Source: Candidatus Giovannonibacteria bacterium RIFCSPHIGHO2_12_FULL_44_22 (lineage in GTDB: Bacteria > Patescibacteriota > Minisyncoccia > UBA11713 > 2-01-FULL-45-33). Taken from it: 64,000 bases of DNA. Below are positions 1-64,000 of the stretch, in pieces. Where the stretch lies: positions 210 through 64,209 of the forward strand of contig MFHU01000004.1 in assembly GCA_001778695.1 (NCBI GenBank), in the 5' to 3' direction. The notes below the pieces were generated by a model, which was not told the DNA's origin, searched no databases, and saw only the letters and a list, made by a program, of their open reading frames with translations. How positions within the stretch are numbered: the first letter of the stretch is position 1; the number at the start of each line of letters is the position of its first letter. Position numbers and translations under genes: made by a program.

Positions 1-32
1 ATTATTAAACTTATGGTATCATTAATACAATC

Positions 33-671
33 ATGAATCAAGCCCTGCAGTTTATTTTTCAAATCGCCATTTTAATTTTTTCGGTGATAATCCACGAAGT
101 TTCCCATGGCGCAGTGGCTTATGCTTTGGGCGATTCCACTGCCAAAGATGAAGGCCGGCTCACTCTAAACCCCGTGAACCACCTTGACCCTTTCGGATCT
201 ATTTTACTGCCGGTTTTAACTTATCTAATGGGAGGATTTATTTTCGGCTGGGCGAAACCGGTGCCTTATAATCCCTATAATTTAAAAAGACCTCGCTGGC
301 TCGGACGGATTTCGCCAGATGCTTTGGTCGGCGTGGCGGGGCCTTTGAGTAATATTTTTTTGGCGGTTATTTTCGGTTTTTTCATCAGATTCAGCGGCGC
401 TTACGCTTTTTTTCCGCCAGCTTTTTTTCAAATCGCTTCTTTTGTAGTTTTTTTAAATCTAGTGCTCGCGATTTTTAATTTGGCGCCGATTCCTCCTTTG
501 GACGGTTCAAAAGTTCTTTTCGCGTTTCTTCCGGGCCGGGCTTATGAAATCCAGCGCTTTATGGAAAGATACGGCATTATTTTGTTTTTGGCATTTATTT
601 TTCTTTTATCCGGCATAATAATTCCCATCGCCGATTTTCTTTTCCGCATTATCACCGGTTTGGGAGTTTGA
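33..671 (+). CDS. Site-2 protease family (M50) membrane metalloprotease
   Basis: HEVSHG (HExxH) motif in TM helix, multiple hydrophobic segments, LDGS-like motif (PPLDGSK). Confidence 0.7.
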
Positions 672-706
672 CGCCCTGTTTTTATTTTGTTAGCATGGTT
701 TCTACA

Positions 707-1117
707 ATGCCGACCATTAATCAATTGGTAAAAAGAGGCCGGAAGAAGATTCAATATAAAGCCAAGTCGGTTGCCTTAGCTAAAAGTTTTAACGCGCTTC
801 AAAACCGGCCGAAATTTTATCCTTCGCCTTTCAAACGCGGGGTATGTTTGGCGGTAAAAACAATGACGCCCAAAAAACCCAACTCCGCTTTGCGGAAAGT
901 CGCCCGGGTGCGCCTCACCAACGGCATGGAAGTCACCGCTTATATTCCGGGAGAGAAACATTCTTTGCAGGAGCACTCGGTTGTCGTAATCCGCGGAGGG
1001 CGCGTGAAAGATTTGCCTGGGGTGCAGTATCATATTGTGCGCGGAGTGCTGGATACGACCGGCGTTGAAGGCAGAAAACAGCAAAGGTCAAAATATGGAG
1101 CGAAACGCCCGAAATAA
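707..1117 (+). CDS. rpsL: 30S ribosomal protein S12
   Basis: [14 protein letters not shown]...[11 protein letters not shown]...[11 protein letters not shown]; ORF-track start 668 is a TTG inside the upstream gene's end. ATG at 707 matches homolog N-termini. Confidence 0.92.
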
Positions 1118-1148
1118 TACCAATTACGAATTTTATACGAATATACAA

Positions 1149-1640
1149 ATGAGGAGAAAAAAGAAAGAAAAACGAGAATTAGTTTTAGACGCTATTTATG
1201 ATTCGTCTTTGGTTTCCAAATTGACGAATTATTTAATGTTTTCCGGAAAAAAATCCACCGCCCAAAAAGTAATCTGGGGCGCTTTAGAAGAAATAAAAAA
1301 AACCCTGTCTGCCAACAAGGCAGGAAAAAAAACGGATAACCCCGTGGCTGTTTTGGAGCTTGCCATGAAAAACATAACGCCGATGGTGGAAATCCGCCCG
1401 AGAAGAATAGGAGGAGCGACCTACCAAGTGCCTCGGGAAGTCCAGCAGGACCGCGGATTTTCTTTGGCTTCCAGATGGCTAATCGGCGCGGCTCGCGCCA
1501 AAAAAGGCAAGCCCATGGCGCAAAAACTGGCCGAGGAGATTCTTTTGGCGACAAAAAATGAGGGTGCCGCCATCAAGAAAAAATTAGACACGCATCGCAT
1601 GGCCGAAGCCAACAGAGCGTTCGCGCACTTTGCATGGTAA
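1149..1640 (+). CDS. rpsG: 30S ribosomal protein S7
   Basis: MRRKKKEKRELVLDAIYDS...MVEIRPRRIGGATYQVP...; conserved S7 core; start chosen at Met aligning with S7 N-terminus. Confidence 0.9.
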   Translation: MRRKKKEKRELVLDAIYDSSLVSKLTNYLMFSGKKSTAQKVIWGALEEIKKTLSANKAGKKTDNPVAVLELAMKNITPMVEIRPRRIGGATYQVPREVQQDRGFSLASRWLIGAARAKKGKPMAQKLAEEILLATKNEGAAIKKKLDTHRMAEANRAFAHFAW

Positions 1641-1643
1641 TTT

Positions 1644-3779
1644 ATGGCACGGGAATATCCATTAGAAAGAGTCCGCGATATTGGAATTATCGCCCACATA
1701 GACGCCGGCAAAACCACCGTTTCCGAGCGGGTGCTTTTTTATACCGGAGTTTCGCATAAAATCGGCGAGGTGCATGAAGGCGAGGCGATTATGGATTGGA
1801 TGGAGCAGGAGCAGGAGCGCGGAATTACCATAACAGCCGCCGCCACGACCTGTTTTTGGACACCGACTTATCTTGGCGCGCGGAGTGACGCGGACGAAAA
1901 CGCAGAAAAACTCGGCAAAGAAAACGAATATCGCATTAACATAATTGACACGCCGGGGCACGTGGATTTTACGGTGGAGGTGGAACGCTCTTTGCGGGTT
2001 TTGGACGGAGGTGTGGTGGTTTTTGACGGCGTCGCCGGAGTTGAACCGCAATCGGAAACTGTCTGGCGTCAAGCCGACAAATACAATGTTCCCAGAATTT
2101 GCTTTATAAATAAATTGGATAGAATGGGCGCCTCTTTTGAAAATAGTTTCAAATCAATTTTGGATCGCCTGACTCCCAACGCCGTGGCTTTAAATATTCC
2201 AGTGGGTTTGGAGGCGGCGTTTTCCGGAGTGATTGACCTTATACGGATGAAATTTGTTAAATTTGAAGGCGATCACGGCGAAAAAATGGTCGTAGAAGAA
2301 ATTCCGGCGGAGCGCAAAAAAGAAGCTGAAGACTGGCGCCACAAGCTTGTTGAAAAAATCGCCGAGCAGGACGACACTCTTACGGAAAAATATTTGGAAG
2401 GGAAAGAAATTTCGCAGGAAGAATTAAAAAAAGTTTTACGCGCGTCCTCTCTGGCCTACACTTTGGTGCCGGTTTTTTGCGGATCGGCTTTGAAAAATAA
2501 AGGAGTTCAACTGATGCTGGACGGCGTGGTGGATTATCTGCCAAGCCCCCAAGACCTTCCTCCGGTAAAAGGCACTGACCTTAAAACCGGCGAGGAAATT
2601 TTCCGCGAATCCAAAGATGACGCGCCTTTGGCCGCTTTAGCTTTCAAACTTCAGACCGACCCCTACGTCGGCCAGCTTACATATTTCAGAGTTTATTCAG
2701 GCACATTATCCTCCGGCTCCTACGTTTTTAATTCAACAAAAAATGAAAAAGAAAGAGTCGGGAGAATTTTGCGGATGCACGCCAATCACAGGGAGGAAGC
2801 GAAAGAAATGCAGGCCGGAGACATCGGAGCGATAGTCGGTTTAAAAAGCACAAAAACCGGCGACACGCTTTGCGATCCGGACAAGCCGATTATTTTGGAA
2901 AATATTATTTTCCCGGAGCCGGTGGTATCTTTGCGGATTGAGCCCAAAACCAAGGCCGACCAAGAGCGCATGGGTTTGGCTCTGCATAGGCTTAGCGAAG
3001 AGGACCCGACCTTCAGAATCAAAGGAGACGAAGAAACAATGGAGACGATTATTTCCGGAATGGGCGAACTCCATTTGGAAATAATAGTTGACCGGATGAA
3101 GCGCGAATTTAAAGTTGGGGCCAATGTCGGGCGCCCGCAGGTGGCTTACAAAGAAACCATTAAAAAAACGGCGGAAGCCGAAGGAAAATATATTAAACAA
3201 TCCGGCGGGCACGGGCAATATGGTCATGTCTGGTTGAGAGTTGAACCGCAGGAGCGTGGCAAGGGATTTGAATTTGAAAGCGAAATCAGGGGAGGAGTAA
3301 TTCCGCAGGAATTTATTCCGGCGGTTGAAAAGGGTGTTAAGGAGGCAGTTGAAAAAGGAGTGGTGGCGGGGTTTCCACTGGTAGACATAAAAGTCGCGCT
3401 TTACGACGGCTCTTACCACGACGTGGATTCGTCCGAATCAGCTTTTAAAATCGCTGGCTCCATTGCTTTGCAGGAAGCCGCAAAGCGAGCCCAAGCAATT
3501 CTTTTGGAACCGATTATGAAAGTTGAGGTGGTGACGCCGGAGCATTTTTTGGGGGATGTAACTGGCGACCTTTCTTCAAAACGCGGAAAAATTGAGCGTA
3601 TGTTTGAACGCGGTACCGCGAAAGTCGTTGACGCCAAAGTCCCGCTTTCCGAAATGTTCGGCTATGTGACGAAACTTCGCTCAATGACCGAAGGCCGCGC
3701 TTCCTATACTATGGAATTCTCGCACTACGAAGAAGTCCCCACCAATATCGCGGAGTTAATTAAAGAAGGGAAGAAGTAA
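1644..3779 (+). CDS. fusA: Elongation factor G
   Basis: [23 protein letters not shown]-domain motifs; full EF-G domain order; ~14-aa insertion before [10 protein letters not shown] relative to E. coli. Confidence 0.95.
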
Positions 3780-3798
3780 ACCCCTCCCTTTTCTCGCC

Positions 3799-4062
3799 AT
3801 GTTTTATGTCTATTTGATAAAAAATAATAATAAGCGCTGGTATATTGGGTCTACAAATGACTTAAAAAGAAGGATGACTGAGCATAATGCCGGCAAAAAC
3901 TTTTCAACTAAATATGATAAAACATGGAAATTAATATACTACGAAGCTTACTTGGACGAACACATGGCTAGAATAAGAGAGAAAAAGTTGAAAAGTTTTG
4001 GAAGTGCTTTTGGACACCTGTTAAAGCGTTTAGATATGGGCAATAAAAAAAAGGAGGGGTAA
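3799..4062 (+). CDS. GIY-YIG domain protein (YhbQ/UPF0213-like)
   Basis: YVYLIKNNNKRWYIGSTNDLKRRMTEHN GIY-YIG signature; paralog of 52924..53199. Confidence 0.7.
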   Translation: MFYVYLIKNNNKRWYIGSTNDLKRRMTEHNAGKNFSTKYDKTWKLIYYEAYLDEHMARIREKKLKSFGSAFGHLLKRLDMGNKKKEG

Positions 4063-4066
4063 ATTT

Positions 4067-4198
4067 ATGGAAAACGAAAAAATAGAAAAAGAAGATCAGC
4101 CCAAGGCTGACCAGCCTATGGCTGGAAAAATATTGTCCGATGAATTGCTCGCCGAAGATTTGGATTCGGAGCCGTCCCTTGACGATCTGCCGGTTTAA
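4067..4198 (+). CDS. Small acidic hypothetical protein (43 aa)
   Basis: Not in ORF track (<60 aa); strong SD AAGGAGGGG 11 nt upstream of ATG; MENEKIEKEDQPKADQPMAGKILSDELLAEDLDSEPSLDDLPV. Confidence 0.35.
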   Translation: MENEKIEKEDQPKADQPMAGKILSDELLAEDLDSEPSLDDLPV

Positions 4199-4234
4199 TT
4201 CTAATCTTGGCGTAGAGGTAAAAGGAGGGGCTCT

Positions 4235-4915
4235 ATGACAACAAAACCGAGGAATGGGAAAAATTTTCGGAGATTAATTATCGATACTATAAAGAAGGAT
4301 GAAGACGCTATTCCAGGCAGGGCTGGAGAAACGCCGATTTCGGATCTCGCCTGTATGTTTAAAAAGCTTAAAGATAAAGAGGCTGACGAAGCGATCAAAA
4401 CAATTGTTGACCTCATAAACACGCCGCCTGACCCACTTCTTGTTGCCGATCCAAAAAAATTCTGGTTCAACGTTATGTTTCTCTCACATTATCCTAAAGG
4501 CGAGAAAAATTCACTAAGAGATGCGTTTTTCGCTCGCTTGTTCGGGGAGAGGGCGCTGGATCGTAGTCTATTAATATGGATGTTTAATGGGTATATTGAA
4601 GCCGGAGGAATTTTTGATCAACCCATGCTTCTTGCATTATCGTTTCTTCGGGACGAATCTCCAATCGCATGGCTCAATGCGGCTGCCCGAAGCAGAGAAT
4701 TTGATTTTGTAAAAAATGAAGCCGTTCAGCTACTCCGAGATGGGAAAATTTCTTCTAGGACAGGAAGTGTTTTCATTTACTTTCTCGATTTTTTAAAAAA
4801 ACTTTGGCCGTCCGAAGAAGATTTTTTCAAAGTTGTTGAAGAATTCCACGACGCGGCACAAGATCAGGACACAAAAGAAAAGCTTCAAGGATGGATTGAT
4901 AGGCACAAAAAGTAG
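4235..4915 (+). CDS. Hypothetical protein (226 aa), no recognisable domain
   Basis: Long ORF with identical strong SD (AAGGAGGGG) 7 nt upstream; sits inside the fusA-tuf interval. Confidence 0.6.
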   Translation: MTTKPRNGKNFRRLIIDTIKKDEDAIPGRAGETPISDLACMFKKLKDKEADEAIKTIVDLINTPPDPLLVADPKKFWFNVMFLSHYPKGEKNSLRDAFFARLFGERALDRSLLIWMFNGYIEAGGIFDQPMLLALSFLRDESPIAWLNAAARSREFDFVKNEAVQLLRDGKISSRTGSVFIYFLDFLKKLWPSEEDFFKVVEEFHDAAQDQDTKEKLQGWIDRHKK

Positions 4916-4936
4916 AACAAATTTGATTCAGATAAA

Positions 4937-4960
4937 GGCGCTTCAGCGCCTATTTTTTTA
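4937..4960 (+). terminator. Rho-independent terminator (GGCGC-TTCA-GCGCC + T8)
   Basis: GC hairpin followed by TATTTTTTT directly after 4235..4915 ORF. Confidence 0.65.
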
Positions 4961-4985
4961 CGCAAAAAGGCGGAATTGAGGGGTG

Positions 4986-5012
4986 TTGACAGCGTTTTAA
5001 CTATCATATAAC
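4986..5012 (+). promoter_or_regulatory. Putative sigma70-like promoter for tuf (TTGACA ... TATAAC)
   Basis: TTGACA at 4986-4991, TATAAC at 5007-5012 (15-nt spacer), ~60 nt upstream of tuf ATG. Confidence 0.35.
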
Positions 5013-5073
5013 ATACTTCTATACGCTAAATCAGCGTATTGGCTTTTATAAGCGTTAATTTTTAAAACAATTT

Positions 5074-6267
5074 ATGGCGGAAAAATTTGAGAGGACAAAG
5101 CCCCACTTGAATGTGGGCACAATCGGCCACGTTGACCACGGCAAGACCACTTTGACGGCGGCTATTTTACACGTGCTTAATTTGGCGGGGAAAAAGGTGC
5201 GCATTGAAAAAATTGAGGACATTGATAACGCTCCCGAAGAGAGGAAGCGCGGAATTACCATCGCCTTGCACCATTCTGAATACGAAACCGACAAGCGCCA
5301 CTACGCGCACATTGATGCTCCGGGGCACGCCGACTATATTAAAAATATGATAACCGGAGCCGCGCAAATGGACGGCGCAATTTTGGTGGTTTCGGCTGCG
5401 GACGGCCCGATGCCTCAAACCAGAGAACACATTCTTTTGGCGCGCCAAGTAGGCGTTCCAGCAGTTATTGTTTTTTTAAACAAAGTTGACACGGTGGACG
5501 ACAAAGAATTAGTTGATTTAGTGGAAACGGAAATCAGAGAACTTCTTACCAAATATGAATACCCCGGCGATAAAACTCCGATTATCCGCGGTTCGGCTTT
5601 AAAGGCTTTAGCGGCAAAATCCGCGGATGACGAATGGGCCAAGCCGATTTTGGAACTTGCCAAACAACTTGATGAATATATTCCCGAACCTGTTCGTGAT
5701 ATTGACATGCCTTTTCTTATGCCGGCTGAAGATGTTTTTTCAATTGAAGGCCGTGGCACCGTGGTTACCGGAAGAATTGAGCGCGGAAAAGTTAAATTAA
5801 ACGATGAAGTTGAAATCGTGGGATTAAAAGATACCCAAAAAACCGTAGTCACCGGAATTGAAATGTTCAACAAACAATTGGATGAAGGCATGGCCGGAGA
5901 CAACGCCGGGATTTTGCTAAGAGGAGTTAAAAAAGAAGACGTGGAGCGCGGGCAGGTAATCGCCAAGCCGGGGTCTATTACTCCGCATACCGATTTTGAT
6001 TCCGAAGTTTATATTCTCACCAAAGAAGAAGGCGGACGGCACACGCCGTTTTTCACGGGCTATAAGCCGCAGTTCTACATCAGGACAACTGATGTGACTG
6101 GAGACGTAACCTTGCCAACGGGGACGGAAATGGTAATGCCCGGAGACACGATTAAATTTACTGTGAAGCTAATCGCGCCGGTTGCCATGGAAGAAAAATT
6201 GCGCTTCGCGATTCGCGAGGGAGGCAAGACGGTAGGCGCTGGAGTTGTCACAAAAATCAATAAATAA
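5074..6267 (+). CDS. tuf: Elongation factor Tu
   Basis: [22 protein letters not shown] motifs; 397 aa, full-length EF-Tu. Confidence 0.97.
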
Positions 6268-6269
6268 AA

Positions 6270-6623
6270 ATGACCAAGGCGCTCGCAAAAGCGAAAGAAA
6301 AAGAAAAGGAGGCGGAGGAAAAGCAAAGGTTAAGAATCCGCGTGCGGGCTTATGACCATAAAATTTTGGACTCATCCGTAAAACAAATCGTGGACACGGC
6401 TTTGAGATACGGCTCGGAAATACAGGGGCCGGTGCCACTACCTACGGAGATAAAAAAATACACCGTAAACCGTTCTTCTTTCGTCCATAAAAACGCGCGT
6501 GAGCAGTTTGAGATGCGCGTGCACCGGCGCTTGATTGATGTTTTAAACCCCACGGCGAAAGTCGTGGAAGCAATGACTAATCTAAATCTTCCTGCCGGCG
6601 TGGATATTGAAATTAAGATGTAG
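6270..6623 (+). CDS. rpsJ: 30S ribosomal protein S10 (with ~20-aa Lys/Glu-rich N-terminal extension)
   Basis: [13 protein letters not shown]...[33 protein letters not shown]. Confidence 0.9.
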
Positions 6624-6663
6624 CATAACAAAATAAAAAAATCGTTTTATTTTGTTTAAACTT

Positions 6664-7254
6664 ATGAAATTCATACTCGCAAAAAAAGTTGAAATGTCGC
6701 AGGTTTTTGATGAAAATGGCCGGGTGCATCCGGTAACCTGGCTTTTGGCTGGGCCTATTTTTGTAACTCAAAAAAAATCAGCGGAAAAAGACGGCTATGT
6801 GTCGGTGCAAGTAGGTTTTGGTTCCAAAAAAGAAAAAAATGTTAAAAAGCCACAGAAAAAATTGGGAAATTTTGAGGGGTTCAGGGAATTTCGCGGAGAA
6901 CACCCGATGAATGTCGGGGACAAAATTGATGTTTCGGTTTTTAAAGAGGGGGACATTGTAAATGTTTCAGGAACTTCCAAAGGAAAAGGTTTTCAAGGCG
7001 TGGTGAAAAGGCACGGCTTTGCCGGCGGTCCGCGCACTCATGGGCAGAAGCATTCGGAAAGAGAGCCCGGATCTATTGGGGCCACTTGGCCGCAAAGGGT
7101 GTTAAAAGGCAGGCGCATGCCCGGGCGAATGGGCAGCGACCGCGTTACAGTGCGAAATCTTAAAATAATAAAAATAATTCCCGAAAAAAATTTGATGGCC
7201 ATAGAAGGCGCCATCCCCGGCAACCGCGGCAGTTTGGTGGAAATAAGAGGATAA
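6664..7254 (+). CDS. rplC: 50S ribosomal protein L3
   Basis: GFQGVVKRHGFAGGPRTHGQ...PGSIGA motif; start at 6652 or 6664. Confidence 0.9.
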   Translation: MKFILAKKVEMSQVFDENGRVHPVTWLLAGPIFVTQKKSAEKDGYVSVQVGFGSKKEKNVKKPQKKLGNFEGFREFRGEHPMNVGDKIDVSVFKEGDIVNVSGTSKGKGFQGVVKRHGFAGGPRTHGQKHSEREPGSIGATWPQRVLKGRRMPGRMGSDRVTVRNLKIIKIIPEKNLMAIEGAIPGNRGSLVEIRG

Positions 7255-7404
7255 AAGCTCCCTTGCGGGGGGTTTTTGGTTATGCTATCATCAAAATCAC
7301 TTGTGGGAAGCGAACCAAAATACGATTTAGGAGGGTAAAAAGGATTAGAATCCAAGGTTTTTAACCGAGGGGGGTTCTGCCTCCTTGTTTTTGTTTTAAA
7401 AAAG

Positions 7405-8055
7405 ATGAAAGTCAATACATATAATATAAAAGGAGAAAAAGCGGAGACTACGGAATTACCGGAGGGGATTTTTGGAGCGGCGTGGAAACCAGCACTAGTG
7501 AAGCAGGTTTTTGACGGCGAGATGGCAAATAAAAGACGCCCTTGGGCGCATACTAAAACCAGGGGCGAGGTCCGTGGCGGAGGCAGAAAGCCATGGCGGC
7601 AAAAAGGAACCGGACGCGCGAGGCATGGCTCAACCAGATCGCCATTGTGGGTTGGGGGAGGAATTGCTCACGGACCGAGAAATGAAAGGGATTATAGCGT
7701 AAAAATAAATAAAAAAATGAGGCGAGGGGCGCTGTTTTCTTTGCTTTCCAGAAAATTAAAAGACAAAGAAATTATTTTGATTGATAATTTTGAAATGGCT
7801 AAATCCAAAACTAGAGAAGCTTTTAATATTTTTAAAAATTTGAGGACAACGGGAGATATTTATAATTTAGGGATAAAAGGGGGGAAAGCGCTTCTGGCTT
7901 TGGCGAAAGGCGACGCTAAAAGGGCGGTCCATAATCTGCCTTTTGTAAATTTTATAGAGCCGAGAAATTTAAACGTCTCCGCGCTTTTGCAGAATAAATA
8001 TTTAATTTTGGATAAGGCCAGCATTAAAGAATTAGAAAAAACTTATGCCAGGTAG
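7405..8055 (+). CDS. rplD: 50S ribosomal protein L4
   Basis: KPWRQKGTGRARHGS...SPLWVGGG L4 signature. Confidence 0.9.
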   Translation: MKVNTYNIKGEKAETTELPEGIFGAAWKPALVKQVFDGEMANKRRPWAHTKTRGEVRGGGRKPWRQKGTGRARHGSTRSPLWVGGGIAHGPRNERDYSVKINKKMRRGALFSLLSRKLKDKEIILIDNFEMAKSKTREAFNIFKNLRTTGDIYNLGIKGGKALLALAKGDAKRAVHNLPFVNFIEPRNLNVSALLQNKYLILDKASIKELEKTYAR

Positions 8056-8186
8056 TGAAAAAATCGATTGCTTTTCGGTGATATTACAAAATCCAGCAGC
8101 TATCCTGCAGCTTTACATTGGGTCGAAATTTGAGGTTATATTTACAAAAGCATTATCATTAATCGATTTTTCTACTACCTGGTATG
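8044..8186 (+). repeat. Start-codon-associated hairpin element, long form (MITE-like), copy 1
   Basis: TATG|CCAGGTAGTGAAAAAATCGATTG...CAATCGATTTTTCTACTACCTGG|TATG; termini are inverted repeats; 3' ATG = rplW start; L4 stop TAG lies inside left terminus. Confidence 0.85.
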
Positions 8187-8651
8187 CCGTTTAATTTATC
8201 GCAAATTTTCGGGGGATGGAGGAAGAAGAAAAATAAGGGGCGCAAGGCGCCTGAGAGCTCGCCTCATTCATTCCGTTCGCGCTTAACCCTCCCCGCAGAG
8301 CGGGGGGGCTCCGATGCGTCTCACGGTCCGAACGAGGCTCGCTCTTCTAAAGTCGCCACCCAAACTAAAAATAAAAGCGAACTGGCTTGGAAATTAATTA
8401 TCGCGCCTCATATTTCTGAAAAATCAACTATGCTTGGCGAGGGTCGGTATGTTTTTAAAGTCGCCGGCTCCGCGAACAAGCCATCTCTCAAGCAAGCTAT
8501 AGAAGCCAGATACGGCGTCACGGTTCTATCAATAAACATGCTCGCGGCAAGAAACAAAAAACGAAGGCGCGGCGTAATTTTGGGAATTAAGCCGGGATTT
8601 AAAAAAGCAATAGTGACATTAAAAGCAGGACAAAACATAACCGAATTTTAA
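8184..8651 (+). CDS. rplW: 50S ribosomal protein L23 (with ~60-aa basic low-complexity N-terminal extension)
   Basis: Core LIIAPHISEKS...KKAIVTLKAGQNI matches L23; only in-frame ATG is the one at the end of the hairpin element. Confidence 0.85.
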   Translation: MPFNLSQIFGGWRKKKNKGRKAPESSPHSFRSRLTLPAERGGSDASHGPNEARSSKVATQTKNKSELAWKLIIAPHISEKSTMLGEGRYVFKVAGSANKPSLKQAIEARYGVTVLSINMLAARNKKRRRGVILGIKPGFKKAIVTLKAGQNITEF

Positions 8652-8654
8652 TTT

Positions 8655-9485
8655 ATGAAAACTTTCGCTCCCACATCTCCGTCAAGAAGGCAGATGACCG
8701 GAATAAATTACCGGGAGTTTTTGACGCGCCATGACCCCGAAAAATCTTTGGTGTTTGGAAAGCATCGCGCAGTCGGCCGAAACAATTTGGGCCGCATCAC
8801 TACGCGCCACAAGGGAGGCGGGGCGAAACGGCTTTTACGGATCGTTGATTTTCAATTTGATAAAAAAGATATCCCCGGGCGCGTGGATTCGGTTGAATAC
8901 GACCCCAACCGCACGGCTTTTATCGGGCTGATTATTTATAAAGACGGCGAGAAACGCTACATGGTTTTGCCTAAAGATATCCGCCCCGGGCGCGAAATTT
9001 TAATATCCGAAAAAGCTCCTATCATAGCAGGCAATCGCTTGCCGTTGGGCGCTTTGCCGCCTGGAACGCTTATTTATAACATTGCTTTAGCTCCGGAAGG
9101 CAAAGCTGTTCTAGTGCGCTCCGCCGGAAGTTTTGCGGAAGTAGTGGCTCATGACGGCGGATATGCCACAATAAAATTGCCGTCCGGAGAAGTGAGAAAA
9201 ATAAAAGACAACGCCTGGGCTTCGGTGGGGCAGGTTTCAAATGAAGAAAATAATCTGGTGGTTATCGGCAAAGCTGGCCGGTCGCGCCTTTTGGGCATCC
9301 GCCCCACGGTGAGAGGTTCGGCCATGAATCCGGTTGACCATCCTTACGGAGGAGGCGAGGGGCGCACGATGCGCGGAACAAGGCGCCCTAAAAATAAATG
9401 GGGCAAAGGAACTAGGGGTGTTAAAACCAGGAATCGCAACAAATATTCTTCCAAATTTATAATTAGCCGGAGGACCAAAAATTAA
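8655..9485 (+). CDS. rplB: 50S ribosomal protein L2
   Basis: GRNNLGRITTRHKGGG...MNPVDHPYGGGEG signature. Confidence 0.96.
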   Translation: MKTFAPTSPSRRQMTGINYREFLTRHDPEKSLVFGKHRAVGRNNLGRITTRHKGGGAKRLLRIVDFQFDKKDIPGRVDSVEYDPNRTAFIGLIIYKDGEKRYMVLPKDIRPGREILISEKAPIIAGNRLPLGALPPGTLIYNIALAPEGKAVLVRSAGSFAEVVAHDGGYATIKLPSGEVRKIKDNAWASVGQVSNEENNLVVIGKAGRSRLLGIRPTVRGSAMNPVDHPYGGGEGRTMRGTRRPKNKWGKGTRGVKTRNRNKYSSKFIISRRTKN

Positions 9486-9493
9486 TTTAAAAT

Positions 9494-9844
9494 ATGCCGC
9501 GAAGCTTAAAAAAAGGCCCATATACGGATCCGAAATTGCTTAAAAAATTAAGCAAGTTTAAATCCGGCGGGCGAGATATAATCAAAACTTGGTCCAGGAG
9601 GTCGCAAATCGCTCCGGAGATGATCGGATATACTTTTGGAGTGCATAATGGCAAGGATTTTATTTCGGTTGCGGTTTCCGAAGAAATGGTCGGACATCGT
9701 TTGGGCGAATTTTCTCCAACCCGTAAATTCGTGAAGCACGGAGGGAAAATGCAAAAAGAATTGGAAATGCAGGCCAAGGAAGCCGAAAAAACAAAAGCCG
9801 CCGCTTCAACCGCGACAGCATCGGCAGTTCCGGCCAAAAAATAA
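9494..9844 (+). CDS. rpsS: 30S ribosomal protein S19 (Ala/Lys-rich C-terminal extension)
   Basis: [10 protein letters not shown]...[11 protein letters not shown]...[11 protein letters not shown]. Confidence 0.92.
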
Positions 9845-9849
9845 AAATT

Positions 9850-10185
9850 ATGGAAGAAATAAAAGCACATTTGAGATATTTAAGAATGGCGCCAAGAAAA
9901 GTAAGATTGGCGGCTGATTTAATCCGCGGAAAATCGGCCGAAGAAGCTGAGGCGGCTTTGGGATTTCTCGCCCGCCGGTCCGCCGAACCTTTAAAAAAGC
10001 TTTTGCATTCTGCCATTGCCAACGCCAAGCATAATTTTAATCTTGAAAAAGAAAATTTGTTTGTAAAAAGCATCAGGGTTGACAAAGGGCCGACCTTAAA
10101 GCGCTTTATGCCGCGCGCCAGAGGAGTGGCTTCGCCCATCAGGAAGCGCGTCAGCCATGTTACCATTATACTTTCAGGAAAATAA
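9850..10185 (+). CDS. rplV: 50S ribosomal protein L22
   Basis: RMAPRKVRLAADLIRGK...PTLKRFMPRARG. Confidence 0.9.
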   Translation: MEEIKAHLRYLRMAPRKVRLAADLIRGKSAEEAEAALGFLARRSAEPLKKLLHSAIANAKHNFNLEKENLFVKSIRVDKGPTLKRFMPRARGVASPIRKRVSHVTIILSGK

Positions 10186-10186
10186 C

Positions 10187-10909
10187 ATGACACACACATC
10201 GCATCCATATGCAATGAGGTTGGGAATTATCAGGCCGTGGAAATCACGCTGGTTTTCCGTTAAGAATTACCAGAAATTCCTGAAAGAAGATGTGTTGTTG
10301 AGAGAGCATCTTGAGGAAAAATTGCGCGGCATGCTGGTGGACGCCATTGAAATTGAAAGATCTCCTTCAACACTCAATGTAATTATAAAAACGGCCCGGC
10401 CGGGACTTTTGATCGGCAGGGGAGGCGAGGGCATAGAAAAATTAAAAAAAGAAGTTGACGCTTTTTTGAAAAAAAAGAGAAAAGGCCTCCGCCAGCCGGC
10501 TGATAGTCCGTCAAAATCTTCAGCTAAAACAGGTCTTAAGCTCACGGTTGAAGAAATAAAATCTCCCGAACAGCATTCTAGAGTAATGGCTGAAACAATC
10601 GCGCAGGATTTGGAAAAACGTCTGCCTTTCAGAAGGGTGCTCAAACATACCATCAGCAAAATAATGTCATCCAAGGGCGTTAAGGGCGCCAAAATCACGC
10701 TTTCGGGGAGACTGGACGGCGCGGAAATGGCGCGGTACGAATGGCTGAAAGAAGGTCAGATTCCTTTGCAGACACTGCGCGCCGATGTTGATTTTGCCAG
10801 AGGCCGCGCGCATTTGCCTTATGGAGATTTAGGAATAAAGGTTTGGATTTATAAGGGAGAAATTTTTAACAAAGAAAAAGATGTTGCTACCCAAAAGAGT
10901 AAAATTTAG
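10187..10909 (+). CDS. rpsC: 30S ribosomal protein S3
   Basis: KH domain + S3 C-terminal domain ([17 protein letters not shown]); internal Lys/Ser-rich insertion; ORF-track start 10157 overlaps rplV, ATG 10187 preferred. Confidence 0.9.
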
Positions 10910-11291
10910 GAAATGGCAGAGGCTGGCTACCAAAAGAAACCTCAAAGAAACCAGAGGCGTGTCTTTGGCTTTTGGGTCCTACGGCCTCAAAGCCGAGGAA
11001 GCTCTTTGGGTAAAATCAAAACAATTGGAGGCGGCCAGAAAAGCTATGACCAATTATATCCAGAGGGGCGGGAAAATCTGGATCCGCATTTTTCCCGACA
11101 AACCAATTACCCAAAAACCGCCGGAGGTGACCATGGGTGCCGGAAAGGGAGACGTGGCCGGATATGTTTTCCCGGTGCTTCCGGGAAGAATAATTTTTGA
11201 AATGGAAGGCGTGACAAAAGAAGTTGCCAAAGAAGCATTGCGCCGCGCTGGAGCCAAATTGCCGATTAGAACTAAATTTGTATCAAGATAA
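10881..11291 (+). CDS. rplP: 50S ribosomal protein L16
   Basis: [11 protein letters not shown]...[12 protein letters not shown].. Confidence 0.92.
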
Positions 11292-11295
11292 TTTT

Positions 11296-11490
11296 ATGGC
11301 AAAGCTTAAAATAAAAGATTTAAAAAATAAAGGCGGGACGGAGCTTGCGGAGCTTTTGTCGGAGGAGCGGGAAAAATTACTTACACTAAAAATGCGCGCC
11401 AGGGAATCCAAAGTAAAAAACGTGAAAGAAGCCAAAGAAATTAGAAAAAATATCGCCCGCATGCTTACAATTCTAAAAATAAACAAATAA
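11296..11490 (+). CDS. rpmC: 50S ribosomal protein L29
   Basis: MAKLKIKDLKNKGGTELAELLSEEREKLLTLKMRA; start chosen at Met after rplP stop. Confidence 0.85.
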   Translation: MAKLKIKDLKNKGGTELAELLSEEREKLLTLKMRARESKVKNVKEAKEIRKNIARMLTILKINK

Positions 11491-11635
11491 TATGCCAGGT
11501 AGTGAAAAAATCGATTGCTTTTCAGTGATATTACATAACCCGATAAATATCTGGCAATTTTACAGTTGGTCGAATTTTGCTATGTTTGGTTTATTAAAGC
11601 ATTATCACTAATCGATTTTTCTACTACCTGGTATG
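11491..11635 (+). repeat. Start-codon-associated hairpin element, long form, copy 2
   Basis: ~80% identical to copy 1 across 137 nt; same termini; 3' ATG = rpsQ start. Confidence 0.85.
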
Positions 11636-11860
11636 GCGCAAGAATTAAAAGGGAAAATAGTTTCAAATAAAATGGCCAAGACTGTGGTCGTGGAAGTTTC
11701 GCGCCTAAAAAAGCACCGCCTTTACGGCAAATTCATGAAAATTTCCAAAAAATATAAAGCGCACGCCGATGAGCAAATTCCGGAAGGCGCCACGGTTATT
11801 ATTAAATCCACCAAGCCGATATCAAAGGATAAAAAATGGCGAGTTTTTAAAATTTTATGA
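11633..11860 (+). CDS. rpsQ: 30S ribosomal protein S17
   Basis: [18 protein letters not shown] aligns with S17 N-terminus; start is the hairpin-element ATG. Confidence 0.9.
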
Positions 11861-12222
11861 TACAACACCGCACCATGCTAAACGTTGCCGACAATTCCGG
11901 AGCAAAACTGGTCCAGTGTATTAAGGTTTTGGGCGGAACTCGTCGCAGGTACGCCGGCATCGGTGATATTGTGGTTGTTTCGGTAAAAATCGCCGAGCCC
12001 AGAAAACCGGTTAAAAGAAAAGAGATTCACAAGGCGCTGGTTGTCAGGCAAAAAAACGCGCTAAGGCGCCAGGACGGATCCTACATCAGGTTTGACGACA
12101 ACGCCGTGGTTATTTTGGACGGCAAGGAGCCGAAGGGAGGAAGAATTTTCGGGCCAATCCCCAGAGAAATAAAAGAAAAAGGTTTTAATAAAATAGTTTC
12201 CTTGGCGGAAGAAATTGTATAA
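11857..12222 (+). CDS. rplN: 50S ribosomal protein L14
   Basis: [17 protein letters not shown]. Confidence 0.96.
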
Positions 12223-12226
12223 ATAT

Positions 12227-12532
12227 ATGAAAATAAAAAAAGGCGATAATATAATAATAATTTCTGGAAAAGACCGTGGCAAGCAAGGCAAGGTTCTTGG
12301 GGTCTTTCCTAAATCTGAAAAGATTTTGGTGGATGGCGTGGCGCTTCGCAAAAAACACCAGCGCTCGCGAAAGCAGGGCCAGAAAGGCGAGGTTGTAACT
12401 TTGCCGACTCCGTTCCATGTTTCCAATGCCATGCTCTTCTGTAAAAACTGCGGAAGGGGCGCGAGAGCCGGATATAAATTTTCCGGAGATATTAAAACCA
12501 GAATTTGCAAAAGATGCAAAAATGAAATTTAA
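12227..12532 (+). CDS. rplX: 50S ribosomal protein L24 with C-terminal CxxC...CxxC zinc-ribbon extension
   Basis: MKIKKGDNIIIISGKDRGKQGKV KOW motif; C-terminal CKNCG...CKRC; ORF could start at 12215. Confidence 0.85.
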   Translation: MKIKKGDNIIIISGKDRGKQGKVLGVFPKSEKILVDGVALRKKHQRSRKQGQKGEVVTLPTPFHVSNAMLFCKNCGRGARAGYKFSGDIKTRICKRCKNEI

Positions 12533-12537
12533 ATTTT

Positions 12538-13077
12538 ATGCAATCTATCAAAGAAAAATATAAAGAAGCGGTGCCTAAAATAATGAAAGAATTCGGATTT
12601 AAATCGCCGATGGCTGTTCCATCTATTTTGAAAGTTGTGGTAAATGTTGGCACAGGCAAGATGCGTGAAAAAAAAGAAGCGGTGGAGACCGTGGAAAAGC
12701 ATCTAGCGCTGATCACCGGCCAAAAAGCTTCTCCGCGCCCTGCCCGGGTAGCCATCGCTTCCTACAAAACCAGAGAAGGTATGGTGATCGGATACAAGGT
12801 TACGCTTCGTGGCGAGAGAATGTATGATTTTCTGGACCGCTTGATTAATTTTGCCATTCCCAGAACCAGGGACTTCCGCGGGATTCCTTTAAAATCGTTG
12901 GATGCCGGAGGCAATTTGACAGTAGGCATAAAAGAGCATATCATATTTCCTGAAATGATCGGAGAAGACGTAAGGAATATTTTCGGGCTGGAGGCGACAA
13001 TTGTGACCAGCGCGAAAAAAAGAGAAGAAGCTTTGGCTCTTTTTAAATTACTGGGTGTGCCTTTTGAAAAAAACTAA
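12538..13077 (+). CDS. rplE: 50S ribosomal protein L5
   Basis: NVGTGK..., [22 protein letters not shown]. Confidence 0.95.
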
Positions 13078-13078
13078 T

Positions 13079-13264
13079 ATGGCTAAAACTTCAACATACG
13101 TAAGGTCTCTAAAACCGCCGAAATTTAAAAGCCGCGTGGTCAGGCGCTGTTTTAGATGCTGGCGCAAGCGCGGTTATATGCGCGATTTTGACCTTTGCCG
13201 GATTTGTTTTAGGGAATTGGCCAACGAAGGCCTAATACCGGGGATTAGAAAAAGTAGCTGGTAA
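13079..13264 (+). CDS. rpsZ: 30S ribosomal protein S14 type Z (zinc-binding)
   Basis: 61 aa, CFRCWRKRG...CRICFRE. Confidence 0.9.
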
Positions 13265-13289
13265 CGAGTAAAAATTAGTAATTAGTACT

Positions 13290-13682
13290 ATGACTGACCC
13301 AATCGCGGATATGTTAGTAAGAATAAAAAATGCCCAAGCGGCCAAAAAAGAAACCGCTTCTTTTGAGCATTCCAATATTAAAATGGAAATCGCCAAAGTT
13401 TTGGAGCGCGCCGGCTATCTGGGAAGCATCGAGCGGAAAGGCAGAAAGGGCGGCAAGCAGATAGAAGTAAAGCTTTTATACGACGAATCCGGAGGCCCAA
13501 AAATTTCGGGCGGCAAAAGAGTTTCCAAGCCTTCGCAGAGAATCTACCGGGGATACCGCGAAATTTACGCTTTAAAAAACGGATTTGGAATCGCGATTTA
13601 TTCCACGCCCAGAGGAATTATGACTGGCCGCGAGGCTAGAAAAAATAAATTAGGAGGCGAGGTTTTAATAGAATTATGGTAA
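13290..13682 (+). CDS. rpsH: 30S ribosomal protein S8
   Basis: MTDPIADMLVRIKNA. Confidence 0.95.
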   Translation: MTDPIADMLVRIKNAQAAKKETASFEHSNIKMEIAKVLERAGYLGSIERKGRKGGKQIEVKLLYDESGGPKISGGKRVSKPSQRIYRGYREIYALKNGFGIAIYSTPRGIMTGREARKNKLGGEVLIELW

Positions 13683-13689
13683 AAAATTT

Positions 13690-14235
13690 ATGAGCCGACT
13701 TGCTAAAAAACCAATAACTTTGCCACCGGGCGTATTTGTAAAAAAAGAAGGCGACTTTTGGATTTTTAAGGGGCCGAAAGGGGAGCTTAGAAAATCTTTT
13801 TCTGATTACGTCAATATTGAAGAACGTGACGGCGCTTTTCTAATTTCTCTAAAAAACGATTCCATTAAAAACGCCTATGCTATGCTGGGCACGACCGCCG
13901 CGCTTTTTAAAAATTGCGTTGATGGCGTCCAAAACGGATTTGAAAAGAAACTGGAAATTGAAGGAGTGGGCTACCGCGCACAGATTGACGGCAAGGATTT
14001 AGTTTTATCTTTGGGGTTTTCGCATCCCGTAAAAATTCAGGCTCCGGAAGGCATAACTTTTAAAGTTGAAAAAAATACTATTACCATAAACGGCGTAGAC
14101 AAAGAAAAAACAGGCCTGGTGGCAGCCAAAATCAGGGCGGAGAAAAAACCGGAGCCTTACAAGGGCAAGGGCATACATTACATGGGCGAAGTTATCAGGA
14201 GAAAGGCCGGCAAGAAAGCAGTTTCAACCGCATAG
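13690..14235 (+). CDS. rplF: 50S ribosomal protein L6
   Basis: MSRLAKKPITLPPGV...two L6 repeats. Confidence 0.95.
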   Translation: MSRLAKKPITLPPGVFVKKEGDFWIFKGPKGELRKSFSDYVNIEERDGAFLISLKNDSIKNAYAMLGTTAALFKNCVDGVQNGFEKKLEIEGVGYRAQIDGKDLVLSLGFSHPVKIQAPEGITFKVEKNTITINGVDKEKTGLVAAKIRAEKKPEPYKGKGIHYMGEVIRRKAGKKAVSTA

Positions 14236-14244
14236 CAATTTACT

Positions 14245-14589
14245 ATGGCTCAAAAAAGAAAAATCAGGCATAAGCGCGTAAGAGCAAAAATTTCCGGAAC
14301 CACTCAAAAGCCGCGCCTTTCGGTTTACCGCTCAAACAAACATTTATTTTTACAATTGATTGACGACGAAAAAAATAAAACCTTGCTTTCCGTTTCCGAC
14401 CGGGAATTTAAATCAAAAAAGAAAAATTTAAAGAAATCAGACGCCGCTTACGAAGCAGGCAAGCTTTTGGCAAAAAAAGCCAAAGAAAAAAATATTAAAA
14501 AAGCCGTTTTTGACAGGGGCGGTTACCAATATCACGGCCGGGTGCGCCGAGTAGCCGAAGGCGCGCGAGAAGGCGGATTAGAATTTTAA
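14245..14589 (+). CDS. rplR: 50S ribosomal protein L18
   Basis: RLSVYRSNKHLFLQLIDD...VFDRGGYQYHGRV. Confidence 0.92.
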   Translation: MAQKRKIRHKRVRAKISGTTQKPRLSVYRSNKHLFLQLIDDEKNKTLLSVSDREFKSKKKNLKKSDAAYEAGKLLAKKAKEKNIKKAVFDRGGYQYHGRVRRVAEGAREGGLEF

Positions 14590-14602
14590 CTATTTAACTA
14601 AC

Positions 14603-15064
14603 ATGGCAAGAATTCAAAAACCAAAAAGCGAATACGAGCAAAAATTAATTGACCTAAGGCGCGTGGCCCGCGTGATGGCGGGCGGCCGGCGGTTTACTTT
14701 TCGTGCGGCGATGGTCATCGGCAACCAAAGAGGACAGGTGGGCTTCGGCTTGGGTAAAGCCGCCGATACTTCGCAGGCAATTGAAAAAGCGGTGCGCCGG
14801 GCTAGGCAAAATTTGATTTCCGTGCCGCTGACTAAAGACCAGTCCATTCCGCATGAAATTTACGCGAAATTCGGCAGCGCCAGAGTGATTTTAAAGCCGG
14901 CCAAATCCGGCAAGGGGCTGGTGGCAGGGGGCTCGGCCCGCGCGGTGCTCGCCATGGCCGGAGTGAAAAACGTCAGCGCAAAAATTTTATCGCACACCAA
15001 AAACAAACTCACCAACGCCTTGGCGACTCTGGAAGCGCTGAAAAAATTAAAAACACTGAAATAA
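14603..15064 (+). CDS. rpsE: 30S ribosomal protein S5
   Basis: LIDLRRVARVMAGGRRFTFRAAMVIGN. Confidence 0.95.
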   Translation: MARIQKPKSEYEQKLIDLRRVARVMAGGRRFTFRAAMVIGNQRGQVGFGLGKAADTSQAIEKAVRRARQNLISVPLTKDQSIPHEIYAKFGSARVILKPAKSGKGLVAGGSARAVLAMAGVKNVSAKILSHTKNKLTNALATLEALKKLKTLK

Positions 15065-15072
15065 ATAATTTT

Positions 15073-15501
15073 ATGCAAGTTCATAATCTGTTAAAGTCAA
15101 TCAATAAAAAGCAAAAAAGAATCGGCCGGGGGGGGAAGCGCGGGTCGTTTTCGGGCAGGGGAATTAAAGGGCAAAAAGCTCGTGCCGGCAGACGCGTCCG
15201 CCCGCAGATTCGTGATATTATAAAGAAGATACACAAGCGCCGGGGCTACGGTAGAAACCGGGCCCAGTCGGTAAACGCTGTTAAAGCCAAACCGGCGGTG
15301 GTAAATTTAGGCGCGTTGGACAAAACATTCAAAGGCGGCGAAAAAGTGACCGTAAAACTTTTAGTGGAGCGCGGATTGATTCAAGCTTCTGGCGGAAAAA
15401 TTCCGCAAGTAAAAATTTTAGGCGATGGCGCGCTAACAAAAAAATTGATTTTTGATAAAAATCTTTTAATGTCAAAATCAGCCAAAGAAAAAATCGGCTA
15501 A
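15073..15501 (+). CDS. rplO: 50S ribosomal protein L15 (rpmD/L30 absent between S5 and L15)
   Basis: KRIGRGGKRGSFSGRGIKGQKAR. Confidence 0.9.
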   Translation: MQVHNLLKSINKKQKRIGRGGKRGSFSGRGIKGQKARAGRRVRPQIRDIIKKIHKRRGYGRNRAQSVNAVKAKPAVVNLGALDKTFKGGEKVTVKLLVERGLIQASGGKIPQVKILGDGALTKKLIFDKNLLMSKSAKEKIG

Positions 15502-15502
15502 T

Positions 15503-16768
15503 ATGTGGGAAAAATTCAAACTTATTTTAAGAGACACTGACCTTAGAAGAAAATTTCTTTATCTTTTGGGTTTTTTGGCGGTTTTTCGCCTGATTTCCTC
15601 CATTCCCATTCCGGGGATTGACGCTTTAAGACTCCGCCAATTTTTTGAGGCCAACCAATTTTTCGGGCTATTGAATCTTTTTTCGGGAGGCGCCCTGGGA
15701 AATCTTTCCATTATGATGCTGGGAGTCGGTCCTTATATCACTGGCTCCATTATCATGCAGCTTTTAACAATGATTTTCCCGCAGCTGAAAGAATTGCAGC
15801 AGGAAGAAGGCGAAGCCGGCAAACAAAAATTTAACCAGTATTCGCGCCTCTTAACCGTGCCTTTGGCTTTTGTCCAGGGGTTCGGATTACTCACCATTTT
15901 GGAACGGCAGGGGATTTTGCAGTTTCTGACTTTTTACGAAAAATTCGCCAATGTAATAATTGTCGCGGCCGGTTCTATATTGCTGATGTGGATAGGCGAG
16001 CTGATTTCCGAATACGCCTTGGGAAACGGCGTTTCTTTGCTTATTTTTGCCGGTATTGTAGCCAGCTTTCCTTCCGACCTACGGCAGACTTTTTTGGCTT
16101 TTGACGCCACGCAACTTCCAACACTCATCGCTTTTACGGCGATTGCGATTATAACCGTGGCGGCGGTTGTCTTTATATCGGAAGGCGATAGGCCGGTTCC
16201 GGTTTACTACGCCAAAAGAATTCGCGGCATGCGTATGTACGGCGGCACGACCACTTATCTTCCTTTGAAGGTGAACCAAGCAGGAGTTATTCCAATAATT
16301 TTCGCGCTTTCCATTTTGCTTTTACCTCAAATGATCGCCAGTTTTTTCGCCAATTCCGCTAACATCGTGTTAAAAGTTGTTTCGTCTTTCGTAATTAATT
16401 TTTTCGCGAGTCCATGGCCTTACGCAGCGGCTTATTTTCTTTTGGTTTTTCTTTTCACTTATTTTTACACCGCCGTCACCTTTGACCCGCAATCGGTTTC
16501 CAAAAATCTCCAGCAAAGCGGAGCTTTTGTGCCTGGAATCCGCCCGGGAAATTCCACGGCCGAATTTTTAAGCAAAATCGTCACGCGCATAACTTTCGTT
16601 GGCGCTTTATTTTTGGGCGCGGTGGCGGTTTTGCCGCTTATCTGGAGCGCCATGACCGGCATTTCAACTCTCACTATAGGTGGGACCGCTTTGCTGATTG
16701 TGGTCTCCGTGGTTTTGGAAACCGCCAAACAGGTTGAAGGCCAGCTCTCATTGCGGAGCTATGACTAG
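15503..16768 (+). CDS. secY: Preprotein translocase SecY
   Basis: 10 TM segments, SecY family signatures (GVGPYITGSIIMQLL). Confidence 0.95.
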   Translation: MWEKFKLILRDTDLRRKFLYLLGFLAVFRLISSIPIPGIDALRLRQFFEANQFFGLLNLFSGGALGNLSIMMLGVGPYITGSIIMQLLTMIFPQLKELQQEEGEAGKQKFNQYSRLLTVPLAFVQGFGLLTILERQGILQFLTFYEKFANVIIVAAGSILLMWIGELISEYALGNGVSLLIFAGIVASFPSDLRQTFLAFDATQLPTLIAFTAIAIITVAAVVFISEGDRPVPVYYAKRIRGMRMYGGTTTYLPLKVNQAGVIPIIFALSILLLPQMIASFFANSANIVLKVVSSFVINFFASPWPYAAAYFLLVFLFTYFYTAVTFDPQSVSKNLQQSGAFVPGIRPGNSTAEFLSKIVTRITFVGALFLGAVAVLPLIWSAMTGISTLTIGGTALLIVVSVVLETAKQVEGQLSLRSYD

Positions 16769-16774
16769 GTGTTT

Positions 16775-17377
16775 ATGATAAATCAACCCTACAATTTTAC
16801 TTTTATTGGACGGTCCGGCTGCGGCAAAGGTGCCCAATCGGAACTTCTTAAAAAATTATTGGAGGGAAAAAATGGCCCCGGCAGCGCGCTTTATATTTAT
16901 ACTGGCGCGCGTTTAAGAGAGCTCGCAGGCCACTCGGAGTTTTTTACAGCGAGATTGTTGAATGAAAAAAGTTTAAAATCCGGTGAGCTAACCCCAAATT
17001 CTTTAGCTATTTGGGCCTACACGACCGAATTTATTCACGGAGTGACGGAAAACAACCACATTATTGTAGACGGTTCTCCGCGCGCGGCGCTGGAAGCGCA
17101 AACGCTGGATGAAATGTTTGATTTTTATGGCAGAGAAAACGTTTTTCATGTTTGGCTGAATGTGAGCGAGGCATGGGCAAACGCGCGCATGAAAGAAAGG
17201 GGGCGATTCGATGACAGTCCTGAGAGCATTAAACACCGTTTCGCTTATTATGAAAGAGAAGTTGTTCCGACAATTGAATTTTACAAAAAAGATAAAAAAC
17301 ACAAGCTTATAGAAATCAATGGCGAGCAGACGATAGAAAAGGTTCACGAAGATATTGTAAAAGCGGCGGGATTATGA
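16775..17377 (+). CDS. adk: Adenylate kinase family protein (atypical P-loop GRSGCGKG, short LID)
   Basis: Position after secY; P-loop NMP kinase fold; ORF-track start 16769 is GTG, ATG at 16775. Confidence 0.65.
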   Translation: MINQPYNFTFIGRSGCGKGAQSELLKKLLEGKNGPGSALYIYTGARLRELAGHSEFFTARLLNEKSLKSGELTPNSLAIWAYTTEFIHGVTENNHIIVDGSPRAALEAQTLDEMFDFYGRENVFHVWLNVSEAWANARMKERGRFDDSPESIKHRFAYYEREVVPTIEFYKKDKKHKLIEINGEQTIEKVHEDIVKAAGL

Positions 17378-17517
17378 CCAGGTAGTGAAAAACTTGATCG
17401 CTTTTTTAAAATTTGTTTGCGATATGGGTTTACTGGGTTATATTGTAGTGGTAGGTGTTTAGCGATAGACTATTGAAAGCAATAAATTTTTAATCAAGTT
17501 TTTTACTACCTGGTATG
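17373..17517 (+). repeat. Start-codon-associated hairpin element, long form, copy 3
   Basis: Same termini (CCAGGTAGTGAAA / TTTTACTACCTGG), different interior; adk stop TGA overlaps left flank; 3' ATG = map start. Confidence 0.8.
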
Positions 17518-18267
17518 ATTATTAAAAATAAAAAAGAGCTGGAAATTTTGCGGGAAGGCGGCAAGAGACTTGCCGCCGTTTTAAACAAGGCAGCCAATAA
17601 CGCGATAGAAGGCGTCACGACCAGGGAGTTGAATGATTTGGCGGAAAGTTTAATTTTAAAATCCGGAGGCGCGCCGTCTTTTAAAGGATATAAAGCGCAG
17701 GGAGCTCCGCATCCTTACCCGGATGCGCTTTGTGTTTCAATAAACGAAGAGGTGGTGCATGGGTTGCCGGCTGGTCGCAAATTAAAAAATGGCGATATCG
17801 TTGGGTTGGACATAGGTATGTGGTATGAAGGCCTATGCACTGATACGGCTCTTACTGTTTTGGTTGGCGGAGGGAAAAATAAATTAATTGATGCCACAAA
17901 AAAATCTCTGGAGCTGGGGATTGCCGAAGTCCGCGCCGGCGCGCATGCCGGCGATATTGGTTTTGCGATTCAAAAATATTTGAAGAGTGAGGGTTTTGGC
18001 GTAGTGCGAGAATTGGTTGGGCATGGCGTTGGAAGAGCGGTTCACGAAGACCCGGAAATCCCAAATTGGGGAAAACGCGGCGTCGGACCGGAACTGGTTG
18101 AAAATATGATTATTGCTTTAGAGCCTATGGCCACTGAAGGCGGATATAAAGTAAAACTTTCCAAAGACGGTTGGACATGGCTCACTTGCGACGGCTCCCG
18201 CTCCGCGCATTTTGAGCATACTTTGGTGGTGACAAAAGGCGGGGCGGAGGTATTGACTCTACTTTAG
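17515..18267 (+). CDS. map: Type I methionine aminopeptidase
   Basis: Pita-bread fold metal ligands (D..D..H..E..E), 250 aa. Confidence 0.95.
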   Translation: MIIKNKKELEILREGGKRLAAVLNKAANNAIEGVTTRELNDLAESLILKSGGAPSFKGYKAQGAPHPYPDALCVSINEEVVHGLPAGRKLKNGDIVGLDIGMWYEGLCTDTALTVLVGGGKNKLIDATKKSLELGIAEVRAGAHAGDIGFAIQKYLKSEGFGVVRELVGHGVGRAVHEDPEIPNWGKRGVGPELVENMIIALEPMATEGGYKVKLSKDGWTWLTCDGSRSAHFEHTLVVTKGGAEVLTLL

Positions 18268-18286
18268 ATTTTGCTAGTATTACCTT

Positions 18287-18505
18287 ATGAGGAAAATTGA
18301 TCTACAAAACGTGATTTGGAAAGAGGGCAAATATTATGTTGCCCAATGTTTGAATGTTGATGTTTCTAGTTTCGGCAAAACCAAAAAGGACGCTTTAGCC
18401 AACCTGCAAGAAGCCCTGGAACTTTATTTTGACGGAGCTAAAATATCAGATTTACTGAAAGTGGAGCAACCGACTATCGTGAAGCGCCAACTTCAGTATG
18501 CCTAA
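18287..18505 (+). CDS. hicB: HicB-family antitoxin (UPF0150)
   Basis: KYYVAQCLNVDVSSFGKTKKDALANLQEALELYFDG. Confidence 0.6.
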   Translation: MRKIDLQNVIWKEGKYYVAQCLNVDVSSFGKTKKDALANLQEALELYFDGAKISDLLKVEQPTIVKRQLQYA

Positions 18506-18707
18506 ATTTTATTCTTCGGATTATATCATCAAGGTCCTTCGCAGGAAGGGCTTTGTTTTTGTTTCTCAAAAAGGAAGCCATATGAAATTTCAAAAAGCAA
18601 GTTTGCCATTGACTGTGATCGTTCCGGCTAACCGTAAAGAAATTCCTATTGGCACTTTCCGCTCGATTTTACGGCAATCAAAATTAAAAGATGAAGATTT
18701 TAAATAA
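18498..18707 (+). CDS. hicA: HicA-family mRNA interferase toxin
   Basis: VLRRKGFVFVSQKGSHMKF...LTVIVPANRKEIPIGTFRSILRQ; 8-nt overlap with hicB. Confidence 0.65.
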   Translation: MPKFYSSDYIIKVLRRKGFVFVSQKGSHMKFQKASLPLTVIVPANRKEIPIGTFRSILRQSKLKDEDFK

Positions 18708-18721
18708 TTTCCTCGACAGCT

Positions 18722-18818
18722 GGACATGAGTAACTCGCGACGGCTCCCGCTCCGCCAATTTTGAACATACAGTTGTGGTAACAAAAACCGGCGCGGAAGT
18801 TTTGACTATGCTAAAATA
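18722..18818 (+). pseudogene. Diverged duplicate of the map 3' end (pseudo-fragment)
   Basis: ~80% nt identity to 18168..18267; in-frame TGA; brackets the hicBA cassette. Confidence 0.7.
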
Positions 18819-18823
18819 AAAGC

Positions 18824-19561
18824 ATGCCCAAACCGGATATATATTTGTCTGTTATAGTTCCTGCATATAATGAAGCGGAGAAACTGCCTAAAACTTTAAA
18901 GCGTTTTCAAGAGTATCTGTTTCAACAGGCCTACTCCTATGAAATTATTGTCGTAAACGACGGCGCGAGGGATAATACCGCCGATGTCGTAAGAAATATG
19001 GAGCGAGATATTAAAAATTTGCGTTTTATTGACCGCAAAAAAAATATGGGCAAGGGCTACACGGTGCGCGAGGGGATGCTAGCGGCTTACGGCAGAATTC
19101 GGCTTTTTGCCGACGCCGATAATGCCACCGATATTTCACATTTTGATAAAATGCGCCCGTTTTTTGACAAGGGTTTTGACGCGGTGATTTGCTCAAGAGA
19201 CCCCAAAGACGCCCTAGGCGCCAAACAAGCTGTAGCGCAAGCGTGGTGGAAGCGCGCGCTCGGCAATATGGGCAATTTATATATTCAATGGATGGCGGTT
19301 CCGGGGATTTGGGACACTCAATGCGGTTTTAAAGCGTTTCGCGATTACGCCGCCGAAAAAATTTTTTCCGCGACAAAAATAAACAGATGGGCTTTTGACG
19401 TGGAAGTTCTGGCACTGGCCAAGCGCTTCGGATATAAAATTGGGATTATTCCGGCAAACTGGGTTAATGACCCGCGCTCTAGCGTAAAATTTATGGCGTA
19501 TTTTCACACCCTTTGGGAGGTTTTTAAAATCAGGAGGTTGTTAAATAAATTAAAAATTTAA
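18824..19561 (+). CDS. Family 2 glycosyltransferase (Dpm1/ArnC-like)
   Basis: VIVPAYNE...IIVVNDGARDNT...DAD motif. Confidence 0.8.
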   Translation: MPKPDIYLSVIVPAYNEAEKLPKTLKRFQEYLFQQAYSYEIIVVNDGARDNTADVVRNMERDIKNLRFIDRKKNMGKGYTVREGMLAAYGRIRLFADADNATDISHFDKMRPFFDKGFDAVICSRDPKDALGAKQAVAQAWWKRALGNMGNLYIQWMAVPGIWDTQCGFKAFRDYAAEKIFSATKINRWAFDVEVLALAKRFGYKIGIIPANWVNDPRSSVKFMAYFHTLWEVFKIRRLLNKLKI

Positions 19562-19562
19562 A

Positions 19563-20561
19563 ATGAAAAGCACCATAGAATTTCGCAAAGATATTGTTTC
19601 GGGAGACTGGGTTTTGATTTCTACGGATATTCAAAAAAAACCGGTATTTTTTAAAAAAGTGGAAAGCAAGCCCCTTCCAAAATCAAAATGCCCTTTTGAC
19701 GGAATCCAAAAATCAAAACAAGAGAAAGTTTTGCTGTGGATGCCAAAGCCCGGCGGGAAGGATTTGAAAGACTGGTGGATTCAGATTTTGCCGAATAAAT
19801 ATCCGGTCGTGGCAAGCTCCAGAATTTGTCCACCGCTTACAAAATACGGCATACATGAGAAAAAAATCGGCGTCGGCTTTCAAGAGGTAATTGTGACACG
19901 GTCGCACGAAAAACATTTTGGGCTGATGGCCAAAAATGAAATTGAGTTGGTTATTGAGGCATATCAGTCAAGATTTCAGGCGCTTTCCGCCGAACCTTGC
20001 GTTGATTATATTTTAATAATTCATAATCACGGCTCGCGCGCTGGCGCCACAGTGCCCCACCCGCATTCGCAGATTTTCGCAATTCCCATAATCCCGCCTG
20101 ATGTTAAAAGAAGTTTGGAGGGTTCCAGAAAATATTTTCATGAAAATAAAAAATGCGTCCACTGCGCTATTTTAAAAGATGAATTAAAAGAAAAAGAGCG
20201 CGTTATTTATCAAAACAAGCTTTTTGTTGTTTTGGCTCCATACGCTTCGCGGGTGGCGTATGAAGTCAGAATTTTTCCTAAACTTCATGAGTCGCGCTTT
20301 GAGGCGATTGATCAGGCGCAAAGGAATGATTTAGCCGATGCCTTAAAAATAATACTCTCTAAAATCTTTAAAAAATTAAAAAATCCGGATTACAATATGT
20401 TTATCCACACCGCGCCTCCCAAGGAGCGCCACGCAGAGCATTATCATTGGCATTTGGAAATTTTGCCAAGAATTGCCACTTGGGGCGGGTTGGAATTGGG
20501 CGCGGGGATTGATGTTGTAAAAATCTCTCCCGAGGAAACCGCTAAATTTTTCAGACAATGA
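19563..20561 (+). CDS. galT: Galactose-1-phosphate uridylyltransferase (HIT superfamily)
   Basis: HPHSQIFAIP HxHxQ motif, two HIT-like halves, ~330 aa. Confidence 0.75.
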   Translation: MKSTIEFRKDIVSGDWVLISTDIQKKPVFFKKVESKPLPKSKCPFDGIQKSKQEKVLLWMPKPGGKDLKDWWIQILPNKYPVVASSRICPPLTKYGIHEKKIGVGFQEVIVTRSHEKHFGLMAKNEIELVIEAYQSRFQALSAEPCVDYILIIHNHGSRAGATVPHPHSQIFAIPIIPPDVKRSLEGSRKYFHENKKCVHCAILKDELKEKERVIYQNKLFVVLAPYASRVAYEVRIFPKLHESRFEAIDQAQRNDLADALKIILSKIFKKLKNPDYNMFIHTAPPKERHAEHYHWHLEILPRIATWGGLELGAGIDVVKISPEETAKFFRQ

Positions 20562-20571
20562 ACCAACAAAT

Positions 20572-21330
20572 ATGAAACGACTCATTATTGCAAATTGGAA
20601 GATGGCGCCGCAAACTTCTCGCGAGGCATTGCGCCTTGCGCAAGGAATTGCGCGCGGAGTTAAAGGTGTAAAAAATGTCGAAGTTGTCTTGACCCCACCT
20701 TTTATTTATTTGCTATTGCTTAAACTTGGCCTGCCTCGCCTGACGCGAGTCAAGGCGGGCGCGCAAGATGTTTTTTGGGAAAAGAACGGGGCTTACACGG
20801 GAGAAATTTCGACCAATCAACTTAAAGCCTCTGGCGTAAGGTTGGTGATTGTGGGTCATTCCGAGCGTAGGGCGTTGTGGGAAACCAATGAAATCGTAAA
20901 TAAAAAATTAAAAGCGGTTTTGGGCGCGGGTATGCGGGCAGTGCTTTGCGTGGGGGAAGCGGAAAAACAAAAAGAAGTAGCCTTTCCAAAAATAATCAGG
21001 GACGAACTTCATGAAGGACTTGCGCGCATTAAAAAGTCATTGTTCCGGAATTTGATTATTGCTTATGAACCGATTTGGGCGGTTGGAACGGGAAGGGCTG
21101 ACACGCCAAAAAACGTTTACGAAATTACGACGATTATCCGCCGAGAGCTTTACCGCATGGTTGGAAAAAGAATCGCTTCCAAAATCCCTGTGCTTTACGG
21201 CGGATCGGTGGACGAAAAAAATGCCCATGCTTTCGTGAAAGACGGTGCTGTCGACGGCTTGCTGGTTGGCGGGGCGAGTCTCAACGCCAAAAAATTTATA
21301 AACATAGTGAAAGCGGTGTCTGAAGTATGA
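20572..21330 (+). CDS. tpiA: Triosephosphate isomerase
   Basis: IANWKM, VIVGHSERR, IAYEPIWAVGTG. Confidence 0.92.
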   Translation: MKRLIIANWKMAPQTSREALRLAQGIARGVKGVKNVEVVLTPPFIYLLLLKLGLPRLTRVKAGAQDVFWEKNGAYTGEISTNQLKASGVRLVIVGHSERRALWETNEIVNKKLKAVLGAGMRAVLCVGEAEKQKEVAFPKIIRDELHEGLARIKKSLFRNLIIAYEPIWAVGTGRADTPKNVYEITTIIRRELYRMVGKRIASKIPVLYGGSVDEKNAHAFVKDGAVDGLLVGGASLNAKKFINIVKAVSEV

Positions 21331-22352
21331 AAAGAATAATTTTGCGCGTTGATTTTAACTGGCCGTATGAATATCGGATTGAAAAAACACTTCCTACTAT
21401 ACGCGCTCTTTTGAAAAATGGCGCGGCGAGTGTTGTTTTAATCACGCATTGCGAAAAAGACGGCAAAATCCCGCATTTAAACGGCCTTTATAAATATTTA
21501 AAAAAGTTTTTCAAAAATATTTTGTTTGTTGAGGGGCCGATAAAAAAAATGCCGGAAGATTTTTTTAACCGGCACAAAAATCGCGTTGTGCTTTTGGATA
21601 ATTTAAGATTTGGTTCAGGAGAAAAAAATAATAGTTTGGCGTTCGCGAAGGTCTTGGCTTCTTGGGGCGACTGTTATATAAATGACGCTTTTGCCGAATC
21701 CCATCGCAATTATGCTTCCATTGTTTTACTGCCCAAATTACTGCCTCACGAGACCGGAACGTTATTTAAAGAAGAAATTAAAAATCTTTCCAGATTTTTC
21801 AAGCCCCAGCATCCATTTTTGGTGATTATCGCCGGGAAAAAATTCGCGACCAAAGAACCATTGGTATCGCGATTTTTAAAATCGGCGGATGCGGTATTTA
21901 TCGGGGGCGCCATCGGCAATACTTTTTTGGCTAGGCGCGGAATTAGCGCAGGAAAATCAAAAATTGAGAGCGTAAAAATTCCCAAAAGCGTTATTTGGAA
22001 CAATAAAATTTTACTGCCCGAGGATTGGGCTATGCGTAACAGCTTGATTTTAGACGCTGGGCCGAAAACTGTAGAAATTTTGGGCGAGCTTGCCAAAGCG
22101 TCCAAGTTTGTTTTATGGAATGGGACTTTGGGCCTTTGCGAAAAAGGATTTGAATATGGCACAAAAACTTTTGCCAAAGAGTTGGGAAAATCCAAGGCTT
22201 ATAAAGTTGTGGGCGGAGGAGATACCGTCGCGGCTATCCGGAAATTCAAGCTTGAAAAAAACTTTGATTTTATTTCAACGGGCGGCGGCGCCATGCTGGA
22301 ATTTTTGGCGAAAGGAACCCTCCCGGGGATTGAAGCATTGAAGGAGAAATAA
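21327..22352 (+). CDS. pgk: Phosphoglycerate kinase (shortened, divergent)
   Basis: RVDFNWP...LPTI; C-terminal FISTGGGAMLEFLAKGTLPGIEAL; 341 aa vs typical ~395. Confidence 0.75.
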   Translation: MKRIILRVDFNWPYEYRIEKTLPTIRALLKNGAASVVLITHCEKDGKIPHLNGLYKYLKKFFKNILFVEGPIKKMPEDFFNRHKNRVVLLDNLRFGSGEKNNSLAFAKVLASWGDCYINDAFAESHRNYASIVLLPKLLPHETGTLFKEEIKNLSRFFKPQHPFLVIIAGKKFATKEPLVSRFLKSADAVFIGGAIGNTFLARRGISAGKSKIESVKIPKSVIWNNKILLPEDWAMRNSLILDAGPKTVEILGELAKASKFVLWNGTLGLCEKGFEYGTKTFAKELGKSKAYKVVGGGDTVAAIRKFKLEKNFDFISTGGGAMLEFLAKGTLPGIEALKEK

Positions 22353-22374
22353 AGTGCTATACTGATTTAATCTT

Positions 22375-23169
22375 ATGCGCTACGACAATGCGGAACATTT
22401 TAAAAAAGAGAATGGCTACGAGGTGGGTGGGACTTGGTACCCTAGAGTCACCAGAATTTTGGAAGTGAAAGCCAAGCCGGGGCTTCAAGTTTTTTTTAAA
22501 GAGATGGGAAGTTTTGATGCCGCGGAAGATGTAAAAAACAAGTCGGCCGAGGAAGGTTCCGCGGTTCACGAAGCTATTCAGAAACTTTTGGTGGGCAAAA
22601 AAGTAGCGGTGCCTCGCGAGATTGAGCCCTCCGTAAATAAATTTTTGGAATTTAACCAATTAAAACAGATTTATTTTCATCCAGAGTATGTTGAACGGAG
22701 AATTTGGTCCGGCCTTCATAAATACGCCGGAACGGTTGACGCGCTTGCGACCATAGACGGCAAATTCGGCGTTTTAGACATTAAAACCTCAACCGGATTT
22801 TTTCCGGAATATAATCTCCAGACCGCGGCTTATATTCAGGCGCTTCAGGAACTGGAAATTAAAAAATCGCTGGCGTTGCCGAAAGAAATTCAAACCAGAT
22901 GGATTTTGAGAATCAACCAGCACAAAGTTTGTAAAAAATGCAATTCAACGCTCCGCGAAAAAGGAGGGAGAAGTAAAACGCGGAACGGAAAATCCAACGG
23001 TACGCCGCGCTGTATAGACGCCGAACATGATTGGGGCGAACCAGAGGGCGACGTGGAGCTCAAGGAATTTCCGTATTATTTCAAGGACGTTCGCGCTTTC
23101 TTAGCCGCCAAAATCCTCTGGGAATGGGACAATGATTACTGGCTCCGTCAGATCGGGTATTCAAGATGA
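22375..23169 (+). CDS. PD-(D/E)xK (RecB/Cas4-like) nuclease family protein with Cys-rich insert
   Basis: Motifs E(AVHEAIQ), D(GTVDAL), LDIKT (ExK-type), QTAAYIQAL (QxxxY); CKKC...C...H cluster. Confidence 0.5.
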   Translation: MRYDNAEHFKKENGYEVGGTWYPRVTRILEVKAKPGLQVFFKEMGSFDAAEDVKNKSAEEGSAVHEAIQKLLVGKKVAVPREIEPSVNKFLEFNQLKQIYFHPEYVERRIWSGLHKYAGTVDALATIDGKFGVLDIKTSTGFFPEYNLQTAAYIQALQELEIKKSLALPKEIQTRWILRINQHKVCKKCNSTLREKGGRSKTRNGKSNGTPRCIDAEHDWGEPEGDVELKEFPYYFKDVRAFLAAKILWEWDNDYWLRQIGYSR

Positions 23170-24008
23170 AGAAAAATAAAGAAATCGTAGTTTTGTATCA
23201 TAAAGGGTGCAAGGATGGCTTTGGCGCCGCTTGGGCAGCTTGGAGAAAATTTGGCGCGCGCGCGAAATATATCGGAGTCAATCATGGCGATAAATTACCT
23301 GCTGGTTTAGCAAGAAAAGAGGTTTATATGGTTGATTTTACATATTCAGCGAAAGAAATGCAGTGGCTTCTTAAGATTTGCAAAAAGGTTGTAGCTCTAG
23401 ACCATCATGTTAGTTCGATGGCTGCTACAATGTTGGCGCATGATTATCGTTATAATGTTTCTCATTCCGGAGCGACTCTCGCATGGTTATATTTTTTCCC
23501 TAACAAAAAAACACCACAAATTCTTCGTTATTTAGAGGACACAGATATTTGGCGCTTTAAAATGCAGCATACTCGTGAGATCATTGCGAGCATTCATACC
23601 TATGGTCAAGATTTTCGCATTTGGAGTAAATTAGCCAAAGAGATTGAGAAATTTTCTACTAGAAAAATTCATATCATGCGCGGGAAAGCGATTCTTCAAT
23701 ACCAGGGGCAACTTATTAAAAAAGCCGTTGATGAAGCAGAAGAAGTATTGTTTTTAAAACATCGAGTTTTAGTTTCTAATTCCTCAGTATTAATAAGTGT
23801 TATTGGGCATAAACTTGCGCAAAAAAAGAAATCATTTGGGATTGTTTGGCGAAGGTCCAAAGGGCTCATTTTGGTAAGTCTTCGCTCAATTCCATCGTTT
23901 AATGTATCAAAAATTGCCGCGCATTTTGGCGGTGGTGGCCATAAAAATGCTGCTGCTTTCACCCTTTCTGGTCACAAATCATTACCATGGAAAAGAATCA
24001 AAAAATAG
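23166..24008 (+). CDS. DHH-DHHA1 family phosphoesterase (NrnA-like)
   Basis: N-terminal DHH motifs (LDHH), C-terminal GGGGHKNAAAF (DHHA1). Confidence 0.75.
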   Translation: MKKNKEIVVLYHKGCKDGFGAAWAAWRKFGARAKYIGVNHGDKLPAGLARKEVYMVDFTYSAKEMQWLLKICKKVVALDHHVSSMAATMLAHDYRYNVSHSGATLAWLYFFPNKKTPQILRYLEDTDIWRFKMQHTREIIASIHTYGQDFRIWSKLAKEIEKFSTRKIHIMRGKAILQYQGQLIKKAVDEAEEVLFLKHRVLVSNSSVLISVIGHKLAQKKKSFGIVWRRSKGLILVSLRSIPSFNVSKIAAHFGGGGHKNAAAFTLSGHKSLPWKRIKK

Positions 24009-24574
24009 TTTTTATAATTCACGGCTGGTGGGGGTATCCGAAAGAAGGGTGGTTTCCTTGGCTTAAGAAAGAGCTTGAAAAAAGAGGGTTTGAGGTTTTT
24101 ATTCCAAAAATGCCGGATACTGGCAAGCCAAAAATAGATAGATGGGTTGGAAAACTCGCTAAAATTGCGGGGAGGGTGGATAAAAATACATATTTTGTCG
24201 GACACAGCATTGGCGCGCAGGCGATTATGAGATATTTGGAAAAATTGCCAAAAAATAAAAAAATCGGCGGAGCTATTTTTGTTGCCGGGTGGTTTAAATT
24301 GACAAATTTAGAGCCCAAAGAGAAACCAATTGCGAAACCTTGGCTGGAAACGCCGTTGAATTTTAAGAAAATAAAAAAGACCGACAATAAATTCGTTGCG
24401 ATATTCTCCGATAATGATTTATATGTGCCGCTTAAGATAAACAGCGATATTTTTAGAAAAAAGCTTGGAGCAAAAATTATTATTCAGCATAAAAAAGGCC
24501 ACTTTTCCGGAAGCGACGGAATCAAAAAATTACCCATTGTTTTAAATGAGTTATTAAAAATGGCTAATAAATAA
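23987..24574 (+). CDS. RBBP9/YdeN-family alpha/beta serine hydrolase
   Basis: IVFIIHGWWGYP..., GHSIGA nucleophile elbow, ~190 aa. Confidence 0.7.
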   Translation: MEKNQKIVFIIHGWWGYPKEGWFPWLKKELEKRGFEVFIPKMPDTGKPKIDRWVGKLAKIAGRVDKNTYFVGHSIGAQAIMRYLEKLPKNKKIGGAIFVAGWFKLTNLEPKEKPIAKPWLETPLNFKKIKKTDNKFVAIFSDNDLYVPLKINSDIFRKKLGAKIIIQHKKGHFSGSDGIKKLPIVLNELLKMANK

Positions 24575-24577
24575 ATT

Positions 24578-25027
24578 ATGCCAAAAAAAGAATCTGAAAA
24601 ACTGATTGTCTATACCGACGGGGGCTCGCGGGGGAATCCGGGGCCGGCGGCGCTTGGGGTGGTAATTTCAGACCAAAAGGGAAATTTAATCAAAGAATAT
24701 GGCGAAGCGCTGGGGGTAAAAACAAATAATGAAGCAGAATACGCGGCTGTAATTTTTGCGCTAAAAAAAATCAAAGCGCTATATGGGAAAGAAAAAACCA
24801 AAAAAATGCATATTGATATGAAAATGGACAGTGAGTTTGTGATGAAGCAATTAAACGGCGAATATAAAATTGAAGAAGAAAGAATGTTCCCGCTTTTTGT
24901 CGCCGTGTGGAATTTGAAGATGGATTTTGGTAAAGTTACTTTCAGCCATGTTCCCCGTGAAAAAAATCGCGCCGCCGACAGATTGGTGAACGCGGCGCTA
25001 GACCGGGAGCAGGGCAAATTGTGGTAA
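24578..25027 (+). CDS. rnhA: Ribonuclease HI
   Basis: YTDGGSRGNPGPAA...NNEAEY...D in SHVPREKNRAADRL. Confidence 0.85.
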   Translation: MPKKESEKLIVYTDGGSRGNPGPAALGVVISDQKGNLIKEYGEALGVKTNNEAEYAAVIFALKKIKALYGKEKTKKMHIDMKMDSEFVMKQLNGEYKIEEERMFPLFVAVWNLKMDFGKVTFSHVPREKNRAADRLVNAALDREQGKLW

Positions 25028-26379
25028 CAAAATATACACCTTATTTACTCACAGCGTTTTTAGGCGGAGTACTTCTGCGCTCTTTTTTCAATATTCCGCA
25101 AAATTGGATTTTGGGAATATTAGGATTGGCGGGCGGAGTTTTATTTATTTTTTATTTTTTCAAACTTGGCGGCAGGTTTTTAATTTTTAGTCTTGTATTT
25201 TTGGGTTTTCTTCTTGGTATGCTCCGCTTTTCTATTTTTGAAAATAAAATCGCGGCCGATAAGCTTCACAATTATTACGGTCAAACTTTGATTTTGCGGG
25301 GCAAAGTTTTATCAAGCGTTCTTAAGCCAAACAGTTCCCGAATCACTTTAGAAACCGATTTGGGTAGGATTTTAATAATAAAAAGAATTTATCCGGAATA
25401 TAAATACGGAGATGTTTTGGAAATTTCCGGAAAAGTGGCCGAACCCGAAAATTACGCCGGGTTTGACACGGCTAAATTTCTGGCAAAACAGCAAATTTAT
25501 TCCCAGATGATTTTCCCTGAAATTAAAAAGACCGGCCACTCTCCCAATAAATTTTTAAACTCTCTATTTTTTATAAAAAATAAATTTGAAGAAAGCTTAA
25601 AAAGTATTTTGCCGGAGCCAGAGGCCTCACTAGCTTCCGGAATGCTTTTGGGGATTGAAGGCGTGATTCCCCAGGGTATTTTGGATAATTTTAGGAAAGC
25701 CGGCGTGATTCATATTTTGGTGCTTTCCGGATACAATATTACTGTTGTTGGCGCCTTTATTATGGCTTTTTTGGGGTTTATTTTTCCGAATTTTTTGGCA
25801 TGGACCGGCTCTCTTTTTGGTATCTTGGTTTTTACTTTAATGACCGGCGGGGAGCCGGCGGCAATCAGAGCCGCGATTATGGCCGTAATCGGCCTTTTGG
25901 CCATGCGCACGGGCAGAAGCTACCTCGCGATACTCGGCCTTTTGTGGGCGGCATTTTTCATGGCTTTTTGGAATCCGATGTATGTCCGGTTTGATAGAGG
26001 TTTCCAGCTTTCTTTTTTGGCGACTTTGGGGCTGATACTTTTTTCTTCCTGGTTTATGAAAAAACTTTGGTTTTTGCCAAAATTTTTAGGTATTCGCGAA
26101 TCAGCCGCTTCCACGCTTTCCGCCCAAATTTTTGTGACGCCCGTGCTTCTTTCTTGGGGCAATCTGGTTTCTTATCTAAGTCCATTGGCTAATGTCGTGA
26201 TAGTCGGCTTTGTGCCGACTATCATGTTTTTTAGTTTCGCCGCCGGCATTTTGGGATTTTTCTCAAATTTTTTGGGGACAACGCTGGCTTTGGTCCCTTA
26301 TTTTTTGATAAAATTTCAAATTTTGGCCGCCCAGTTTTTGGCGAGTTTTGACTGGGCCGTGATTTATTTTAATTTTTGA
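25021..26379 (+). CDS. comEC: ComEC/Rec2 competence channel, membrane domain only
   Basis: Polytopic; DUF4131-like N-term + Competence domain; GTG start overlapping rnhA stop. Confidence 0.75.
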   Translation: MVTKYTPYLLTAFLGGVLLRSFFNIPQNWILGILGLAGGVLFIFYFFKLGGRFLIFSLVFLGFLLGMLRFSIFENKIAADKLHNYYGQTLILRGKVLSSVLKPNSSRITLETDLGRILIIKRIYPEYKYGDVLEISGKVAEPENYAGFDTAKFLAKQQIYSQMIFPEIKKTGHSPNKFLNSLFFIKNKFEESLKSILPEPEASLASGMLLGIEGVIPQGILDNFRKAGVIHILVLSGYNITVVGAFIMAFLGFIFPNFLAWTGSLFGILVFTLMTGGEPAAIRAAIMAVIGLLAMRTGRSYLAILGLLWAAFFMAFWNPMYVRFDRGFQLSFLATLGLILFSSWFMKKLWFLPKFLGIRESAASTLSAQIFVTPVLLSWGNLVSYLSPLANVVIVGFVPTIMFFSFAAGILGFFSNFLGTTLALVPYFLIKFQILAAQFLASFDWAVIYFNF

Positions 26380-26381
26380 AT

Positions 26382-27266
26382 ATGAAAAATTTTTTAAAAC
26401 TTCATAAAAATAAAATTTTATCCGGCGGGCTGTTGTTTTTAGCGGCGCTCATGGCGCTTACCGGATTATATGTTTGGAATCTGGAGCATAAGCCCGAACT
26501 CCAAATTTATTTTTTTGACGTAGGGCAGGGGGATTCCATTTTTATTGAAGCCAAAGATGGCACGCAGATTTTAATTGACGGCGGGCCCACGAATAAAATT
26601 CTTCCGCTTTTGGGCGGCGTTATGCCCTTTTACGACCATTCCATAGATGTCGTTATTTTAACCCACCCGCATGCCGATCATGTTTCTGGACTTATGGAGG
26701 TTTTAAAAAGATATAATGTAGAGATGATTTTTGAAAGCGGAGCAAGTTACCACACGGCCGAAGCCAAAGAATTTGAAAGTATGGTTATTGAAAAAAATAT
26801 AAAAAAAATAATTATAGATAGGCCAGTTAAACTTTCTTTTTTTAAAAACGCCGCGCTGAATTTTTTATTTCCTGACAAATCTTTTGAGGGGCAAGTTTTA
26901 AAAAATGTTCATGATTCGGCTTTGATAAGTGAGCTGGATTTTGAAGGCAAAAAGATTTTGTTTATGTCGGACGCCGAAAAAAATTTGGAGCGCTATTTGC
27001 TTCAAAAAGGGGCTTTGGAGGACATTGATGTTTTGAAAGTTGGCCATCACGGCTCCAAAACTTCCAGCACCGCCGATTTTCTTAAAATCGTAAAACCGGA
27101 ATACGCCGTTATTTCAGCTAGCGACAGAAATCGCTACGGGCATCCGCATCCCGATGTTCTTTCTCGCCTTTCCGCCATAGGAGCCCAAATTTTCCGCACG
27201 GATATTAACGGCACCATTATTTTAAATATCAACAACGGCCGGCTGACTTTGCAAAAAGAAAAATAA
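26382..27266 (+). CDS. MBL-fold metallo-hydrolase (ComEC C-terminal beta-lactamase-like domain as separate ORF)
   Basis: ILTHPHADHVSGL; N-terminal TM; ORF-track start 26376 is TTG overlapping the comEC stop. Confidence 0.75.
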   Translation: MKNFLKLHKNKILSGGLLFLAALMALTGLYVWNLEHKPELQIYFFDVGQGDSIFIEAKDGTQILIDGGPTNKILPLLGGVMPFYDHSIDVVILTHPHADHVSGLMEVLKRYNVEMIFESGASYHTAEAKEFESMVIEKNIKKIIIDRPVKLSFFKNAALNFLFPDKSFEGQVLKNVHDSALISELDFEGKKILFMSDAEKNLERYLLQKGALEDIDVLKVGHHGSKTSSTADFLKIVKPEYAVISASDRNRYGHPHPDVLSRLSAIGAQIFRTDINGTIILNINNGRLTLQKEK

Positions 27267-27284
27267 TCTGCTATATTTTTGGAA

Positions 27285-27359
27285 TATGCCAGGTAGTGAA
27301 ATTTCGCATCACTACTTGGTAGTAATTAAAATTAATGCGAAATTCTACTACCTGGTATG
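27285..27359 (+). repeat. Start-codon-associated hairpin element, short form (67 nt), copy 4
   Basis: TATG|CCAGGTAGTGAAATTTCGCATC-ACTACTTGGTAGT-...-AATGCGAAATTCTACTACCTGG|TATG; 3' ATG = ndk start. Confidence 0.85.
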
Positions 27360-27947
27360 AAAAAACCCAAAGATGAGAGGACATTGGTTCTGGTAAAACC
27401 CGATGGCGTGATCCGCGGTTTGGTCGGCGAGGTGATTATGCGTTTTGAAAAGCGCGGGCTTAAAATAATCGCGTTAAAGATGGTCTGGCCCACTTCGGAA
27501 CACATTAACAAACACTATCCTTCGCACAATGAATGGTTTGAATCCGTTGGAAGCCGGACGAAGGAGTTTTTTCAGGGGAAAAATATTGATGTCAACGAAC
27601 ATTTTGGCACCGAAAATCCAGCCGAGATCGGTAAGCAGGTAAAGAGCTGGCTTTTGGACTATATGACTGTGGGTCCTGTTGTCGCGATGGTTATTGAGGG
27701 CATGCACGCGATAACGACTGTGAGAAAATTGGTCGGGCATACTTATCCAATAGAAGCGTTGCCGGGCAGTATCCGCGGGGATTTTTCCGTGGATACGCCT
27801 TCGGCGGCTAATGTTGAAAAAAGAGTAGTAAAAAATATTGTGCACGCTTCTGGAAATGACGCGGAAGCGTCCCATGAAATTGAACACTGGTTTTCTCCGG
27901 AAGAAATCAACGATTATAAGCGCTCCGATGAAGATATAATGTTTTAG
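27357..27947 (+). CDS. ndk: Nucleoside diphosphate kinase
   Basis: TLVLVKPDGV...NIVHASGN (active-site His). Confidence 0.9.
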   Translation: MKKPKDERTLVLVKPDGVIRGLVGEVIMRFEKRGLKIIALKMVWPTSEHINKHYPSHNEWFESVGSRTKEFFQGKNIDVNEHFGTENPAEIGKQVKSWLLDYMTVGPVVAMVIEGMHAITTVRKLVGHTYPIEALPGSIRGDFSVDTPSAANVEKRVVKNIVHASGNDAEASHEIEHWFSPEEINDYKRSDEDIMF

Positions 27948-27948
27948 T

Positions 27949-28329
27949 ATGAAAAGATTTTTTGAATCGTGGGCGTTTATTTTATTATTTTTGATTTTTA
28001 TTTTGGTCAATTTTGCTTTTGCACTTTACTTTAGGCTTTATTATCTGTTTTGGTGGCTGGATATAACGCATCATTTTCTGGGCGGGTTTTGGCTGGCCTT
28101 TTTACTTAATTTTTATCTGAAAAAAACCGGTTTTACTGTCTTTAACTTCCCGCTTTTATTATTATTATTTTTAGGTTTCGTGGCGCTAGTCGGAGTTTTG
28201 TGGGAATTTTTTGAGTTTGGCTTGAATCGTTACATTGTGCATATTGGTTTTATAAACTATGAAGATACTCTTTTGGATCTGTTTTTTGACTTATTGGGCG
28301 GAGCTGTGGGATTTATTTTAATTTTATGA
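27949..28329 (+). CDS. Hypothetical small membrane protein (4 TM)
   Basis: Hydrophobic, Trp/Phe-rich; no recognisable motif. Confidence 0.4.
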   Translation: MKRFFESWAFILLFLIFILVNFAFALYFRLYYLFWWLDITHHFLGGFWLAFLLNFYLKKTGFTVFNFPLLLLLFLGFVALVGVLWEFFEFGLNRYIVHIGFINYEDTLLDLFFDLLGGAVGFILIL

Positions 28330-29660
28330 TTAAACTTTCATTTTACGGCGCATCGCAGGAAGTTACCGGAAGCTGTTTTTTACTGGATGATGGCAAGAAT
28401 AAAATTTTAATAGACTGCGGGCTTTTCCAGTGCCCGAAATTTTGCGATATCCGAAGCCGCGAATCTCTGCCTTTTGATCCAAAAAATATATCCGCTCTTT
28501 TTGTGACCCATCCGCACATTGACCACACCGGGCGCATTCCTAAATTGGTAAAAGACGGTTTCGCGGGGAAAATTTATTCAACTTACCCTGCGCGCGATCT
28601 GGCGGAGCTGATGCTGAAAGACAGCACCGGAGTTATGATGAAAGAAGCAAAGCGGGAAGGTGTGCCGGCGCTTTACACGGAGGAGGATGTTGACCGCGCC
28701 ATGGCTCTTTGGGAAGGGAAAAATTATCATGAGAAAATATCGGTGGGTAATTTTAACGTAACTCTTTACGACGCCGGCCATGTTTTGGGTTCAGCCATGA
28801 TTTTGGTAAATAACAAAATTCTATTCAGCGGCGATTTGGGGAATCCTTCCAACCCATTACTTTCCGGTTTTGAGGAAGTGGCGGGAGTGAACACCTTAAT
28901 TGTTGAATCCACTTATGGCGACAGGGGGCATGAAGACGCAAAGGAAAAAAAAATAAAATTGGAGCGTGTGATTGAACAAAGCGTCGCCAGAGGAGGGGCT
29001 CTCATGATTCCGGCTTTTTCTTTGGAAAGAACCCAAGAGCTTCTTTGGGAAATTTCCGGCATGCTGAAAAACAAGCAGATTCCCAACGTGCCGATTTTTT
29101 TGGACAGCCCCTTGGCTATACGCGCCACGGAAGTTTACCAAAAATATTATTCATATCTTAACCGCGCCTATGTTGACCAAAAAACTTTTTCTTTTTTGAA
29201 TCTGCCAAATGTGCATCCGACTTTGGCCACGGAAGAATCCAAAAAAATAAATGGTGTCCCAAATCCCAAAATAATTATCGCGGGCTCCGGCATGTCCACT
29301 GGCGGAAGAATTTTGCACCATGAAAGAAGATATTTGCAAGATCCTAAAAGCACAATTTTATTCATCGGCTATCAGGCGCCAGGGTCTTTGGGGCGCAGAA
29401 TAGAAGACGGCGCGGAGAGCGTGACGCTTTTTGGCGAAGAGATTCCAATAAGGTGCCACAAGGAAATTATTTACGGTTATTCGGCCCATCCAGACGAGGC
29501 GACGCTTTTTGAATTTGTGAGAGACAAATCCGACACTTTAAAAAAAGTTTACGCGGTTCACGGCGAACCGAAATCTTCTCTGGCTCTTATCCAAAAAATC
29601 CGCGACTATCTGGGCATTCCCGCCTTCGCCCCAAAATACGGCGAGAGTGTTATAATATAA
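28326..29660 (+). CDS. Beta-CASP family MBL-fold ribonuclease (RNase J / CPSF73-like)
   Basis: HPHIDHTG motif, beta-CASP and C-terminal RNA-specificity region, 444 aa. Confidence 0.75.
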   Translation: MIKLSFYGASQEVTGSCFLLDDGKNKILIDCGLFQCPKFCDIRSRESLPFDPKNISALFVTHPHIDHTGRIPKLVKDGFAGKIYSTYPARDLAELMLKDSTGVMMKEAKREGVPALYTEEDVDRAMALWEGKNYHEKISVGNFNVTLYDAGHVLGSAMILVNNKILFSGDLGNPSNPLLSGFEEVAGVNTLIVESTYGDRGHEDAKEKKIKLERVIEQSVARGGALMIPAFSLERTQELLWEISGMLKNKQIPNVPIFLDSPLAIRATEVYQKYYSYLNRAYVDQKTFSFLNLPNVHPTLATEESKKINGVPNPKIIIAGSGMSTGGRILHHERRYLQDPKSTILFIGYQAPGSLGRRIEDGAESVTLFGEEIPIRCHKEIIYGYSAHPDEATLFEFVRDKSDTLKKVYAVHGEPKSSLALIQKIRDYLGIPAFAPKYGESVII

Positions 29661-29663
29661 CCC

Positions 29664-29722
29664 ATGGACGGACAGCATATACATTTGAAGTATAAAATTT
29701 GCGTGTCGGGGGCGGCGGAGAT
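29664..29722 (+). pseudogene. Duplicated 5' end (plus ~12 nt upstream) of the 30394 LOG-family gene
   Basis: Near-identical to 30394..30452 (ATGGACGGnAAGCATATACATTTGAAGTATAAAATTTGCGTGTC...); truncated 27-codon ORF. Confidence 0.75.
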
Positions 29723-29764
29723 CGGGCTTGATTTTCTTTTAAATTGAATTATAATTAAGATATT

Positions 29765-30004
29765 ATGAAATATTTTGAGCGGATAGAAGTAAATCCAAAG
29801 ATTATGATGGGTAAGCCCGTAATTAGAGGCACGCGCATTCCAGTGTACGTTATTTTAAATTTGCTGGCTGAAGGATACAACGAAAAAGAGGTACAAAAAG
29901 AGTACCCAGATCTTGGAAAAGCAGATATTTTGGCGGCCTTGCGGTTTGCTGCGCTTACAACGCAGTTTGAGGAACTTCGAAAAGAACCGCAATTTGCGAG
30001 ATAA
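29765..30004 (+). CDS. DUF433 family protein (putative antitoxin)
   Basis: MGKPVIRGTRIPVYVILNLLAEGYNEKEVQKEYPDLGKADILAALRFAA. Confidence 0.55.
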   Translation: MKYFERIEVNPKIMMGKPVIRGTRIPVYVILNLLAEGYNEKEVQKEYPDLGKADILAALRFAALTTQFEELRKEPQFAR

Positions 30005-30006
30005 AC

Positions 30007-30381
30007 ATGACGCTCTTTCTTTTGGACGAAAACTTATCTCCGCATTTGGCAATTTGGTTAAGACATTTAGGTTACGCGGCTAAAGCGGCGCGAGAAACAA
30101 ATCTTAAAGGAAGAAGTGACGAAGATGTTGTAAGATGGGCGCAAAAACATAAAGCTGTTATTTTAACCTCCGATTTGGATTTCGGAGAATTTTTTTACGG
30201 GAAAAGCTTAGGAGCTTTCGGCGTTATTATTTTAAGAAGCAGATCTCAAGGCATAGATTCGTTTAAAAAAATACTTAAAACGCTTCACGCCGGCAAGGTC
30301 TTAAAAGATAAGAGGCTTATTAGCTCTCTATTGGTGGCTGATGAAAACAATTATCGTTGGCGGAAATTCAATATAGAATGA
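30007..30381 (+). CDS. DUF5615 (Mut7-C/PIN-like) protein (putative toxin)
   Basis: MTLFLLDENLSPHL...ILTSDLDFGEF; typical partner of DUF433. Confidence 0.55.
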   Translation: MTLFLLDENLSPHLAIWLRHLGYAAKAARETNLKGRSDEDVVRWAQKHKAVILTSDLDFGEFFYGKSLGAFGVIILRSRSQGIDSFKKILKTLHAGKVLKDKRLISSLLVADENNYRWRKFNIE

Positions 30382-30393
30382 TATAATATAATA

Positions 30394-30966
30394 ATGGACG
30401 GGAAGCATATACATTTGAAGTATAAAATTTGCGTGTCTGGGGCGGCGGAGACGGGACATTGCGCCCCGGGCACTTTGGAAAAGGCCAAAATTTTGGGTGA
30501 AGAAATCGCTAAACATAAAGCAATTTTAGTGAACGGCGCTACAACCGGGTTTCCAATGTGGGCGGCAATCGGCGCCAAAGAGGCCGGCGGTTTTACCATC
30601 GGGCTTTCTCCGGCAAGTACAGAAAAAGAGCATGTTGAAGCTTACCATCTGCCGGTTGATTATATGGATATAATACTTTACACCGGCTTTGGATACTCCG
30701 GAAGGAATTTGTTTTTGACGCGCTCGGCCGACGCTGCGATCGTGGGCTGCGGCCGTTGGGGGACGATTAACGAGTTTTCCATCGCTTTGGAAGACGGCAA
30801 ACCCATCGGCGTTTTGGAGGGAGCTGGCGGGAGCACGGATGTGATAAAAGATATTATAGAAAAATCCGCCCGCGGCCCGGGAAATATTGTTTATGACGCC
30901 GATCCAAAAAAATTGGTTGAAAAAGTTTTGGAGCTAGTCAAAAAAGAAAAAATTATTAAAGTTTAA
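30394..30966 (+). CDS. TIGR00725/LOG-family Rossmann-fold protein
   Basis: ICVSGAAETGHCAP...LVNGATTGFPMWAAIGAKEAGGFTIGLSP. Confidence 0.6.
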   Translation: MDGKHIHLKYKICVSGAAETGHCAPGTLEKAKILGEEIAKHKAILVNGATTGFPMWAAIGAKEAGGFTIGLSPASTEKEHVEAYHLPVDYMDIILYTGFGYSGRNLFLTRSADAAIVGCGRWGTINEFSIALEDGKPIGVLEGAGGSTDVIKDIIEKSARGPGNIVYDADPKKLVEKVLELVKKEKIIKV

Positions 30967-32102
30967 TGATATTTCGGATATCTCCATTTTGGGAGGCGAT
31001 AGGAATTACAGGAAGCGTGATTATTGGCTCCGGCATATTTATACTGCCTTATGCGGTGAGCATCTCCGGCCTTTGGGCGGCATTAGGCATGGGAGCGCTC
31101 GCGCTGTTTTTGGTGCTTTCAATTCATTTGGCCTACGGAGAAATAGTATCCAATACGGAGGAGCGGCACCGGCTTCCCGGATACGCGCGGCTGTATTTAG
31201 GGAAATTTGCCGGCAATTTATCCAAAGCCACCGAACTTTTGCTGTTTAACGCCGTGCTTTTGACTTACGGCATTTTAGGAGGTAAATTTCTTTCCGTGGT
31301 TTTCGGGGGGAACTCCACGGCTTGGTCGCTTCTTTTTTTTGCGGCCGCCGCTTTGGTCTTGCTCTATTCACACGTAGAGCGCATCGGCTCAATAAATTTT
31401 TTAATTATGAGCGTGGTTATATTAATGGAATTGGCCATCGCGTTTTTATCTTTTAAGGCGGGCTCTTTTTCTAATCTGCCTTTATCCGGGCGCGACCCGT
31501 TTTTTTCTTTTGGCGTGTTTGTGTTCGCGTTGGCGGGCCTTTCTATTATTGCCGACGCTAGAGAAATTTTTAGGCGGGGCAATATTGAGCATAAACTTAA
31601 ATCAGTGATTATTTTAATCACATCTCTCCCGCTTTTGCTTTATTTTATTTTTATAGTGTCAGTGCTGATGGCAACCGGCATGGACGCGACCAAGGATGTT
31701 TTTTCCGGCTTGGCCAAGGTCTTAGGCAGCCGCGTCATCATGGCCGGCGCGTTTATCGGCGCGTTTTCAATGTTTTCTTCTTTTTTGGCTTTGGGGTATG
31801 ACCTTAAAAAAATCTACGAGCTGGACATTGCCTTACCGAAGCTTATGTCTTGGGCTTTGGCGGCGCTGCTTCCCGCGGCAGTTTTTATTTTAATCAGGAT
31901 TGACTTTGTGAAATTGGTGTCTATTGTTGGCGGAATATTTATCGCAATTGATGGCATCTTGGTTTTTTTTATTTTAAGAAAAATGCGCGCGCAGGGCCTC
32001 TCGCGCGTCAAATTTCTCCCATTCGGGTTTTTACAAAGGGCGCTTCTCCTGCCCATTTTGGTTTTGAGCATAGTTTATGAAATTATTTATCAGATTTTTT
32101 AA
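30966..32102 (+). CDS. Polytopic membrane protein, probable amino-acid/aromatic permease-like transporter
   Basis: ~11 TM helices, 378 aa. Confidence 0.45.
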   Translation: MIFRISPFWEAIGITGSVIIGSGIFILPYAVSISGLWAALGMGALALFLVLSIHLAYGEIVSNTEERHRLPGYARLYLGKFAGNLSKATELLLFNAVLLTYGILGGKFLSVVFGGNSTAWSLLFFAAAALVLLYSHVERIGSINFLIMSVVILMELAIAFLSFKAGSFSNLPLSGRDPFFSFGVFVFALAGLSIIADAREIFRRGNIEHKLKSVIILITSLPLLLYFIFIVSVLMATGMDATKDVFSGLAKVLGSRVIMAGAFIGAFSMFSSFLALGYDLKKIYELDIALPKLMSWALAALLPAAVFILIRIDFVKLVSIVGGIFIAIDGILVFFILRKMRAQGLSRVKFLPFGFLQRALLLPILVLSIVYEIIYQIF

Positions 32103-32104
32103 AT

Positions 32105-34777
32105 ATGAATCAGTGGCACGCCAAAACAATTCCCGAAATTCTTGATGCGCTTCATTCGCGCGAACAGGGCTTAACAAAAGAAGAAGCAACGAAACGTCTC
32201 AAAGAATATGGCCAGAATTATCTTCCCGAAGGTAAGGTAACGAGCCTCCACATTATTTTTCTGCGCCAGTTCCAAAGTCCGCTGATTTACATTCTTCTTG
32301 CGGCAAGCATAATTGTTTTTGCGATGGGAGAAACAATAGACGGCTCAATCATTCTCACAGTTCTTATTTTCAATGCCATTGTCGGGACCATCCAAGAGGG
32401 CAAGGCGCAAAACACGCTTCGGGCGCTCAAGAAATTCGTAGAGACGAAAGCAACCGTGCTTCGCGAAGGAAAAGAGCTTATTATCTCTGACAGCGAAGTG
32501 GTGCCAGGCGATATTATTATTCTGCAGGAAGGCGATAAAGCGCCAGCGGACGCGCGAATCATCGCGGCCGCGAACCTCAAAATTGACGAAGCGGCTCTTA
32601 CGGGCGAATCAGAGCCGGTGCATAAAATTGCCGATACTCTGGAGAGAGATGGCTTGCCAATTACGGAGCAGAAAAACATGATTTTCAAAGGGACGCATGT
32701 TCTTGCCGGAAACGGCAGAGCGATTGTGGTGGCAACTGGCATTGAGACAGTCATTGGAAAAATTTCAAAGGAGATTGCGGCGATTGATACCGAAATTCCT
32801 CTCAAGACAAACATCCGTTATCTTTCACGGCTTATTATTATCACAGTCGCAGGTATCAGCGCTCTCTTGTTTTTTCTCGGCATTGTTTCGGGAAAATCGG
32901 TAAAAGAAATGTTTACTACTATAGTTTCGCTTTCTGTTTCTATCATCCCCGAAGGGCTGCCTATTGTGATGACATTAATACTCGCCACTGGCGTATGGAG
33001 AATGTCAAAGCGAAATGCTCTGGTAAAAAAACTTCAGGCGGTAGAAGCATTGGGGCAAGCACGCGTGATTGCGGTTGATAAAACCGGAACCATCACCAAA
33101 AACGAGATGGTAATCCAGAAAGTGTACCTGGACGGCAAATTTTTCGAAATAGGCGGCATCGGCTACGAACCGAAAGGAGCAATTCAATTAAACGGGAATG
33201 TGGTTGATTCGGTTAATCACCCAGAACTTCTTTTTGCGGGGAAAATCGCCGCTTTTTGCGCAAGCGCCCACGTGATGTTTTCTGAAGAAGAGAAAGTATG
33301 GCGCGTTGCCGGCGACCCAACTGAAGCGGCAATGCTCGTGCTCGCCCAAAAGCTCGGTTTTTACAAGGATGATTTAGAGCGGGAGTCGCCGCTTGTTGGC
33401 GAGATTCCGTTTGATTACAAACTCAAGTATCACGCGACGATTCACCGATTTGACGGCCAAAAGTTTTTAGCCGTTGTTGGCGCGCCGGAAGTAATTTTAA
33501 ACCTTTCTCAAATATCAAAAGAAGAAAAACAAAAATTGGAATCTGTTTTTCTCTCTATGTCGCAAGAAGGGTTGCGGATTATCGCGTTAGCTGAAACTCG
33601 CGACGCGCCGGAAATACTTGCGCCAGAAGAAATTAAATCACTTACTTTTGTAGGATTTTTCGGCATGAAAGACGCGCTTCGGCCAGAGGTGGCGGGAGCT
33701 ATGCAAAAAGCGGTTTCTGCCGGCATCCGAGTGGTAATGATAACAGGAGATCATAAAGTTACGGCGCGGGCGATCGCCAAAGAGGCCGGCATTTATCAAG
33801 ATGGCGATACTATTCTTACAGGACAAGACATTGACGCTTTTTCCGACAACGAGCTTTCCGAAAAATTGGCCGGAACCTCGGTATTCGCGCGAGTAACGCC
33901 GGAACACAAATTGAGAATTATCAAGGCGTATAAGGCGCGCGGGGAAATTGTCGCCATGACCGGAGACGGCGTAAATGACGCCCCCTCGCTCGTTGCCGCC
34001 GACCTTGGCGTGGCAATGGGAAAGATCGGCACGGAGGTGGCAAAAGAAGCTTCGGATATAGTGCTTCTTGACGACAACTTTGGAAGCATTGTTTCTGCAG
34101 TAGAAGAAGGGCGAAGTATTTACAAAACAATTAAAAAAGTAATCCTCTATCTCTTCTCCACCAGCTTGGGAGAAGCGTTGACCATCACAGGCGCGCTTCT
34201 CTTGGGTTATCCTCTCCCTCTTTTGCCGGCGCAGATTATTTGGCTCAACTTTGTTACCGATGGTTTCCTTGATGTGGCGCTTGCCATGGAGCCGAAAGAA
34301 GAAGGACTGCTTCGCGGCAACTTCGAGCGGCCCAAAAAGTATCTGGTAGACAAACTTATGGCGCAGAGAATGTTTATCATGGCTATACCTATGATGATTG
34401 GAACACTGTTTCTTTTTCAGAAATATTTTTCCGCCGGAGGCGGATCCGCCTTTGGCGGAGAAAACGATCTTGCCAAGGCTTGGACAATTTCGCTCACCAC
34501 ACTCGCGGTATTTCAATGGTTCAACGCCTGGAACTGCCGGCACGAATCAAAATCCATTTTCCAAATGAATCCCTTTTCCAACAAATTCTTGGTGGGGGCA
34601 ACGCTTATCATTATCTCCTTGCAGCTTTTAGTGATTTATAATCCGCTCATGCAAAAAATTCTCCGAACCATCGAACTCTCTTTTTCAGAATGGGCGATTA
34701 TTATTCCGATTGCCGCTTCTATCGTTCTTGTCGAGGAAATAAGAAAATTCTTTTATCGGAGAAAAATGGTAACATGA
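32105..34777 (+). CDS. Cation-transporting P-type ATPase (type IIA-like)
   Basis: DKTGTITKN phosphorylation site, TGDGVNDAPSL hinge; contains a 30-nt palindromic in-frame insert. Confidence 0.92.
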   Translation: MNQWHAKTIPEILDALHSREQGLTKEEATKRLKEYGQNYLPEGKVTSLHIIFLRQFQSPLIYILLAASIIVFAMGETIDGSIILTVLIFNAIVGTIQEGKAQNTLRALKKFVETKATVLREGKELIISDSEVVPGDIIILQEGDKAPADARIIAAANLKIDEAALTGESEPVHKIADTLERDGLPITEQKNMIFKGTHVLAGNGRAIVVATGIETVIGKISKEIAAIDTEIPLKTNIRYLSRLIIITVAGISALLFFLGIVSGKSVKEMFTTIVSLSVSIIPEGLPIVMTLILATGVWRMSKRNALVKKLQAVEALGQARVIAVDKTGTITKNEMVIQKVYLDGKFFEIGGIGYEPKGAIQLNGNVVDSVNHPELLFAGKIAAFCASAHVMFSEEEKVWRVAGDPTEAAMLVLAQKLGFYKDDLERESPLVGEIPFDYKLKYHATIHRFDGQKFLAVVGAPEVILNLSQISKEEKQKLESVFLSMSQEGLRIIALAETRDAPEILAPEEIKSLTFVGFFGMKDALRPEVAGAMQKAVSAGIRVVMITGDHKVTARAIAKEAGIYQDGDTILTGQDIDAFSDNELSEKLAGTSVFARVTPEHKLRIIKAYKARGEIVAMTGDGVNDAPSLVAADLGVAMGKIGTEVAKEASDIVLLDDNFGSIVSAVEEGRSIYKTIKKVILYLFSTSLGEALTITGALLLGYPLPLLPAQIIWLNFVTDGFLDVALAMEPKEEGLLRGNFERPKKYLVDKLMAQRMFIMAIPMMIGTLFLFQKYFSAGGGSAFGGENDLAKAWTISLTTLAVFQWFNAWNCRHESKSIFQMNPFSNKFLVGATLIIISLQLLVIYNPLMQKILRTIELSFSEWAIIIPIAASIVLVEEIRKFFYRRKMVT
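34430..34459. repeat. 30-nt double-hairpin palindromic element, in-frame in P-type ATPase
   Basis: TCCGCCGGAGGCGGATCCGCCTTTGGCGGA encodes SAGGGSAFGG. Confidence 0.9.
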
Positions 34778-34962
34778 ATATAAAAATCACGATCAAAAAA
34801 ATAATCGGTGTTCTCTTAATCGTTATTGGTTTGCTTGCCCTTATAACTCCTTTTACGCCGGGCTCGTGGCTTATTTTTATAGGTTTAGAGTTTTTTGGCT
34901 TTCGCGTTTTGTTTTGGGATAGATTAAAGGCATGGTTTAGCAACAAACAAAAACATGATTGA
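34774..34962 (+). CDS. Small membrane protein (62 aa, PGPGW-like hairpin)
   Basis: MNIKITIKKIIGVLLIVIGLLALITPFTPGSWLIFIGLEFFG; ATG overlaps ATPase stop. Confidence 0.4.
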   Translation: MNIKITIKKIIGVLLIVIGLLALITPFTPGSWLIFIGLEFFGFRVLFWDRLKAWFSNKQKHD

Positions 34963-35569
34963 TTTACTAATTGGTTTTGATCTCGTTGCGATTATAAAAT
35001 CGGTTGGATATATCGGCCTTTTTACCATAATTTTTGCGGAGTCGGGTCTCTTTATCGGATTTTTCCTGCCGGGCGATTCTTTACTTTTTACTGCGGGTTT
35101 CTTGGCCTCGCAGGGTTTCTTGAATATCTGGCTTCTTTCTTTGCTCACTTTTTTTGGGGCCATTTTAGGAGATAATTTCGGCTATGCTTTCGGGAAAAAA
35201 GTTGGGCCGGCGATTTTTAAGCGCGAAGATTCGTGGTTTTTCCATAAAGACCACTTGGAGCGCGCTAGGATTTTTTATGAAAAGCATGGAGCAAAAACTT
35301 TGGTGCTTGCCCGTTTTTTGCCGATTATCCGCACTTTCGCACCGATTTTGGCCGGAGTCGGCCAGATGCATTATCGGACATTCTTTTTTTATAATGTTTT
35401 TGGTGGCTTTCTTTGGGCGATTGGAATGACCTGGCTGGGCTATTTCTTGGGCGCCACAGTTCCTAACATAGACAAATATCTTATCCCGATAATTTTAGCG
35501 ATTATTATTGTTTCTGTTTTGCCAACACTAATTCATATTTTAAGAAATAGAAATTACACACGGAAATAA
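34955..35569 (+). CDS. DedA family membrane protein
   Basis: GYIGLFTIIFAESGLFIGFFLPGDSLLFTAG. Confidence 0.8.
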   Translation: MIDLLIGFDLVAIIKSVGYIGLFTIIFAESGLFIGFFLPGDSLLFTAGFLASQGFLNIWLLSLLTFFGAILGDNFGYAFGKKVGPAIFKREDSWFFHKDHLERARIFYEKHGAKTLVLARFLPIIRTFAPILAGVGQMHYRTFFFYNVFGGFLWAIGMTWLGYFLGATVPNIDKYLIPIILAIIIVSVLPTLIHILRNRNYTRK

Positions 35570-35597
35570 AATTGATGTTTACAGAAACCAAACTAAA

Positions 35598-35632
35598 CAA
35601 TATTAACCGATCGGCACAATTGTTTAGTATAG
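35598..35632. promoter_or_regulatory. Palindromic site CTAAACAAT-N17(CGATCGG)-ATTGTTTAG upstream of the 35637 gene
   Basis: Perfect 9-bp inverted repeat; related copy immediately downstream of the same gene. Confidence 0.5.
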
Positions 35633-35636
35633 ATAT

Positions 35637-36200
35637 ATGAAATCAAATAGGAAGATTTTAAAGAGAAATCCTGTTTTTATAAGGCCGACCATAGCCGCTC
35701 TTATTCTTAAAAAGCTTACCGAGGTTGGCTACGGCACAATAAATGCATTTTTTCCGGCAAAATATCCAGAAGCTAGAATATGGAGGCGGATTTTGGGGCT
35801 GGATAAAACTTACAAGTTTTCCAAACAAACTTTCCATTCCGTACTATGGCGTCTTCAAAAACAAAAACTTGTTGAACGCGATATTAAAGGATGGAATATT
35901 ACGGAGTTGGGGCGAAAATTGGTTGGCAAGGTAAAATATACTCCGCAAGCCGCTTTGCCAAAAGAGGATGGTATTATTCGGCTTGTAATTTTTGATATAC
36001 CAGAATATGAGAGAAAGAAACGTGTTTGGCTGCGGTTGGAATTGATTGCCCACAGATTTAAGATTTTACAAAAAAGCGTGTGGATAGGTTATCGCCCTTT
36101 ACCGCAGGAATTATTAGAATCTTTGGAAGATTTAAGTCTGCAAAAATTTGTTCACATTATCAGTATTGAGCACTCTGGCACCTTAGAAAATGCTGACTAA
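35637..36200 (+). CDS. PaaX-like protein: N-terminal winged-helix + C-terminal Cas2/VapD-like domain
   Basis: C-terminal RLVIFDIPEYERKKRVWLRLELIAHRFKILQKSVWIGY fits the Cas2-like (PaaX_C) pattern. Confidence 0.45.
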   Translation: MKSNRKILKRNPVFIRPTIAALILKKLTEVGYGTINAFFPAKYPEARIWRRILGLDKTYKFSKQTFHSVLWRLQKQKLVERDIKGWNITELGRKLVGKVKYTPQAALPKEDGIIRLVIFDIPEYERKKRVWLRLELIAHRFKILQKSVWIGYRPLPQELLESLEDLSLQKFVHIISIEHSGTLENAD

Positions 36201-36236
36201 ACATTTATAACGATCGGACAAAAATGTTTAGTAGTT
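36201..36236. promoter_or_regulatory. Second palindromic site CTAAACATTT-N-AAATGTTTAG (related to 35598..35632)
   Basis: 10-bp perfect inverted repeat, CGATCGG core conserved; followed by T-run (possible terminator). Confidence 0.5.
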
Positions 36237-36289
36237 ATTTTTTAATAAACTAAGTTGTTTTTTGGCTTGGGCGGTGATAAAGTAGCAAT

Positions 36290-36826
36290 ATGATCAGAAT
36301 CCTCATTATAAATGCGTCTCCTAAAATTAAAGGACATACCAGTGGACTTCTGGAAATTTTTAAACGGGAAGCTCAAAAAAGAGGAGCAAAAATTGATGTG
36401 CTGTTTCTTTATCATGAAAAAGTTAAGCCGATTAGCGGAAAATTAGGCAAAAAATTTGATTCGATCCCAAAATTCTTGAAAAAAGTTTTAGATGCCGACG
36501 GTGTAGTTATTGGAACACCAACTTATTGGTTTAACGTGCCGGGGACTTTGAAAAATTTTATTGATCAACTTACTATTTTAGAAGAAAGCGGATTTTTGTT
36601 AGAAGGGAAAGTTGCTGGATTTATAGTTTATGCCCCTCAGGGTGGCAGTACGAATGTGCTTTCCGGTCTCGCGCTCACCGCTTCTCATATGGGTATGGTT
36701 CTCCCGCCCTATTCGCTAATTTTTGATGATGGCAGAAAGGACAAATGGGTTAAAGACGATATTAAACTTTTGGCAAAGAATATGCTTTTGCAGATTAAAG
36801 CTCAAAAAGATTTTGATATTAACTAA
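36290..36826 (+). CDS. Flavodoxin-like NAD(P)H-dependent FMN reductase family protein
   Basis: MIRILIINASPKIKGHTSGL... Confidence 0.7.
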   Translation: MIRILIINASPKIKGHTSGLLEIFKREAQKRGAKIDVLFLYHEKVKPISGKLGKKFDSIPKFLKKVLDADGVVIGTPTYWFNVPGTLKNFIDQLTILEESGFLLEGKVAGFIVYAPQGGSTNVLSGLALTASHMGMVLPPYSLIFDDGRKDKWVKDDIKLLAKNMLLQIKAQKDFDIN

Positions 36827-36830
36827 GGTT

Positions 36831-37418
36831 ATGGAAAATAAAAAGGAGGCGTTAGATAAATTAAAAAAAGAAATGGAGGACGATAAAGAACTGCCGCTTT
36901 ATGGCCAAGCCAATTTGGTTTTTGGGGAAGGAAACTCGGAAGCGGAGGTAATGTTTATCGGAGAAGCCCCTGGGTTTCATGAGGACAAATTTATGCGCCC
37001 GTTTGTGGGGCAAGCCGGAAAACTTTTGGATAAGCTTTTTGTTTTGATTAACTGGCCGCGCGAGTCGGTTTATATTACCAATATCGTAAAACGGCGTCCG
37101 CCGGAAAACCGCGACCCTTTACCGGAGGAAATTGAGGCCTATAAATCTTATTTAAAAAAACAAATCCAAGTTATCAACCCAAAGATTATCGCAACCTTGG
37201 GAAGATTTTCAATGAATTATTTTCTGCCTGATTTTAAAATCTCTCAAAGCCATGGAAAGGGCGTCATATTGCGCGGAAAAATTATTTATCCTTTATATCA
37301 TCCCGCCGCCGCTTTGCGCGCCACGGCTATTCTTAAAGAATTAGAGGCGGATTTTAAAAAACTACCTACATTACTAAAAAATTACGATAATGTTAAAGCG
37401 GAGGCAAAGATAGAATAA
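36831..37418 (+). CDS. Uracil-DNA glycosylase, family 4
   Basis: GEAPGFHEDKFMRPFVGQAGKLL motif; C-terminal HPAA motif. Confidence 0.8.
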   Translation: MENKKEALDKLKKEMEDDKELPLYGQANLVFGEGNSEAEVMFIGEAPGFHEDKFMRPFVGQAGKLLDKLFVLINWPRESVYITNIVKRRPPENRDPLPEEIEAYKSYLKKQIQVINPKIIATLGRFSMNYFLPDFKISQSHGKGVILRGKIIYPLYHPAAALRATAILKELEADFKKLPTLLKNYDNVKAEAKIE

Positions 37419-37459
37419 CCAACAAAACAGACTTCACTTTTCTAGTTTTATCGGTTATT

Positions 37460-37720
37460 ATGGGCTATATGCCAACATTAACCATTACATTACCGCCCGC
37501 ATATTCGGAAAAAGCAAAAGAGCAGGCAAAAAGGGAGGGGTTTAAAAGCCCTGCCCTTTGGTTGCGGTTTTTAGTTGAAAGTCGCGTTAGCTTTGAAGAA
37601 TCTCCAAAACTTAAACCGTCACGAGTTATTTCTGAAATGCAAAAGGCCGGCCTTTATAAGGCAAACTTTCTGCGCGAATTAAAAAAATCTTTGGAGTATG
37701 CAGATAAGACCTATAAATGA
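37460..37720 (+). CDS. Putative antitoxin (RHH/ParD-like)
   Basis: Small, overlaps downstream RelE/ParE-like ORF by 23 nt. Confidence 0.35.
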   Translation: MGYMPTLTITLPPAYSEKAKEQAKREGFKSPALWLRFLVESRVSFEESPKLKPSRVISEMQKAGLYKANFLRELKKSLEYADKTYK

Positions 37721-37946
37721 GCTTGTTAAGAAACAGCTTGCAAAATGGAAGCTCTCCAGAAAATTTGAAAAGCAAATCAGAATTTTTGAGGTTGACCCAT
37801 CTCATACCAGTTTAAATACAGAAAAATTAGAGCCCAAATCAGTCGGGCTTTATTCTTTTAGAATAGATAAAAAATACCGCGCAATGTTTAGAATTAGAGA
37901 TGGCATTGCCGAGATAGTGCATATAACAAAACATTATCAGCAATAA
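37698..37946 (+). CDS. RelE/ParE-superfamily toxin-like protein
   Basis: LYSFRIDKKYRAMFRIRDGIAEIVHITKHY. Confidence 0.45.
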   Translation: MQIRPINELVKKQLAKWKLSRKFEKQIRIFEVDPSHTSLNTEKLEPKSVGLYSFRIDKKYRAMFRIRDGIAEIVHITKHYQQ

Positions 37947-37965
37947 AATTTGATATAATTTAAAG

Positions 37966-38622
37966 ATGCGCATCAAAATCAATATCACCGTAAACCGTGC
38001 CGTGCAGATTTTGCTTTTGTATCTGTTTTTCGTGGTGACATCCACCGCTCTTTTTGTGCCGATTTTTGCGGTATTCGTCACAGATTTTATCGGCGGCGCA
38101 ACTTTAAAAACTGTGGGTTTCGCGCTCGGGCTTTATGCGGTTGCGAAGTCCGTTTTGCAAGTTCCTCTGGCGAGATTTTTAGATAAACACAATGGCGAAC
38201 GCGACGATTTTTACGCTTTAATCACCGGCGCGATTGTCGCGGTCATTTATCCATTCGCGCTTCTGGGCGTTTCTAAAGTCTGGCATCTTTACGCGCTGGA
38301 AGCCTTTGTGGGCTTGGGAGACGCGGCGCTTATGGCCGCATATTATTCTTTGTTTGCGCGCCATGTGGATAAAGGAGCGGAGGGATTTGAATGGAGTTTA
38401 TTTAGCGTAGGCGGGCTGACAATTTCCAGCGCTATCGGAGGAGCGATTGGCGGAGTTTTGGCCGACGCTTTCGGATTTAAATTATTGTTTTTGATAAGCG
38501 GTATTGTGAATCTCGCGGTGCTTTTTTTGTTGATTCGTCTCTATCCCTTGCTTGACGGCGCCCGCCCAGTATCTTTGCCGCCGTTTACGCCGATTCCAAA
38601 AAATCCGATAACAAAACATTAA
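37966..38622 (+). CDS. MFS-like membrane protein, half-size (6 TM) - possible truncated transporter
   Basis: Resembles an MFS half; no N-terminal half present. Confidence 0.4.
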   Translation: MRIKINITVNRAVQILLLYLFFVVTSTALFVPIFAVFVTDFIGGATLKTVGFALGLYAVAKSVLQVPLARFLDKHNGERDDFYALITGAIVAVIYPFALLGVSKVWHLYALEAFVGLGDAALMAAYYSLFARHVDKGAEGFEWSLFSVGGLTISSAIGGAIGGVLADAFGFKLLFLISGIVNLAVLFLLIRLYPLLDGARPVSLPPFTPIPKNPITKH

Positions 38623-38896
38623 AGCAAAACTCCCTGTGCTATGACAGGGGTTGCGAGATTGATTATGGTTTGTTGTTTAAGAACAAATTATTTCGGTGCG
38701 AGCAAATGGCACACTGGTGCTCGATCGGAGCGCGTTTTGGCTTTAAAAAGCCATGTTTTAATACGCTATTTGCTTGCGCCAGCTCGATAAACAAGCGAAA
38801 ATAAATCTACTTTCATTATCCCAACAAATGAAAACTCGCGCAACATGGGGCTGTGGATAACATACAACCCTCGCTTTTTGGTGTTAAAATAATCTT

Positions 38897-40621
38897 ATGA
38901 CCAATCAGGAAATCGCTAAAATTTTGCGGGAGATGGCGGAGCTCTATGAAATGGAGGATGTGCTTTTCAAGCCGCGCGCTTATGAAAAAGCCGCTTCTGG
39001 CGTGGAAGCTTTGGACAAGGAAATTAAAGAAATTTTCAAAGCAGAGGGCGAAAAAAGTTTGCTCAAAATTCCTGGCGTTGGGCAAGGGATCGCCTTTCAT
39101 ATTTCGGAGCTTTTAAAAAAGGGACATTTTCAAGAATACGACCGGCTCAAGAAAAAAACTCCTGTAAATATTTCGGAACTATCCACGATTGAGGGTGTTG
39201 GCCCAAAAATGATAAAAATTTTATACCAAAAATTAAAAATAAAAAATTTAAAAGATTTAGAACGCGCAGCTCAAGCCGGCAAAATCGCGAAGCTCTCCCG
39301 TTTCGGCAAAAAATCAGAAGAGAAAATTTTAAAAGGCATAGAATTTTTGAAAAAATCCGGCGGCCGGCAAGTTTTAGGGTTTTTACTTCCGGAAATCAGG
39401 GCTTTGGAAAAAATGATTCAAAATTTTCCTGAAGTTGAGGAGGCGATCGTGGCCGGCTCTGTCAGAAGAAGAAAAGAGACAATCGGCGATATTGATATTT
39501 TGGCGATTTCCAAAAAACCGGAGAAAGTAATGGAGCGCTTTATAACTTTGCCTCAAGTGGCGCATGTTTATGCCAAAGGCAAAACTAAAACAATGATTAA
39601 ATTAAAAAACGATTTGGACGCGGATTTACGCGTCGTACCCAAAGAATCATACGGGGCGGCGCTTAATTATTTTACCGGTTCCAAAGATCACAATGTGGCT
39701 TTGAGAGAGACGGCAATTAAACGAGGATGGAAATTAAACGAATATGGGCTGTGGCGCGGCAAAAAACAGGTCGCCGGTCGCACGGAGGAAGAAATTTATA
39801 AAGCGCTGGGGTTCCATTATATTGAACCGGAGATGAGAGAAAATAATGGCGAGTTGGCATTAGCCAAGGCCGGCAAATTGCCGAAACTGATTGGCTACGG
39901 AGATTTACTGGGAGATTTACAAACGCAGACAAATTGGACCGACGGCGAGGACTCAATTGAAAAAATGGCTGAGGAAGCCGAAAAGTTTGGCTTGGAATAT
40001 ATTGTGATAACCGACCACACAAAATCTTTGGCAATGACCGGCGGCGCGGACGAAAAAAAATTGCTGAAGCAGATGGCGGAGATTGATAAAATTAATCTTA
40101 AATTGAAAATTAAAAATTGTAAATTGAAAATTCTTAAGGGCGCGGAGGTGAATATCGGAAAAGACGGCTCTTTGGATATTAAAGATGAGGTTTTGAAAAA
40201 ATTAGATGTGGTCGGGGCGGCTGTGCACAGCCATTTTAAGCTTTCTCGTAATGAGGAGACCAAGCGCGTAATCCGGGCGATGGAAAATCCCAATGTGGAC
40301 ATAATTTTTCACCTGACCGGCAGGATTATAAACCGCCGGGAGCCGATTGAAATTGATATTGATGAAATTATAAAAGCCGCCAAGCGCACCGGCACGGTTT
40401 TGGAAATTGACGCTTTTCCTGACAGGTTAGACATTAAGGATGATTATATAAAAAAGTGCGTGGAAGCGGGCGTGAAAATGTCCATTGATTCCGACGCGCA
40501 TTCAGCCGCGCATTTTAAATTTTTAGAAATCGGCATTGCTCAAGCTCGCCGCGGCTGGGCGGAGAAAAGCGACATAATAAACGCCTGGCCGTTGGAAAAA
40601 ATGCTGAAAATGCTAAAGTAG
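38897..40621 (+). CDS. polX: DNA polymerase/3'-5' exonuclease PolX (Pol beta-like NT domain + PHP domain)
   Basis: HhH motifs, GSVRRRKETIGDIDIL nucleotidyltransferase motif, C-terminal PHP histidines. Confidence 0.85.
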   Translation: MTNQEIAKILREMAELYEMEDVLFKPRAYEKAASGVEALDKEIKEIFKAEGEKSLLKIPGVGQGIAFHISELLKKGHFQEYDRLKKKTPVNISELSTIEGVGPKMIKILYQKLKIKNLKDLERAAQAGKIAKLSRFGKKSEEKILKGIEFLKKSGGRQVLGFLLPEIRALEKMIQNFPEVEEAIVAGSVRRRKETIGDIDILAISKKPEKVMERFITLPQVAHVYAKGKTKTMIKLKNDLDADLRVVPKESYGAALNYFTGSKDHNVALRETAIKRGWKLNEYGLWRGKKQVAGRTEEEIYKALGFHYIEPEMRENNGELALAKAGKLPKLIGYGDLLGDLQTQTNWTDGEDSIEKMAEEAEKFGLEYIVITDHTKSLAMTGGADEKKLLKQMAEIDKINLKLKIKNCKLKILKGAEVNIGKDGSLDIKDEVLKKLDVVGAAVHSHFKLSRNEETKRVIRAMENPNVDIIFHLTGRIINRREPIEIDIDEIIKAAKRTGTVLEIDAFPDRLDIKDDYIKKCVEAGVKMSIDSDAHSAAHFKFLEIGIAQARRGWAEKSDIINAWPLEKMLKMLK

Positions 40622-40626
40622 AAACA

Positions 40627-41328
40627 ATGCCTATCTTGGAAGTAAAAAATTTAAAAGTGCGCCTTGCCGACCAAATTGTTTTGGAAAACACCGATTTTGT
40701 TTTAGGAAAAGGCGACACCTTAGCCGTCATTGGCCCCAATGGTTCCGGCAAAACCACATTGCTCCGCGCCATTTTAGGAGCGCTATCTTATGAGGGCGAA
40801 ATTATACTTGCTCCCGAAACGCGCATAGGATACGTGCCCCAAAAAATTGATTTGGAAAGGGATTTGCCCATCACCGTCCAAGAATTTCTTCTGCTTAAAT
40901 CAATGCAAGGCGAATCCTCGGCCTACTCTCCGCGCCAAGCTTTGGAGCTGGTGAACCTTTCGGCGGATTTTTTAAAAAAAAGAATCGGAGAACTTTCCGC
41001 CGGCGAGTTTCAGCGCGCGCTGATTGCATGGGCTGTGATTGACCGACCGAATCTTTTGCTTTTTGACGAGCCCACGGCTAGCGTGGACGTGGCTGGGCAA
41101 GAAACAGTCTACGAGCTATTGCACCGGCTTCATGATAAATACGATCTCACTTTGATTTTGATTTCACACGACCTTACCGTGGTTTATCGCTACGCAAATA
41201 AAGTGCTTTGCTTAAATCGCGCCCAGGTTTGCTTCGGCGCGCCCAGCGAAGTTTTAACTCCGCAGGAATTGGAAAAACTTTACGGCGGGGGACATAAATT
41301 TTATCATCATACTCACGAAAAAACTTAA
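40627..41328 (+). CDS. znuC: Metal (Zn/Mn) ABC transporter ATP-binding protein
   Basis: Walker A GPNGSGKTT, LSGGE signature, Walker B. Confidence 0.8.
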   Translation: MPILEVKNLKVRLADQIVLENTDFVLGKGDTLAVIGPNGSGKTTLLRAILGALSYEGEIILAPETRIGYVPQKIDLERDLPITVQEFLLLKSMQGESSAYSPRQALELVNLSADFLKKRIGELSAGEFQRALIAWAVIDRPNLLLFDEPTASVDVAGQETVYELLHRLHDKYDLTLILISHDLTVVYRYANKVLCLNRAQVCFGAPSEVLTPQELEKLYGGGHKFYHHTHEKT

Positions 41329-41333
41329 AATAT

Positions 41334-42098
41334 ATGGATGCAAATTTATTAAAAATTTTTATCGCAGCTGGCTTGATTGCCGCTTCGGGCGGCATGCTGG
41401 GATCTTTGGCGCTTTTAAGGCGCATGGCTTTGGTTGGGGACGCGCTTTCCCACGTGGCACTTCCGGGTGTGGCTTTGGGGATTTTATTTCATTTTAATCC
41501 ATTTTTGGGCGCTTTAATTTTTCTGGTTTTTGGCACCTTTGTGATTTGGGCGGTGGAGCATAAAACAAAACTGCCAGTGGACACTTTAGTTGGCGTAATG
41601 TTTACTCTGGCTTTGGCAGTGGGGGCTTTACTTACCCCCAAAGAAGATATTTTAGATGCCTTGTTTGGGGATATTTCCAACATCAGTTCGTTGGATTTTT
41701 GGCTGGCTTCTATTACCTCAATCGTGATCATTATTTTGCTTTTGATGTTTTATAAAAAATTCACGCTGTCTTTAATTTCTCCCGACCTAGCCTTGGCGGC
41801 GGGACAAAAACCGCATATGCTTGAGCTTTTATTTCTTATGATTTTCGCTTTCGCCGTGGCTGTGGGTATAAAATTTACAGGCGCGCTTCTTATGGGCTCG
41901 CTTATCATTATTCCCGCGGCGACCTCCAGGAATATTTCCAAAAGCATGAACCAATACCTAACGCTTTCCGCTCTTTTGGGCGTTTTGGGAGCGGTTTTAG
42001 GGGTTTTGGTTTCCTATTTTTACGGATTCTCTCCCGGCCCTACTTTTGTCCTTTTCTCCGGCGCCATTTTTTTTATTTCAATCTTTTTCAGGAGATGA
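41334..42098 (+). CDS. znuB: Metal ABC transporter permease (ZnuB/MntB-like)
   Basis: ABC-3 family, 8 TM, GDALSHVALPGVA motif. Confidence 0.8.
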   Translation: MDANLLKIFIAAGLIAASGGMLGSLALLRRMALVGDALSHVALPGVALGILFHFNPFLGALIFLVFGTFVIWAVEHKTKLPVDTLVGVMFTLALAVGALLTPKEDILDALFGDISNISSLDFWLASITSIVIIILLLMFYKKFTLSLISPDLALAAGQKPHMLELLFLMIFAFAVAVGIKFTGALLMGSLIIIPAATSRNISKSMNQYLTLSALLGVLGAVLGVLVSYFYGFSPGPTFVLFSGAIFFISIFFRR

Positions 42099-42314
42099 AA
42101 AAGCCCTCACGGATGTGGGGCTTTGTTTCGATTGACTCGCCCTTTTTTAGGCAGAGCAGTTCGGGCTTTCACCAATTGAGGGTTAAGCAAGCGACGAATA
42201 CGTGGAGTCATTATCAATCTCTGGTGCTGATATTGGTTCCCGCTCATCCCCATATCCATACTCATGCCGTGTTTACTCATTATTCATTCCTCCTATTTTG
42301 ATATTAGCACCTTG

Positions 42315-43361
42315 TTAAATATTGTAAAGCTGCTTTAAACTATCGGAATGCATCTCATAAAAATTATTAAGAGTCGTTACGCTTGAATTTGCAGCCATCC
42401 AAGCCGCTACTGCAAAATTAAATTTCGCATCTTTTTTATTTTTTTCTTTCAAAACATTTTTTTCTACAAATGCTTCCAAATGTGCTGGATATTTTCTTAA
42501 TGTTTCATCGAGATATTTTTCTTCGCCAGTCATTTCATAAAGCCGGAAAAGGTATCGAGAATCACCACCGCCGATTTCTATATATTGTTTATAAGAATCT
42601 TTTTTAAGATCTTCGTCCTTCATTTCTTGAGCGATGCCCCATAATAAAGAATATGCTTCTCGATTTTCAGACCAAAGTTTTAAAGCTTTGGCGCATAGTT
42701 CTTTTAAATATGCCCTATCATATTTTCTTGATACAAGAATATCTCTAGCTTGTTGCAAATAAATATGGCTTGCTAAAGCTTCGAATGTCGCCGGAATTCT
42801 TGATTCGGCTTCAGGCGACCATCTAGGATTTTCTTCTATGTCATCTAAATTTGTGGTTTCAAATGTTTTCCTGTCTAGAATAAGATTCGGGTGTTGAATT
42901 GGCATAAAGCGATAAAGCGGATGCTCGGCTTGGTCGCTTATTTTTGGAAGCATTGGTTTATCATAATCAAAATGATCGCCTCGCAAAAGCTCTTCAAAGA
43001 TTTCTTTCTCTTTCTCAAACACCGCGTCTTTCGGAGTTGTAATAATTTCATATTGCGGCTTGAATCCGCGCTCATAAAGAAGGGAACCGATCATTAGGCT
43101 AAGGCCAAGGCAATTCCCGCTTTTTTCGCGAATCATATCCTGCAGTTTGAAAACGCGCTCGTCGTAAACGAAGCCGGTTTTTATAAGAAAATGCCTAATA
43201 GCTACCGCGGCTTGAAATGCGTCTTGGGGTAGCTCTGGCAAATCTTTAAAATATTCTTGTGTTTTTTCTATATCCGAAACGTTAGCTCCGGATACTTCTT
43301 GGAATAACTGATAGTATTTATTCTTTTCACCAATTGGTTTGTTTTCTAGATTTTCCATCAT
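42315..43361 (-). CDS. Hypothetical protein (348 aa), possible transglutaminase-like Cys (SGNCLGLSLM)
   Basis: Only sizeable minus-strand ORF here; no clear family. Confidence 0.45.
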   Translation of the reverse strand: MMENLENKPIGEKNKYYQLFQEVSGANVSDIEKTQEYFKDLPELPQDAFQAAVAIRHFLIKTGFVYDERVFKLQDMIREKSGNCLGLSLMIGSLLYERGFKPQYEIITTPKDAVFEKEKEIFEELLRGDHFDYDKPMLPKISDQAEHPLYRFMPIQHPNLILDRKTFETTNLDDIEENPRWSPEAESRIPATFEALASHIYLQQARDILVSRKYDRAYLKELCAKALKLWSENREAYSLLWGIAQEMKDEDLKKDSYKQYIEIGGGDSRYLFRLYEMTGEEKYLDETLRKYPAHLEAFVEKNVLKEKNKKDAKFNFAVAAWMAANSSVTTLNNFYEMHSDSLKQLYNI

Positions 43362-43389
43362 ATTTTACTTCAAATCAATGCATTTTGGA

Positions 43390-43734
43390 TTACCGCGTTT
43401 CTTTCACTATATGTTGAAAAACCGCGGGATATTTTTCGGCGAGTTCGGCGAGCATTTTGCGGTTGATTTCCACGCCGGATTTTTTTAGTTGAAATATCAG
43501 CTTGCTGTAAGATAATCCATTCTCGCGCGAGGCAGCGTTTATTTTTATATTCCAAAGTTTTCGGAAATTTCTTTTCTTTTTTCTGCGGTCGTGGAAAGCG
43601 TGCACGCCAGCGTGGAGCAACGCCTCTTTAGCGGCGCGCTCTTTGGATTTTCTTTGCCACCTAAAACCCTTGGTTTGCCCAAGAACTTTATGCCGCCTTT
43701 TTAACGCGATTTTAGCCCGTTTAACTCTGGTCAT
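43390..43734 (-). CDS. rplT: 50S ribosomal protein L20
   Basis: MTRVKRAKIALKRRHKVL... Confidence 0.92.
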   Translation of the reverse strand: MTRVKRAKIALKRRHKVLGQTKGFRWQRKSKERAAKEALLHAGVHAFHDRRKKKRNFRKLWNIKINAASRENGLSYSKLIFQLKKSGVEINRKMLAELAEKYPAVFQHIVKETR

Positions 43735-43735
43735 A

Positions 43736-43924
43736 TCAGTGTTTTAAATAAGCGATAATCATGCGCTTTTGGATTTGGCTCAAATCCGAGGCACGCTTTT
43801 TTGGAAGCTGTTTCTCGCGGCTTTTTTTTGCTTGAAAGTGGTTGATGCCGCTTCCGTGTTTTAAAATTTTTCCGGAAGAGGTAATGCGCATTCTTTTTAA
43901 TATTGATTTTCTTGTTTTTGCCAT
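43736..43924 (-). CDS. rpmI: 50S ribosomal protein L35
   Basis: MAKTRKSILKRMRITSSGK. Confidence 0.88.
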   Translation of the reverse strand: MAKTRKSILKRMRITSSGKILKHGSGINHFQAKKSREKQLPKKRASDLSQIQKRMIIAYLKH

Positions 43925-43940
43925 TGGTCTGAATAATGTA

Positions 43941-44447
43941 TCATTTTTTAGGCCCGATAGTCAAGGAGAGCCCCCGAGGTCCCTTTTTGATTACGTCTTT
44001 TTCAAAACCGTGCGAGATAATGCTCAAAACGCGCTCAATACGGCCCTCCAAAAATTTTCTGTCCAAATATTTTTCCCGCCCCCGCAAAGCAAGATCTATT
44101 TTTATTTTATTGCCCTCTTTTAAAAATTCGTCGGCTTGCTGGGCTTTCATTTCCAGATCGTGCGGAGACGTTCCGATGCCGATGCGCACGCTTTTTATTT
44201 CAACATCTTTTTGTTTTTTAGCAGCAGCCCTCCGCTTTTTTTCCTGCTCGTAAAAATATTTCCCGCGGTCCATTATTTTGGCCACGGGGGGATTTGCGGC
44301 GGGGGAAATTTCTATAAGGTCCATCCCGACCTCGCGGGCGAGCCGCAGGGCTTCCTCCGTAGCCAAAACTCCGAGGTTTTTCCCCTCTTGGTCTATTACC
44401 CGCAATTCCCGCGCGCTTATTTGATTATTGATTCTTGATCGTTGGAT
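43941..44447 (-). CDS. infC: Translation initiation factor IF-3 (probable non-AUG start: AUC ~44447; ORF track uses TTG 44405)
   Basis: In-frame upstream codons encode ...IQRSRINNQISARELRVIDQEGKNLGV, matching the IF3 N-domain. Confidence 0.8.
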   Translation of the reverse strand: MQRSRINNQISARELRVIDQEGKNLGVLATEEALRLAREVGMDLIEISPAANPPVAKIMDRGKYFYEQEKKRRAAAKKQKDVEIKSVRIGIGTSPHDLEMKAQQADEFLKEGNKIKIDLALRGREKYLDRKFLEGRIERVLSIISHGFEKDVIKKGPRGLSLTIGPKK

Positions 44448-44492
44448 AGGATTATCTTAGCAGATTTCACGCGCTTTGGCTATACTTAGCTT

Positions 44493-44939
44493 ATGGCAAC
44501 CTTGGCGGAAAATAGGAAAGCGAGATTTGAGTTTGAGATAATGGAAGCTTTTGAAGCGGGGCTGGAGCTTTTTGGTTTTGAAGTGAAAGCAATAAAATCG
44601 CGCAAGATGAGTTTGGAGGGTTCCTATGTTTTTCCGCGTCTAGGCGAATTTTATTTAGTTGGAGCGACCGTTGCGCCGTATCAGCCGAAAAATACGCCCA
44701 AGGATTATGACCAGGCACGCGAGCGCCGGCTATTATTGCATAAAAAAGAGATAGATTATTTAATTGGCAAGGCCGCCGCCAGAAGCTTGACGATATTGCC
44801 CCTTCGGGTATATACTAAGGGTTCTATAATTAAGCTGGAAATCGCGGTTGCCCGAAGGTTGAAACAACGCGACCAAAGAGCGAAAATTATGGAAAGGGAA
44901 GACAAAAGAAAAATTGAGAGAACATTGAAAGAAATTTAA
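44493..44939 (+). CDS. smpB: SsrA-binding protein SmpB
   Basis: ENRKARFEFEI...GFEVKAIK... Confidence 0.92.
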   Translation: MATLAENRKARFEFEIMEAFEAGLELFGFEVKAIKSRKMSLEGSYVFPRLGEFYLVGATVAPYQPKNTPKDYDQARERRLLLHKKEIDYLIGKAAARSLTILPLRVYTKGSIIKLEIAVARRLKQRDQRAKIMEREDKRKIERTLKEI

Positions 44940-45283
44940 GGGGATGATCGGCCTCGAGGGAGAGCGATTGATCATGCGTTCAGGCACCCCGCCAGGGCGG
45001 GGTTAAATCTCACCCCTGGGAAATCAATAAGTGCAAACTTATTTTCTAAAGTAACCGCTGCTTTTGGCGCTTTGCGTCCAATGCAGTTGGCAACTTCTTA
45101 CGCTTAACCGCGTAGGCATCCGTCCTTGATTCTCGCTAAAGGGTCGCGGGTGTTATAAGCGAGAAAAACTCTATCAAGAGTATAACTTGAAAAAATTTTT
45201 CCCGAGAGCAATCGAGGGAATAAGCCTGTAAACCGTAGATCATGATTTTTTCCGACCCGGGTTCAATTCCCGGCATCTCCACA
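44940..45283 (+). ncRNA. ssrA: tmRNA (SsrA)
   Basis: 5' GGGGAUG pairs with 3' CAUCUCC acceptor stem; T-arm CCGGGTTCAATTCCCGG; follows smpB; candidate tag ORF ...ATSYA*. Confidence 0.7.
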
Positions 45284-45312
45284 TCTTGGGTTTTTTAAGC
45301 TAAAGTTAACTT

Positions 45313-46914
45313 ATGTTTCGCGCCGAAATTAAGGAAGAGATAAAAAAGATTGTTAAAAAAATTTTTCTCGCCCAAGGCGGGCCAACCTTAGGCTGGTCGG
45401 TTGAAAGAAGTGAATCCGCCAGCTGGCGGACGGAGCATGGAGATTATTCCAGCAACGCGGCTCTGGTTTTAGCAAAAAGAGAGACGAAAAATCCTAGAGA
45501 AGTTGCGGAGGAAATTAAACAACAGTTACTTAGACGTCCGACATCTAAGTCCGAGAAGACGTTCGACGTCTTGAAATTTATCGAGCGGGTTGAAATCGCA
45601 GGACCGGGATTTTTGAATTTTTTTATTTCGCGCTCCGCGCTAACCGCAGAGCTCCAAGGTATTTTAAAAAATAAGAAATCTATTTTTAAATCCAATAATG
45701 ATAAATTGCGAATAAATCTTGAATTTGTTTCGGCAAACCCAACTGGACCGTTAACCATGGCCAATAGCAGAGGCGGTTTTTACGGCGACGCGCTGGCAAA
45801 TATTTTAAAGGCGGTTGGCCACAAGGTCACGCGAGAATATTTTATTAATGACGCAGGCAACCAAATAAAACTTTTGGGCGAAAGTATTTTAGCGGCTGAA
45901 GGCAATCTGCCAGCTGGCGGACCCGTAAAAGAAGAATATTATAAGGGCGCGTATATAAAAAAATTAAAAGGCAAGACCGCGGACGAGGCTGTAAAAATTT
46001 TGCTTTCTGGAATCAAAAAGTCTTTAAAAAAAGCAGGAATAAAATTTGATGTTTGGTTTTCGGAAGAAAAGAATTTGCGAAAAAAAGGGGAACTAAAAAA
46101 AGTTTTAGAGCTTTTAAATAAAAAAAAGTTATTAAAAGAGAGGGGGGGAGCGTTATGGCTTGGGGATGCCGTAGCTGTCAAATCAAATCAGGAATATACT
46201 TATTTTTTGGCGGATTTGGCGTACCACTATGATAAATTTATAAAAAGAAAATTTGATTTGGTTATTAATATTTGGGGAGCGGATCACCATGGCTATGTCG
46301 CGCGGATGCAAAAAGGAGCCGAAGCTCTAAGCGTTAATCCGGCGCGCCTTAAAATTATTATTATGCAGTTGGTGCGCTTGATAAGCCAGGGAAAAGAAGT
46401 AAAAATGTCCAAGCGCGCTGGGGAATTCATAACTTTGGACGATTTATTAAAAGAAGTTGGGCTTGACGCCGCTCGTTGGTTTTTTTTAGAGCGCTCGCCG
46501 GACACCCATATGGATTTTGATTTGGATTTGGCGAAAGAGCGTTCTAAAAAAAATCCGGTTTATTACGTCCAGTACGCGCACGCGAGAGCATGCAGTATTT
46601 TACGAAAAGGCAAGGCGGGGAAAAAGCCCAATCTTCAATTATTAATTCAACCAGAAGAATTTACTCTCATCAAAAAAATTCTGCAACTTTCTGAAATTAT
46701 TGAAGATATCACTGGCGATTTTCAGGTTCATCGGCTTACCCGCTATGTCTATGAGCTTGCGCAGGCCTTTACGAATTTTTATGAAAAACAACATGTAATT
46801 GATAAAGAAAATAAAGAGCTAACACAAGCCCGCTTAGCATTAGTTTCGGCAACGCAAAAAACCATAAAAAACGGTCTGAATCTTCTGGGTATTTCCGCTC
46901 CGGAGAAAATGTGA
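45313..46914 (+). CDS. argS: Arginine--tRNA ligase
   Basis: ArgRS N-domain, class I catalytic core, DALR anticodon-binding domain. Confidence 0.9.
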   Translation: MFRAEIKEEIKKIVKKIFLAQGGPTLGWSVERSESASWRTEHGDYSSNAALVLAKRETKNPREVAEEIKQQLLRRPTSKSEKTFDVLKFIERVEIAGPGFLNFFISRSALTAELQGILKNKKSIFKSNNDKLRINLEFVSANPTGPLTMANSRGGFYGDALANILKAVGHKVTREYFINDAGNQIKLLGESILAAEGNLPAGGPVKEEYYKGAYIKKLKGKTADEAVKILLSGIKKSLKKAGIKFDVWFSEEKNLRKKGELKKVLELLNKKKLLKERGGALWLGDAVAVKSNQEYTYFLADLAYHYDKFIKRKFDLVINIWGADHHGYVARMQKGAEALSVNPARLKIIIMQLVRLISQGKEVKMSKRAGEFITLDDLLKEVGLDAARWFFLERSPDTHMDFDLDLAKERSKKNPVYYVQYAHARACSILRKGKAGKKPNLQLLIQPEEFTLIKKILQLSEIIEDITGDFQVHRLTRYVYELAQAFTNFYEKQHVIDKENKELTQARLALVSATQKTIKNGLNLLGISAPEKM

Positions 46915-46959
46915 TAGATTTGAGTTAGATAAAAAGATACACAAAGAGAGGAGGCTGTT

Positions 46960-47613
46960 ATGCAAAAATATATCGCAATTGCTTTTTTATTTTTTCTTTG
47001 GTCATTTTCAATCGGGCTTGCCCAAGATAGGCCGGCGGAATTCAAAGAATTCGAGGAAATAGTTTCATGGGTTCTTAGATTTTCTGATGGATACGCGATT
47101 CCTAATCAAAGGCAAGCATGGATTAAGCAAGCAGAACGATATGAAGCTTTTGCTGCAAAATATCCGAAATCACCGCTTGTCGCTGAAGCAAAACTGCAGG
47201 CAGCTTCCATTTACCGGACGATAGAAACTCCGGAAGTCGGCGATTTGCGCATAGAAGCGGAAAATTGCGTCGCCAGAGCTCCCAGAAAAACATACATAGA
47301 GATTTGCGAAATTCTGTTTAATTTGAAAATTCGCGGGATGGAAAAAGATAAATTTTTCTTAGACAAGGCCAACAAAATGTTCTTGGAAATTGCGGAAAAA
47401 TTTGGGCACGAGAAAAGATATGTAATGTCCAGTCAACGCGCGGGCCGCTTCGAATTTGTGGATGAAGACGTTGGCGCTTACGCCCTTATGATATTTGTGG
47501 AGAGTATTTCTGACAAGCAAACACATCGTAGTTTGATGAGTATAATTTTGAAGCATTTCAAAATAAATGATCAAATTAAAGAAGCCCTTGAGAGTTATTT
47601 GAAAAACAATTAA
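46960..47613 (+). CDS. Hypothetical secreted protein (signal peptide)
   Basis: SD GAGGAGG; MQKYIAIAFLFFLWSFSIGLAQD signal. Confidence 0.5.
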   Translation: MQKYIAIAFLFFLWSFSIGLAQDRPAEFKEFEEIVSWVLRFSDGYAIPNQRQAWIKQAERYEAFAAKYPKSPLVAEAKLQAASIYRTIETPEVGDLRIEAENCVARAPRKTYIEICEILFNLKIRGMEKDKFFLDKANKMFLEIAEKFGHEKRYVMSSQRAGRFEFVDEDVGAYALMIFVESISDKQTHRSLMSIILKHFKINDQIKEALESYLKNN

Positions 47614-47644
47614 CATTTTTCCGTGGTTTGCGCGGAAAAAGACT

Positions 47645-47673
47645 GCCCCGCCTTTCATTAGGCGGGTTTTTTT
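47645..47673 (+). terminator. Rho-independent terminator (CCCCGCC...GGCGGG + T7)
   Basis: GC stem, 8-nt loop, TTTTTTT. Confidence 0.8.
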
Positions 47674-47686
47674 GTTATACTTTTTT

Positions 47687-47761
47687 TATACCAGGCAGTG
47701 AAACTTCGCGTTGCTGCTTGGCAGTTATTAAACTTAACGCGAAGTTCTACTACCTGGTATG
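47687..47761 (+). repeat. Start-codon-associated hairpin element, short form (67 nt), copy 5
   Basis: TATA|CCAGGCAGTGAAACTTCGCGTTG-GCTGCTTGGCAGT-...-AACGCGAAGTTCTACTACCTGG|TATG; 3' ATG = ileS start. Confidence 0.8.
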
Positions 47762-50700
47762 TTTGATGAAAAGGAGATTTTGAATTTTTGGGAGAAAAAT
47801 AAGATTTTTGAGCGCAGTGTAAATAACAGAAAAGGCAAGAAACCGTTTATTTTTTATGAGGGCCCGCCGACGGCCAATAATGTCCCGCATATGGGGCATT
47901 TTGAAACGCGCGTTTTTAAAGATGTAGTTTTAAGGTATAAAACAATGCGTGGGTTCTACGCGCCCCGCCGAGCGGGGTGGGACACGCACGGTCTGCCGGT
48001 GGAGGTGGAGGTTGAAAAAACCTTGGGGCTGAAAAATAAAAAAGATATAGAAAAATATGGCATTGCGGCTTTTAACAAAAAGTGCAGAGAATCGGTTTGG
48101 AAATATAAGGAGCTTTGGGAAAGGATGACACATCGCATGGGTTTTTGGATAGATATGGAACGCCCCTATATCACTTATGGAAATTCTTACATAGAATCTC
48201 TTTGGGGAATAATAAAAAAATTCGCGGATAAAAATTTGCTTTATGAAGATTACAAAGTAATGCCCTGGTGCGCGAGGTGTGGCACGGCATTATCCAGCCA
48301 TGAATTGGCACAAGGATATGAGAAAATCAACGAAAACTCTATTTTCGTTAAATTTCCAATTCGCCTGCCGGACGGACAGGTTTCCAATTCACAATTTTCA
48401 AACTCATATTTTCTAGTTTGGACAACAACTCCCTGGACATTGCCTGGAAACGTTGCCTTGGCTGTGAATCCAAAAATTGATTATGTCTTTGCAAAAAAAG
48501 ATGATTCAGACGAAACGCTGATTTTAGCGGAATCGCGAGTATCTGCTTTGGGAGAAGAATTTAAAATTTTAAAAAAAGCGCGCGGATCAGAATTTGTCGG
48601 CAATAAATATGAACCATTATATTCAAATAACGCTCCATATAAAGTAGTCGGTGGCGATTTTGTTTCTGCGGAAGAGGGCACGGGCATTGTTCATATCGCT
48701 CCAGCTTTTGGCGAAGACGATTTTCAACTTTCCAAAAAATTTAATTTGCCGGTTCTTGCGACAACGGATGAGCGTGGTCTGATGCGCGCGCCGGGAAAAC
48801 CATGGAATGGCGAGTGGTTTTCCGCCCTAGGCGGACCCGCCTCTGGCGGGAAAAAAGCGAACGAATTAATTATTGAAGACCTAAAATCACGCGGACTTTT
48901 ATTTAAAACTGAACTTTACGAACACGATTATCCATTTTGCTGGAGATGCAAAACGCCCTTGATGTATTTCGCCAGAAAATCTTGGTGGGTGGACGTAAAT
49001 AAAGTGAGAAAAAATCTGATAGCCAATAACCGCTCCATAAATTGGTATCCCGAGCATACTAAAGAGGGCCGGATGGGCGAGTGGCTGAAGGAAGAAAAAA
49101 ATTGGGCGTTTTCTAGAGAACGTTATTGGGGCACACCTTTGCCGATTTGGCGGTGCGAAAAGTGCAAGAAATGGGAAACATTCGGTTCAATAGAAGAATT
49201 AAAAAAACGCAACGCAACTTCAGGAAATAAATATTTTATAATGCGCCACGGAGAGGCGGAGAGCAACATAAAAAATATTGTGAACGGGGACATAAATAAA
49301 AATCACTACCCGCTTACACCGAGAGGCAAAAAACAAGTTGAGGTCTCGGTTAAAAATTTGCTTAAGAAAAAAATAAAACCCGATTTAATTTTTTCTTCCC
49401 CGTTTTTGCGCGCAGAAGAAACAGCAGAACTCATCGGGCAAAAATTAAGCATTGATAAGCAAAATATAAAAATTGATCCGCGATTTGGGGAAGTATATTG
49501 GGGTATTTTTGATGATACTGACCCTGCCAAATATCACGCTTATTATAAAAATCCGTTGGAGAAATTCGAGAAAGCTCCGCCGGAAGGCGAATCATTTTTG
49601 GATGTTAAAAAAAGAGTTTGGGACGCGCTTTCAGAGATTGAAGCGAGATACAAAAATAAAACCGTTTTAATAATAAGCCATGAAGACCCTATTTGGATGC
49701 TTTGGGCGGCCGCGGAAGGCAAAAACAATACGGAGTCGCTTTTGGAAAACAAAAAGCGAGATCAGTTTATAAAAACCGCAGAGTTTATCGAATTAAATCC
49801 TAATTTCCCGGCGCTTCCGCGCGACGAGAGTCTGATTTTGAATTTACACAAGCCGTATATTGATGAAATTAAATTAAAATGCCAATGCGGAGGCCAAATG
49901 CGAAGAGTGTCGGAGGTTTGCGATGTTTGGTTTGATTCGGGGGCAATGCCATTTGCGGCCAAGTATTATCCCAAATTGTATCCATCGGACTACATAACAG
50001 AAGGAGTTGATATGACTCGCGGATGGTTTTACACGCTTTTGGCCGTGGCTACTTTGCTTGGTAAAAAAGCGCCTTACAAAAATATAATTTCATTAGGGCA
50101 TGTTTTGGATGAAAAAGGGAAGAAGCTTTCCAAATCTTTGGGAAATTTTGTGGACCCGATGATTTTGATTGAAAAATACGGCGCGGAGCCGGCTCGGTGG
50201 TATTTTCTTACGGTAAACCAGCCGTGGGATTCCAAGCTTTTCAGGGAAGCAGACATCAAAGACGCCTCGCGCAGATTCCTCGTGATTCTGTGGAATGTTT
50301 TGCAATTTTGGAAAATATATGGAGGGAAATCTGGGAAAATTATTAGGTCCAAACTTCTAATCAATAAATGGGTTTTGGCGAAACTATCTGAAACCGCAAA
50401 TGCTATCACAAAAAAACTAGACAATTATGATATTGTCGGCGCCGCGCGCGAGCTGGAAAATTTTGTGACGGAGGATATTTCCCGTTGGTATATTCGCCGG
50501 ATTCGCGACGTGATGAAAGAAAATTCCTCCGTATCCAAAGAGACAAGTGCGGTTTTGCGCCATGTGCTTTTGGAAATTTCAAAACTTCTCGCCCCCTTCG
50601 CGCCGTTTATTTCGGAAAAAATTTGGTTGGAACTCGGAAATAAAAATAGCGTTCATCTGGAAGATTGGCCTCGCGGCCTGGAAATACAGCGAGGCAGTAT

Positions 50701-51151
50701 TTTGAAATTCATGCAAGAAACCAGAAGGATAGTTGGTCTTGCGCTGGAGGAGAGAGCCAAAGTAGGTATTAAAGTTAGACAGCCGCTCGCGCTTTTAAAA
50801 TTAAATAAAACTTATTCAAAACTCACCGCGGACTTTTTAGCGTTAATTAAAGCCGAGGTCAATGTTAAAGATATTGTTTTTGATTCTACATTGAAGGACG
50901 AAGTCCGGTTAGATACAAATATTACACCAAAATTAAAAGAAGAAGGCCTGCTCCGCGATCTTATCCGCGAAATCCAATCGGCTAGAAAAACGGCTGGTTT
51001 GAAGCCCAAAGACAAAGTAGCCGCCCAAATCTTCCTACCAAAAGAAATTTTAGAAATCGCCGAAAAATATGAAAAAGACTTAATGAAAGAGACAGGTTTA
51101 AAATCTCTCCACCTTTCCGAATCTCCCGCAATAAAAATTTCATTGAAATAA
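47759..51151 (+). CDS. ileS: Isoleucine--tRNA ligase with inserted histidine-phosphatase (PGM-like) domain
   Basis: HMGH, KLSKSLGN, DVWFDSG; RHGEAESN ... ISHEDPIWMLW module inserted at ~49225..49800 between CxxC and CxC. Confidence 0.9.
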   Translation: MFDEKEILNFWEKNKIFERSVNNRKGKKPFIFYEGPPTANNVPHMGHFETRVFKDVVLRYKTMRGFYAPRRAGWDTHGLPVEVEVEKTLGLKNKKDIEKYGIAAFNKKCRESVWKYKELWERMTHRMGFWIDMERPYITYGNSYIESLWGIIKKFADKNLLYEDYKVMPWCARCGTALSSHELAQGYEKINENSIFVKFPIRLPDGQVSNSQFSNSYFLVWTTTPWTLPGNVALAVNPKIDYVFAKKDDSDETLILAESRVSALGEEFKILKKARGSEFVGNKYEPLYSNNAPYKVVGGDFVSAEEGTGIVHIAPAFGEDDFQLSKKFNLPVLATTDERGLMRAPGKPWNGEWFSALGGPASGGKKANELIIEDLKSRGLLFKTELYEHDYPFCWRCKTPLMYFARKSWWVDVNKVRKNLIANNRSINWYPEHTKEGRMGEWLKEEKNWAFSRERYWGTPLPIWRCEKCKKWETFGSIEELKKRNATSGNKYFIMRHGEAESNIKNIVNGDINKNHYPLTPRGKKQVEVSVKNLLKKKIKPDLIFSSPFLRAEETAELIGQKLSIDKQNIKIDPRFGEVYWGIFDDTDPAKYHAYYKNPLEKFEKAPPEGESFLDVKKRVWDALSEIEARYKNKTVLIISHEDPIWMLWAAAEGKNNTESLLENKKRDQFIKTAEFIELNPNFPALPRDESLILNLHKPYIDEIKLKCQCGGQMRRVSEVCDVWFDSGAMPFAAKYYPKLYPSDYITEGVDMTRGWFYTLLAVATLLGKKAPYKNIISLGHVLDEKGKKLSKSLGNFVDPMILIEKYGAEPARWYFLTVNQPWDSKLFREADIKDASRRFLVILWNVLQFWKIYGGKSGKIIRSKLLINKWVLAKLSETANAITKKLDNYDIVGAARELENFVTEDISRWYIRRIRDVMKENSSVSKETSAVLRHVLLEISKLLAPFAPFISEKIWLELGNKNSVHLEDWPRGLEIQRGSILKFMQETRRIVGLALEERAKVGIKVRQPLALLKLNKTYSKLTADFLALIKAEVNVKDIVFDSTLKDEVRLDTNITPKLKEEGLLRDLIREIQSARKTAGLKPKDKVAAQIFLPKEILEIAEKYEKDLMKETGLKSLHLSESPAIKISLK
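48821..48850. repeat. 30-nt double-hairpin palindromic element (degenerate copy), in-frame in ileS
   Basis: TCCGCCCTAGGCGGACCCGCCTCTGGCGGG encodes SALGGPASGG. Confidence 0.8.
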
Positions 51152-51158
51152 AAAAATA

Positions 51159-51174
51159 GGGGCGACTTCGCCCC
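51159..51174. terminator. GC hairpin (GGGGCG-ACTT-CGCCCC) between convergent ileS and 51202 gene
   Basis: T-run on minus-strand side (rc of AAATAAAAAAATAG). Confidence 0.55.
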
Positions 51175-51201
51175 AATTCGGGACCAGATTGATTCCAAAA
51201 C

Positions 51202-51585
51202 CTAATTTGGCCATAGCGCGAGCAATTTTATCAGCCCGCCATCAAAAATGAACAGGAACAGCCAGTGCCCGGCTGAGATTGCTATGACAAACGGCCAGGC
51301 AATCTGTATCAGTCTCCATTGCCACATTGCCATTTCTTCTCCGCCGCAAAACAGATATACGCCATTCCCCATGACTGTTTCCACTAGCCCTGAGCCGACC
51401 ATGTTTTTGCAGGCTCGCTCAATGTCGCCCGCGATCAAATATCCGACATTGAGATAGATTGCCGCGATAAACAGAAGTATTAAGATTCCTACTACTAGCT
51501 TCTTCTTGCGATATTTGGCATTTACTGCCTCCGCCATTTTTTGGCCGTCAATCCTGCTATCATCCCTGCTAATACTACTTTCCAT
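51202..51585 (-). CDS. Hypothetical membrane protein (127 aa)
   Basis: Strong SD AAGGAGGGG upstream; 3 TM. Confidence 0.45.
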   Translation of the reverse strand: MESSISRDDSRIDGQKMAEAVNAKYRKKKLVVGILILLFIAAIYLNVGYLIAGDIERACKNMVGSGLVETVMGNGVYLFCGGEEMAMWQWRLIQIAWPFVIAISAGHWLFLFIFDGGLIKLLALWPN

Positions 51586-51717
51586 AAAATACCCCTCCTT
51601 TTGGGTTGTTTTTGAGCCTAAATAAGGCTAGTTTTTATTGTTCTCTGCTTCTATTATACACCCAAAGGAGGTGGTTGTCAATAGTGACAATTCGGACAGA
51701 TGATATAAGCTTTAGAT

Positions 51718-52005
51718 ATGGCTAACGGTACTATAACAATAATTCCTAAAAAAATTACCGGTGGAGTTGAAGATTTGGTCATGTTGCCGCGCGGTGAATT
51801 TGAGGAAATGCAGGAGCGCCTGCGCCAAGTGCCGGTCCTGAAAAGATACGAAATTGTACATCATCAAAAAAAACAATACCAAGTTCCAGTATATCAATTG
51901 ATTGGAAAAGCAGCTTCGCGTCTTGATAGAAGAGTCAAAGCGGCTCTGAGAGAATTTAAGGCTGGCAGAACAAAGCCGCTTAAGTCTTTGGCGGAGCTTA
52001 GGTAA
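51718..52005 (+). CDS. Putative antitoxin (AbrB/MazE-like N-terminus)
   Basis: Small ORF immediately upstream of RelE-like toxin; C-terminus related to the 61729 ORF (RTKPLKSLAELR vs KTRKLKSFRDLR). Confidence 0.4.
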   Translation: MANGTITIIPKKITGGVEDLVMLPRGEFEEMQERLRQVPVLKRYEIVHHQKKQYQVPVYQLIGKAASRLDRRVKAALREFKAGRTKPLKSLAELR

Positions 52006-52019
52006 TAATTTTGAAGTAG

Positions 52020-52280
52020 ATGAATATCTATAAATTGCCGCGGTTTGATCGCAGATATAAAAAATTACCTGCTAAAATTAAAGACCGCGCAGAAGAACGC
52101 GAGGCAATTTTTAAATTAAACCCATTCGATCTTAGACTAGAAACGCACAAGCTTCATGGCAAACAAAAAGACGAATGGTCGTATTCCATCGGCTATGATT
52201 ACCGCATTATGTTTATATTCCTAAAAAACGGCGATGTTATATATACCGATGTCGGGACACACGACGAAGTTTATATTTGA
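52020..52280 (+). CDS. RelE/ParE-family toxin
   Basis: LETHKLHGKQKDEWSYSIGYDYRIMFIF...GTHDEVY. Confidence 0.6.
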   Translation: MNIYKLPRFDRRYKKLPAKIKDRAEEREAIFKLNPFDLRLETHKLHGKQKDEWSYSIGYDYRIMFIFLKNGDVIYTDVGTHDEVYI

Positions 52281-52361
52281 ATAAAAAAACTTTGGCCAAA
52301 GAAACCAATCTAAAATCCCTATACCCCCCGAATCCATGGAAACAAAAATTTCACTGAAATA

Positions 52362-52922
52362 ATGCCCAGCGCGTATTTTAAAACCGAAGGTTTAATTATT
52401 AAAAAGATGCCTTTTGCGGAGGCGGATTTTTTGGTGAGAGTTTTTACGAAAGATTTCGGCAAAATGGACGCGCTGGCGAAAGGCGCGAGGAAAACCGCTT
52501 CAAAACTCAATCCGCATCTGGATATTTTAAACCATATCCGCATGCAGTTTGTGAAAAACGGCGAGCGGATTTCGACATTAATGGACGCCGAGATTATCTC
52601 TAAATACGATGATTGGTTTTTGACCGCGGATAAACTCTCTGTCGCGGGAAGAATTTTACAGGTAATTGATATGGTTATTCTGCCCGGCGCCAAAGACGGA
52701 AAATTATTTTTTATGTTACTGGATTTTTTTTCCGCCCGAGGCGGATCCGCCTTTGGCGGAGGATCTTTTGAGACTGTGGCAATAAATTTCCTCCGCAATT
52801 TTTTTAAGCACGAGGGCTACGGCGACACTTTGCCGGGTAGTGAAGCGCAGCTCTACTACCCGGCTTTGCCAGATTATTGTAGAGAAGCTATTATTAAACT
52901 TTGGCCTCAATTAAAAAATTGA
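52362..52922 (+). CDS. recO: DNA repair protein RecO (short, C-terminal region remodelled)
   Basis: N-terminal OB-fold FKTEGLIIKKMPFAEADFLVRVFTKDFGKMDALAKGARK; 186 aa; C-terminus carries two palindromic inserts. Confidence 0.65.
   Translation: MPSAYFKTEGLIIKKMPFAEADFLVRVFTKDFGKMDALAKGARKTASKLNPHLDILNHIRMQFVKNGERISTLMDAEIISKYDDWFLTADKLSVAGRILQVIDMVILPGAKDGKLFFMLLDFFSARGGSAFGGGSFETVAINFLRNFFKHEGYGDTLPGSEAQLYYPALPDYCREAIIKLWPQLKN
52731..52760. repeat. 30-nt double-hairpin palindromic element, in-frame in recO
   Basis: TCCGCCCGAGGCGGATCCGCCTTTGGCGGA encodes SARGGSAFGG. Confidence 0.9.
52833..52863 (+). repeat. 31-nt mini version of the start-codon hairpin element, in-frame inside recO
   Basis: CCGGGTAGTGAAG-CGCAG-CTCTACTACCCGG encodes PGSEAQLYYP. 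Confidence 0.75.
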
Positions 52923-52923
52923 T

Positions 52924-53199
52924 ATGAAGTTTTATTATGTTTATCTTTTAGAAAGCATTAAGAATGGCAATTTATATATTGGCTATACTAAGGATTTACT
53001 TAGGCGTATTAAAGAACATAATCAGGGTTTAAATTTTTCTACTAAACCTTATCGTCCTTGGCGTTTAATTTATTACGAGGCATGTCTTAACGAGAAGGAC
53101 GCGGAGAGAAGAGAAAAATATTTAAAGACAAATCAAGACGCCAGGCTCATTAAGCGCAGAATAAAAGAATATCTTTATTTAAAGCGCATTCAGGAGTAA
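52924..53199 (+). CDS. GIY-YIG domain protein (YhbQ/UPF0213-like), paralog of 3799..4062
   Basis: YVYLLESIKNGNLYIGYTKDLLRRIKEHN. Confidence 0.7.
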   Translation: MKFYYVYLLESIKNGNLYIGYTKDLLRRIKEHNQGLNFSTKPYRPWRLIYYEACLNEKDAERREKYLKTNQDARLIKRRIKEYLYLKRIQE

Positions 53200-53208
53200 T
53201 ATAAAAAT

Positions 53209-53598
53209 ATGAAGCCAGAATCAATTAATCACATACTGCTTATGGTTAGTAATGTGAAAAAAACCGAGAAGTTTTATGTCAAAATTTTGGGCAAACCAAT
53301 ACATAAAGACAAAGATTCTGTGGCATGGAAAATTAGGGACACAAAATTATTTTTCGGTTTGCCATTTAAGAAATTGAGAGGCAATGTGTTTAATCGAAAT
53401 CACATTGGTCTCAATCATTTGGCTTTCGCGGTTCGTACTTTGAACGAATTGAAGAAATGGGAGAAAAAATTAAATGACTCAGGAATTAAAAACAGTGGGA
53501 TAATTAAAGATAAATACAAAAATCAAGATTATATTTGGTTTGATGACCCAGATAATATAAGACAGGAATTTTATCTACATCCACCTAATGAGGAATGA
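53209..53598 (+). CDS. VOC/glyoxalase-like family protein
   Basis: HILLMVSNVKKTEKFYVKILG ... HLAFAV. Confidence 0.5.
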   Translation: MKPESINHILLMVSNVKKTEKFYVKILGKPIHKDKDSVAWKIRDTKLFFGLPFKKLRGNVFNRNHIGLNHLAFAVRTLNELKKWEKKLNDSGIKNSGIIKDKYKNQDYIWFDDPDNIRQEFYLHPPNEE

Positions 53599-53608
53599 AA
53601 CTAAAAAC

Positions 53609-53753
53609 TATGCCAGGTAGTGAAATTTCGCATCGTCGCTACGCGACGCGCTTTTATTGAGTGTGGCAGGCGCATTATTTTAAGGTATAATGGTTTTATG
53701 TTCAACAACGTCAAAACAATTACTAGCAATGCGAAATTCTACTACCTGGTATG
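53609..53753 (+). repeat. Start-codon-associated hairpin element, long form, copy 6
   Basis: Shares subterminal TTTCGCATC/ATGCGAAA with short copy 4; 137 nt; 3' ATG = start of 53751 gene. Confidence 0.85.
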
Positions 53754-55625
53754 GCCAATCTTGAAGAGCTGAAAAAACGGCTTTATAAAGAAAAAGAAGC
53801 ATTTGGCGAGCGTATGATCTCGCCGGAACTTGCCCGCTCGAAAAGAGCGAAGGCTTTTTTTTGGCACGAAACCGCGAGGGAAGTCAGCCGTAATGGATGG
53901 TTTTTGTGGGCGCTGGTTTTAGTTTTTATTTTAATTTTTTTGGGATTCCTATTTTTTATTTTCGGTTCGCCCACGATTTTTAAATCACAAAAAGTTGAGT
54001 TAAAAATTGAGGGAGCCAAGGAAATAAAAAGCGGAGATAGGATAACTTGGCAGGTGAAAGTAACCAACAACAATAGCGACACTTTAGAGGGCGCGGCTTT
54101 GGTTTTTAATTTTCCGGACGGAGCCATGCCGGCGGTTGGCGCCAAGCCCGCGGGAATTTTTAGGGAACGGCGCTCTTTGGGGAAAATCCTCCCGGGCGAG
54201 AGCGCCTCGGAAAATTTTGACGCCTTTGTTTTTGGCGGCCGGGGCGCCTTAAAAGAAGCTTCTGCGGTTTTGGAATACCGCCCGGCTGGAGGAAGCGCGG
54301 TTTTTGCCACTGACACGTCTTTTCAATTTTCCGTCGCCAGCGCGCCGGTCACGGTTTCGTTTAAGATGCCGGGGGATCTTCGCATAGGCCAGAGGGTGGA
54401 AATAGAAGTGGATTACGGTTCGCAGGCTGCCGAAATTGTCCCCGGCCTTTCGCTGATGCTCACATTGCCGGACGGTTTTGAATTTATTTCCGCTTCGCCC
54501 GCAGCTTCGGCGCAAAATAAAAATATTTGGCCGGTAGGAAACCTGAAACCCTCTCAAACCGGGTCCATAAAAATAAAGGGCATTGTGAGAGGCGCCAATC
54601 TTGAATCAAAAGTTTTTAAAGCGGCTTTGGGGATTCTTAATGAAGCCGACAATTCTTTTTTGGCTTACGATGAAATTATGGAGCCCGCTATATTGCACGC
54701 GCCGTTTTTGGAAGCCGATATTTTGGTGAATGACCAGCAGAAATACATCGCTTTTCCCGGGGACACGCTTTCTTTTGAGATAAGATTAAAAAATAATTTG
54801 CCGACCGAGGTTAAAAACGCGAGCCTGGAGGCAAAAATAGAAAGCGCGGACGGCGCGGCCGACTTGGGCTCCATCAGAGTAGAAGGCGGATCATACAGTG
54901 AGTCGTCCAAAAGTATTTTATGGAACGCTTCCACTCACGGCGCATTTAAAGTGTTAGCTCCGGACGCGGAGGACAGAGTGACTTTCTCGGTTAAAGTAAA
55001 AAATAATTTGCCGCTTTCAAGCGAGTCTTTGCGCCCGTCAATAAAATTAAGCGTCACGTTTAATCCTGGCGGAGAGGTGGCCGGATTTTCTGGCACGGAC
55101 GTGTCCGGGTCGGTGGCGCTGGAAATTAAAGTTTCTTCCAAACTGCAAGCGGCGGCCAGCGCGCTTTATGCGAATTCCATCATTTCCAACAGCGGCCCTC
55201 TGCCACCCAAGACGGGGCAAGAAACAACTTACACAGTTTTCTGGTCGCTGGCCAATATGGCAAATGACGTTGATAATGTCGTGGTGAAATCTTCTCTGCC
55301 GCCGTATATTAATTTTAAAAATGTGATTATGCCTGCGGATGCCGATATTTCTTTTGATAAAGCCAGCAATGAAATTATTTGGAAGGTTGGAAGAATTCCG
55401 GCCGGAATCGGTTTTTTGCGCCCCGCCATCCAGGTAGCTTTTCAAGTGGGGCTTACGCCTTCTCAAAATCAGGTGGATACGGCGCCGGTTATTTTAAACG
55501 CCACGGAAGTTTCTGGCCGCGATACTTATACCGACCAAATTTTGAATTCCGGCGACGGCCCGATCTCCACCGACCTTCCGGACGACCCCAATATTGGATT
55601 TAGCCAGAAAAAAGTAGTACCATAA
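53751..55625 (+). CDS. Large membrane-anchored protein with beta-rich repeats (DUF11/CARDB-like)
   Basis: N-terminal cytoplasmic stretch, one TM (~aa 50-75), ~540-aa Ser/Thr/Asn-rich ectodomain with VKVxNN repeats. Confidence 0.55.
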   Translation: MANLEELKKRLYKEKEAFGERMISPELARSKRAKAFFWHETAREVSRNGWFLWALVLVFILIFLGFLFFIFGSPTIFKSQKVELKIEGAKEIKSGDRITWQVKVTNNNSDTLEGAALVFNFPDGAMPAVGAKPAGIFRERRSLGKILPGESASENFDAFVFGGRGALKEASAVLEYRPAGGSAVFATDTSFQFSVASAPVTVSFKMPGDLRIGQRVEIEVDYGSQAAEIVPGLSLMLTLPDGFEFISASPAASAQNKNIWPVGNLKPSQTGSIKIKGIVRGANLESKVFKAALGILNEADNSFLAYDEIMEPAILHAPFLEADILVNDQQKYIAFPGDTLSFEIRLKNNLPTEVKNASLEAKIESADGAADLGSIRVEGGSYSESSKSILWNASTHGAFKVLAPDAEDRVTFSVKVKNNLPLSSESLRPSIKLSVTFNPGGEVAGFSGTDVSGSVALEIKVSSKLQAAASALYANSIISNSGPLPPKTGQETTYTVFWSLANMANDVDNVVVKSSLPPYINFKNVIMPADADISFDKASNEIIWKVGRIPAGIGFLRPAIQVAFQVGLTPSQNQVDTAPVILNATEVSGRDTYTDQILNSGDGPISTDLPDDPNIGFSQKKVVP

Positions 55626-55633
55626 AAAATCAA

Positions 55634-56863
55634 ATGGAAAATCAAATGGAAAAAATAGTAAGCTTAGCCAAACGGCGCGGATTTGTGTTCCCGGGCTCGG
55701 AGATTTACGGCGGTTTTGCCGGAACATACGACTACGGGCCCTTGGGCGCGGAATTGGCGCATAACATCAAGGAACTTTGGTGGAACCATTTTGTAAGAAA
55801 TCATGAAGAGATGTTTGGGCTCGCAAGCAGTATTTTAATGCCGGAAGCGGTATGGAAAGCCAGCGGACACTTAGAAGGTTTCGCCGATCCATTCGGTGAA
55901 GGCCAGCGCTTTAATTTGATGTTTAAAACCGAAGTTGGGGCGACCAAACCCGAAAATGCTTATTTGCGACCGGAAATCGCGCAAGGGATGTTTACTAATT
56001 TTAAAAATGTTTTAAATACAATGTGCCCAGAATTGCCTTTCGGCATTGCCCAGATCGGCAAAGCTTTCAGAAACGAAATCGCGCCTAGGGATTTTCTTTT
56101 CAGAGTCCGCGAGTTTGATCTGATGGAATTTGAGTATTTTGTAAAAGAGTCGGAGTGGGAAAAATATTTTGAAAAATGGCGCAAGGAAATGTGGGCTTGG
56201 ATAGAACGCGTCGGAATTGATAAAGAAAAAGTGAACGAGCTTGAAGTGCCTAAAGAAGACCGGGCGCATTATTCAAAAAGAACTATTGATTTTGAGTTTG
56301 AATATCCCTTCGGCAAGAAGGAACTTTACGGCTTGGCTTACCGCGCCGATTTTGACCTCTCTAATCATATGAAGCATTCTGGGGTTGATTTGAGATATAC
56401 CGACCCTGCCTCAGGAGAAAAATTTATTCCGCACGTGATTGAGCCGACTTTCGGATTGGGGCGCACGGTGCTTGCGGTTTTACTTTCGGCTTACCGCGAA
56501 GACGAACTAGGAGGAGAAAAGCGCGTATATTTGGCATTCAAGCCGCAAATTGCCCCGGTTACTGCCGCTGTGTTTCCGCTTGTTAAAAACAAGCCGGATT
56601 TGATCGCGAAAGCAAGAGAAATTTATCAAAATCTTAAACGTTCCATGCTTTATGTTTCAAGTTTTACGATTGCCTGGGACGACAACGGCAACATTGGCAA
56701 GCGCTACCGCAGGCAAGATGAAATCGGCACGCCCTGGTGCGTGACGATTGACTACCAAACTTTGGGAGACGATACCGTCACCATCCGCGACAGAGATACT
56801 GGAAAACAAGAACGGCATCCAGTTGCCGAGCTTGATAAGTATTTTAAGGAGATGTTAAAATAG
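55634..56863 (+). CDS. glyS: Glycine--tRNA ligase (class II, alpha2 type)
   Basis: KRRGFVFPGSEIYGG..., class II motifs; 409 aa. Confidence 0.85.
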   Translation: MENQMEKIVSLAKRRGFVFPGSEIYGGFAGTYDYGPLGAELAHNIKELWWNHFVRNHEEMFGLASSILMPEAVWKASGHLEGFADPFGEGQRFNLMFKTEVGATKPENAYLRPEIAQGMFTNFKNVLNTMCPELPFGIAQIGKAFRNEIAPRDFLFRVREFDLMEFEYFVKESEWEKYFEKWRKEMWAWIERVGIDKEKVNELEVPKEDRAHYSKRTIDFEFEYPFGKKELYGLAYRADFDLSNHMKHSGVDLRYTDPASGEKFIPHVIEPTFGLGRTVLAVLLSAYREDELGGEKRVYLAFKPQIAPVTAAVFPLVKNKPDLIAKAREIYQNLKRSMLYVSSFTIAWDDNGNIGKRYRRQDEIGTPWCVTIDYQTLGDDTVTIRDRDTGKQERHPVAELDKYFKEMLK

Positions 56864-56887
56864 AAGAAGAAAATACAGGAGGAACAT

Positions 56888-57079
56888 ATGAAAGATATAA
56901 ATAATCGCTTGCATGAGATTTTGCGATTGGAATCAGAAGCGCTCAAAAGATGCGTAGATCTTGGCGAGCAGATAGAGTTGCTCCAAAAAGCCGATAAAGT
57001 GGCGATGGCCATGCGGGGGGTTGCCAAATTCAATGTGATAAAGGCGGTTTATAGGGAAGCCATCAATAAAGGCAAATAA
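56888..57079 (+). CDS. Small hypothetical protein (63 aa)
   Basis: SD AGGAGG upstream; helical. Confidence 0.3.
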   Translation: MKDINNRLHEILRLESEALKRCVDLGEQIELLQKADKVAMAMRGVAKFNVIKAVYREAINKGK

Positions 57080-57146
57080 ACAACAGCGGCTCGTTTCTAA
57101 AAAATGAGCCCATTTTTATTTTTGAAAAAGTGTGTTAAATTAAATC

Positions 57147-58895
57147 GTGGCGAAATTGAAGAAGGAAAATTTAATCGCGGGATGGCGCATCATCCTAAAA
57201 TATTTGAAGCCACATAAAGAGGCCGTTTTTGTTTTGGGCGTTTTTAGTGTAATTTCCGCGGTTGCCGACGCCAGCGTGCCGTATTTGGCGGGGAAAATAG
57301 TAGACAATATAAAAACGCCGGTGGCTTTTTATTTTATTGGCACATGGGTTTTGGTGAGAATATTAGGCGACGCGATAGATTGGAGATCCACATTGTTCAA
57401 TAACAAGCTACAAGGAAATTTAGAAAGCGAATATTTGGCGCATGGGCACGGTAAACTTTTAGAACTTTCGATGCCTTTTCATAAAACTCACAAGATGGGC
57501 GAGGTTGCCAATCGAATTTCTCGCGCTTCCAATTGGCTCAATAGTATTATTGGCGACGTGATAATTAATTTAGCCCCTCGGTTTTTGAGTATTATTTTCG
57601 CATTAGCTTTTGCTTTCTATATTAAGCCGGTGCTGGCGCTGGCCTTGATAGCGGGAGTTTTAATATATTGCTTTATTTTAACCAAAACCGCTCCCCAGAT
57701 TGCTGAGATGTCCCTAAAAATGCATCGCGCTTACAATATTGCCTATGGAGACGCGTATGATGCGGTTCTCAATGTACAGTCCGTAAAACAGGCTACGGCT
57801 GAAAATTATGAAAAGAAAAAAATGTATAGGAATTTTTTTACTCGAGCGTATGGTATTTGGTTTAACATGGAAAAACTCTGGAGCATGCTCGATATCTCGC
57901 AAAGAATTCTTGTAATTTTAGTACAGCTTTCGATTTTTATATTTTCCGTCGCTTTCGTACAAAATGGAACAATGACTATCGGTGAGTTGGTTATGTTTAA
58001 TGGATACGCCGCAATGTTTTTCGGCCCGTTTGTCGTTTTGGGAAACAATTGGAGGACAATTCAAAATGGGGTTGTAGCGCTAGAACGGGCCGAAAAAATT
58101 TTAAATTTGCCCACTGAACCGTATGTTCCGCAAAATGCAATAATTTTAGAAAAAGTTAGCGGCGGCGTAGAATTTCAAAATTTAAACTTTTCTTACAACA
58201 AAAAACAAGGAGAAATTTTAAAAAATATCTCTTTTAAAGTTTCGCCCGGGGAGAGTGTGGCTTTGGTCGGGGAATCTGGTGTCGGTAAAAGCACTCTGGT
58301 GGACTTGATTTCCTATTATTATAAACCGACTTCAGGAAAAATATTGATTGATGGGCACAATCTGAAAAATTTTGACCTTAAATTTTTGCGTTCGCAGATC
58401 GCGGTTGTGCCGCAGGAGATTCTGCTTTTTAACGATACCGTGAAAAACAATATCAGCTACGGAAGCTTTGGCGCGTCCGACACAAAAATACAAAATGCGG
58501 CCCGCCTTGCGCACGCCGATGAATTTATTGAAAATTTTCCCAAAAAATACGAACAGATGGTGGGAGAGCGCGGAATCAAGCTTTCCATGGGGCAGAAGCA
58601 GCGCGTTGCTTTGGCGCGGGCGTTTTTGAGGAATCCGAAAATTTTAATTTTGGACGAGCCGACCTCGGCTTTGGATGCAAAATCCGAGCGCTATATTCAG
58701 GACTCTTTCAAAGAGCTTATGCGTGGGCGCACGACTTTTATCATCGCGCATCGCTTAAGCACTGTGCGCGAAGTTGATGAAATTTTAGTTTTAGATCAAG
58801 GCGCTATTGTGGAACGAGGTTCGCATGACGCGCTTATCAAAAAGAAAGATGGAATTTACCGCAAGCTCTACGAACTCCAGCTTGGTTTCTCTTAG
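57147..58895 (+). CDS. ABC exporter, fused permease/ATPase (MsbA-like)
   Basis: 6 TM + GESGVGKST Walker A, LSMGQKQR signature, ILILDEPTSALD. Confidence 0.85.
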   Translation: MAKLKKENLIAGWRIILKYLKPHKEAVFVLGVFSVISAVADASVPYLAGKIVDNIKTPVAFYFIGTWVLVRILGDAIDWRSTLFNNKLQGNLESEYLAHGHGKLLELSMPFHKTHKMGEVANRISRASNWLNSIIGDVIINLAPRFLSIIFALAFAFYIKPVLALALIAGVLIYCFILTKTAPQIAEMSLKMHRAYNIAYGDAYDAVLNVQSVKQATAENYEKKKMYRNFFTRAYGIWFNMEKLWSMLDISQRILVILVQLSIFIFSVAFVQNGTMTIGELVMFNGYAAMFFGPFVVLGNNWRTIQNGVVALERAEKILNLPTEPYVPQNAIILEKVSGGVEFQNLNFSYNKKQGEILKNISFKVSPGESVALVGESGVGKSTLVDLISYYYKPTSGKILIDGHNLKNFDLKFLRSQIAVVPQEILLFNDTVKNNISYGSFGASDTKIQNAARLAHADEFIENFPKKYEQMVGERGIKLSMGQKQRVALARAFLRNPKILILDEPTSALDAKSERYIQDSFKELMRGRTTFIIAHRLSTVREVDEILVLDQGAIVERGSHDALIKKKDGIYRKLYELQLGFS

Positions 58896-58916
58896 ATAAC
58901 GTGTTAAAATTCTAAA

Positions 58917-60188
58917 ATGAAGTTTGAGAAGAGAACTTTTAAGAACGGCTTACGGTGCGTGGTAGCGCCGATGAAAGATACCCAGGCGGCGACTTTGTGG
59001 GCGCTTTTCGGGACGGGTTCAAAATACGAAATTAAAAAAACTAACGGCATTTCGCATTTTCTGGAGCATTTATTTTTTAAGGGCACAAAAAGCCGCCCTA
59101 AACCAGGACAAGTTTGGGAGGAACTTGATAGAATCGGCGCCCAAAAAAACGCTTTTACTTCTAAAGAATACACCGGTTATTACGTGAAAGCGGCTGCCAA
59201 GCATTTTGATATCGGACTGGATGTTGTCTCGGATATTTTATTGGAGCCGTTGTTTAAAAAAGAAGAAATTGAAAAAGAAAGAGGAGTAATTTTGCAGGAA
59301 ATCGCGATGTATGAAGATAACCCGCAACGCCAGGCCTATGATCTTTTTGAAGATTTAATGTATGGCGACCAGCCGGCAGGCTGGGATACTGCGGGGACGC
59401 CTGAAACGGTTAATAACATAAAACGCGATGATATTTTAAAATATAAAAACAGCCACTACCATGCTTCCAACGCAGTAGTCGCAGTTGCCGGGAACATTGA
59501 CCCCGAAGTTGCTTTTTCCAAGGTTGAGCGGGCTTTTAAAAACATGTCCGACGGCAGAAAAATTACGAAACTCAAAGTAAGGGAACGCCAAAAAAATCCC
59601 AGAGTTAAATTTAAGAAAAAAGATTTGGACCAAACTCATCTTAGATTGGGAGCGCGCTCCTATGAAATGTATGACGAAAGGCGCTACGCGCTTCAGGTTC
59701 TGGCTACGATTTTAGGAGGCAATTGTTCAAGTTATCTATGGAGAGAAATAAGAGAAAAACGCGGGCTGGCTTATTATGTGGGCGCATCTGCCGAAGAATA
59801 CACCGATTCTGGCTATCTTTTAGCAACCGCCGGCGTGGCTCATGAAAATTTGCCTAAAGCCGTAAAAAAAATTGTTGAAATTATGCGTCATCTTCGGACC
59901 AAAGGCGTGTCGGACAAAGAAATTAATTTTGCTAAGGAATATATCCGCGGTTCAATGGCTCTGGCTTTTGAAACAACCGACGAAGTCGCGACATTTTTAT
60001 CTTCCCAGGAGCTTTTTTATAAAAAAATAATGGCTCCGGAAGACATTTTAAGAAAGATTGAAGCCGTGAAAAGAAGTGATATTATAAAGGTAGCCAAGGA
60101 TATCTTCAGGCCGGAGAAAATCAACCTGGCGGCTATAGGTCCGCACGAAGAAGGCCAAGTTTATGAAAAAATATTAGCCCAAATTTAA
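58917..60188 (+). CDS. M16 family (pitrilysin/insulinase-like) zinc peptidase
   Basis: HFLEHLFFKGT inverted HxxEH motif. Confidence 0.8.
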   Translation: MKFEKRTFKNGLRCVVAPMKDTQAATLWALFGTGSKYEIKKTNGISHFLEHLFFKGTKSRPKPGQVWEELDRIGAQKNAFTSKEYTGYYVKAAAKHFDIGLDVVSDILLEPLFKKEEIEKERGVILQEIAMYEDNPQRQAYDLFEDLMYGDQPAGWDTAGTPETVNNIKRDDILKYKNSHYHASNAVVAVAGNIDPEVAFSKVERAFKNMSDGRKITKLKVRERQKNPRVKFKKKDLDQTHLRLGARSYEMYDERRYALQVLATILGGNCSSYLWREIREKRGLAYYVGASAEEYTDSGYLLATAGVAHENLPKAVKKIVEIMRHLRTKGVSDKEINFAKEYIRGSMALAFETTDEVATFLSSQELFYKKIMAPEDILRKIEAVKRSDIIKVAKDIFRPEKINLAAIGPHEEGQVYEKILAQI

Positions 60189-60190
60189 TT

Positions 60191-61231
60191 ATGCCAAACC
60201 GCGAACAATTGATAGAAATTTCTTTCTGGACGATGCTTAAAGCGGCGCTTTTGGTGTTTTTGATATGGGCGCTTTGGGAGCTCCGCGATTTTATGGCGGT
60301 GATGCTGCTTTCCATTGTCATTGCTTCGGCCATTGAGCCGGCTAATCATTTTTTCGCCAGATACCGCATTCCGAGAGCGCTTTCTGTAATTTTTATTTAT
60401 CTGGCCGCGTTTTTGATTTTTGCTTTGGTATTTTATTTAATAATCCCGCCGCTTTTTGGCGACGTGCTGGATTTTCTTTCATTTCTGCCTTCTTACATTG
60501 ATCAGGCCGTTGGTCCGCGAGGGTCGCTATTTTTACTGTTTCCGGAAATTCCAAAAGAACTTAATGGAATTATAAAACAAGGCGCGATTTCTTTGGAAAA
60601 ATATGTTGTTGATGTTTCTCCGGGGCTTTTTTCGGTTGGTACGACTTTATTCGGAGGAATTGCGTCCTTTGTTTTACTTATCGTGATATCTTTTTATTTG
60701 TCGGTACAAGAACACGGTATAGAAAATTTCTTGCGCATCGTAACGCCCTTAGAGCATGAGGCCTATATCTTGGATCTCTGGCAAAGATCTCAGAGAAAAC
60801 TTGGCAGATGGTTCCAGGGGCAGATTTTGCTCGGCGTTTTGGTCGGGGTTATGGTGTTTTTAGGGCTTACCATTTTAAACATCAAATATGCGATTTCTCT
60901 GGCTATATTGGCGGCCATTTTTGAGATTATTCCTGTATTCGGCCCTATAATGGCTGCCATACCAGCCGTTGTCATAGCTTTTATCCAAGCGCCTCTTTCC
61001 GGGCTTATGGTTTTGGGGCTTTTTATAATCGTCCAACAATTTGAAAATCATCTGATTTATCCCTTGGTGGTGAGAAAAACTATCGGTGTGCCTCCTTTGT
61101 TGGTGGTGATTTCTTTGGTGATCGGCGGAACTTTGGGAGGATTTTACGGCATAATCCTTTCGGTGCCAACAGCCGCTGTTTTGGTTGAATTTTTAAATGA
61201 CATCGCTTCCCGAAAAGCGCGAGTAAAATAA
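60191..61231 (+). CDS. AI-2E family transporter (UPF0118/PerM-like)
   Basis: 8 TM, 346 aa, characteristic topology. Confidence 0.75.
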   Translation: MPNREQLIEISFWTMLKAALLVFLIWALWELRDFMAVMLLSIVIASAIEPANHFFARYRIPRALSVIFIYLAAFLIFALVFYLIIPPLFGDVLDFLSFLPSYIDQAVGPRGSLFLLFPEIPKELNGIIKQGAISLEKYVVDVSPGLFSVGTTLFGGIASFVLLIVISFYLSVQEHGIENFLRIVTPLEHEAYILDLWQRSQRKLGRWFQGQILLGVLVGVMVFLGLTILNIKYAISLAILAAIFEIIPVFGPIMAAIPAVVIAFIQAPLSGLMVLGLFIIVQQFENHLIYPLVVRKTIGVPPLLVVISLVIGGTLGGFYGIILSVPTAAVLVEFLNDIASRKARVK

Positions 61232-61728
61232 AAAAATAGGGCAGCGTTTGATTTCCGCTACCCAATTTAGGGCAAGAGATGTTAAGTCAGTCCCAGCCAA
61301 CTTGCTATGGACGCTGCTAGGACTGTGGCATTCTCAATTTGTACACCCACCCACATCATGGCGGTCCCGCCAATGTAATAAATTGGCCACAATATCACGG
61401 CAAAAATTCTCACTTGTTTATCTCTTTTTCCGATTACCGGAATTGTATTATTGGCTGTTACAACTTTTTCCAAAAAACCATGTGGTTCTTGCACAAAAGG
61501 AAACACTGAATAAAATTCTTTTAATCATAATAATTCCTTCCTTTTGGGTTTATTTGGTTGCTGAGCCTATTTTATCTAAGATCATCTAGCCAAAGTATAC
61601 ACCCAAAAAAGGCCATTGTCAAGCCCTAGATTTAGCTTTAATTTTGAGATAAAATTGCGGGATGGCGAAGAAAGAAAGATGCGAATATCGTTGTTGATTT
61701 TTAGTAGAGCGTTTGCTATGATAGATTT

Positions 61729-61935
61729 ATGAACGGCGTATCAATTTTAGAAAAGACAAAAGATTATGTAACACTACGGTTTCCAAGGCGAATAGCGGAT
61801 TCTTTGGACCTGGAAAAATTTGCCCAAAAACGGGCAAAAACCGAGGATGAAATTTTACGGAAATTAGAGGTTGGGATGGCGGAATATCATGCCGGGAAAA
61901 CAAGGAAACTTAAGTCATTTCGCGATTTACGATGA
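61729..61935 (+). CDS. Putative antitoxin (paralog of 51718 ORF)
   Basis: 4-nt overlap with downstream RelE-like gene. Confidence 0.4.
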   Translation: MNGVSILEKTKDYVTLRFPRRIADSLDLEKFAQKRAKTEDEILRKLEVGMAEYHAGKTRKLKSFRDLR

Positions 61936-62201
61936 AGCGGAAGATCAATGTAGAATATTCTAGCGGCTTTAAACGCGCTTATGGGAAGTTAGATAACATT
62001 ATAAAAAAGAAAACAGAGCGCAGGATTAGTATTTTTCTACAAGATCTATTTGATAAGAGGTTGGATACTCACAAGCTTCACGGAAAGCTCCAAAACTTTT
62101 GGGCTTTTTCTATTGATGATAAATACCGCGTTGTTTTTGGTTTTGTGAATGATATGCAAGCAGTGCTTTTAGACATAGATGATCATGACTTGTATCGTTA
62201 A
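61932..62201 (+). CDS. RelE/ParE-family toxin (paralog of 52020 ORF)
   Basis: LDTHKLHGKLQNFWAFSIDDKYRVVFGF. Confidence 0.55.
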   Translation: MKRKINVEYSSGFKRAYGKLDNIIKKKTERRISIFLQDLFDKRLDTHKLHGKLQNFWAFSIDDKYRVVFGFVNDMQAVLLDIDDHDLYR

Positions 62202-62213
62202 ATAAAAAACAAC

Positions 62214-63800
62214 ATGGCAGAAAAATTTTATATTACAACTTCCATCCCTTATTTAAACGCCCCGCCGCATCTGGGGCATGCTTTGGAATATTTGCAGGCG
62301 GATGTTTTGGCGAGACACCAGCGACTTTTGGGCAAAGATGTTTTTTTTCTTTCTGGAACGGATGAGCACGGAGCAAAAGTCGCGCGCACAGCGGAGACCG
62401 CCGGGAAAACGCCCAAAGAATTTGTTGATAACCTTGCCAAAATTTTTCAGGATTTGCTGGGAAAGCTTAGTATTTCCAATGATGACTTTCTCCGCACTTC
62501 CGACCAAGCGCGTCATTGGCCCGGCGCTCAGCTTCTTTGGGAAAAACTGGCCGCTTCCGGAGATATTTACAAAGGTTTATACAAAGGTCTTTACTGCGTG
62601 GGGCATGAAGCTTTTATCACTGAAAAAGATATGGAGGGAGGCATTTGTGTTCTCCATAAAAAATCGCCCGAAGCCGTGGAAGAAGAAAACTATTTTTTTA
62701 AACTTTCAAAATACACTAACCGCCTCAAAGAGGCTCTAATGAAAGGCGAGTTTCAAATTTTACCAGAGTGGCGAAAAACGGAAACATTAAATATGTTGAA
62801 AGAAATCGGCGATGTAAGTTTTTCTCGCCCCGCCAAAGATATTTCTTGGGGGGTGCCTGTGCCAGGAGATGCCACGCAAACAATTTATGTTTGGTCAGAC
62901 GCGCTTGCTAATTACTTGACCGGAATTGGTTTTGGAACTGAATGGACAGAATTTTCCGCCAAAGGCGGATCCGCCTCTGGCGGAAAAAAATACTGGCCGG
63001 CAGATGTGCATGTGGTCGGCAAGGATATTATGAAATTTCATACGATTTTTTGGCCGGCGATGCTGATGTCGGCAGGACTACCGCTCCCCAAAATTATTTT
63101 CGTGCACGGATTTATCAATATGAAAGGGGAAAAAATGTCCAAATCTTTGGGAAATGTCGCCGACCCTTTTCAGCTTTTGGAAAAATACGGCGCGGACGCG
63201 GTAAGATTTTATTTGGCGCACGAAGTTCCAGCTTTCGGGGACTCCGATTATTCCCTAGAACATTTTCATGAGGTTTACGAAGGGTTTTTAATGAATGGCT
63301 TGGGAAATCTTTTGAGCCGCACTGTGAAAATGATGTCTGTTTTGGGCGCCATTTCCCGGCCGGAGGAATCAGCTTTAGCCAGATATCCCATTAAAAAAAG
63401 TTTTAATTTTTTAATGAGCGAAGGAAAATCATGGTCTTTTGAGGAAGCCTCGCCTATGTCTTTGGCGGACGGCGCGCTTTGGCCGGCTTATCAAAAAGCA
63501 ATGGATTCCTATGACATATCTTCCGCCATAAAAAATGTCTGGATTTTTTTGGGAAGGCTGGACGAATATATTGAGGGTTACAAAGTTTACAAAATGGCAA
63601 AATCTAATCCCGAAGAAGCTAAAATTATTTTATGGCATCTGGCATATTCTTTGGCTTCCGTGGCTTGGATGATTAAGCCGTTTATGCCGGATACGGCAGA
63701 TAAAATTTTATCGGTTTTGGGAGTGACAGCTAATTCACGCGAGCCTTGGATAAAATTTTCAGCTAAAGAATCCGCGCATCTTTTTCCAAGAGTTAAATAA
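62214..63800 (+). CDS. metG: Methionine--tRNA ligase
   Basis: PHLGHALEY (HIGH), KMSKSLGN; contains 30-nt palindromic insert. Confidence 0.9.
   Translation: MAEKFYITTSIPYLNAPPHLGHALEYLQADVLARHQRLLGKDVFFLSGTDEHGAKVARTAETAGKTPKEFVDNLAKIFQDLLGKLSISNDDFLRTSDQARHWPGAQLLWEKLAASGDIYKGLYKGLYCVGHEAFITEKDMEGGICVLHKKSPEAVEEENYFFKLSKYTNRLKEALMKGEFQILPEWRKTETLNMLKEIGDVSFSRPAKDISWGVPVPGDATQTIYVWSDALANYLTGIGFGTEWTEFSAKGGSASGGKKYWPADVHVVGKDIMKFHTIFWPAMLMSAGLPLPKIIFVHGFINMKGEKMSKSLGNVADPFQLLEKYGADAVRFYLAHEVPAFGDSDYSLEHFHEVYEGFLMNGLGNLLSRTVKMMSVLGAISRPEESALARYPIKKSFNFLMSEGKSWSFEEASPMSLADGALWPAYQKAMDSYDISSAIKNVWIFLGRLDEYIEGYKVYKMAKSNPEEAKIILWHLAYSLASVAWMIKPFMPDTADKILSVLGVTANSREPWIKFSAKESAHLFPRVK
62955..62984. 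repeat. 30-nt double-hairpin palindromic element, in-frame in metG
   Basis: TCCGCCAAAGGCGGATCCGCCTCTGGCGGA encodes SAKGGSASGG. Confidence 0.9.
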
Positions 63801-64000
63801 TGAAACCGAGATTAATAGATGTTCATACTCATACGCAGTTTGCGGAATTTGATATTGATAGAGACGCTGTGATTTGTCGCGCGCTGGATGCCGGCATTTG
63901 GATGATTAATGTCGGCACGGACCGGCGCATGTCAGAAAGCGCCATCGGACTGGCTTCTAAATATGAAATTGGGGTTTTCGCGACAGCGGGGCTTCATCCG
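63800..64000 (+). CDS. tatD: TatD-family hydrolase (5' partial, runs off window)
   Basis: MKPRLIDVHTHTQFAEFD...; ATG overlaps metG stop. Confidence 0.7.
   Translation, partial: MKPRLIDVHTHTQFAEFDIDRDAVICRALDAGIWMINVGTDRRMSESAIGLASKYEIGVFATAGLHP

Follow-up and report, generated by a model that had tools for sequence, protein, structure and literature searches.

Hairpin elements in the window

The window analysed here, 64,000 nucleotides of a contig from Candidatus Giovannonibacteria, an ultra-small bacterium of the Candidate Phyla Radiation (CPR), contains six hairpin elements, each of which ends at the start codon of a protein-coding gene (Table 1). All six had been called in the original prediction, which was made from the letters alone, and all are found on the + strand where it had placed them. 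Their bodies measure 135-137 nt in four cases and 67 nt in two. Four copies are flanked by TATG on both sides, the copy at adk/map by TATGA on both sides and the copy at ileS by TATA and TATG. A seventh copy of 31 nt lies within recO and was not part of the prediction, and the family as a whole falls into four size classes (~31, 70, 135 and 315 nt) rather than the two that had been proposed. Matches to the 13-mer CCAGGTAGTGAAA with two or fewer mismatches number 13 in the window versus 0.77 expected, and TTCTACTACCTGGTATG is matched six times versus 0.04 expected.

Table 1. Hairpin elements and GIY-YIG nuclease genes of the window, with flanking sequences and downstream reading frames
Feature	Position	Strand	Location	Flanks	Start of downstream ORF	Product and match
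Long MITE c1	8048..8182	+	rplD (L4)/rplW (L23) junction	TATG 8044-8047 and 8183-8186	8184	
Long MITE c2	11495..11631	+	rpmC (L29)/rpsQ (S17) junction	TSD TATG 11491-11494 and 11632-11635	11633	
Long MITE c3	17378..17513	+	adk/map junction	5-bp TSD TATGA 17373-17377 and 17514-17518	17515	
Short 67-nt MITE c4	27289..27355	+	5' of ndk	TSD TATG 27285-27288 and 27356-27359	27357	
Short 67-nt MITE c5	47691..47757	+	5' of ileS	left TATA 47687-47690, right TATG 47758-47761	47759	
31-nt micro-copy	52833..52863	+	within recO	5-bp TSD CTTTG 52828-52832 and 52864-52868		
Long MITE c6	53613..53749	+	5' of 624-aa DUF11 gene	TSD TATG 53609-53612 and 53750-53753	53751	
Intact GIY-YIG gene, armless	3799..4062	+				87 aa; PF01541, E 4e-15
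Intact GIY-YIG gene, armless	52924..53199	+				91 aa; PF01541, E 5e-19; catalytic Y, Y, G, R, H, E conserved

The right-hand ATG of every one of the six copies opens a reading frame. These ATGs had been taken for genuine start codons, and L23, S17, map and ndk indeed begin at the same codons in relatives that lack the element. The L4 frame terminates at the left end of its element, as had been noted: its stop codon TAG (8053-8055) lies inside the 5' arm of c1, and the C-terminus reads ...EKTYAR* in the window versus ...EKTYAV* in relatives. The downstream genes do lack a Shine-Dalgarno sequence. However, this property is not special, since a Shine-Dalgarno-like motif accompanies just 5 of the 68 genes in the window. 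The copy upstream of ileS sits directly 3' of a terminator-like hairpin (47647-47666).

The micro-copy in recO is made up of arm positions 1-13, in a CCGGG/CCCGG variant, and a 5-nt loop. It accounts for 36 extra nucleotides and an in-frame insert of 12 amino acids that is missing from 9 of 11 RecO orthologues. In two relatives (L258 and L259), recO directly overlaps the DUF11 gene that c6 precedes in the window. The adk/map copy is kept in strains whose map protein is 99% identical.

Empty sites, arm structure and full-length relatives

Four of the gene junctions that carry an element in the window are empty in sister Giovannonibacteria. The L4/L23 junction (...AAAAACTTATGCCGTTTAA...), the L29/S17 junction (...AAATAATATGGCGCAAG...) and the adk/map junction (...GGGTTATGATTATTAAAAAT...) are unoccupied in relatives L250 and L251, and the site upstream of ndk (...TTTTTGAAATATGAAAAAGCC...) is unoccupied in L250. 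At each of these orthologous junctions a single TATG or TATGA stands in place of the element and duplication seen in the window. Among 130 copies of the family there are matching flank duplications of varied sequence, including TATG, CATA, TTGA, ATAA, TGTA, CTCA, AAAA and CGTG. In addition, one MAG carries a MITE at two sites with 100% identity, and a full-length element occurs at two unrelated sites with 99.4-99.7% identity. The window copies are short (31-137 nt), have no intact coding capacity, end in terminal inverted repeats, are bounded by target duplications (TSDs) with corresponding empty sites, and share their termini with a longer, coding element. The window hairpins are mobile DNA of the MITE type. 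The proposal that they are non-autonomous, TATG-targeting MITEs is borne out by the exact empty sites, the variable but matching duplications and the near-identical copies at unrelated sites. The patchy distribution also speaks against the hairpin being ancestral at each junction.

At least 119 genome stretches contain the same 20-nt arms; they come from Parcubacteria, Microgenomates, Doudnabacteria and other CPR groups. A further set of at least 120 metagenome stretches has these arms at the spacing of a 305-335-bp element; both collection counts leave out the short element class. The family is widespread in CPR bacteria and apparently undescribed. A phage vector was considered and rejected, since the short, long and full-length patterns have no match among 2.9 million viral contigs.

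Each element carries 20 nt at either end that pair with each other (CCAGGTAGTGAAA...TTCTACTACCTGG), and an arm-to-arm junction formed on excision would read ...CTACTACCTGG/CCAGGTAGTG.... Among 221 unique arm pairs, the two arms match at 18 of 20 positions. Positions 1-9 (CCAGGTAGT) are nearly invariant, positions 12-13 are A:T, and between them positions 10-11 hold an invariant irregularity, G.T plus A.C, that gives the element a polarity. Positions 14-20 use all four Watson-Crick pair types and are nevertheless 93-97% complementary. The observation that subterminal stems differ between copies and still pair is therefore real and family-wide, and these compensatory stems strongly confirm selection on hairpin structure. 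On folding, all six copies give long hairpins whether treated as RNA (z -5.8 to -10.2) or as DNA, in agreement with the prediction. The freedom of positions 14-20 to vary while remaining complementary argues for a single-stranded hairpin intermediate, and selection most likely acts on such a DNA intermediate of transposition rather than on mRNA. The 31-nt copies retain arm positions 1-13 only, as a 13-bp stem.

Full-length members (305-335 bp) have nothing between their arms except a gene of ~88 codons for a GIY-YIG protein; worked examples are L027, L120 and L128. This reading frame is present in 86 of 120 metagenome stretches with full-length spacing, from a list of at least 120. It stops 19-20 nt short of the element end, and in 53 of the 86 stretches it is in frame with the abutting ATG. 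Among the 120 closest protein homologues, about 35 have MPGSE... as their N-terminus, which corresponds to ATG followed by the translated 5' arm. Gene callers mis-annotate many nucleases, and probably some host genes, as starting with this translated arm. The proteins match the Pfam GIY-YIG family (PF01541) with E values of 1e-15 to 1e-19 and contain no other domain, and the catalytic residues Y, Y, G, R, H and E are invariant. For the cognate transposase with matching termini that the prediction had asked for, there is an unforeseen candidate: the same arms enclose only the GIY-YIG gene, whose product is not among the recognised transposases. No DDE transposase partner was seen.

The two nuclease genes in the window have no arms, and their link to the MITEs is circumstantial. 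The product of 52924..53199 shares 64% identity with the nuclease that armed element L027 encodes, and is a candidate trans-acting nuclease for the MITEs. Traces of the gene are scarce in the MITEs themselves. A nuclease HMM finds no match in 144 of 145 MITE interiors, and only the L009 MITE retains a remnant, a C-terminal piece of the ORF. With a single remnant-bearing interior, it is chiefly the common arms that point to full-length elements as the ancestors of the MITEs. An apparent 'LYIG' remnant in c1 was rejected, as the nuclease HMM scores nothing there, and in DNA alignments between the window copies and full-length elements only the arms match.

In Azospirillum, a gene located between sufB and sufC, with NTS-like hairpin repeats on its flanks, encodes a GIY-YIG protein with which the window nuclease shares 39% identity over 83 aa (pairwise E 3e-13). 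Against 1zg2, a structure of UPF0213 (CDD cd10456), the nuclease gives an E value of 6e-7, and its similarity to UPF0213/YhbQ is about equal to that to the Ssn-type protein.

Insertion at start codons and the proposed mechanism

Target duplications are 4 bp long, sometimes 3 or 5, and overwhelmingly fit YATR. Most are TATG, or CATA if the element is flipped: 257 unique insertions include 106 at TATG and 21 at CATA. At least 74% of the TATG/CATA insertions coincide with called start codons versus ~22% expected, which exceeds the prediction from TATG preference combined with loss of intragenic insertions. The gene-proximal flank is nearly always TATG and the distal copy is YATG, an asymmetry that a simple 4-bp duplication does not account for. 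No extended target was found beyond YATG, where flanks are merely A/T-rich.

These counts modify several parts of the original prediction. Whether copies always adjoin start codons had been put forward as a check; about three-quarters do, and the rest occupy non-start sites. The shared orientation of element and downstream gene is true of the window, but the family is split ~3:1, with 26-29 of ~100 start-abutting MITEs flipped. The suggestion that intergenic TATG is rare did not survive, as TATG stands unoccupied at 39 start codons of the window, which also has 40 TATG/CATA sites between genes; 42 of its 68 gene starts are already TATG.

TATG is the usual start context in these Shine-Dalgarno-poor genomes, and the duplication restores an intact ATG; the 5' arm also gives TAG-TGA stops to an overlapping upstream gene. 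An insertion at a start codon in this way leaves both neighbouring genes intact, and start-codon insertions account for most of the surviving copies. This account of the start-codon position is in part shown and in part what we infer, and the excess may come from targeting or from selection.

The most probable explanation, which we hold with some confidence, is that the six features and the recO copy are MITEs of a tiny, CPR-wide, Ssn-like GIY-YIG hairpin transposon and that they survive at TATG starts. By analogy with Ssn nucleases, the GIY-YIG protein would recognise the two arms paired in single-stranded DNA, a hairpin in which the junctions are brought side by side. It might cut at the joined junctions, and host repair or replication would then complete the move. 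The MITEs would be served in trans, perhaps by the two intact armless genes in the window. It is on this analogy that we infer a transposase function for the GIY-YIG nuclease. The hairpin in the mRNA would be a tolerated by-product and not the reason for the existence of the element.

A more far-reaching claim, for which we consider the chances evenly balanced, is that these elements represent a new autonomous transposon class. Its sole protein would be an Ssn-like GIY-YIG nuclease of ~88 aa serving as the first GIY-YIG transposase. At ~315 bp the element would be the smallest self-contained one known, would move through a single-stranded hairpin intermediate, would prefer TATG starts, and would keep its ORF mostly in frame behind the host start codon, borrowing host expression signals. 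Against the main explanation as well, no GIY-YIG nuclease is known to carry out transposition or to join strands. Clean 4-bp duplications at a near-palindromic target typify DDE enzymes acting on double-stranded DNA, unlike known single-strand transposons, and the clean YATR duplications of this family count against a GIY-YIG single-strand mechanism. The departure of the arms from the SRM consensus and the similarity to UPF0213/YhbQ count against an Ssn-type assignment.

The hairpins might instead be ordinary MITEs of a conventional DDE transposon (IS5-, IS1380- or piggyBac-like) whose partner is rare or absent in the sampled DNA, with the GIY-YIG gene a passenger or a secondary selfish gene that settled in a MITE. 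Terminal inverted repeats beginning CC...GG, duplications of 4-5 bp at specific near-palindromic YATR sequences and insertion in both orientations are all typical of DDE elements and suit this reading. No GIY-YIG enzyme is known to catalyse strand transfer; cleavage of single-stranded DNA is all that PMC11893778 shows. Other observations make it unlikely. No matching arm pair 0.4-4 kb apart surrounds a larger ORF in 1.7 Mb containing 250+ copies; arms that were unpaired or distant in this search for an autonomous DDE partner are neighbouring independent copies. In at least 86 independent and diverged copies the nuclease ORF leaves no more than 20 nt of the inter-arm space unfilled, which indicates that arms and ORF have co-evolved as a unit. 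Positions 14-20 drift yet stay complementary, as expected of a hairpin substrate and not of two separately bound double-stranded sites, and the 31-nt copies keep just the 13-bp stem.

GIY-YIG enzymes are also classic homing endonucleases, and the elements could be homing cassettes, copied in by double-strand-break repair after the nuclease cuts intact TATG sites. The nuclease has a weak match to TIGR01453 (group I intron endonuclease), and identical full-length copies occur at the same site across many metagenome samples. We give this reading very little weight. Homing needs flanking homology, yet hundreds of unrelated sites have just 4 bp in common, and near-identical copies at unrelated sites imply new insertions that share no homology with the donor flanks. 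Moreover, homing makes no target duplications, non-coding MITEs and 31-nt copies have spread as well, and the protein has no DNA-binding domain beyond its catalytic core of ~88 aa.

Slightest of all is the probability that the host has selected the hairpins as RNA structures at gene starts, for example for RNase processing or for translational coupling in a genome without Shine-Dalgarno sequences. As RNA the hairpins are highly stable and take in the AUG. The genes they precede are essential and closely packed, the genome is nearly devoid of Shine-Dalgarno motifs, and start-codon enrichment exceeds simple expectation. However, the orthologous junctions of close relatives function with no element present, and the family inserts in both orientations, at non-ATG sites and, in frame, within recO. 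These facts argue against the earlier suggestion of a hairpin that serves mainly as a signal for translation or processing. Translational coupling through a remnant ORF was rejected, since the frame from the upstream ATG usually stops within the element; in only 15 of 73 MITEs does it extend to the host ATG. An internal promoter of the Correia type was likewise rejected: -10 and -35 hexamers are equally frequent on both strands of 143 MITEs, a strand-neutral pattern that reflects AT-richness only. No Rfam family fits the elements. At the gathering threshold, Rfam 15 identifies only tmRNA in the whole window; scanned by E value, two of the copies return only sub-threshold, generic hairpins of the miRNA type.

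Two other routes were dismissed more briefly. Cut-and-paste by restriction and ligation of TATG overhangs fails by reasoning, because non-palindromic overhangs forbid the flipped insertions observed, and IS200/IS605, integron attC and group I/II intron origins fail on anatomy (duplications are present, no such enzymes are found and Rfam gives no match).

If the GIY-YIG nuclease does mobilise these elements, it would add a catalytic class to the DDE, HUH, serine, tyrosine and Cas1 transposases and lower the known minimum size of an autonomous element. It would also give the recently discovered Ssn nucleases, which outside Neisseria have no known biological role, a definite origin as enzymes of transposons; the evidence here includes target duplications, empty sites and deletion derivatives. 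Streamlined CPR genomes are usually called poor in mobile DNA. They carry an abundant parasite that slots into operons and leaves them unbroken, changes the ends of proteins (as in L4) and can add peptide segments (as in RecO). The insertions also provide natural test cases for translation that starts, with no Shine-Dalgarno sequence, directly behind a very stable hairpin, and the arm-nuclease pairs could widen the toolbox for cutting single-stranded DNA that has been proposed for Ssn enzymes.

Comparison with known systems

The closest parallel is the Ssn/SRM system. Ssn nucleases (CDD cd10448) bind hairpins, termed NTS or SRM, in single-stranded DNA and cut beside them, and the characterised enzymes cut single-stranded DNA only (Chenal et al., Nat Commun 2025, PMC11893778). 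In both systems a gene set between hairpin-forming repeats encodes a GIY-YIG protein of ~90-100 aa that consists of a single domain and has its active site intact, with catalytic residues in common. The repeats are also dispersed in many genomic copies, and armed copies of the CPR family number in the hundreds. The authors of the Ssn study noted that this repeat-gene-repeat layout resembles an insertion sequence and raised a transposon origin as a hypothesis; Rickettsia is among their SRM-rich genera, and CPR genomes were outside the study (PMC11893778). In contrast to Ssn loci, where separate local hairpins of 20-50 nt stand on each side, the CPR gene splits the two arms of one hairpin. The published SRM consensus HGTCWYN(0-2)YYVSBRHN(0-5)WNVSBRGN(0-2)RNCYNB (PMC11893778) matches none of 295 CPR elements, while Azospirillum and Rhizobium control loci give four matches each. 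Target duplications, empty sites, discrete deletion derivatives and start-codon insertion characterise the CPR family and are not reported for Ssn.

IS200/IS605 elements and REP/RAYT systems are also small, have ends that are read as DNA hairpins on one strand, insert beside a specific tetra- or pentanucleotide and serve many non-autonomous hairpin derivatives (REP, PATE) in trans. However, they rely on an HUH Y1 transposase, whereas a GIY-YIG protein is the sole ORF here. Their hairpins are subterminal and local to each end, and the CPR arms are terminal and form one hairpin spanning the element. They also make no target duplication, unlike the CPR element.

The piggyBac/IS1380 and IS5 groups share CC...GG inverted termini, MITE derivatives and a 4-bp duplication of a near-palindromic tetranucleotide (TTAA and YTAR in their case; YATR, mainly TATG/CATA, in CPR). 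They differ in that the CPR element of ~315 bp has no associated DDE transposase and encodes a GIY-YIG nuclease only, and the compensatory evolution of its arms points to intramolecular pairing.

Two families of small repeats are similar in form. Correia elements (CREE/NEMIS) of Neisseria are inverted-repeat MITEs of 100-155 bp with discrete size classes that lie near gene starts, are co-transcribed and form mRNA hairpins. Unlike the CPR family, they duplicate TA, carry unrelated 26-bp repeats, are confined to Neisseria, show no start-codon coupling and lack any known autonomous partner. Rickettsia palindromic elements (RPE) differ in their unrelated sequence, greater length (~100-150 nt) and lack of a known start-codon preference, but they too are mobile palindromes whose in-frame insertion adds a peptide to the host protein, as the 31-nt copy does in recO.

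Insertions in the window and their empty sites

All six hairpin elements that the original prediction located in the window were recovered, on the + strand, and the right-hand ATG of each does begin a long open reading frame, encoding L23, S17, methionine aminopeptidase, Ndk, IleS or a 624-aa DUF11 protein. The 5' arm motif matches 13 times in the window (0.77 expected), and the 3' arm followed by TATG matches 6 times (0.04 expected). Long hairpins are predicted for every copy, with RNA z scores of -5.8 to -10.2, and also for DNA of either strand. Four different inner stems are represented in the window, and Rfam holds nothing resembling these copies.

Coordinates of the elements and associated features
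Feature	Sequence	Positions	Strand	Details
Long copies, bodies	window	8048-8182, 11495-11631, 17378-17513, 53613-53749	+	135-137 nt
Short copies, bodies	window	27289-27355, 47691-47757	+	67 nt
Palindromes of short-class copies	window; L146 and similar	27313-27323, 47715-47725; L146:8487-8559
Micro-copy with 5-bp duplication CTTTG	window	52828-52868		31-nt copy, within recO (ORF 52362-52922)
Armless GIY-YIG nuclease genes, intact	window	52924-53199; 3799-4062
~830-bp block	window	52923-53750
L23 gene	window	8184-8651		155 aa
tmRNA gene	window	44940-45284		Rfam 85 bits
Tandem 34-bp units	L082	4209-4380		five units
Azospirillum GIY-YIG gene (L253)	A. lipoferum plasmid NC_016623.1	255.4-256.0 kb		97 aa, between sufB and sufC

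Two relatives, with Map proteins of 80-81% identity, carry the same ribosomal-protein/secY/adk/map operon with element-free junctions. Each of four junctions (L4/L23, L29/S17, adk/map and x/ndk) reads there exactly as the left flank from the window, a single TATG (TATGA at adk/map) and the right flank, so 4 or 5 bp were duplicated on insertion. The ancestral L4 and L23 genes overlapped (ATGCCGTTTAA). With the insertion, L4 stops at a TAG within the 5' arm, and its end changes from ...YAV* to ...YAR*. Elsewhere, a 130-nt MITE is 100% identical between two unrelated sites of one MAG, and a full-length element, in which the arms enclose a nuclease gene, is 99.4-99.7% identical between two unrelated sites. 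Such identity indicates recent movement. Exact empty sites, duplications and near-identical copies at unrelated sites thus bear out the proposal that these are MITEs; the other proposal, an RNA signal, is not supported.

The micro-copy in recO and its duplication add 36 nt in frame, producing a 12-aa insert (PGSEAQLYYPAL) that is missing from 9 of 11 orthologues. In-frame insertion into a gene is also seen with Rickettsia palindromic elements. Immediately beyond recO lies a ~830-bp block composed of an armless GIY-YIG gene, a glyoxalase gene and the MITE preceding the DUF11 gene. This block is absent in two relatives, L258 (CP066687.1) and L259, where recO and the DUF11 gene overlap by 22 nt. 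The window has two diverged versions of this overlap segment of ~23 nt (TTTGGCCTCAATTAAAAAATTGA and TATGGCCAATCTTGAAGAGCTGA).

Inside the short-class copies is a small palindrome (CTACTTGGTAG, CTGCTTGGCAG, CACTGCCGCGGCAGTG) that resembles a head-to-head pair of arm cores and may be a scar from the origin of the short forms. The Pfam domain of L23 is confined to residues 71-153, and the ~70-aa N-terminal extension recurs in relatives (154-158 aa in L250-L252). The tmRNA gene (tag peptide ANLFSKVTAAFGALRPMQLATSYA) is unconnected with the hairpin elements.

Target sites and start codons

An unbiased two-arm pattern, with no constraint on the flanks, matched at least 119 stretches. The 80 matches listed come from about four dozen assemblies. 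Where a title states the lineage, this is mostly one of the CPR/Patescibacteria (Parcubacteria, Yanofsky-, Portnoy-, Harrison-, Jorgensen-, Lipton-, Doudna- and Gottesmanbacteria), although other labels occur on a few TPA bins. None of 2.9 million viral contigs matched. In 130 copies examined, the two flanks repeat each other directly, and the duplicated sequence takes many forms. TATG/TATG is commonest, CATA/CATA represents a TATG target with the element flipped, and others include TTGA, ATAA, TGTA, TATA, CTCA, AAAA, CGTG and CTTG. Among 257 unique insertions, TATG accounts for 106 and CATA for 21. Conservation at the site is limited to YATG, the remaining flank being simply A/T-rich. Insertion occurs at YATR in both orientations, with a duplication of 3-5 bp, mostly 4 bp. 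The TATG preference is mechanistic, because the dominance of one tetramer is unattainable by selection alone.

Coupling to start codons holds for about three quarters of copies. Seventy of the 130 adjoin the ATG of a co-oriented ORF of 60 aa or more, 3 adjoin starts on both sides and 31 adjoin none. Another 26 adjoin the start of the leftward gene in opposite orientation, which contradicts the predicted fixed orientation. The 257 unique insertions split similarly. The six downstream genes do lack Shine-Dalgarno (SD) sequences, but this has no special meaning: an SD-like motif precedes only 5 of 68 window genes, and 42 of the 68 called starts are TATG. T occupies position -1 of 62% of ATG starts in the window and 51% across CPR loci. 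Given few SD motifs and this frequent T, TATG is the default start context, which the element exploits. The window offers 355 coding and 40 intergenic TATG/CATA sites, and 39 more lie at starts that carry no element. With all loci pooled and genes called only roughly, 74% or more of TATG/CATA insertions fall on called starts, versus about 22% expected for TATG sites outside coding interiors. The extra enrichment may reflect selection or targeting.

The gene-proximal duplication is almost always TATG and the distal one YATG (T about 71-87%, C 12-21%) in either element orientation, even in a 100%-identical recent pair (for example, L015:924-1053 versus the - strand copy in L022). This asymmetry is not accounted for by a simple 4-bp duplication. 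Tandem elements with one common TATG are frequent (loci L028, L044, L066, L096, L146, L167, L180, L197, L212 and L244; left flank ...CCTGGTATG), as if the duplication from one insertion were the target of the next. Full-length and ~70-nt copies adjoin in either order. In L082, tandem units that are each a mini hairpin of the arm core (CCAGGTAGTAGAGCATAGCACACTGCCTGGCAAG) directly follow a terminator-like hairpin; they are an array form of this core.

Arm structure and the nuclease-coding form

Across 221 unique arm pairs, positions 1-9 are paired and nearly invariant, and the infrequent substitutions at positions 3 and 6 are compensatory (T:A, A:T, C:G), likewise in L120 and L128. Position 10 is G.T in all and position 11 is A.C in 218, a fixed irregularity that lends polarity to the element. 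A:T pairs occupy positions 12-13. Pairing ends at position 20, and at each of positions 14-20 all four pair types occur with 93-97% complementarity, so the predicted differing but complementary subterminal stems are confirmed, and arm pairing is under selection. Free sequence with kept pairing is what a hairpin substrate would predict, whereas a pair of transposase sites bound separately as double-stranded DNA would not. The elements fall into size classes of about 31, 70, 135 and 315 nt. The 31-nt copies retain positions 1-13 plus a loop and nothing more of the arm, which suggests that these constitute the essential cis element.

The original prediction suggested looking for a cognate transposase with matching terminal repeats. 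In L027, the same type of arms encloses a GIY-YIG nuclease ORF, and no larger element with these arms occurs in 1.7 Mb, hence no DDE partner is seen there. A second unbiased two-arm scan of metagenomes, with the L027 spacing, found at least 120 stretches (elements of 305-335 bp). Of the 120 listed, 86 contain a recognisable GIY-YIG ORF, L120 and L128 being worked examples, and the coding form of the element carries only a nuclease. This ORF has its own Met about 10 codons into the element and stops 19-20 nt from the end, at the 3' arm. The ATG in the left duplication shares its reading frame in 53 of the 86. About 35 of the best 120 protein homologues have MPGSE(N/T)S... as their called N-terminus, a translation of ATG and the 5' arm. 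The short copies are trans-dependent derivatives; one MITE (L009) retains the C-terminal 22 nuclease codons, and the other MITE interiors are AT-rich with no recognisable remnant.

The two armless nucleases of the window share 53-76% identity with armed ones, and the catalytic residues (Tyr, Tyr, Gly, Arg, His and Glu) do not vary. The family is large, with 8,827 cluster representatives matching at E <= 0.001 and 1,206 of them at E <= 1e-10. The second armless gene has CCCCTCCC upstream (3781-3788) and GGAGGGG at its 3' end (4053-4059), which doubles as the SD for the following gene (ATG at 4067). These two sequences may be a coincidence or a degenerate arm pair of another kind.

Possible mechanism and relation to Ssn nucleases

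The nuclease would recognise the folded arms on single-stranded DNA, with both junctions side by side, and cut there; host functions would complete the move. Insertions at TATG starts could survive because the ATG is regenerated and the arm provides stops for the upstream gene. Full-length copies are forward relative to the gene in 58 cases versus 4 flipped, from which we infer that co-orientation allows the nuclease ORF to be transcribed, and often translated, from host signals. Two points count against transposition by the nuclease: we know of no GIY-YIG enzyme that joins DNA, and clean target duplications are a DDE hallmark. The chance that this is a genuinely new transposon class is roughly even.

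The family appears undescribed, and searches of the CPR literature turned up no account of such MITEs or GIY-YIG elements. In one paper, the genes that Patescibacteria have passed on by horizontal transfer include those for GIY-YIG proteins and glyoxalases. Just one close precedent was found, the Ssn family, whose single-domain GIY-YIG enzymes of ~94 aa bind an NTS/SRM hairpin repeat in single-stranded DNA and cut beside it (PMC11893778). Ssn genes are flanked by these repeats, a layout that its authors likened to an insertion sequence; their survey was without CPR genomes and showed no duplications, empty sites or movement (PMC11893778). A plasmid search with a CPR nuclease matched the Azospirillum gene, whose product shares 39% identity with the window protein. 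On each side of the gene lies an inverted pair of NTS-like hairpins (CGTCATCCCCGCGAAGGCGGGGATCCAG), and this Ssn-type cassette, much like the CPR elements, sits inside an operon. However, the arms of none of 295 CPR elements fit the SRM consensus (positive controls gave 4 matches each), the CPR geometry is a single hairpin split by the gene, and the CPR nuclease is about as similar to UPF0213 structures as to the Azospirillum protein. For these reasons, the new MITE family, linked to a nuclease-only element of Ssn type, is best filed by likeness, as probably working like an Ssn/SRM unit and as a possible member of that group.

What the first reader, a model, noticed from the sequence alone, without database searches (positions are those of the whole stretch)
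18287..18818. hicBA toxin-antitoxin cassette inserted at map 3' end, bracketed by a duplicated map terminus
A HicB-like antitoxin (18287-18505) and a HicA toxin with the GSH motif (18498-18707) sit immediately after map. After them, 18722-18818 repeats the last ~95 nt of map at ~80% identity with an in-frame TGA, ending exactly where the GT2 gene begins. This looks like a cassette that integrated into, or recombined with, the map 3' end. It also coincides with the point where the ribosomal super-operon terminates prematurely: infA, rpmJ, rpsM, rpsK, rpsD, rpoA and rplQ are absent downstream.
Basis: seen in the sequence. Interest (0 to 1): 0.55.

Follow-up and report, generated by a model that had tools for sequence, protein, structure and literature searches.

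The report
hicBA cassette between duplicated map ends
A small toxin–antitoxin gene pair sits behind the essential map gene, with a leftover second copy of map's last 100 bases after it; several related groundwater bacteria share this layout, so it is an old, recombining insertion hot spot rather than a recent event in this genome.

Summary
Then 18715-18819 repeats map's last ~100 nt: 78/98 identical, against at most 48/98 in shuffles, with an in-frame TGA. It ends 4 nt before the GT2 gene.

- Loss of infA…rplQ after map is ancestral to all sampled Patescibacteria and is unrelated to hicBA.
- map–hicBA–fragment is not specific to this genome. Eight Giovannonibacteria lineages carry hicBA there and six of them keep fragments. 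The hicBA-free relatives L065 and L016 nest among them.
- Some relatives carry arrays of small genes, each headed by another map-3' copy that supplies a promoter.

Two further findings stand out.
- The fragments diverge like coding sequence, with changes at third codon positions and reading frames kept. In some genomes they are mosaic-identical to that genome's own map. hicBA alleles also disagree with host phylogeny. Together this means recurrent recombination, not passive decay.
- The same hicBA family is flanked by direct repeats of local DNA at other loci too (7/61 loci against 1/176 controls).

No recombinase was found within any repeat-bounded unit. The best reading is a single-crossover insertion at map's 3' end. 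The cassette was then kept by toxin–antitoxin addiction and reshuffled by homologous recombination.

The parts
17515..18267 (+). map, type I methionine aminopeptidase; complete, 250 aa
   Evidence: Pfam Peptidase_M24 5.3e-42. NCBIfam TIGR00500 met_pdase_I 261 bits against a cut-off of 171.
18166..18263 (+). Left direct repeat: the functional 3' end of map (codons ~217-249)
   Evidence: the repeat finder D1 and alignment A1. Its closest relatives are the map 3' ends of the sister species L015 and L095, at 87%.
18253..18280 (+). Predicted hicBA promoter. The -35 TTGACT (18253-18258) lies inside map's last codons. A 16-nt spacer contains the map stop codon. Then comes TG-extended -10 TAGTAT (18275-18280), then 6 nt, then the hicB ATG. 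This implies a leaderless mRNA.
   Evidence: Consensus scan hit with TG. The same architecture recurs at every map-3' copy in relatives. This is inference from consensus only.
18287..18505 (+). hicB-like antitoxin: 72 aa, minimal, with no DNA-binding domain
   Evidence: Pfam DUF7387 at threshold. There were 2783 homologues, and the named ones are 'HicB family antitoxin'. It lies upstream of and overlapping hicA in ~80 loci. AF2 pLDDT is 65 with a beta-beta-beta-beta-alpha-beta topology. Only weak hits to HicB structures 3k6q and 9svk_B.
18498..18707 (+). hicA toxin, 69 aa, with the GSH motif
   Evidence: Pfam HicA_toxin 2.7e-16. PDB 1whz 1.6e-6, 6g26_E HicA 2.7e-5.
18715..18819 (+). Right direct repeat: a displaced, 5'-truncated map 3' end. 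It is a pseudogene fragment with an in-frame TGA at 18727-18729 and its own TAA at 18817-18819.
   Evidence: Together with GT2 it is collinear with the map-GT2 junction of L065.
18809..18826 (+). Predicted GT2 promoter and start: TG-extended -10 TGCTAAAAT (18809-17), 6 nt, ATG (18824). It overlaps the last codons of the map fragment.
   Evidence: In L015, L016, L018, L065, L095, L097, L099 and L192, TGCTAAAAT plus 6 nt plus ATG precedes GT2; L024, L025, L019, L022 and L041 have diverged variants. Inference from consensus.
18824..19561 (+). GT2 glycosyltransferase, first gene of the conserved GT2-galT-tpiA-pgk block that ancestrally follows map
   Evidence: Pfam Glycos_transf_2 2.7e-24. Synteny.

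Best explanation
This is a type II toxin-antitoxin module occupying a cassette-insertion hot spot at the 3' end of map. HicB is a minimal antitoxin and HicA is an RNA-cleaving toxin. The two genes are translationally coupled through an 8-nt overlap and appear to be transcribed from a promoter that straddles the map stop codon.

Most likely origin (inferred): one crossover inside the last ~100 nt of map, between the chromosome and incoming DNA that carried a map 3' end next to hicBA. This is Campbell-type or att-like integration. It leaves a complete map upstream. It pushes the previous 3' end downstream, where it stays joined to the original GT2 promoter and gene.

Timing and spread: the event lies at or near the base of a Giovannonibacteria subclade, not in this genome. 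Since then the locus has been reshaped by homologous recombination in three ways:
- gene conversion between the fragment and functional map ends;
- exchange of hicBA alleles between lineages;
- addition and deletion of further small cassettes, each headed by a map-3' copy that supplies a promoter.

Persistence (inferred): recombination between the two repeats would delete exactly hicBA. Loss of the labile antitoxin should kill such segregants, which would explain why the cassette persists.

Shown here: the anatomy, its distribution, the recombination signatures and the absence of a recombinase gene. Inferred: the insertion mechanism, promoter use and addiction.
For: Anatomy and significance of the repeat.

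The fragment belongs to the old map-GT2 junction:
- Window 18715-20554 is collinear with L065 map3'+GT2.

Distribution:
- hicBA lies right after map in 8 lineages; the short contig L103 shows the same map-hicBA order. A map fragment begins within ~15 nt of the hicA stop in 6 of the 8.
- No map-3' duplicate occurs in any hicBA-free locus among the 106 map loci searched, apart from one weak reverse-strand match 7 kb upstream in L050.

Arrays:
- L107, L066, L099 and L192 carry 2-3 map-3' copies or remnants, each followed by a -10 box and a different small ORF.

The fragments are not passively decaying duplicates:
- Differences fall at codon position 3. win_dup against own map gives [6,1,11]. Positional orthologues win_dup against L066_f2 give [5,1,16], P=1.5e-11 against neutrality.
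- Reading frames are intact in L066_f2 and L097_f.

Gene conversion:
- The L192 fragment is identical to its own map over ~50 nt.
- L107_f1 is identical over 41 nt.
- L099_f is 92% identical to its own map.

Horizontal exchange of the cassette at the same locus:
- Window against L103: hicB/hicA pS 0.31/0.25, while map is 0.62 and adk 0.67.
- L107 has a close host (SecY 86%) but hicB is only 72% identical, pS 0.68.

No integrase or transposase:
- Pfam found none among the 13 unassigned cassette or flanking ORFs scanned in relatives; the window's own unit holds only hicB and hicA.
- No inverted repeats flank the unit.
- No hits in viral contigs.

Competence gene comEC lies 6 kb downstream.

Analogy: toxin-antitoxin cassettes stabilise or regulate chromosomal integron arrays (PMC13108822).
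Against: - No recombinase, circular intermediate or empty-site allele was seen. About 44 population contigs are all identical.
- In the window the two repeats are only 80% identical and show no sign of recent conversion. Which copy is native cannot be decided: the identity matrix is flat at 75-87%.
- Near-perfect 254-nt repeats at another hicBA locus (L125) fit an in-situ target duplication better than a foreign surrogate end.
- Gene conversion alone could mimic 'coding-like' fragments without any re-integration.
- Promoters and leaderless starts are consensus matches only.
- Toxicity and addiction are untested.
- The phylogeny is neighbour-joining on four proteins.
Confidence: 0.55

Rival explanations
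1. Remnant of a classical integrase-driven island. An element with a tyrosine or serine recombinase used map's 3' end as attB and carried a surrogate map end in attP. It later lost everything except hicBA, leaving attL and attR as the two repeats.
For: - The architecture is the textbook one for islands in gene 3' ends: the gene is kept intact and the displaced end lies downstream.
- Tandem arrays of displaced ends resemble serial integrations.
- Several independent fragments begin at nearly the same codon, G-W-T-W (GCTGGACATGG): window, L066_f2, L107_f1 and L107_f2.
- The two copies differ as two functional alleles would.
Against: - No integrase lies in or beside the arrays in any of the eight lineages; Pfam found none among the 13 unassigned ORFs scanned.
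- The units between repeats are only 0.4-1 kb.
- Nothing was found in viral contigs.
- The same hicBA family has repeats of quite different local sequences and lengths (38-254 nt) at other loci. A site-specific enzyme would not produce that.
Confidence: 0.15
2. In-situ duplication at an illegitimate insertion. Candidates are staggered breaks, template switching, or homology-facilitated illegitimate recombination after DNA uptake. The two copies were identical at first and have simply diverged since; the fragment is junk.
For: - L125 has 253/254-identical repeats around hicBA, and other loci have 38-124-nt repeats.
- Enrichment over controls is 7/61 against 1/176, Fisher p=3.6e-4.
- L015 and L095 have lost all or nearly all of the fragment, so it is dispensable.
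- The window copy carries a nonsense codon and changes at otherwise invariant residues (G to S, H to N).
- Homology-facilitated illegitimate recombination is documented in transformable bacteria (PMC3410848, PMC8116780).
Against: - Neutral decay is rejected for the fragments. Codon positions 1 and 2 are far too conserved between positional orthologues (P about 1e-11 to 1e-14).
- Within the window the split is [6,1,11], chi-square p=0.016.
- Fragments survive in lineages whose synonymous sites are saturated (pS 0.67-0.78).
- This model needs added gene conversion to work, at which point it merges with the main explanation.
Confidence: 0.2
3. The map-3' copy is retained because it works as a portable promoter or regulatory unit for whatever gene follows it. 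On this view the 'fragment' is functional DNA rather than a scar.
For: - Every copy ends in TTGAC(N), then 16-18 nt, then TGC-TAnnnT, followed by a gene.
- In L095 the fragment is trimmed to ~12 nt that keep exactly the -35 TTGACA in front of ORF69.
Against: - In the window a ~12-nt deletion puts TTGACT only 4 nt from the -10. Only the extended -10 can serve GT2 there.
- L015 drives GT2 with no fragment at all.
- Promoter function would constrain about 40 nt, not codon positions 1 and 2 over 100 nt.
Confidence: 0.1

Closest known systems
HicAB type II toxin-antitoxin modules (Makarova, Grishin & Koonin 2006; reviewed in PMC11594946; both cited from the reference list of PMC13385816)
   Same: - A small HicA with a GSH histidine.
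- An upstream, overlapping small antitoxin gene in hicB-hicA order. That order is also reported among ANME-1 hic loci (PMC13385816).
- Wide horizontal spread.
   Different: - HicB here is only 72 aa and has no RHH/HTH DNA-binding domain.
- It reaches Pfam DUF7387 rather than the HicB models.
- How it is autoregulated, if at all, is unknown.
Genomic islands or integrative elements inserted in the 3' end of tRNA, tmRNA or protein genes, with attL/attR direct repeats (general knowledge)
   Same: - The target gene is kept intact by a replacement 3' end.
- The old end is displaced downstream as a direct repeat.
- Tandem arrays occur in some genomes.
   Different: - No integrase.
- The cargo is only two small genes.
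- The repeats are ~100 nt at 80% identity, without a recognisable short identical core at a fixed edge.
- The arrangement is shared across species and is homogenised by gene conversion.
Chromosomal integron cassette arrays stabilised by toxin-antitoxin cassettes (PMC13108822)
   Same: - An array of small, mostly unknown-function genes separated by a repeated ~100-nt element.
- A toxin-antitoxin pair embedded in the array that would penalise deletions.
   Different: - No IntI integrase, attI or attC hairpins.
- The repeat is a copy of a housekeeping gene's coding end and carries a promoter.
- Arrays are short, 1-4 units.
Insertion-duplication (Campbell-type) integration and homology-facilitated illegitimate recombination during natural transformation (PMC3410848, PMC8116780)
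   Same: - Needs only host recombination and one homologous segment.
- Gives direct repeats of that segment around the insert.
- comEC is present in the window.
   Different: This is known mainly from laboratory constructs and model organisms. It has not been described as a recurrent natural route for toxin-antitoxin cassettes, and competence of these bacteria is unproven.

Membership tests
HicA toxin (Pfam PF07927) | Significant match to the HicA profile over its full length | tested here: met
   2.7e-16, 59.8 bits against a cut-off of 27; profile positions 4-58 of 58.
HicA toxin (Pfam PF07927) | Conserved catalytic histidine in a G-S/G-H motif | tested here: met
   QKGSHMKF in the translation. 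It aligns with KGGH of 1whz.
HicA toxin (Pfam PF07927) | Sequence relationship to solved HicA structures (dsRBD-like fold) | tested here: met
   1whz 1.6e-6, 6g26_E 2.7e-5, 4c26 7e-5, 9svk_A 5e-4. The fold itself was not modelled.
HicA toxin (Pfam PF07927) | RNase toxicity neutralised by the partner | not testable with these tools
   Needs expression experiments.
HicB antitoxin | Match to a HicB profile (PF15919 HicB_lk_antitox or UPF0150) | tested here: inconclusive
   Only DUF7387 passes, at 28.0 against 27.9, in 46/46 homologues. UPF0150 is weak in 15/46 and HicB_lk_antitox weak in 4/46. NCBIfam gives no hit. NCBI names the homologues HicB family.
HicB antitoxin | Partial RNase-H-like fold (beta-beta-beta-alpha-beta) as in solved HicB | tested here: inconclusive
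   The AF2 model has mean pLDDT 65 and topology 4 beta, alpha, beta. The most probable Foldseek match by its probability score is 3k6q (HicB-like antitoxin): probability 0.72, E 0.36, TM 0.49; the top hit by E-value (0.29) is an unrelated Drosha-DGCR8 chain, and no match has E<=0.001. The profile hit to 9svk_B HicB has E 0.21.
HicB antitoxin | Encoded next to hicA in one operon | tested here: met
   8-nt overlap in the window. hicA follows or overlaps hicB in 78 of the 80 related loci.
HicB antitoxin | C-terminal RHH or HTH DNA-binding domain (present in many HicB, not all) | tested here: not met
   The protein is 72 aa with a single domain, and no such Pfam hit was found.
Integrase-mediated island at a gene 3' end | Direct repeats (attL/attR) with the target gene restored | tested here: met
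Integrase-mediated island at a gene 3' end | Recombinase gene within or beside the element | tested here: not met
   None lies between the repeats in the window. Pfam found none among the 13 unassigned ORFs scanned in and beside the relatives' arrays.
Integrase-mediated island at a gene 3' end | Empty site in close relatives | tested here: inconclusive
   L065 has map directly followed by GT2. However, it is nested among hicBA-bearing lineages, and no empty allele exists in the population.
Transposon or IS insertion | Terminal inverted repeats and a short, identical target-site duplication | tested here: not met
   No inverted repeats bound the unit. The duplication is 98 nt at 80% identity.
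Integron cassette array | IntI integrase, attI, and attC hairpin sites between cassettes | tested here: not met
   The repeats are coding-derived direct repeats. No integrase was found. No Rfam or structured element was detected apart from tmRNA.

The most novel reading that the evidence does not exclude
The 3' end of map in Giovannonibacteria is a recombinase-independent gene-capture platform. Copies of map's last ~100 nt, which contain a promoter, would act both as portable promoters and as the homology that lets small cassettes enter, leave and move between genomes. Movement would rely on host homologous recombination and DNA uptake. hicBA would be the resident addiction module that holds the array in place. 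The same duplication-generating route would explain the direct repeats found around this hicBA family at unrelated loci (secA 3' end, L125 and others). In effect it would be an integron-like system without an integrase in ultra-small bacteria.
Probability: 0.2. Interest if true: 0.8.

Novelty: new variant of a known kind. Interest (0 to 1): 0.5.

Why it matters
Taken alone, a toxin–antitoxin pair behind map is ordinary. The locus matters for other reasons.
- It shows how genomes of ultra-small CPR bacteria, which have few recognisable mobile-element enzymes, can still gain, keep and exchange small genes at a fixed site next to an essential gene.
- A displaced gene end can stay 'coding-like' for long periods through gene conversion. 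This is a caution for pseudogene dating.
- A hicBA family tends to be bracketed by long duplications of local DNA. That hints at an insertion route that has not been characterised.
- Annotators should not read the break of the ribosomal super-operon after map as caused by the cassette.

Tried and rejected
- **Assembly artefact.** Rejected: more than 20 independent contigs are identical.
- **Chance similarity.** Rejected by shuffles.
- **Causal link to operon truncation.** Rejected.
- **Recent insertion with an ancestral empty site in sister genomes.** Rejected by distribution and tree.
- **Translation of the fragment** (readthrough or frameshift from hicA, or its own start). Rejected. Relative to hicA, the window copy is in frame +1. 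L066 is in frame 0 behind two stop codons. L097 is in frame +2 and L107 in frame +1. There is no conserved start codon.
- **A conserved antisense ORF over the fragment.** Rejected: the frames differ between genomes.
- **Deciding which repeat is 'native' from similarity to relatives.** Uninformative: all values lie at 75-87%.
- **Phage origin.** No hit in viral contigs.
- **Known RNA family in the region or in the repeats of other loci.** None found.
- **HicB fold assignment.** The model has low confidence and the structure matches are not significant.
- **L108 'repeat'.** It turned out to be two paralogous genes, not an insertion scar.
Full report
**1. What is in the window**

Reading 17300-19300 and listing ORFs gives the gene order below.

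| Feature | Coordinates | Note |
|---|---|---|
| adk | 16769-17377 | |
| spacer | 17378-17514 | 138 nt |
| map | 17515-18267 | |
| 72-aa ORF (hicB-like) | 18287-18505 | |
| 69-aa ORF (hicA) | 18498-18707 | overlaps the previous ORF by 8 nt |
| non-coding | 18708-18823 | 116 nt |
| GT2 glycosyltransferase | 18824-19561 | |
| galT-like | 19563-20561 | |
| tpiA | from 20572 | |
| pgk | from 21327 | |

Family assignments for GT2, galT-like, tpiA and pgk come from Pfam.

- The 69-aa protein is a clear HicA. Pfam gives 2.7e-16. Solved HicA chains 1whz and 6g26 match at 1e-6 to 1e-5. It carries the motif QKGSHMKF.
- The 72-aa protein only just reaches Pfam DUF7387. It has no NCBIfam or PDB sequence hit.
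- It belongs to a family of more than 2700 proteins, all about 72 aa. Sources call these HicB-family antitoxins. In 78 of the 80 related loci fetched with it, hicA follows or overlaps it.
- A structure model was of low confidence (pLDDT 65). Its topology fits a HicB N-domain, but structure matches to HicB-like chains were not significant.
- I therefore call it a minimal HicB-like antitoxin without a DNA-binding domain. Membership rests mainly on gene linkage.

**2. The repeat**

- 18166-18263 and 18715-18812 are a 98-nt ungapped direct repeat with 78 identities.
- The next-best match of this 98-mer, in the window or in 100 shuffled windows, is 44-48 identities.
- In map's frame the copy reads [33 protein letters not shown]. 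It is a 5'-truncated MetAP C-terminus with one nonsense codon (18727-18729).
- It ends 4 nt before the GT2 start.
- More than 20 contigs from different samples and assemblers are identical here. The repeat is real.

**3. Source and relatives**

- The window matches GCA_001778615.1, a Candidatus Giovannonibacteria genome from Rifle groundwater.
- A scan of species-representative genomes with the map protein gave 80 loci.
- tblastn shows that map followed by GT2-galT-tpiA-pgk is the common order in this part of the Paceibacteria. Usually a ~130-aa ruvX/yqgF gene lies between map and GT2.
- As a positive control, E. coli InfA, S13 and S11 find infA-rpsM-rpsK right after map in 25 non-Patescibacteria loci. 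They find nothing after map in any Patescibacteria locus, and nothing in the window.
- The 'premature end' of the super-operon is therefore ancestral and has nothing to do with hicBA.

**4. The arrangement is shared, not private**

HicB homologues at 97, 96, 94, 81, 81, 78 and 72% identity all sit directly after map. These belong to L015, L066/L104, L095/96, L097/98, L192, L099-102 and L107 respectively. The short contig L103, with a 99%-identical HicB, shows the same map-hicBA order.

| Lineage | State of the map-3' fragment after hicA |
|---|---|
| window, L066/L104, L097, L099, L107, L192 | fragment begins within ~15 nt of the hicA stop |
| L095 | only ~12 nt remain (GGTATTGACAAC) |
| L015 | none |

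- Among 106 loci with a full map gene, map-3' duplicates occur only in hicBA-bearing lineages, apart from one weak reverse-strand match 7 kb upstream in L050.
- About 70 more distant members of the same hicBA family (60-76% identity) lie in other contexts without map fragments.
- A neighbour-joining tree of SecY, map, S5 and L15 places the two hicBA-free relatives inside the smallest clade holding all hicBA-bearing lineages, in 100/100 bootstraps. These are L065 (map directly followed by GT2) and L016 (a different small ORF).
- The outgroups L018 and L017 carry ruvX at the site.
- ruvX was not detected in the window or in any locus of that clade.
- The simplest reading is one gain near the base of the clade followed by later losses. 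L065 is then a secondary 'empty site', as recombination between the two repeats would produce.

**5. The site is a small cassette array**

Gene order in the relatives:

| Locus | Order after map |
|---|---|
| L107 | ORF69, hicBA, fragment + ORF73, …, fragment + DUF5701 gene |
| L066 | 220 nt, fragment, hicBA, fragment + DUF5701 gene, GT2 |
| L099 | hicBA, fragment + ORF69, remnant + ORF72, GT2 |
| L192 | ORF103, remnant + ORF112, hicBA, fragment + ORF105, GT2 |

- Each map end or copy carries TTGAC(N) in the Leu-Thr codons. Then come 16-18 nt that include the stop codon, then TGC-TAnnnT.
- In the window this motif precedes hicB: TTGACT, 16 nt, TAGTAT, 6 nt, ATG. The consensus scan reported it with its TG.
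- In the closer relatives with GT2 at this site (L015, L016, L018, L065, L095, L097, L099, L192), GT2 is preceded by TGCTAAAAT, 6 nt, ATG; L024, L025, L019, L022 and L041 carry diverged variants.
- This suggests leaderless transcripts, with each copy serving as a promoter unit. That is inference from consensus only.
- No array ORF scanned with Pfam is a recombinase.

**6. How the fragments evolve**

If the fragments were relics of one old event, they should be unrecognisable between lineages whose synonymous sites are saturated (pS 0.67-0.78). They are not.

- They keep MetAP reading frames. Examples are L066_f2 [36 protein letters not shown] and L097_f [28 protein letters not shown].
- Their differences, both from functional map ends and from each other, fall on third codon positions:

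| Comparison | Differences at codon positions 1, 2, 3 | Test |
|---|---|---|
| window copy vs own map | 6, 1, 11 | chi-square p=0.016 |
| window copy vs its positional orthologue in L066 | 5, 1, 16 | P=1.5e-11 for so few changes at positions 1+2 under neutrality |

- Translation of the fragments is unlikely. Their frame relative to hicA varies and no start codon is conserved.
- Direct signs of recombination exist instead.
  - The L192 fragment is identical to its own map end over ~50 nt.
  - L107_f1 is identical over 41 nt and then diverges.
  - L099_f is 92% identical to its own map.
- hicBA alleles are discordant with their hosts.
  - Window against L103 has hicB/hicA pS of 0.31/0.25, while map is 0.62 and adk 0.67 (51% aa identity).
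  - L107 has a closer host (SecY 86%) but a 72%-identical HicB.
- The locus is therefore repeatedly reshaped by gene conversion and by exchange between lineages.
- In the window itself the two copies are at the plateau (80-81%, as far from each other as from any relative). No recent conversion is visible there, and I cannot tell which copy is 'native'.

**7. A wider pattern**

- I aligned the 260 nt upstream of hicB against the 1500 nt downstream of hicA in all fetched loci.
- Seven of 61 non-map loci of this hicBA family have significant direct repeats of local sequence, against 1 of 176 pseudo-cassette controls placed elsewhere in the same loci (Fisher p=3.6e-4).
- Examples:
  - L125: 254 nt, 253/254 identical, covering the end of the upstream gene plus the spacer.
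  - L193-195: the last 77 nt of secA, repeated 508 nt after hicA. The differences are mostly synonymous and the CPCG…KYKHCHGK* motif is kept.
  - L133: 79 nt.
  - L112: 80 nt.
- One case (L108) is simply two paralogous genes.
- This was only partly followed up. It suggests that the way this cassette inserts tends to duplicate tens to hundreds of bases of the target.

**8. Mechanism**

Shown:
- The anatomy.
- An old and shared position.
- Arrays of map-3' copies.
- Gene conversion.
- Allele exchange.
- No recombinase in cis.
- No terminal inverted repeats.
- No phage copies.
- comEC 6 kb downstream.

Inferred:
- Insertion happened by a single crossover within map's last ~100 nt, between the chromosome and DNA carrying a map end next to hicBA (Campbell-type).
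- That geometry yields exactly a complete map, then hicBA, then a 5'-truncated old end still joined to the GT2 promoter.
- Persistence follows because deletion between the repeats removes precisely the toxin-antitoxin pair. This parallels toxin-antitoxin cassettes in chromosomal integrons (PMC13108822).

Rivals, scored in the rival section:
- A decayed integrase-bearing island.
- An in-situ target duplication at an illegitimate insertion, followed by conversion.
- Retention of the fragment as a promoter.

The near-perfect L125 repeats keep the second rival alive. The absence of any recombinase weakens the first. The window's broken -35/-10 spacing and L015's lack of a fragment weaken the third.

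**9. Verdict**

- The element is a known kind of gene pair in a known kind of geometry: a displaced gene 3' end.
- Three aspects look new:
  - there is no recombinase;
  - the layout is conserved and homogenised across species, with small arrays;
  - it belongs to a hicBA family that is enriched for long flanking duplications.
- That is worth a focused follow-up, but on its own it is not a categorically new system.

Noticed in passing
window 8045-8185, 11492-11634, 17377-17514: There are three copies of a ~138-nt MITE-like element with 22-25-nt terminal inverted repeats (CCAGGTAGTGAAAAA…TTTTTCTACTACCTGG). They lie in spacers of the ribosomal-protein operon. Each ends …CCTGGT|ATG; for the 8045 and 17377 copies this ATG is the start codon of the next gene (8184 and map 17515). 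The adk-map copy appears to sit where relatives L015/L095 have adk abutting or overlapping map with no spacer (coordinates only), and (T)ATGA is duplicated. The RNA fold is -45.4 kcal/mol, z = -7.1. No Rfam family matches.
   Followed up: partly
L125 3656-3909 / 4454-4707; L193 3261-3337 / 4433-4509; L133, L112, L132, L176: The same hicBA family is flanked by direct repeats of local upstream DNA at unrelated loci. Lengths range from 38 to 254 nt and one pair is 253/254 identical. One case duplicates the secA 3' end with mostly synonymous differences. Enrichment is 7/61 against 1/176 controls.
   Followed up: partly
L020 1640-2165; L028 7050-7229 and 8825-9338: Other toxin-antitoxin modules occupy the same spot in other Paceibacteria. 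L020 has a Phd/YefM + ParE pair right after map. L028 has an unrelated HicB/HicA pair after map and an extra HicA between secY and adk. None has a detectable map duplication.
   Followed up: partly
L103 (aligned opposite window ~17870 and ~17990): A relative's map gene carries a 42-nt palindromic insertion (…ACTAAGTTTAGGTCACTTACTGACCTAAACTTAGT…) and a 21-nt insertion, apparently within the coding region. Its hicB is 99% identical to the window's, although map is only 73% identical.
   Followed up: no
window 1-64000; L015, L095, L097, L099, L104, L107, L192, L065, L016: ruvX/yqgF lies between map and GT2 in outgroups (L018, L019, L021, L023-25). It gives no tblastn hit in the 64-kb window or in any locus of the hicBA-bearing clade. 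Its new location, or its loss, was not determined.
   Followed up: partly
window 24578-27266: An RNase H/RVT_3-like gene, comEC (Competence, DUF4131) and a metallo-beta-lactamase-fold gene lie 6-8 kb downstream. comEC is relevant to DNA-uptake-based models.
   Followed up: no
window 44940-45284: A tmRNA gene with tag peptide ANLFSKVTAAFGALRPMQLATSYA (ARAGORN and Rfam RF00023, 85 bits). It is ordinary, and no island was noticed next to it.
   Followed up: no
window vs L015/L095, 19563-22352: Divergence is uneven among neighbouring genes. galT is 93% identical to L095 but 77% to L015. pgk is ~71% identical to both, while SecY is 95%. This suggests mosaic recombination along the region.
   Followed up: no
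window 52924-53199: A stand-alone 91-aa GIY-YIG nuclease-domain ORF lies directly after recO.
   Followed up: no

Follow-up and report, generated by a model that had tools for sequence, protein, structure and literature searches.

A small toxin-antitoxin (TA) cassette in a Candidatus Giovannonibacteria genome sits between two copies of its own target sequence, here called T, and the direct repeat that flanks this DUF433/DUF5615 pair is confirmed as real. Judged from its sequence, the T-cassette-T arrangement is structurally an insertion with long target duplication, in this case carrying a TA module; comparisons among relatives suggest that this unit, which encodes neither a transposase nor an integrase, has passed from one ultra-small bacterium to another within a group of relatives. 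The unit is common to four species-level Giovannonibacteria lineages (the window, L009, L080 and L081), and its divergence shows it to be much younger than the adjacent host genes. The reading favored here, at a probability of about 0.6, is that the insertion spread by recombination guided by T and was kept by addiction. The window is the whole stretch of DNA that was analyzed, 64,000 nt long; positions within it are collected in Table 1.

Table 1. Features of the two repeat-bounded TA loci in the window.
Feature	Positions	Strand	Remarks
hicBA/map locus, repeat copy 1	18166..18263	+	functional 3′ end of map (17515-18267); z ~40
hicBA/map locus, cargo	18287..18707	+	HicB-position gene DUF7387, 18287-18505; HicA toxin, 18498-18707
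hicBA/map locus, repeat copy 2	18715..18812	+	decayed map 3′-end relic; 80% identity, in-frame stop
Upstream host gene	28326..29660	+	444-aa beta-CASP metallo-beta-lactamase protein; Pfam Beta-Casp 1.7e-36, Lactamase_B, RMMBL
T, repeat copy 1 (relic)	29644..29721	+	from alignment; lines up with the empty sites of L010, L016, L063, L064
Relic ORF	29664..29747	+	27 codons; first 19-20 = SLOG N-terminus
Inserted cassette	29722..30374	+	653 bp; own -35 box to toxin stop codon
Promoter-like site	29728..29755	+	TTGATT-16-TATAAT; 10/12 consensus positions, consensus match only
Antitoxin candidate	29765..30004	+	DUF433 / COG2442, 79 aa; Pfam PF04255, E = 1.2e-23
Toxin candidate	30007..30381	+	DUF5615 PIN-like nuclease, 124 aa; Pfam PF18480, E = 2.2e-19
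T, repeat copy 2 (functional)	30375..30451	+	TGnTATAAT box + first 19 SLOG codons
Downstream host gene	30394..30966	+	SLOG cluster 4 protein, 190 aa, intact; Pfam PF18306, 1e-34

The preliminary description had placed the repeat at 29650-29722 and 30378-30452, within a few bases of the measured copies. In the coding part of T, counted from the SLOG ATG, 55 of 58 positions are identical (29664-29721 vs 30394-30451); 5′ of it lie a 17-nt stretch matching at 15 of 17 positions and a 3-nt indel zone, and a weaker match of ~5 nt carries the copies on to 29726 and 30455. BLAST aligns them at 89% identity over 83 nt, and local alignment of the left with the right cassette flank stands at z = 39.8 relative to shuffles. 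The target duplication is thereby 78-83 nt long, i.e., above the 30 bp used as a criterion, and both junctions show microhomologies, short ones only. Copy 1 starts within the final ~17 nt of the beta-CASP gene. As the preliminary description had it, this copy holds a truncated 27-codon ORF just after the beta-CASP stop, and the second copy is the real start of the downstream gene; the assignment of that gene to the LOG family was imprecise, the match being to SLOG cluster 4, and so was the name RNase J for the upstream gene, whose matches define it as a beta-CASP metallo-beta-lactamase protein. The 3′ part of the relic ORF consists of cassette sequence and ends 17 nt 5′ of the antitoxin ATG. 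The frame is open in all four carriers, and its differences outside the window are all synonymous, which fits derivation of the relic from functional copies; together with the captured SLOG promoter, it may provide the TA operon with a leader.

The duplication leaves both host genes intact: the relic lies at the beta-CASP stop, and the functional copy supplies the SLOG promoter box and start. The TATAAT box, 7-9 nt 5′ of the SLOG ATG, is kept in relatives, and the adjacency of the two genes is kept across many Paceibacteria. The uninterrupted junction that the preliminary description proposed to look for exists: nine relatives have empty sites with gaps of 2-25 nt, and others hold variable fills (TA pairs, DGR-like units, a methyltransferase/LexA-like block, other ORFs). 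Both T copies align to one single-copy sequence at the empty sites, and in-silico removal of the cassette plus one T yields a junction collinear with real ones (those named in Table 1); the relic T preserves the ancestral succession of beta-CASP stop, SLOG promoter and SLOG start. A few observations on the surroundings may be added: the contig has a ComEC-like gene 3 kb upstream; no protein on record is identical to the 190-aa SLOG product; in a neighboring population the SLOG protein differs at two residues and has a later start in most gene calls; and an Rfam scan of 27000-33000 gave only sub-threshold miRNA-like matches, on a hairpin at 27273-27375.

The boundaries of the duplication coincide with the ends of the cassette, and they are the same in the window, L009, L080 and L081. 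What, then, does the cassette carry? The cargo was first taken for a DUF433/DUF5615 pair of TA type, and both products match the corresponding Pfam families (bit scores: 83.1 for PF04255, whose curated cut-off is 23.6, and 69.8 for PF18480, where it is 23.8), the toxin candidate also matching PIN_10 and Mut7-C. Its residues D7, E8, D38, D56 and D58 show no variation among 17 homologs; dN/dS is 0.14-0.35 for the toxin candidate and ~0.05 for the antitoxin candidate. The genes are co-oriented, DUF433 first, with a gap of 2 nt and a single promoter-like site 5′ of them (such sites number 3 in the region vs 2.9 expected in shuffles), and the toxin stop codon, TGA, sits at the beginning of repeat copy 2. 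By domain content and layout, the pair is a predicted minimal type II TA operon of the PIN-COG2442 kind. PIN-COG2442 systems were predicted by Makarova et al. 2009 (PMC2701414), and in vapBC10 of Synechocystis, an experimentally shown TA pair, the DUF433-family protein acts as the antitoxin (PMC3834315). The present pair resembles this VapBC-type system in having the DUF433 gene upstream, a PIN-like nuclease gene closely downstream and the acidic residues kept, but its toxin comes from the DUF5615/PIN_10/Mut7-C branch rather than from classical PF01850; vapBC10, for which growth arrest and its neutralization are on record, is a distant member of the family. Family membership suggests that the pair is toxic and addictive. 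The Pfam matches of both cassette genes are to TA-type families only, with no recombinase family among them, and a sequence search of solved structures with the toxin candidate gave nothing meaningful.

Metagenome-assembled genomes can mis-join repeats, and a graph loop from a mixed population might in principle produce such a structure. The chance of this is negligible, and an assembly artefact is rejected: the T copies have 3 mismatches in 58 positions and further ones in their upstream bases, one assembler used k = 141, which exceeds the length of T, and independent assemblies of several samples, made with more than one assembler, give the identical repeat-cassette-repeat structure in at least 24 contigs, as it is also found in three other species. 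Contigs of the window's own population differ by 3-4 SNPs in 12 kb, with zero in the repeats. The cassette is present in all 24 contigs compared; no presence/absence polymorphism, empty-site allele or circular form was seen in this population.

The locus is not alone. The preliminary description drew a parallel to a hicBA/map case in the window, which indeed has the same architecture, with a 98-nt repeat (cargo Pfam matches: HicA_toxin, 2.7e-16; DUF7387, 2.8e-6), and it asked for further cassettes bounded by duplicated gene ends. There are four further independent TA cassettes, of three families, each bounded by a duplicated end of the adjacent gene (z = 38-148). Besides the map case, a hicBA unit and a PIN pair, both after the beta-CASP gene, are bounded by repeats of 73 and 77 nt, respectively, and a DUF433/DUF5615 unit at rplT by one of 264 nt; across these further cassettes, repeat lengths run from 71 to 264 nt. 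The map 3′-end relic is present in L090, where three copies of the map end surround two successive inserts, and absent in L088 and L089, where hicBA adjoins map without any relic. Repeats bound five of nine TA cassettes vs none of ten non-TA fills (Fisher p = 0.011), in a small sample of loci gathered around one hotspot rather than an unbiased genome-wide one; in some of the non-TA fills, the genes may have been there ancestrally and not have been inserted. Several other repeats in 632 kb of related DNA were set aside as not being target duplications: DGR template/variable repeats (L008, L011, L066, L067), a protein-internal direct repeat (L036), a weak 67-nt pair (L020) and a 20-nt palindromic operator-like motif (L059).

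If the two copies of T are nearly identical, is the insertion recent, as was initially claimed? This part of the preliminary description finds no support: the cassette has the same boundaries in four lineages whose adjacent SLOG genes stand at a synonymous divergence (dS) of 0.6-2.1. The likeness of the copies reflects their recombination or re-derivation rather than youth of the insertion. Part of the high identity of T is also coding constraint, since T encodes a conserved N-terminus: between genomes, it is 83-86% identical in cassette-free relatives and 83-93% in carriers. The cassette itself has diverged far less than its surroundings. Its dS, estimated from small genes of 240 and 375 nt, lies at 0.26-0.38 when the window, L009 and L080 are compared pairwise, and that of the toxin gene alone is 0.2-0.45 across all six carrier pairs (for pairs with L081, dS comes from the toxin gene only, DUF433 being left out); SLOG gives 0.59-2.1 in every pair, two to six times more than the cassette. 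DNA identity between the window and L009 is 91-93% for the cassette genes and 70-86% for five flanking genes. The high-identity tract comprises relic T, cassette and functional T, and identity falls at the end of T. Directly 5′ of the relic, the DNA of the window, L009 and L080 is unrelated, and L081 has only 28 nt there. The low dS of the cassette, the tract ending at T and the disagreement between the distance orders of cassette and SLOG together indicate horizontal spread of the unit. For the hicBA cassette, the contrast in dS is weaker (0.32-0.79 vs 0.75-1.2).

Could the unit instead have been inserted once, long ago, and passed on vertically, with gene conversion evening out the repeats and unusual constraint making the cassette look young? 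The identical boundaries in all four carriers would fit this, as would the purifying selection on the cassette genes and the within-genome likeness of the T copies (87-100%), which gene conversion would yield. Against it stand the deficit of synonymous changes in every pair and the conflicting distance orders; moreover, DUF2238, a flanking gene rich in AT, shows greater rather than smaller divergence, the upstream DNA is unrelated, and the relic of L081, over its 58-nt coding part, is 2 nt from both L009 copies and from the functional copy of L080 but 7 nt from its own partner. Vertical descent is accordingly quite unlikely. Exchange by double crossover in the conserved flanking genes, with the duplication an irrelevant leftover of the first insertion, would also move the cassette between lineages. 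Saunders and Snyder reportedly described such minimal mobile elements in Neisseria, for which the flanking genes are the site of recombination; PMC8627216 refers to the concept. Here, too, whole-gene cassettes that differ by genome lie between two conserved genes, mobility genes are lacking and the organisms are thought to be competent, and the hicBA units of L088 and L089 that border map with no relic would suit this model. The Neisseria elements, however, are not defined by duplicated gene ends, whereas the tract exchanged here ends at T and does not run into SLOG; because the window, L009 and L080 share no DNA to the left of relic T, there is no left homology arm except T itself. Differing cassettes are thus seen, exchange through the flanking genes is not, and this alternative is unlikely.

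Two further explanations invoke enzymes. In site-specific integration, a recombinase encoded elsewhere, as in integron-like or integrase-mobilized cassettes, would leave the repeats as attL and attR, in keeping with cargo flanked by direct repeats at the same insertion point in four genomes. But the cassette encodes TA genes only, no integrase or transposase is annotated within 6 kb on either side (12 kb), no attC-like structure or inverted repeat marks the 3′ end of the cassette, where the toxin stop abuts T, and the repeats of the four target sites (five events) share no core on either strand and range from 71 to 264 nt in length, which makes this very unlikely. Transposition with an unusually long staggered cut, the repeats being true target-site duplications, could draw on the similar lengths (73-83 nt) in three of five events; the other two measure 98 and 264 nt, and a duplication of fixed length is rejected by the overall span. 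Terminal inverted repeats are absent from the repeat scan of the region, the junctions of the five cassettes share no conserved end, and neither a transposase in the cassette nor a fixed short duplication, the marks of insertion sequences and transposons, was found. Its probability is slighter still.

Insertion with long target duplication, spread by T-guided recombination and held by addiction, is the reading pursued here. The unit would travel between relatives as DNA taken up by competence-proficient cells, and host homologous recombination, with T as the only homology, would integrate it in a Campbell-type or ends-in event; any empty site holding a single T would thereby regain T-cassette-T. 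Insertion-duplication of this kind, in which circular DNA carrying a chromosomal segment integrates, is a laboratory tool and has the same product topology, homology-insert-homology; we know of no natural, self-perpetuating version that carries a TA module. At ~80 nt, T is short, and the efficiency of recombination at it is assumed. Recombination between the two copies would keep them alike, and the same event would delete the cassette; cells losing it would be poisoned by the stable toxin, which would explain why such repeats now enclose TA genes and no other cargo. Genes for ComEC, pili and recombination are known from Patescibacteria (PMC12455944).

The suggestion that hicBA/map and the present locus share an integration mechanism that duplicates gene ends corresponds to a known insertion class, that of restriction-modification units inserted with long target duplication (Nobusato et al. 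2000, Gene 259:99; Furuta, Abe and Kobayashi 2010, PMC2853133). In both, a small selfish unit (<20 kb), with no mobility gene inside or adjacent, lies between long direct repeats, which vary from tens to hundreds of bp, often overlap gene ends and both align to a single-copy target in an empty-site genome; the restriction-modification hosts are mostly naturally competent, and loss of the cargo can be lethal to the cell. The two also differ: the cargo here is a DUF433 + DUF5615 TA pair rather than a restriction gene with a modification gene, the making of double-strand breaks, to which appeal was made for restriction enzymes, does not apply to RNA-targeting toxins, and the hosts are Patescibacteria. 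Furthermore, movement between lineages has comparative evidence here, while for restriction-modification units it is hypothesis only, as part of a cycle of invasion, amplification and release (PMC2853133). In a literature search that left most subscription journals outside, no report was found of TA cassettes with long target duplications, Patescibacteria included.

It has long been a puzzle how chromosomal TA modules spread when no plasmid, phage or transposon carries them, and these loci give a concrete route that can be tested: host recombination would move a unit whose ends are long copies of its own target, and addiction would hold it. The loci take a little-known insertion class beyond restriction-modification, into Patescibacteria and into a second type of addictive module, which points to post-segregational killing, not DNA cleavage, as the shared property. 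Near-identical flanking repeats, for their part, are an unsafe sign of recent insertion, and the beta-CASP/SLOG junction is a well-defined insertion hotspot, usable for gene-flow studies in uncultivated ultra-small bacteria. A bolder proposal, whose odds we put somewhat short of even, is that repeat-bounded TA cassettes are autonomous, recombinase-free mobile elements for which the duplicated target is the sole "end": host RecA would excise them as small circles that, once taken up by a related cell, re-insert at any target present there in single copy, and the toxin would punish their loss. If so, they would provide genomic evidence for the release-and-reinvasion cycle proposed, and never shown, for restriction-modification units, and would explain in concrete terms how TA modules of the chromosome can move with no mobile element as their vehicle.

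A toxin-antitoxin (TA) operon lying inside a long duplication of its target is found repeatedly: several sites show it, and several TA families. In the window, a DUF433/DUF5615 cassette (a promoter-like site, an antitoxin gene and a PIN-like toxin gene) separates two copies of T, the duplicated junction of a beta-CASP and a SLOG gene. The direct repeat noted in the preliminary description is real: its copies match at 55/58 positions from the SLOG start codon on and, upstream of it, at 15/17 positions of one stretch, with an indel zone of 3 nt as well; BLAST gives 89% identity over 83 nt, and local alignment of the left against the right flank gives z = 39.8 relative to shuffles. As also proposed there, copy 2 is the true SLOG start, and copy 1 opens a truncated ORF after the beta-CASP stop. 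The cassette extends from its own -35 box to the toxin stop codon, whose TGA doubles as the TG of the TGnTATAAT box ahead of SLOG. Microhomologies at its two junctions are short only: on the left, the cassette start CGGGCTTG is similar to CGGGACATTG of the target; on the right, the cassette end GAATGA is similar to GAGTGT. An assembly artefact is rejected because the copies are non-identical, one assembler used a k-mer longer than the repeat, and at least 24 independently assembled contigs agree on the same repeat-cassette-repeat order. Judged by sequence and conserved acidic residues, the cargo is of the PIN-COG2442 TA kind, one member of which has been validated experimentally (PMC3834315).

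Features of the window and of beta-CASP/SLOG and map loci (L numbers) from related genomes and metagenomes
Locus	Feature	Position	Remark
Window	Beta-CASP gene	28326-29660	444 aa
Window	Direct repeat copy 1 (relic T)	29644-29721	begins in last 17 nt of beta-CASP gene
Window	Relic ORF opened by copy 1	29664-29747	27 codons
Window	Promoter-like site of cassette	29728-29755	TTGATT-16-TATAAT
Window	DUF433 gene	29765-30004	between repeat copies
Window	DUF5615/PIN-like gene	30007-30381	between repeat copies
Window	Direct repeat copy 2 (functional T)	30375-30451	start of intact SLOG gene
Window	SLOG promoter-like box	30381-30393	equivalents in L010, L016, L057, L059, L064 and others
Window	SLOG cluster 4 gene	30394-30966	190 aa, intact
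Window	Hairpin copies	8044-8186, 11491-11635, 17378-17517, ~27285-27359, ends at 47761 and 53753	+ strand
L009, L080, L081	Same DUF433/DUF5615 cassette at beta-CASP/SLOG		same SLOG 5' repeat, 87-100%
L009, L080, L081	Relic ORF	3286-3369, 470-553, 43-126	27 codons
L009, L080	Extra small ORFs	2842-3273, 66-458	between beta-CASP stop and relic
L057	HicB/HicA pair at beta-CASP/SLOG		repeat 73 nt, 98.6%, copies beta-CASP 3' end
L013	66-aa protein + PIN protein, then HicB/HicA pair, at beta-CASP/SLOG		
L013	Repeat surrounding PIN pair		77 nt, 92%, copies beta-CASP 3' end
L058	Decayed ortholog of L057 hicBA cassette	1136-1525	downstream relic repeat gone
L008, L067	DGR-like units at beta-CASP/SLOG	6550-9208, 1181-4960	no repeat flanking fill
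L078	Methyltransferase/LexA-like block at beta-CASP/SLOG		no flanking repeat
Several others	Single ORFs at beta-CASP/SLOG		no flanking repeat
L059	Palindromic motif, two copies	4029-4048, 4915-4934	20 nt
L090	map 3' end, three copies	2166-3320	T1 - X - T2 - hicBA - T3
L090	Two peptides in X	2275-2452	minus strand

What did the site look like before insertion? The window's population comprises Candidatus Giovannonibacteria GCA_001780595.1 and Rifle-type metagenomes, whose contigs differ from the window by 3-4 SNPs per 12 kb. Further loci came from searches with two proteins, beta-CASP against species-representative genomes and SLOG against metagenomes; five neighbouring genes were then mapped onto these loci. 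The beta-CASP/SLOG adjacency is kept across Paceibacteria, and the uninterrupted junction anticipated for sister genomes exists: nine relatives have gaps of 2-25 nt. The window minus the cassette and one repeat copy is collinear with four of these nine empty sites, a match indicating that the target has been duplicated to give the repeat and that the relic copy retains the ancestral junction.

In further relatives the beta-CASP-SLOG gap is 0.35-3.8 kb. Beyond the carriers of the same cassette, the search for others bounded by duplicated gene ends was borne out by L057, L013 and a site with an ABC permease gene on one side and rplT on the other; the DUF433/DUF5615 cassette there (64% identical) has at its ends a duplicated 264-nt piece of the rplT 3' part (86% identity). 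The likeness to hicBA/map also holds: the window's HicA cassette after map is enclosed by a duplicated stretch of the map 3' end, 98 nt long and 80% identical. Long flanking duplications accompany five of nine independent TA cassettes (z = 38-148) versus 0 of ~10 non-TA fills (Fisher p = 0.011), in a small sample biased toward one locus.

Several of these loci have features of their own. In L090, the tripled map 3' end suggests that this target underwent insertion with duplication a second time; X (~420 nt) codes for two hydrophobic peptides (28 and 29 aa), which might be small membrane toxins. In L058, hicB is intact and hicA is broken after ~18 codons, likely a snapshot of cassette decay following toxin inactivation. 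The DGR-like units (L008, L067 and also L066) each contain a ~330-aa reverse transcriptase, an opposite-strand Avd-like four-helix ORF and an internal 120-134-nt repeat pair (85-91% identity) with copy one at the 3' end of a large ORF, an arrangement that matches a variable/template pair. The L059 palindrome (TGTCACTATTGACA core) lies beside a hicBA pair encoded on the minus strand upstream of SLOG; its appearance is that of an operator or promoter sequence rather than of a target duplication.

The preliminary description, upheld in part, erred in calling the insertion recent: cassette boundaries are identical in four genomes (the window, L009, L080 and L081) whose adjacent SLOG genes differ by dS 0.59-2.1. 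Toxin-gene dS is 0.2-0.45 in all six genome pairs, and whole-cassette dS is 0.26-0.38 for pairs of the window, L009 and L080. The cassette genes of the window and L009 share 91-93% DNA identity vs 70-86% for five flanking genes, one AT-rich flanking gene being more diverged rather than less. Gene distances conflict: SLOG pairs the window most closely with L009, but the L009 toxin gene is nearest to those of L081 and L080. In sliding-window comparisons, the high-identity tract consists of relic T, cassette and functional T; identity drops sharply just beyond the T end (e.g., from 90-93% to 73-78% for L009 vs L080), and no homology was found left of the relic among the window, L009 and L080, where a beta-CASP stop, a CxxC ORF and a small membrane ORF lie, respectively. 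Over the 58-nt coding part, the L081 relic is 2 nt off the L009 copies and the L080 functional copy vs 7 nt off its own functional partner. These comparisons support horizontal movement of the repeat-bounded unit between lineages, with the exchanged tract bounded by T. The contrast is less marked at the map site (hicBA dS 0.32-0.79 vs 0.75-1.2 for flanks), which fits an older insertion whose relic is at 80% identity or already lost. The extra ORFs, which encode a 70-aa CxxC protein in L009 and a 74-aa membrane protein in L080, are unrelated; the two genomes have in common a terminator-like hairpin of ~73 nt that precedes these ORFs, and no flanking repeats were found around them.

The relic ORF, which ends 17 nt ahead of the antitoxin start codon, is open in 4/4 carriers. 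Outside the window, all differences among relic and functional copies are synonymous, as expected if relics were repeatedly derived from functional SLOG starts and not expected of a decaying fragment; rather than being dead DNA, the relic ORF may provide the TA operon with a leader ORF and a promoter. In every SLOG gene, a TATAAT box (often TGnTATAAT) ends 7-9 nt before the ATG, which suggests a leaderless or near-leaderless SLOG mRNA made from an extended -10 promoter overlapping the upstream gene end.

How might the repeat-bounded unit move? A site-specific recombinase or a fixed-stagger transposase is argued against by the targets, which have no common core among the different sites; by duplication lengths of 71-264 nt; and by coding content: the window cassette encodes its two TA genes only, and Pfam searches with genes of other repeat-bounded cassettes returned TA-type matches or no match. 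The unit would more plausibly be taken up by the cell as DNA; Patescibacteria are equipped with comEC, pili and genes for recombination (PMC12455944), and ~3 kb upstream of the locus the contig has a ComEC-like gene. Host homologous recombination (Campbell-type or ends-in) with T as the sole homology would then integrate it, regenerating T-cassette-T with the same boundaries and leaving recipient-specific DNA outside. The same recombination would homogenise the T copies and delete the cassette, a loss that toxin addiction would select against; this selection may be why only TA cargo is seen between the repeats.

A separate family of hairpin elements in the window, with terminal inverted repeats CCAGGTAGTGAAA...TTCTACTACCTGG, has six copies, each ending in ...CTACTACCTGGTATG, whose ATG starts the next gene: rplW, rpsQ, map or ndk, or one of the ORFs at 47759 and 53751. 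RNA folds have z = -5.1 and -8.0, 0.01 copies of the hairpin 15-mer are expected by chance, and no exact copies were found in the related genomes compared. From sequence, the family could be a MITE-like element or a start-codon-sequestering hairpin.

The class called insertion with long target duplication was introduced for restriction-modification units that have no other mobile element, and most cases come from competent species (Nobusato 2000; Furuta 2010, PMC2853133). The window locus has this structure but carries a TA pair in place of restriction and modification genes, so the mode of insertion is shared and the addictive cargo differs; the account by double-strand breaks that was proposed for restriction enzymes is not transferable to it. 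A review of both kinds of system attributes the mode to restriction-modification units only (PMC3874152), and in the literature searched it was described neither for TA modules nor in Patescibacteria. The beta-CASP/SLOG hotspot is like Neisseria minimal mobile elements, except that the exchanged tract stops at the duplication, not within flanking genes. What is new, then, is TA cargo within a known, little-studied insertion class, and the comparative evidence favours movement of the repeat-bounded unit between lineages.
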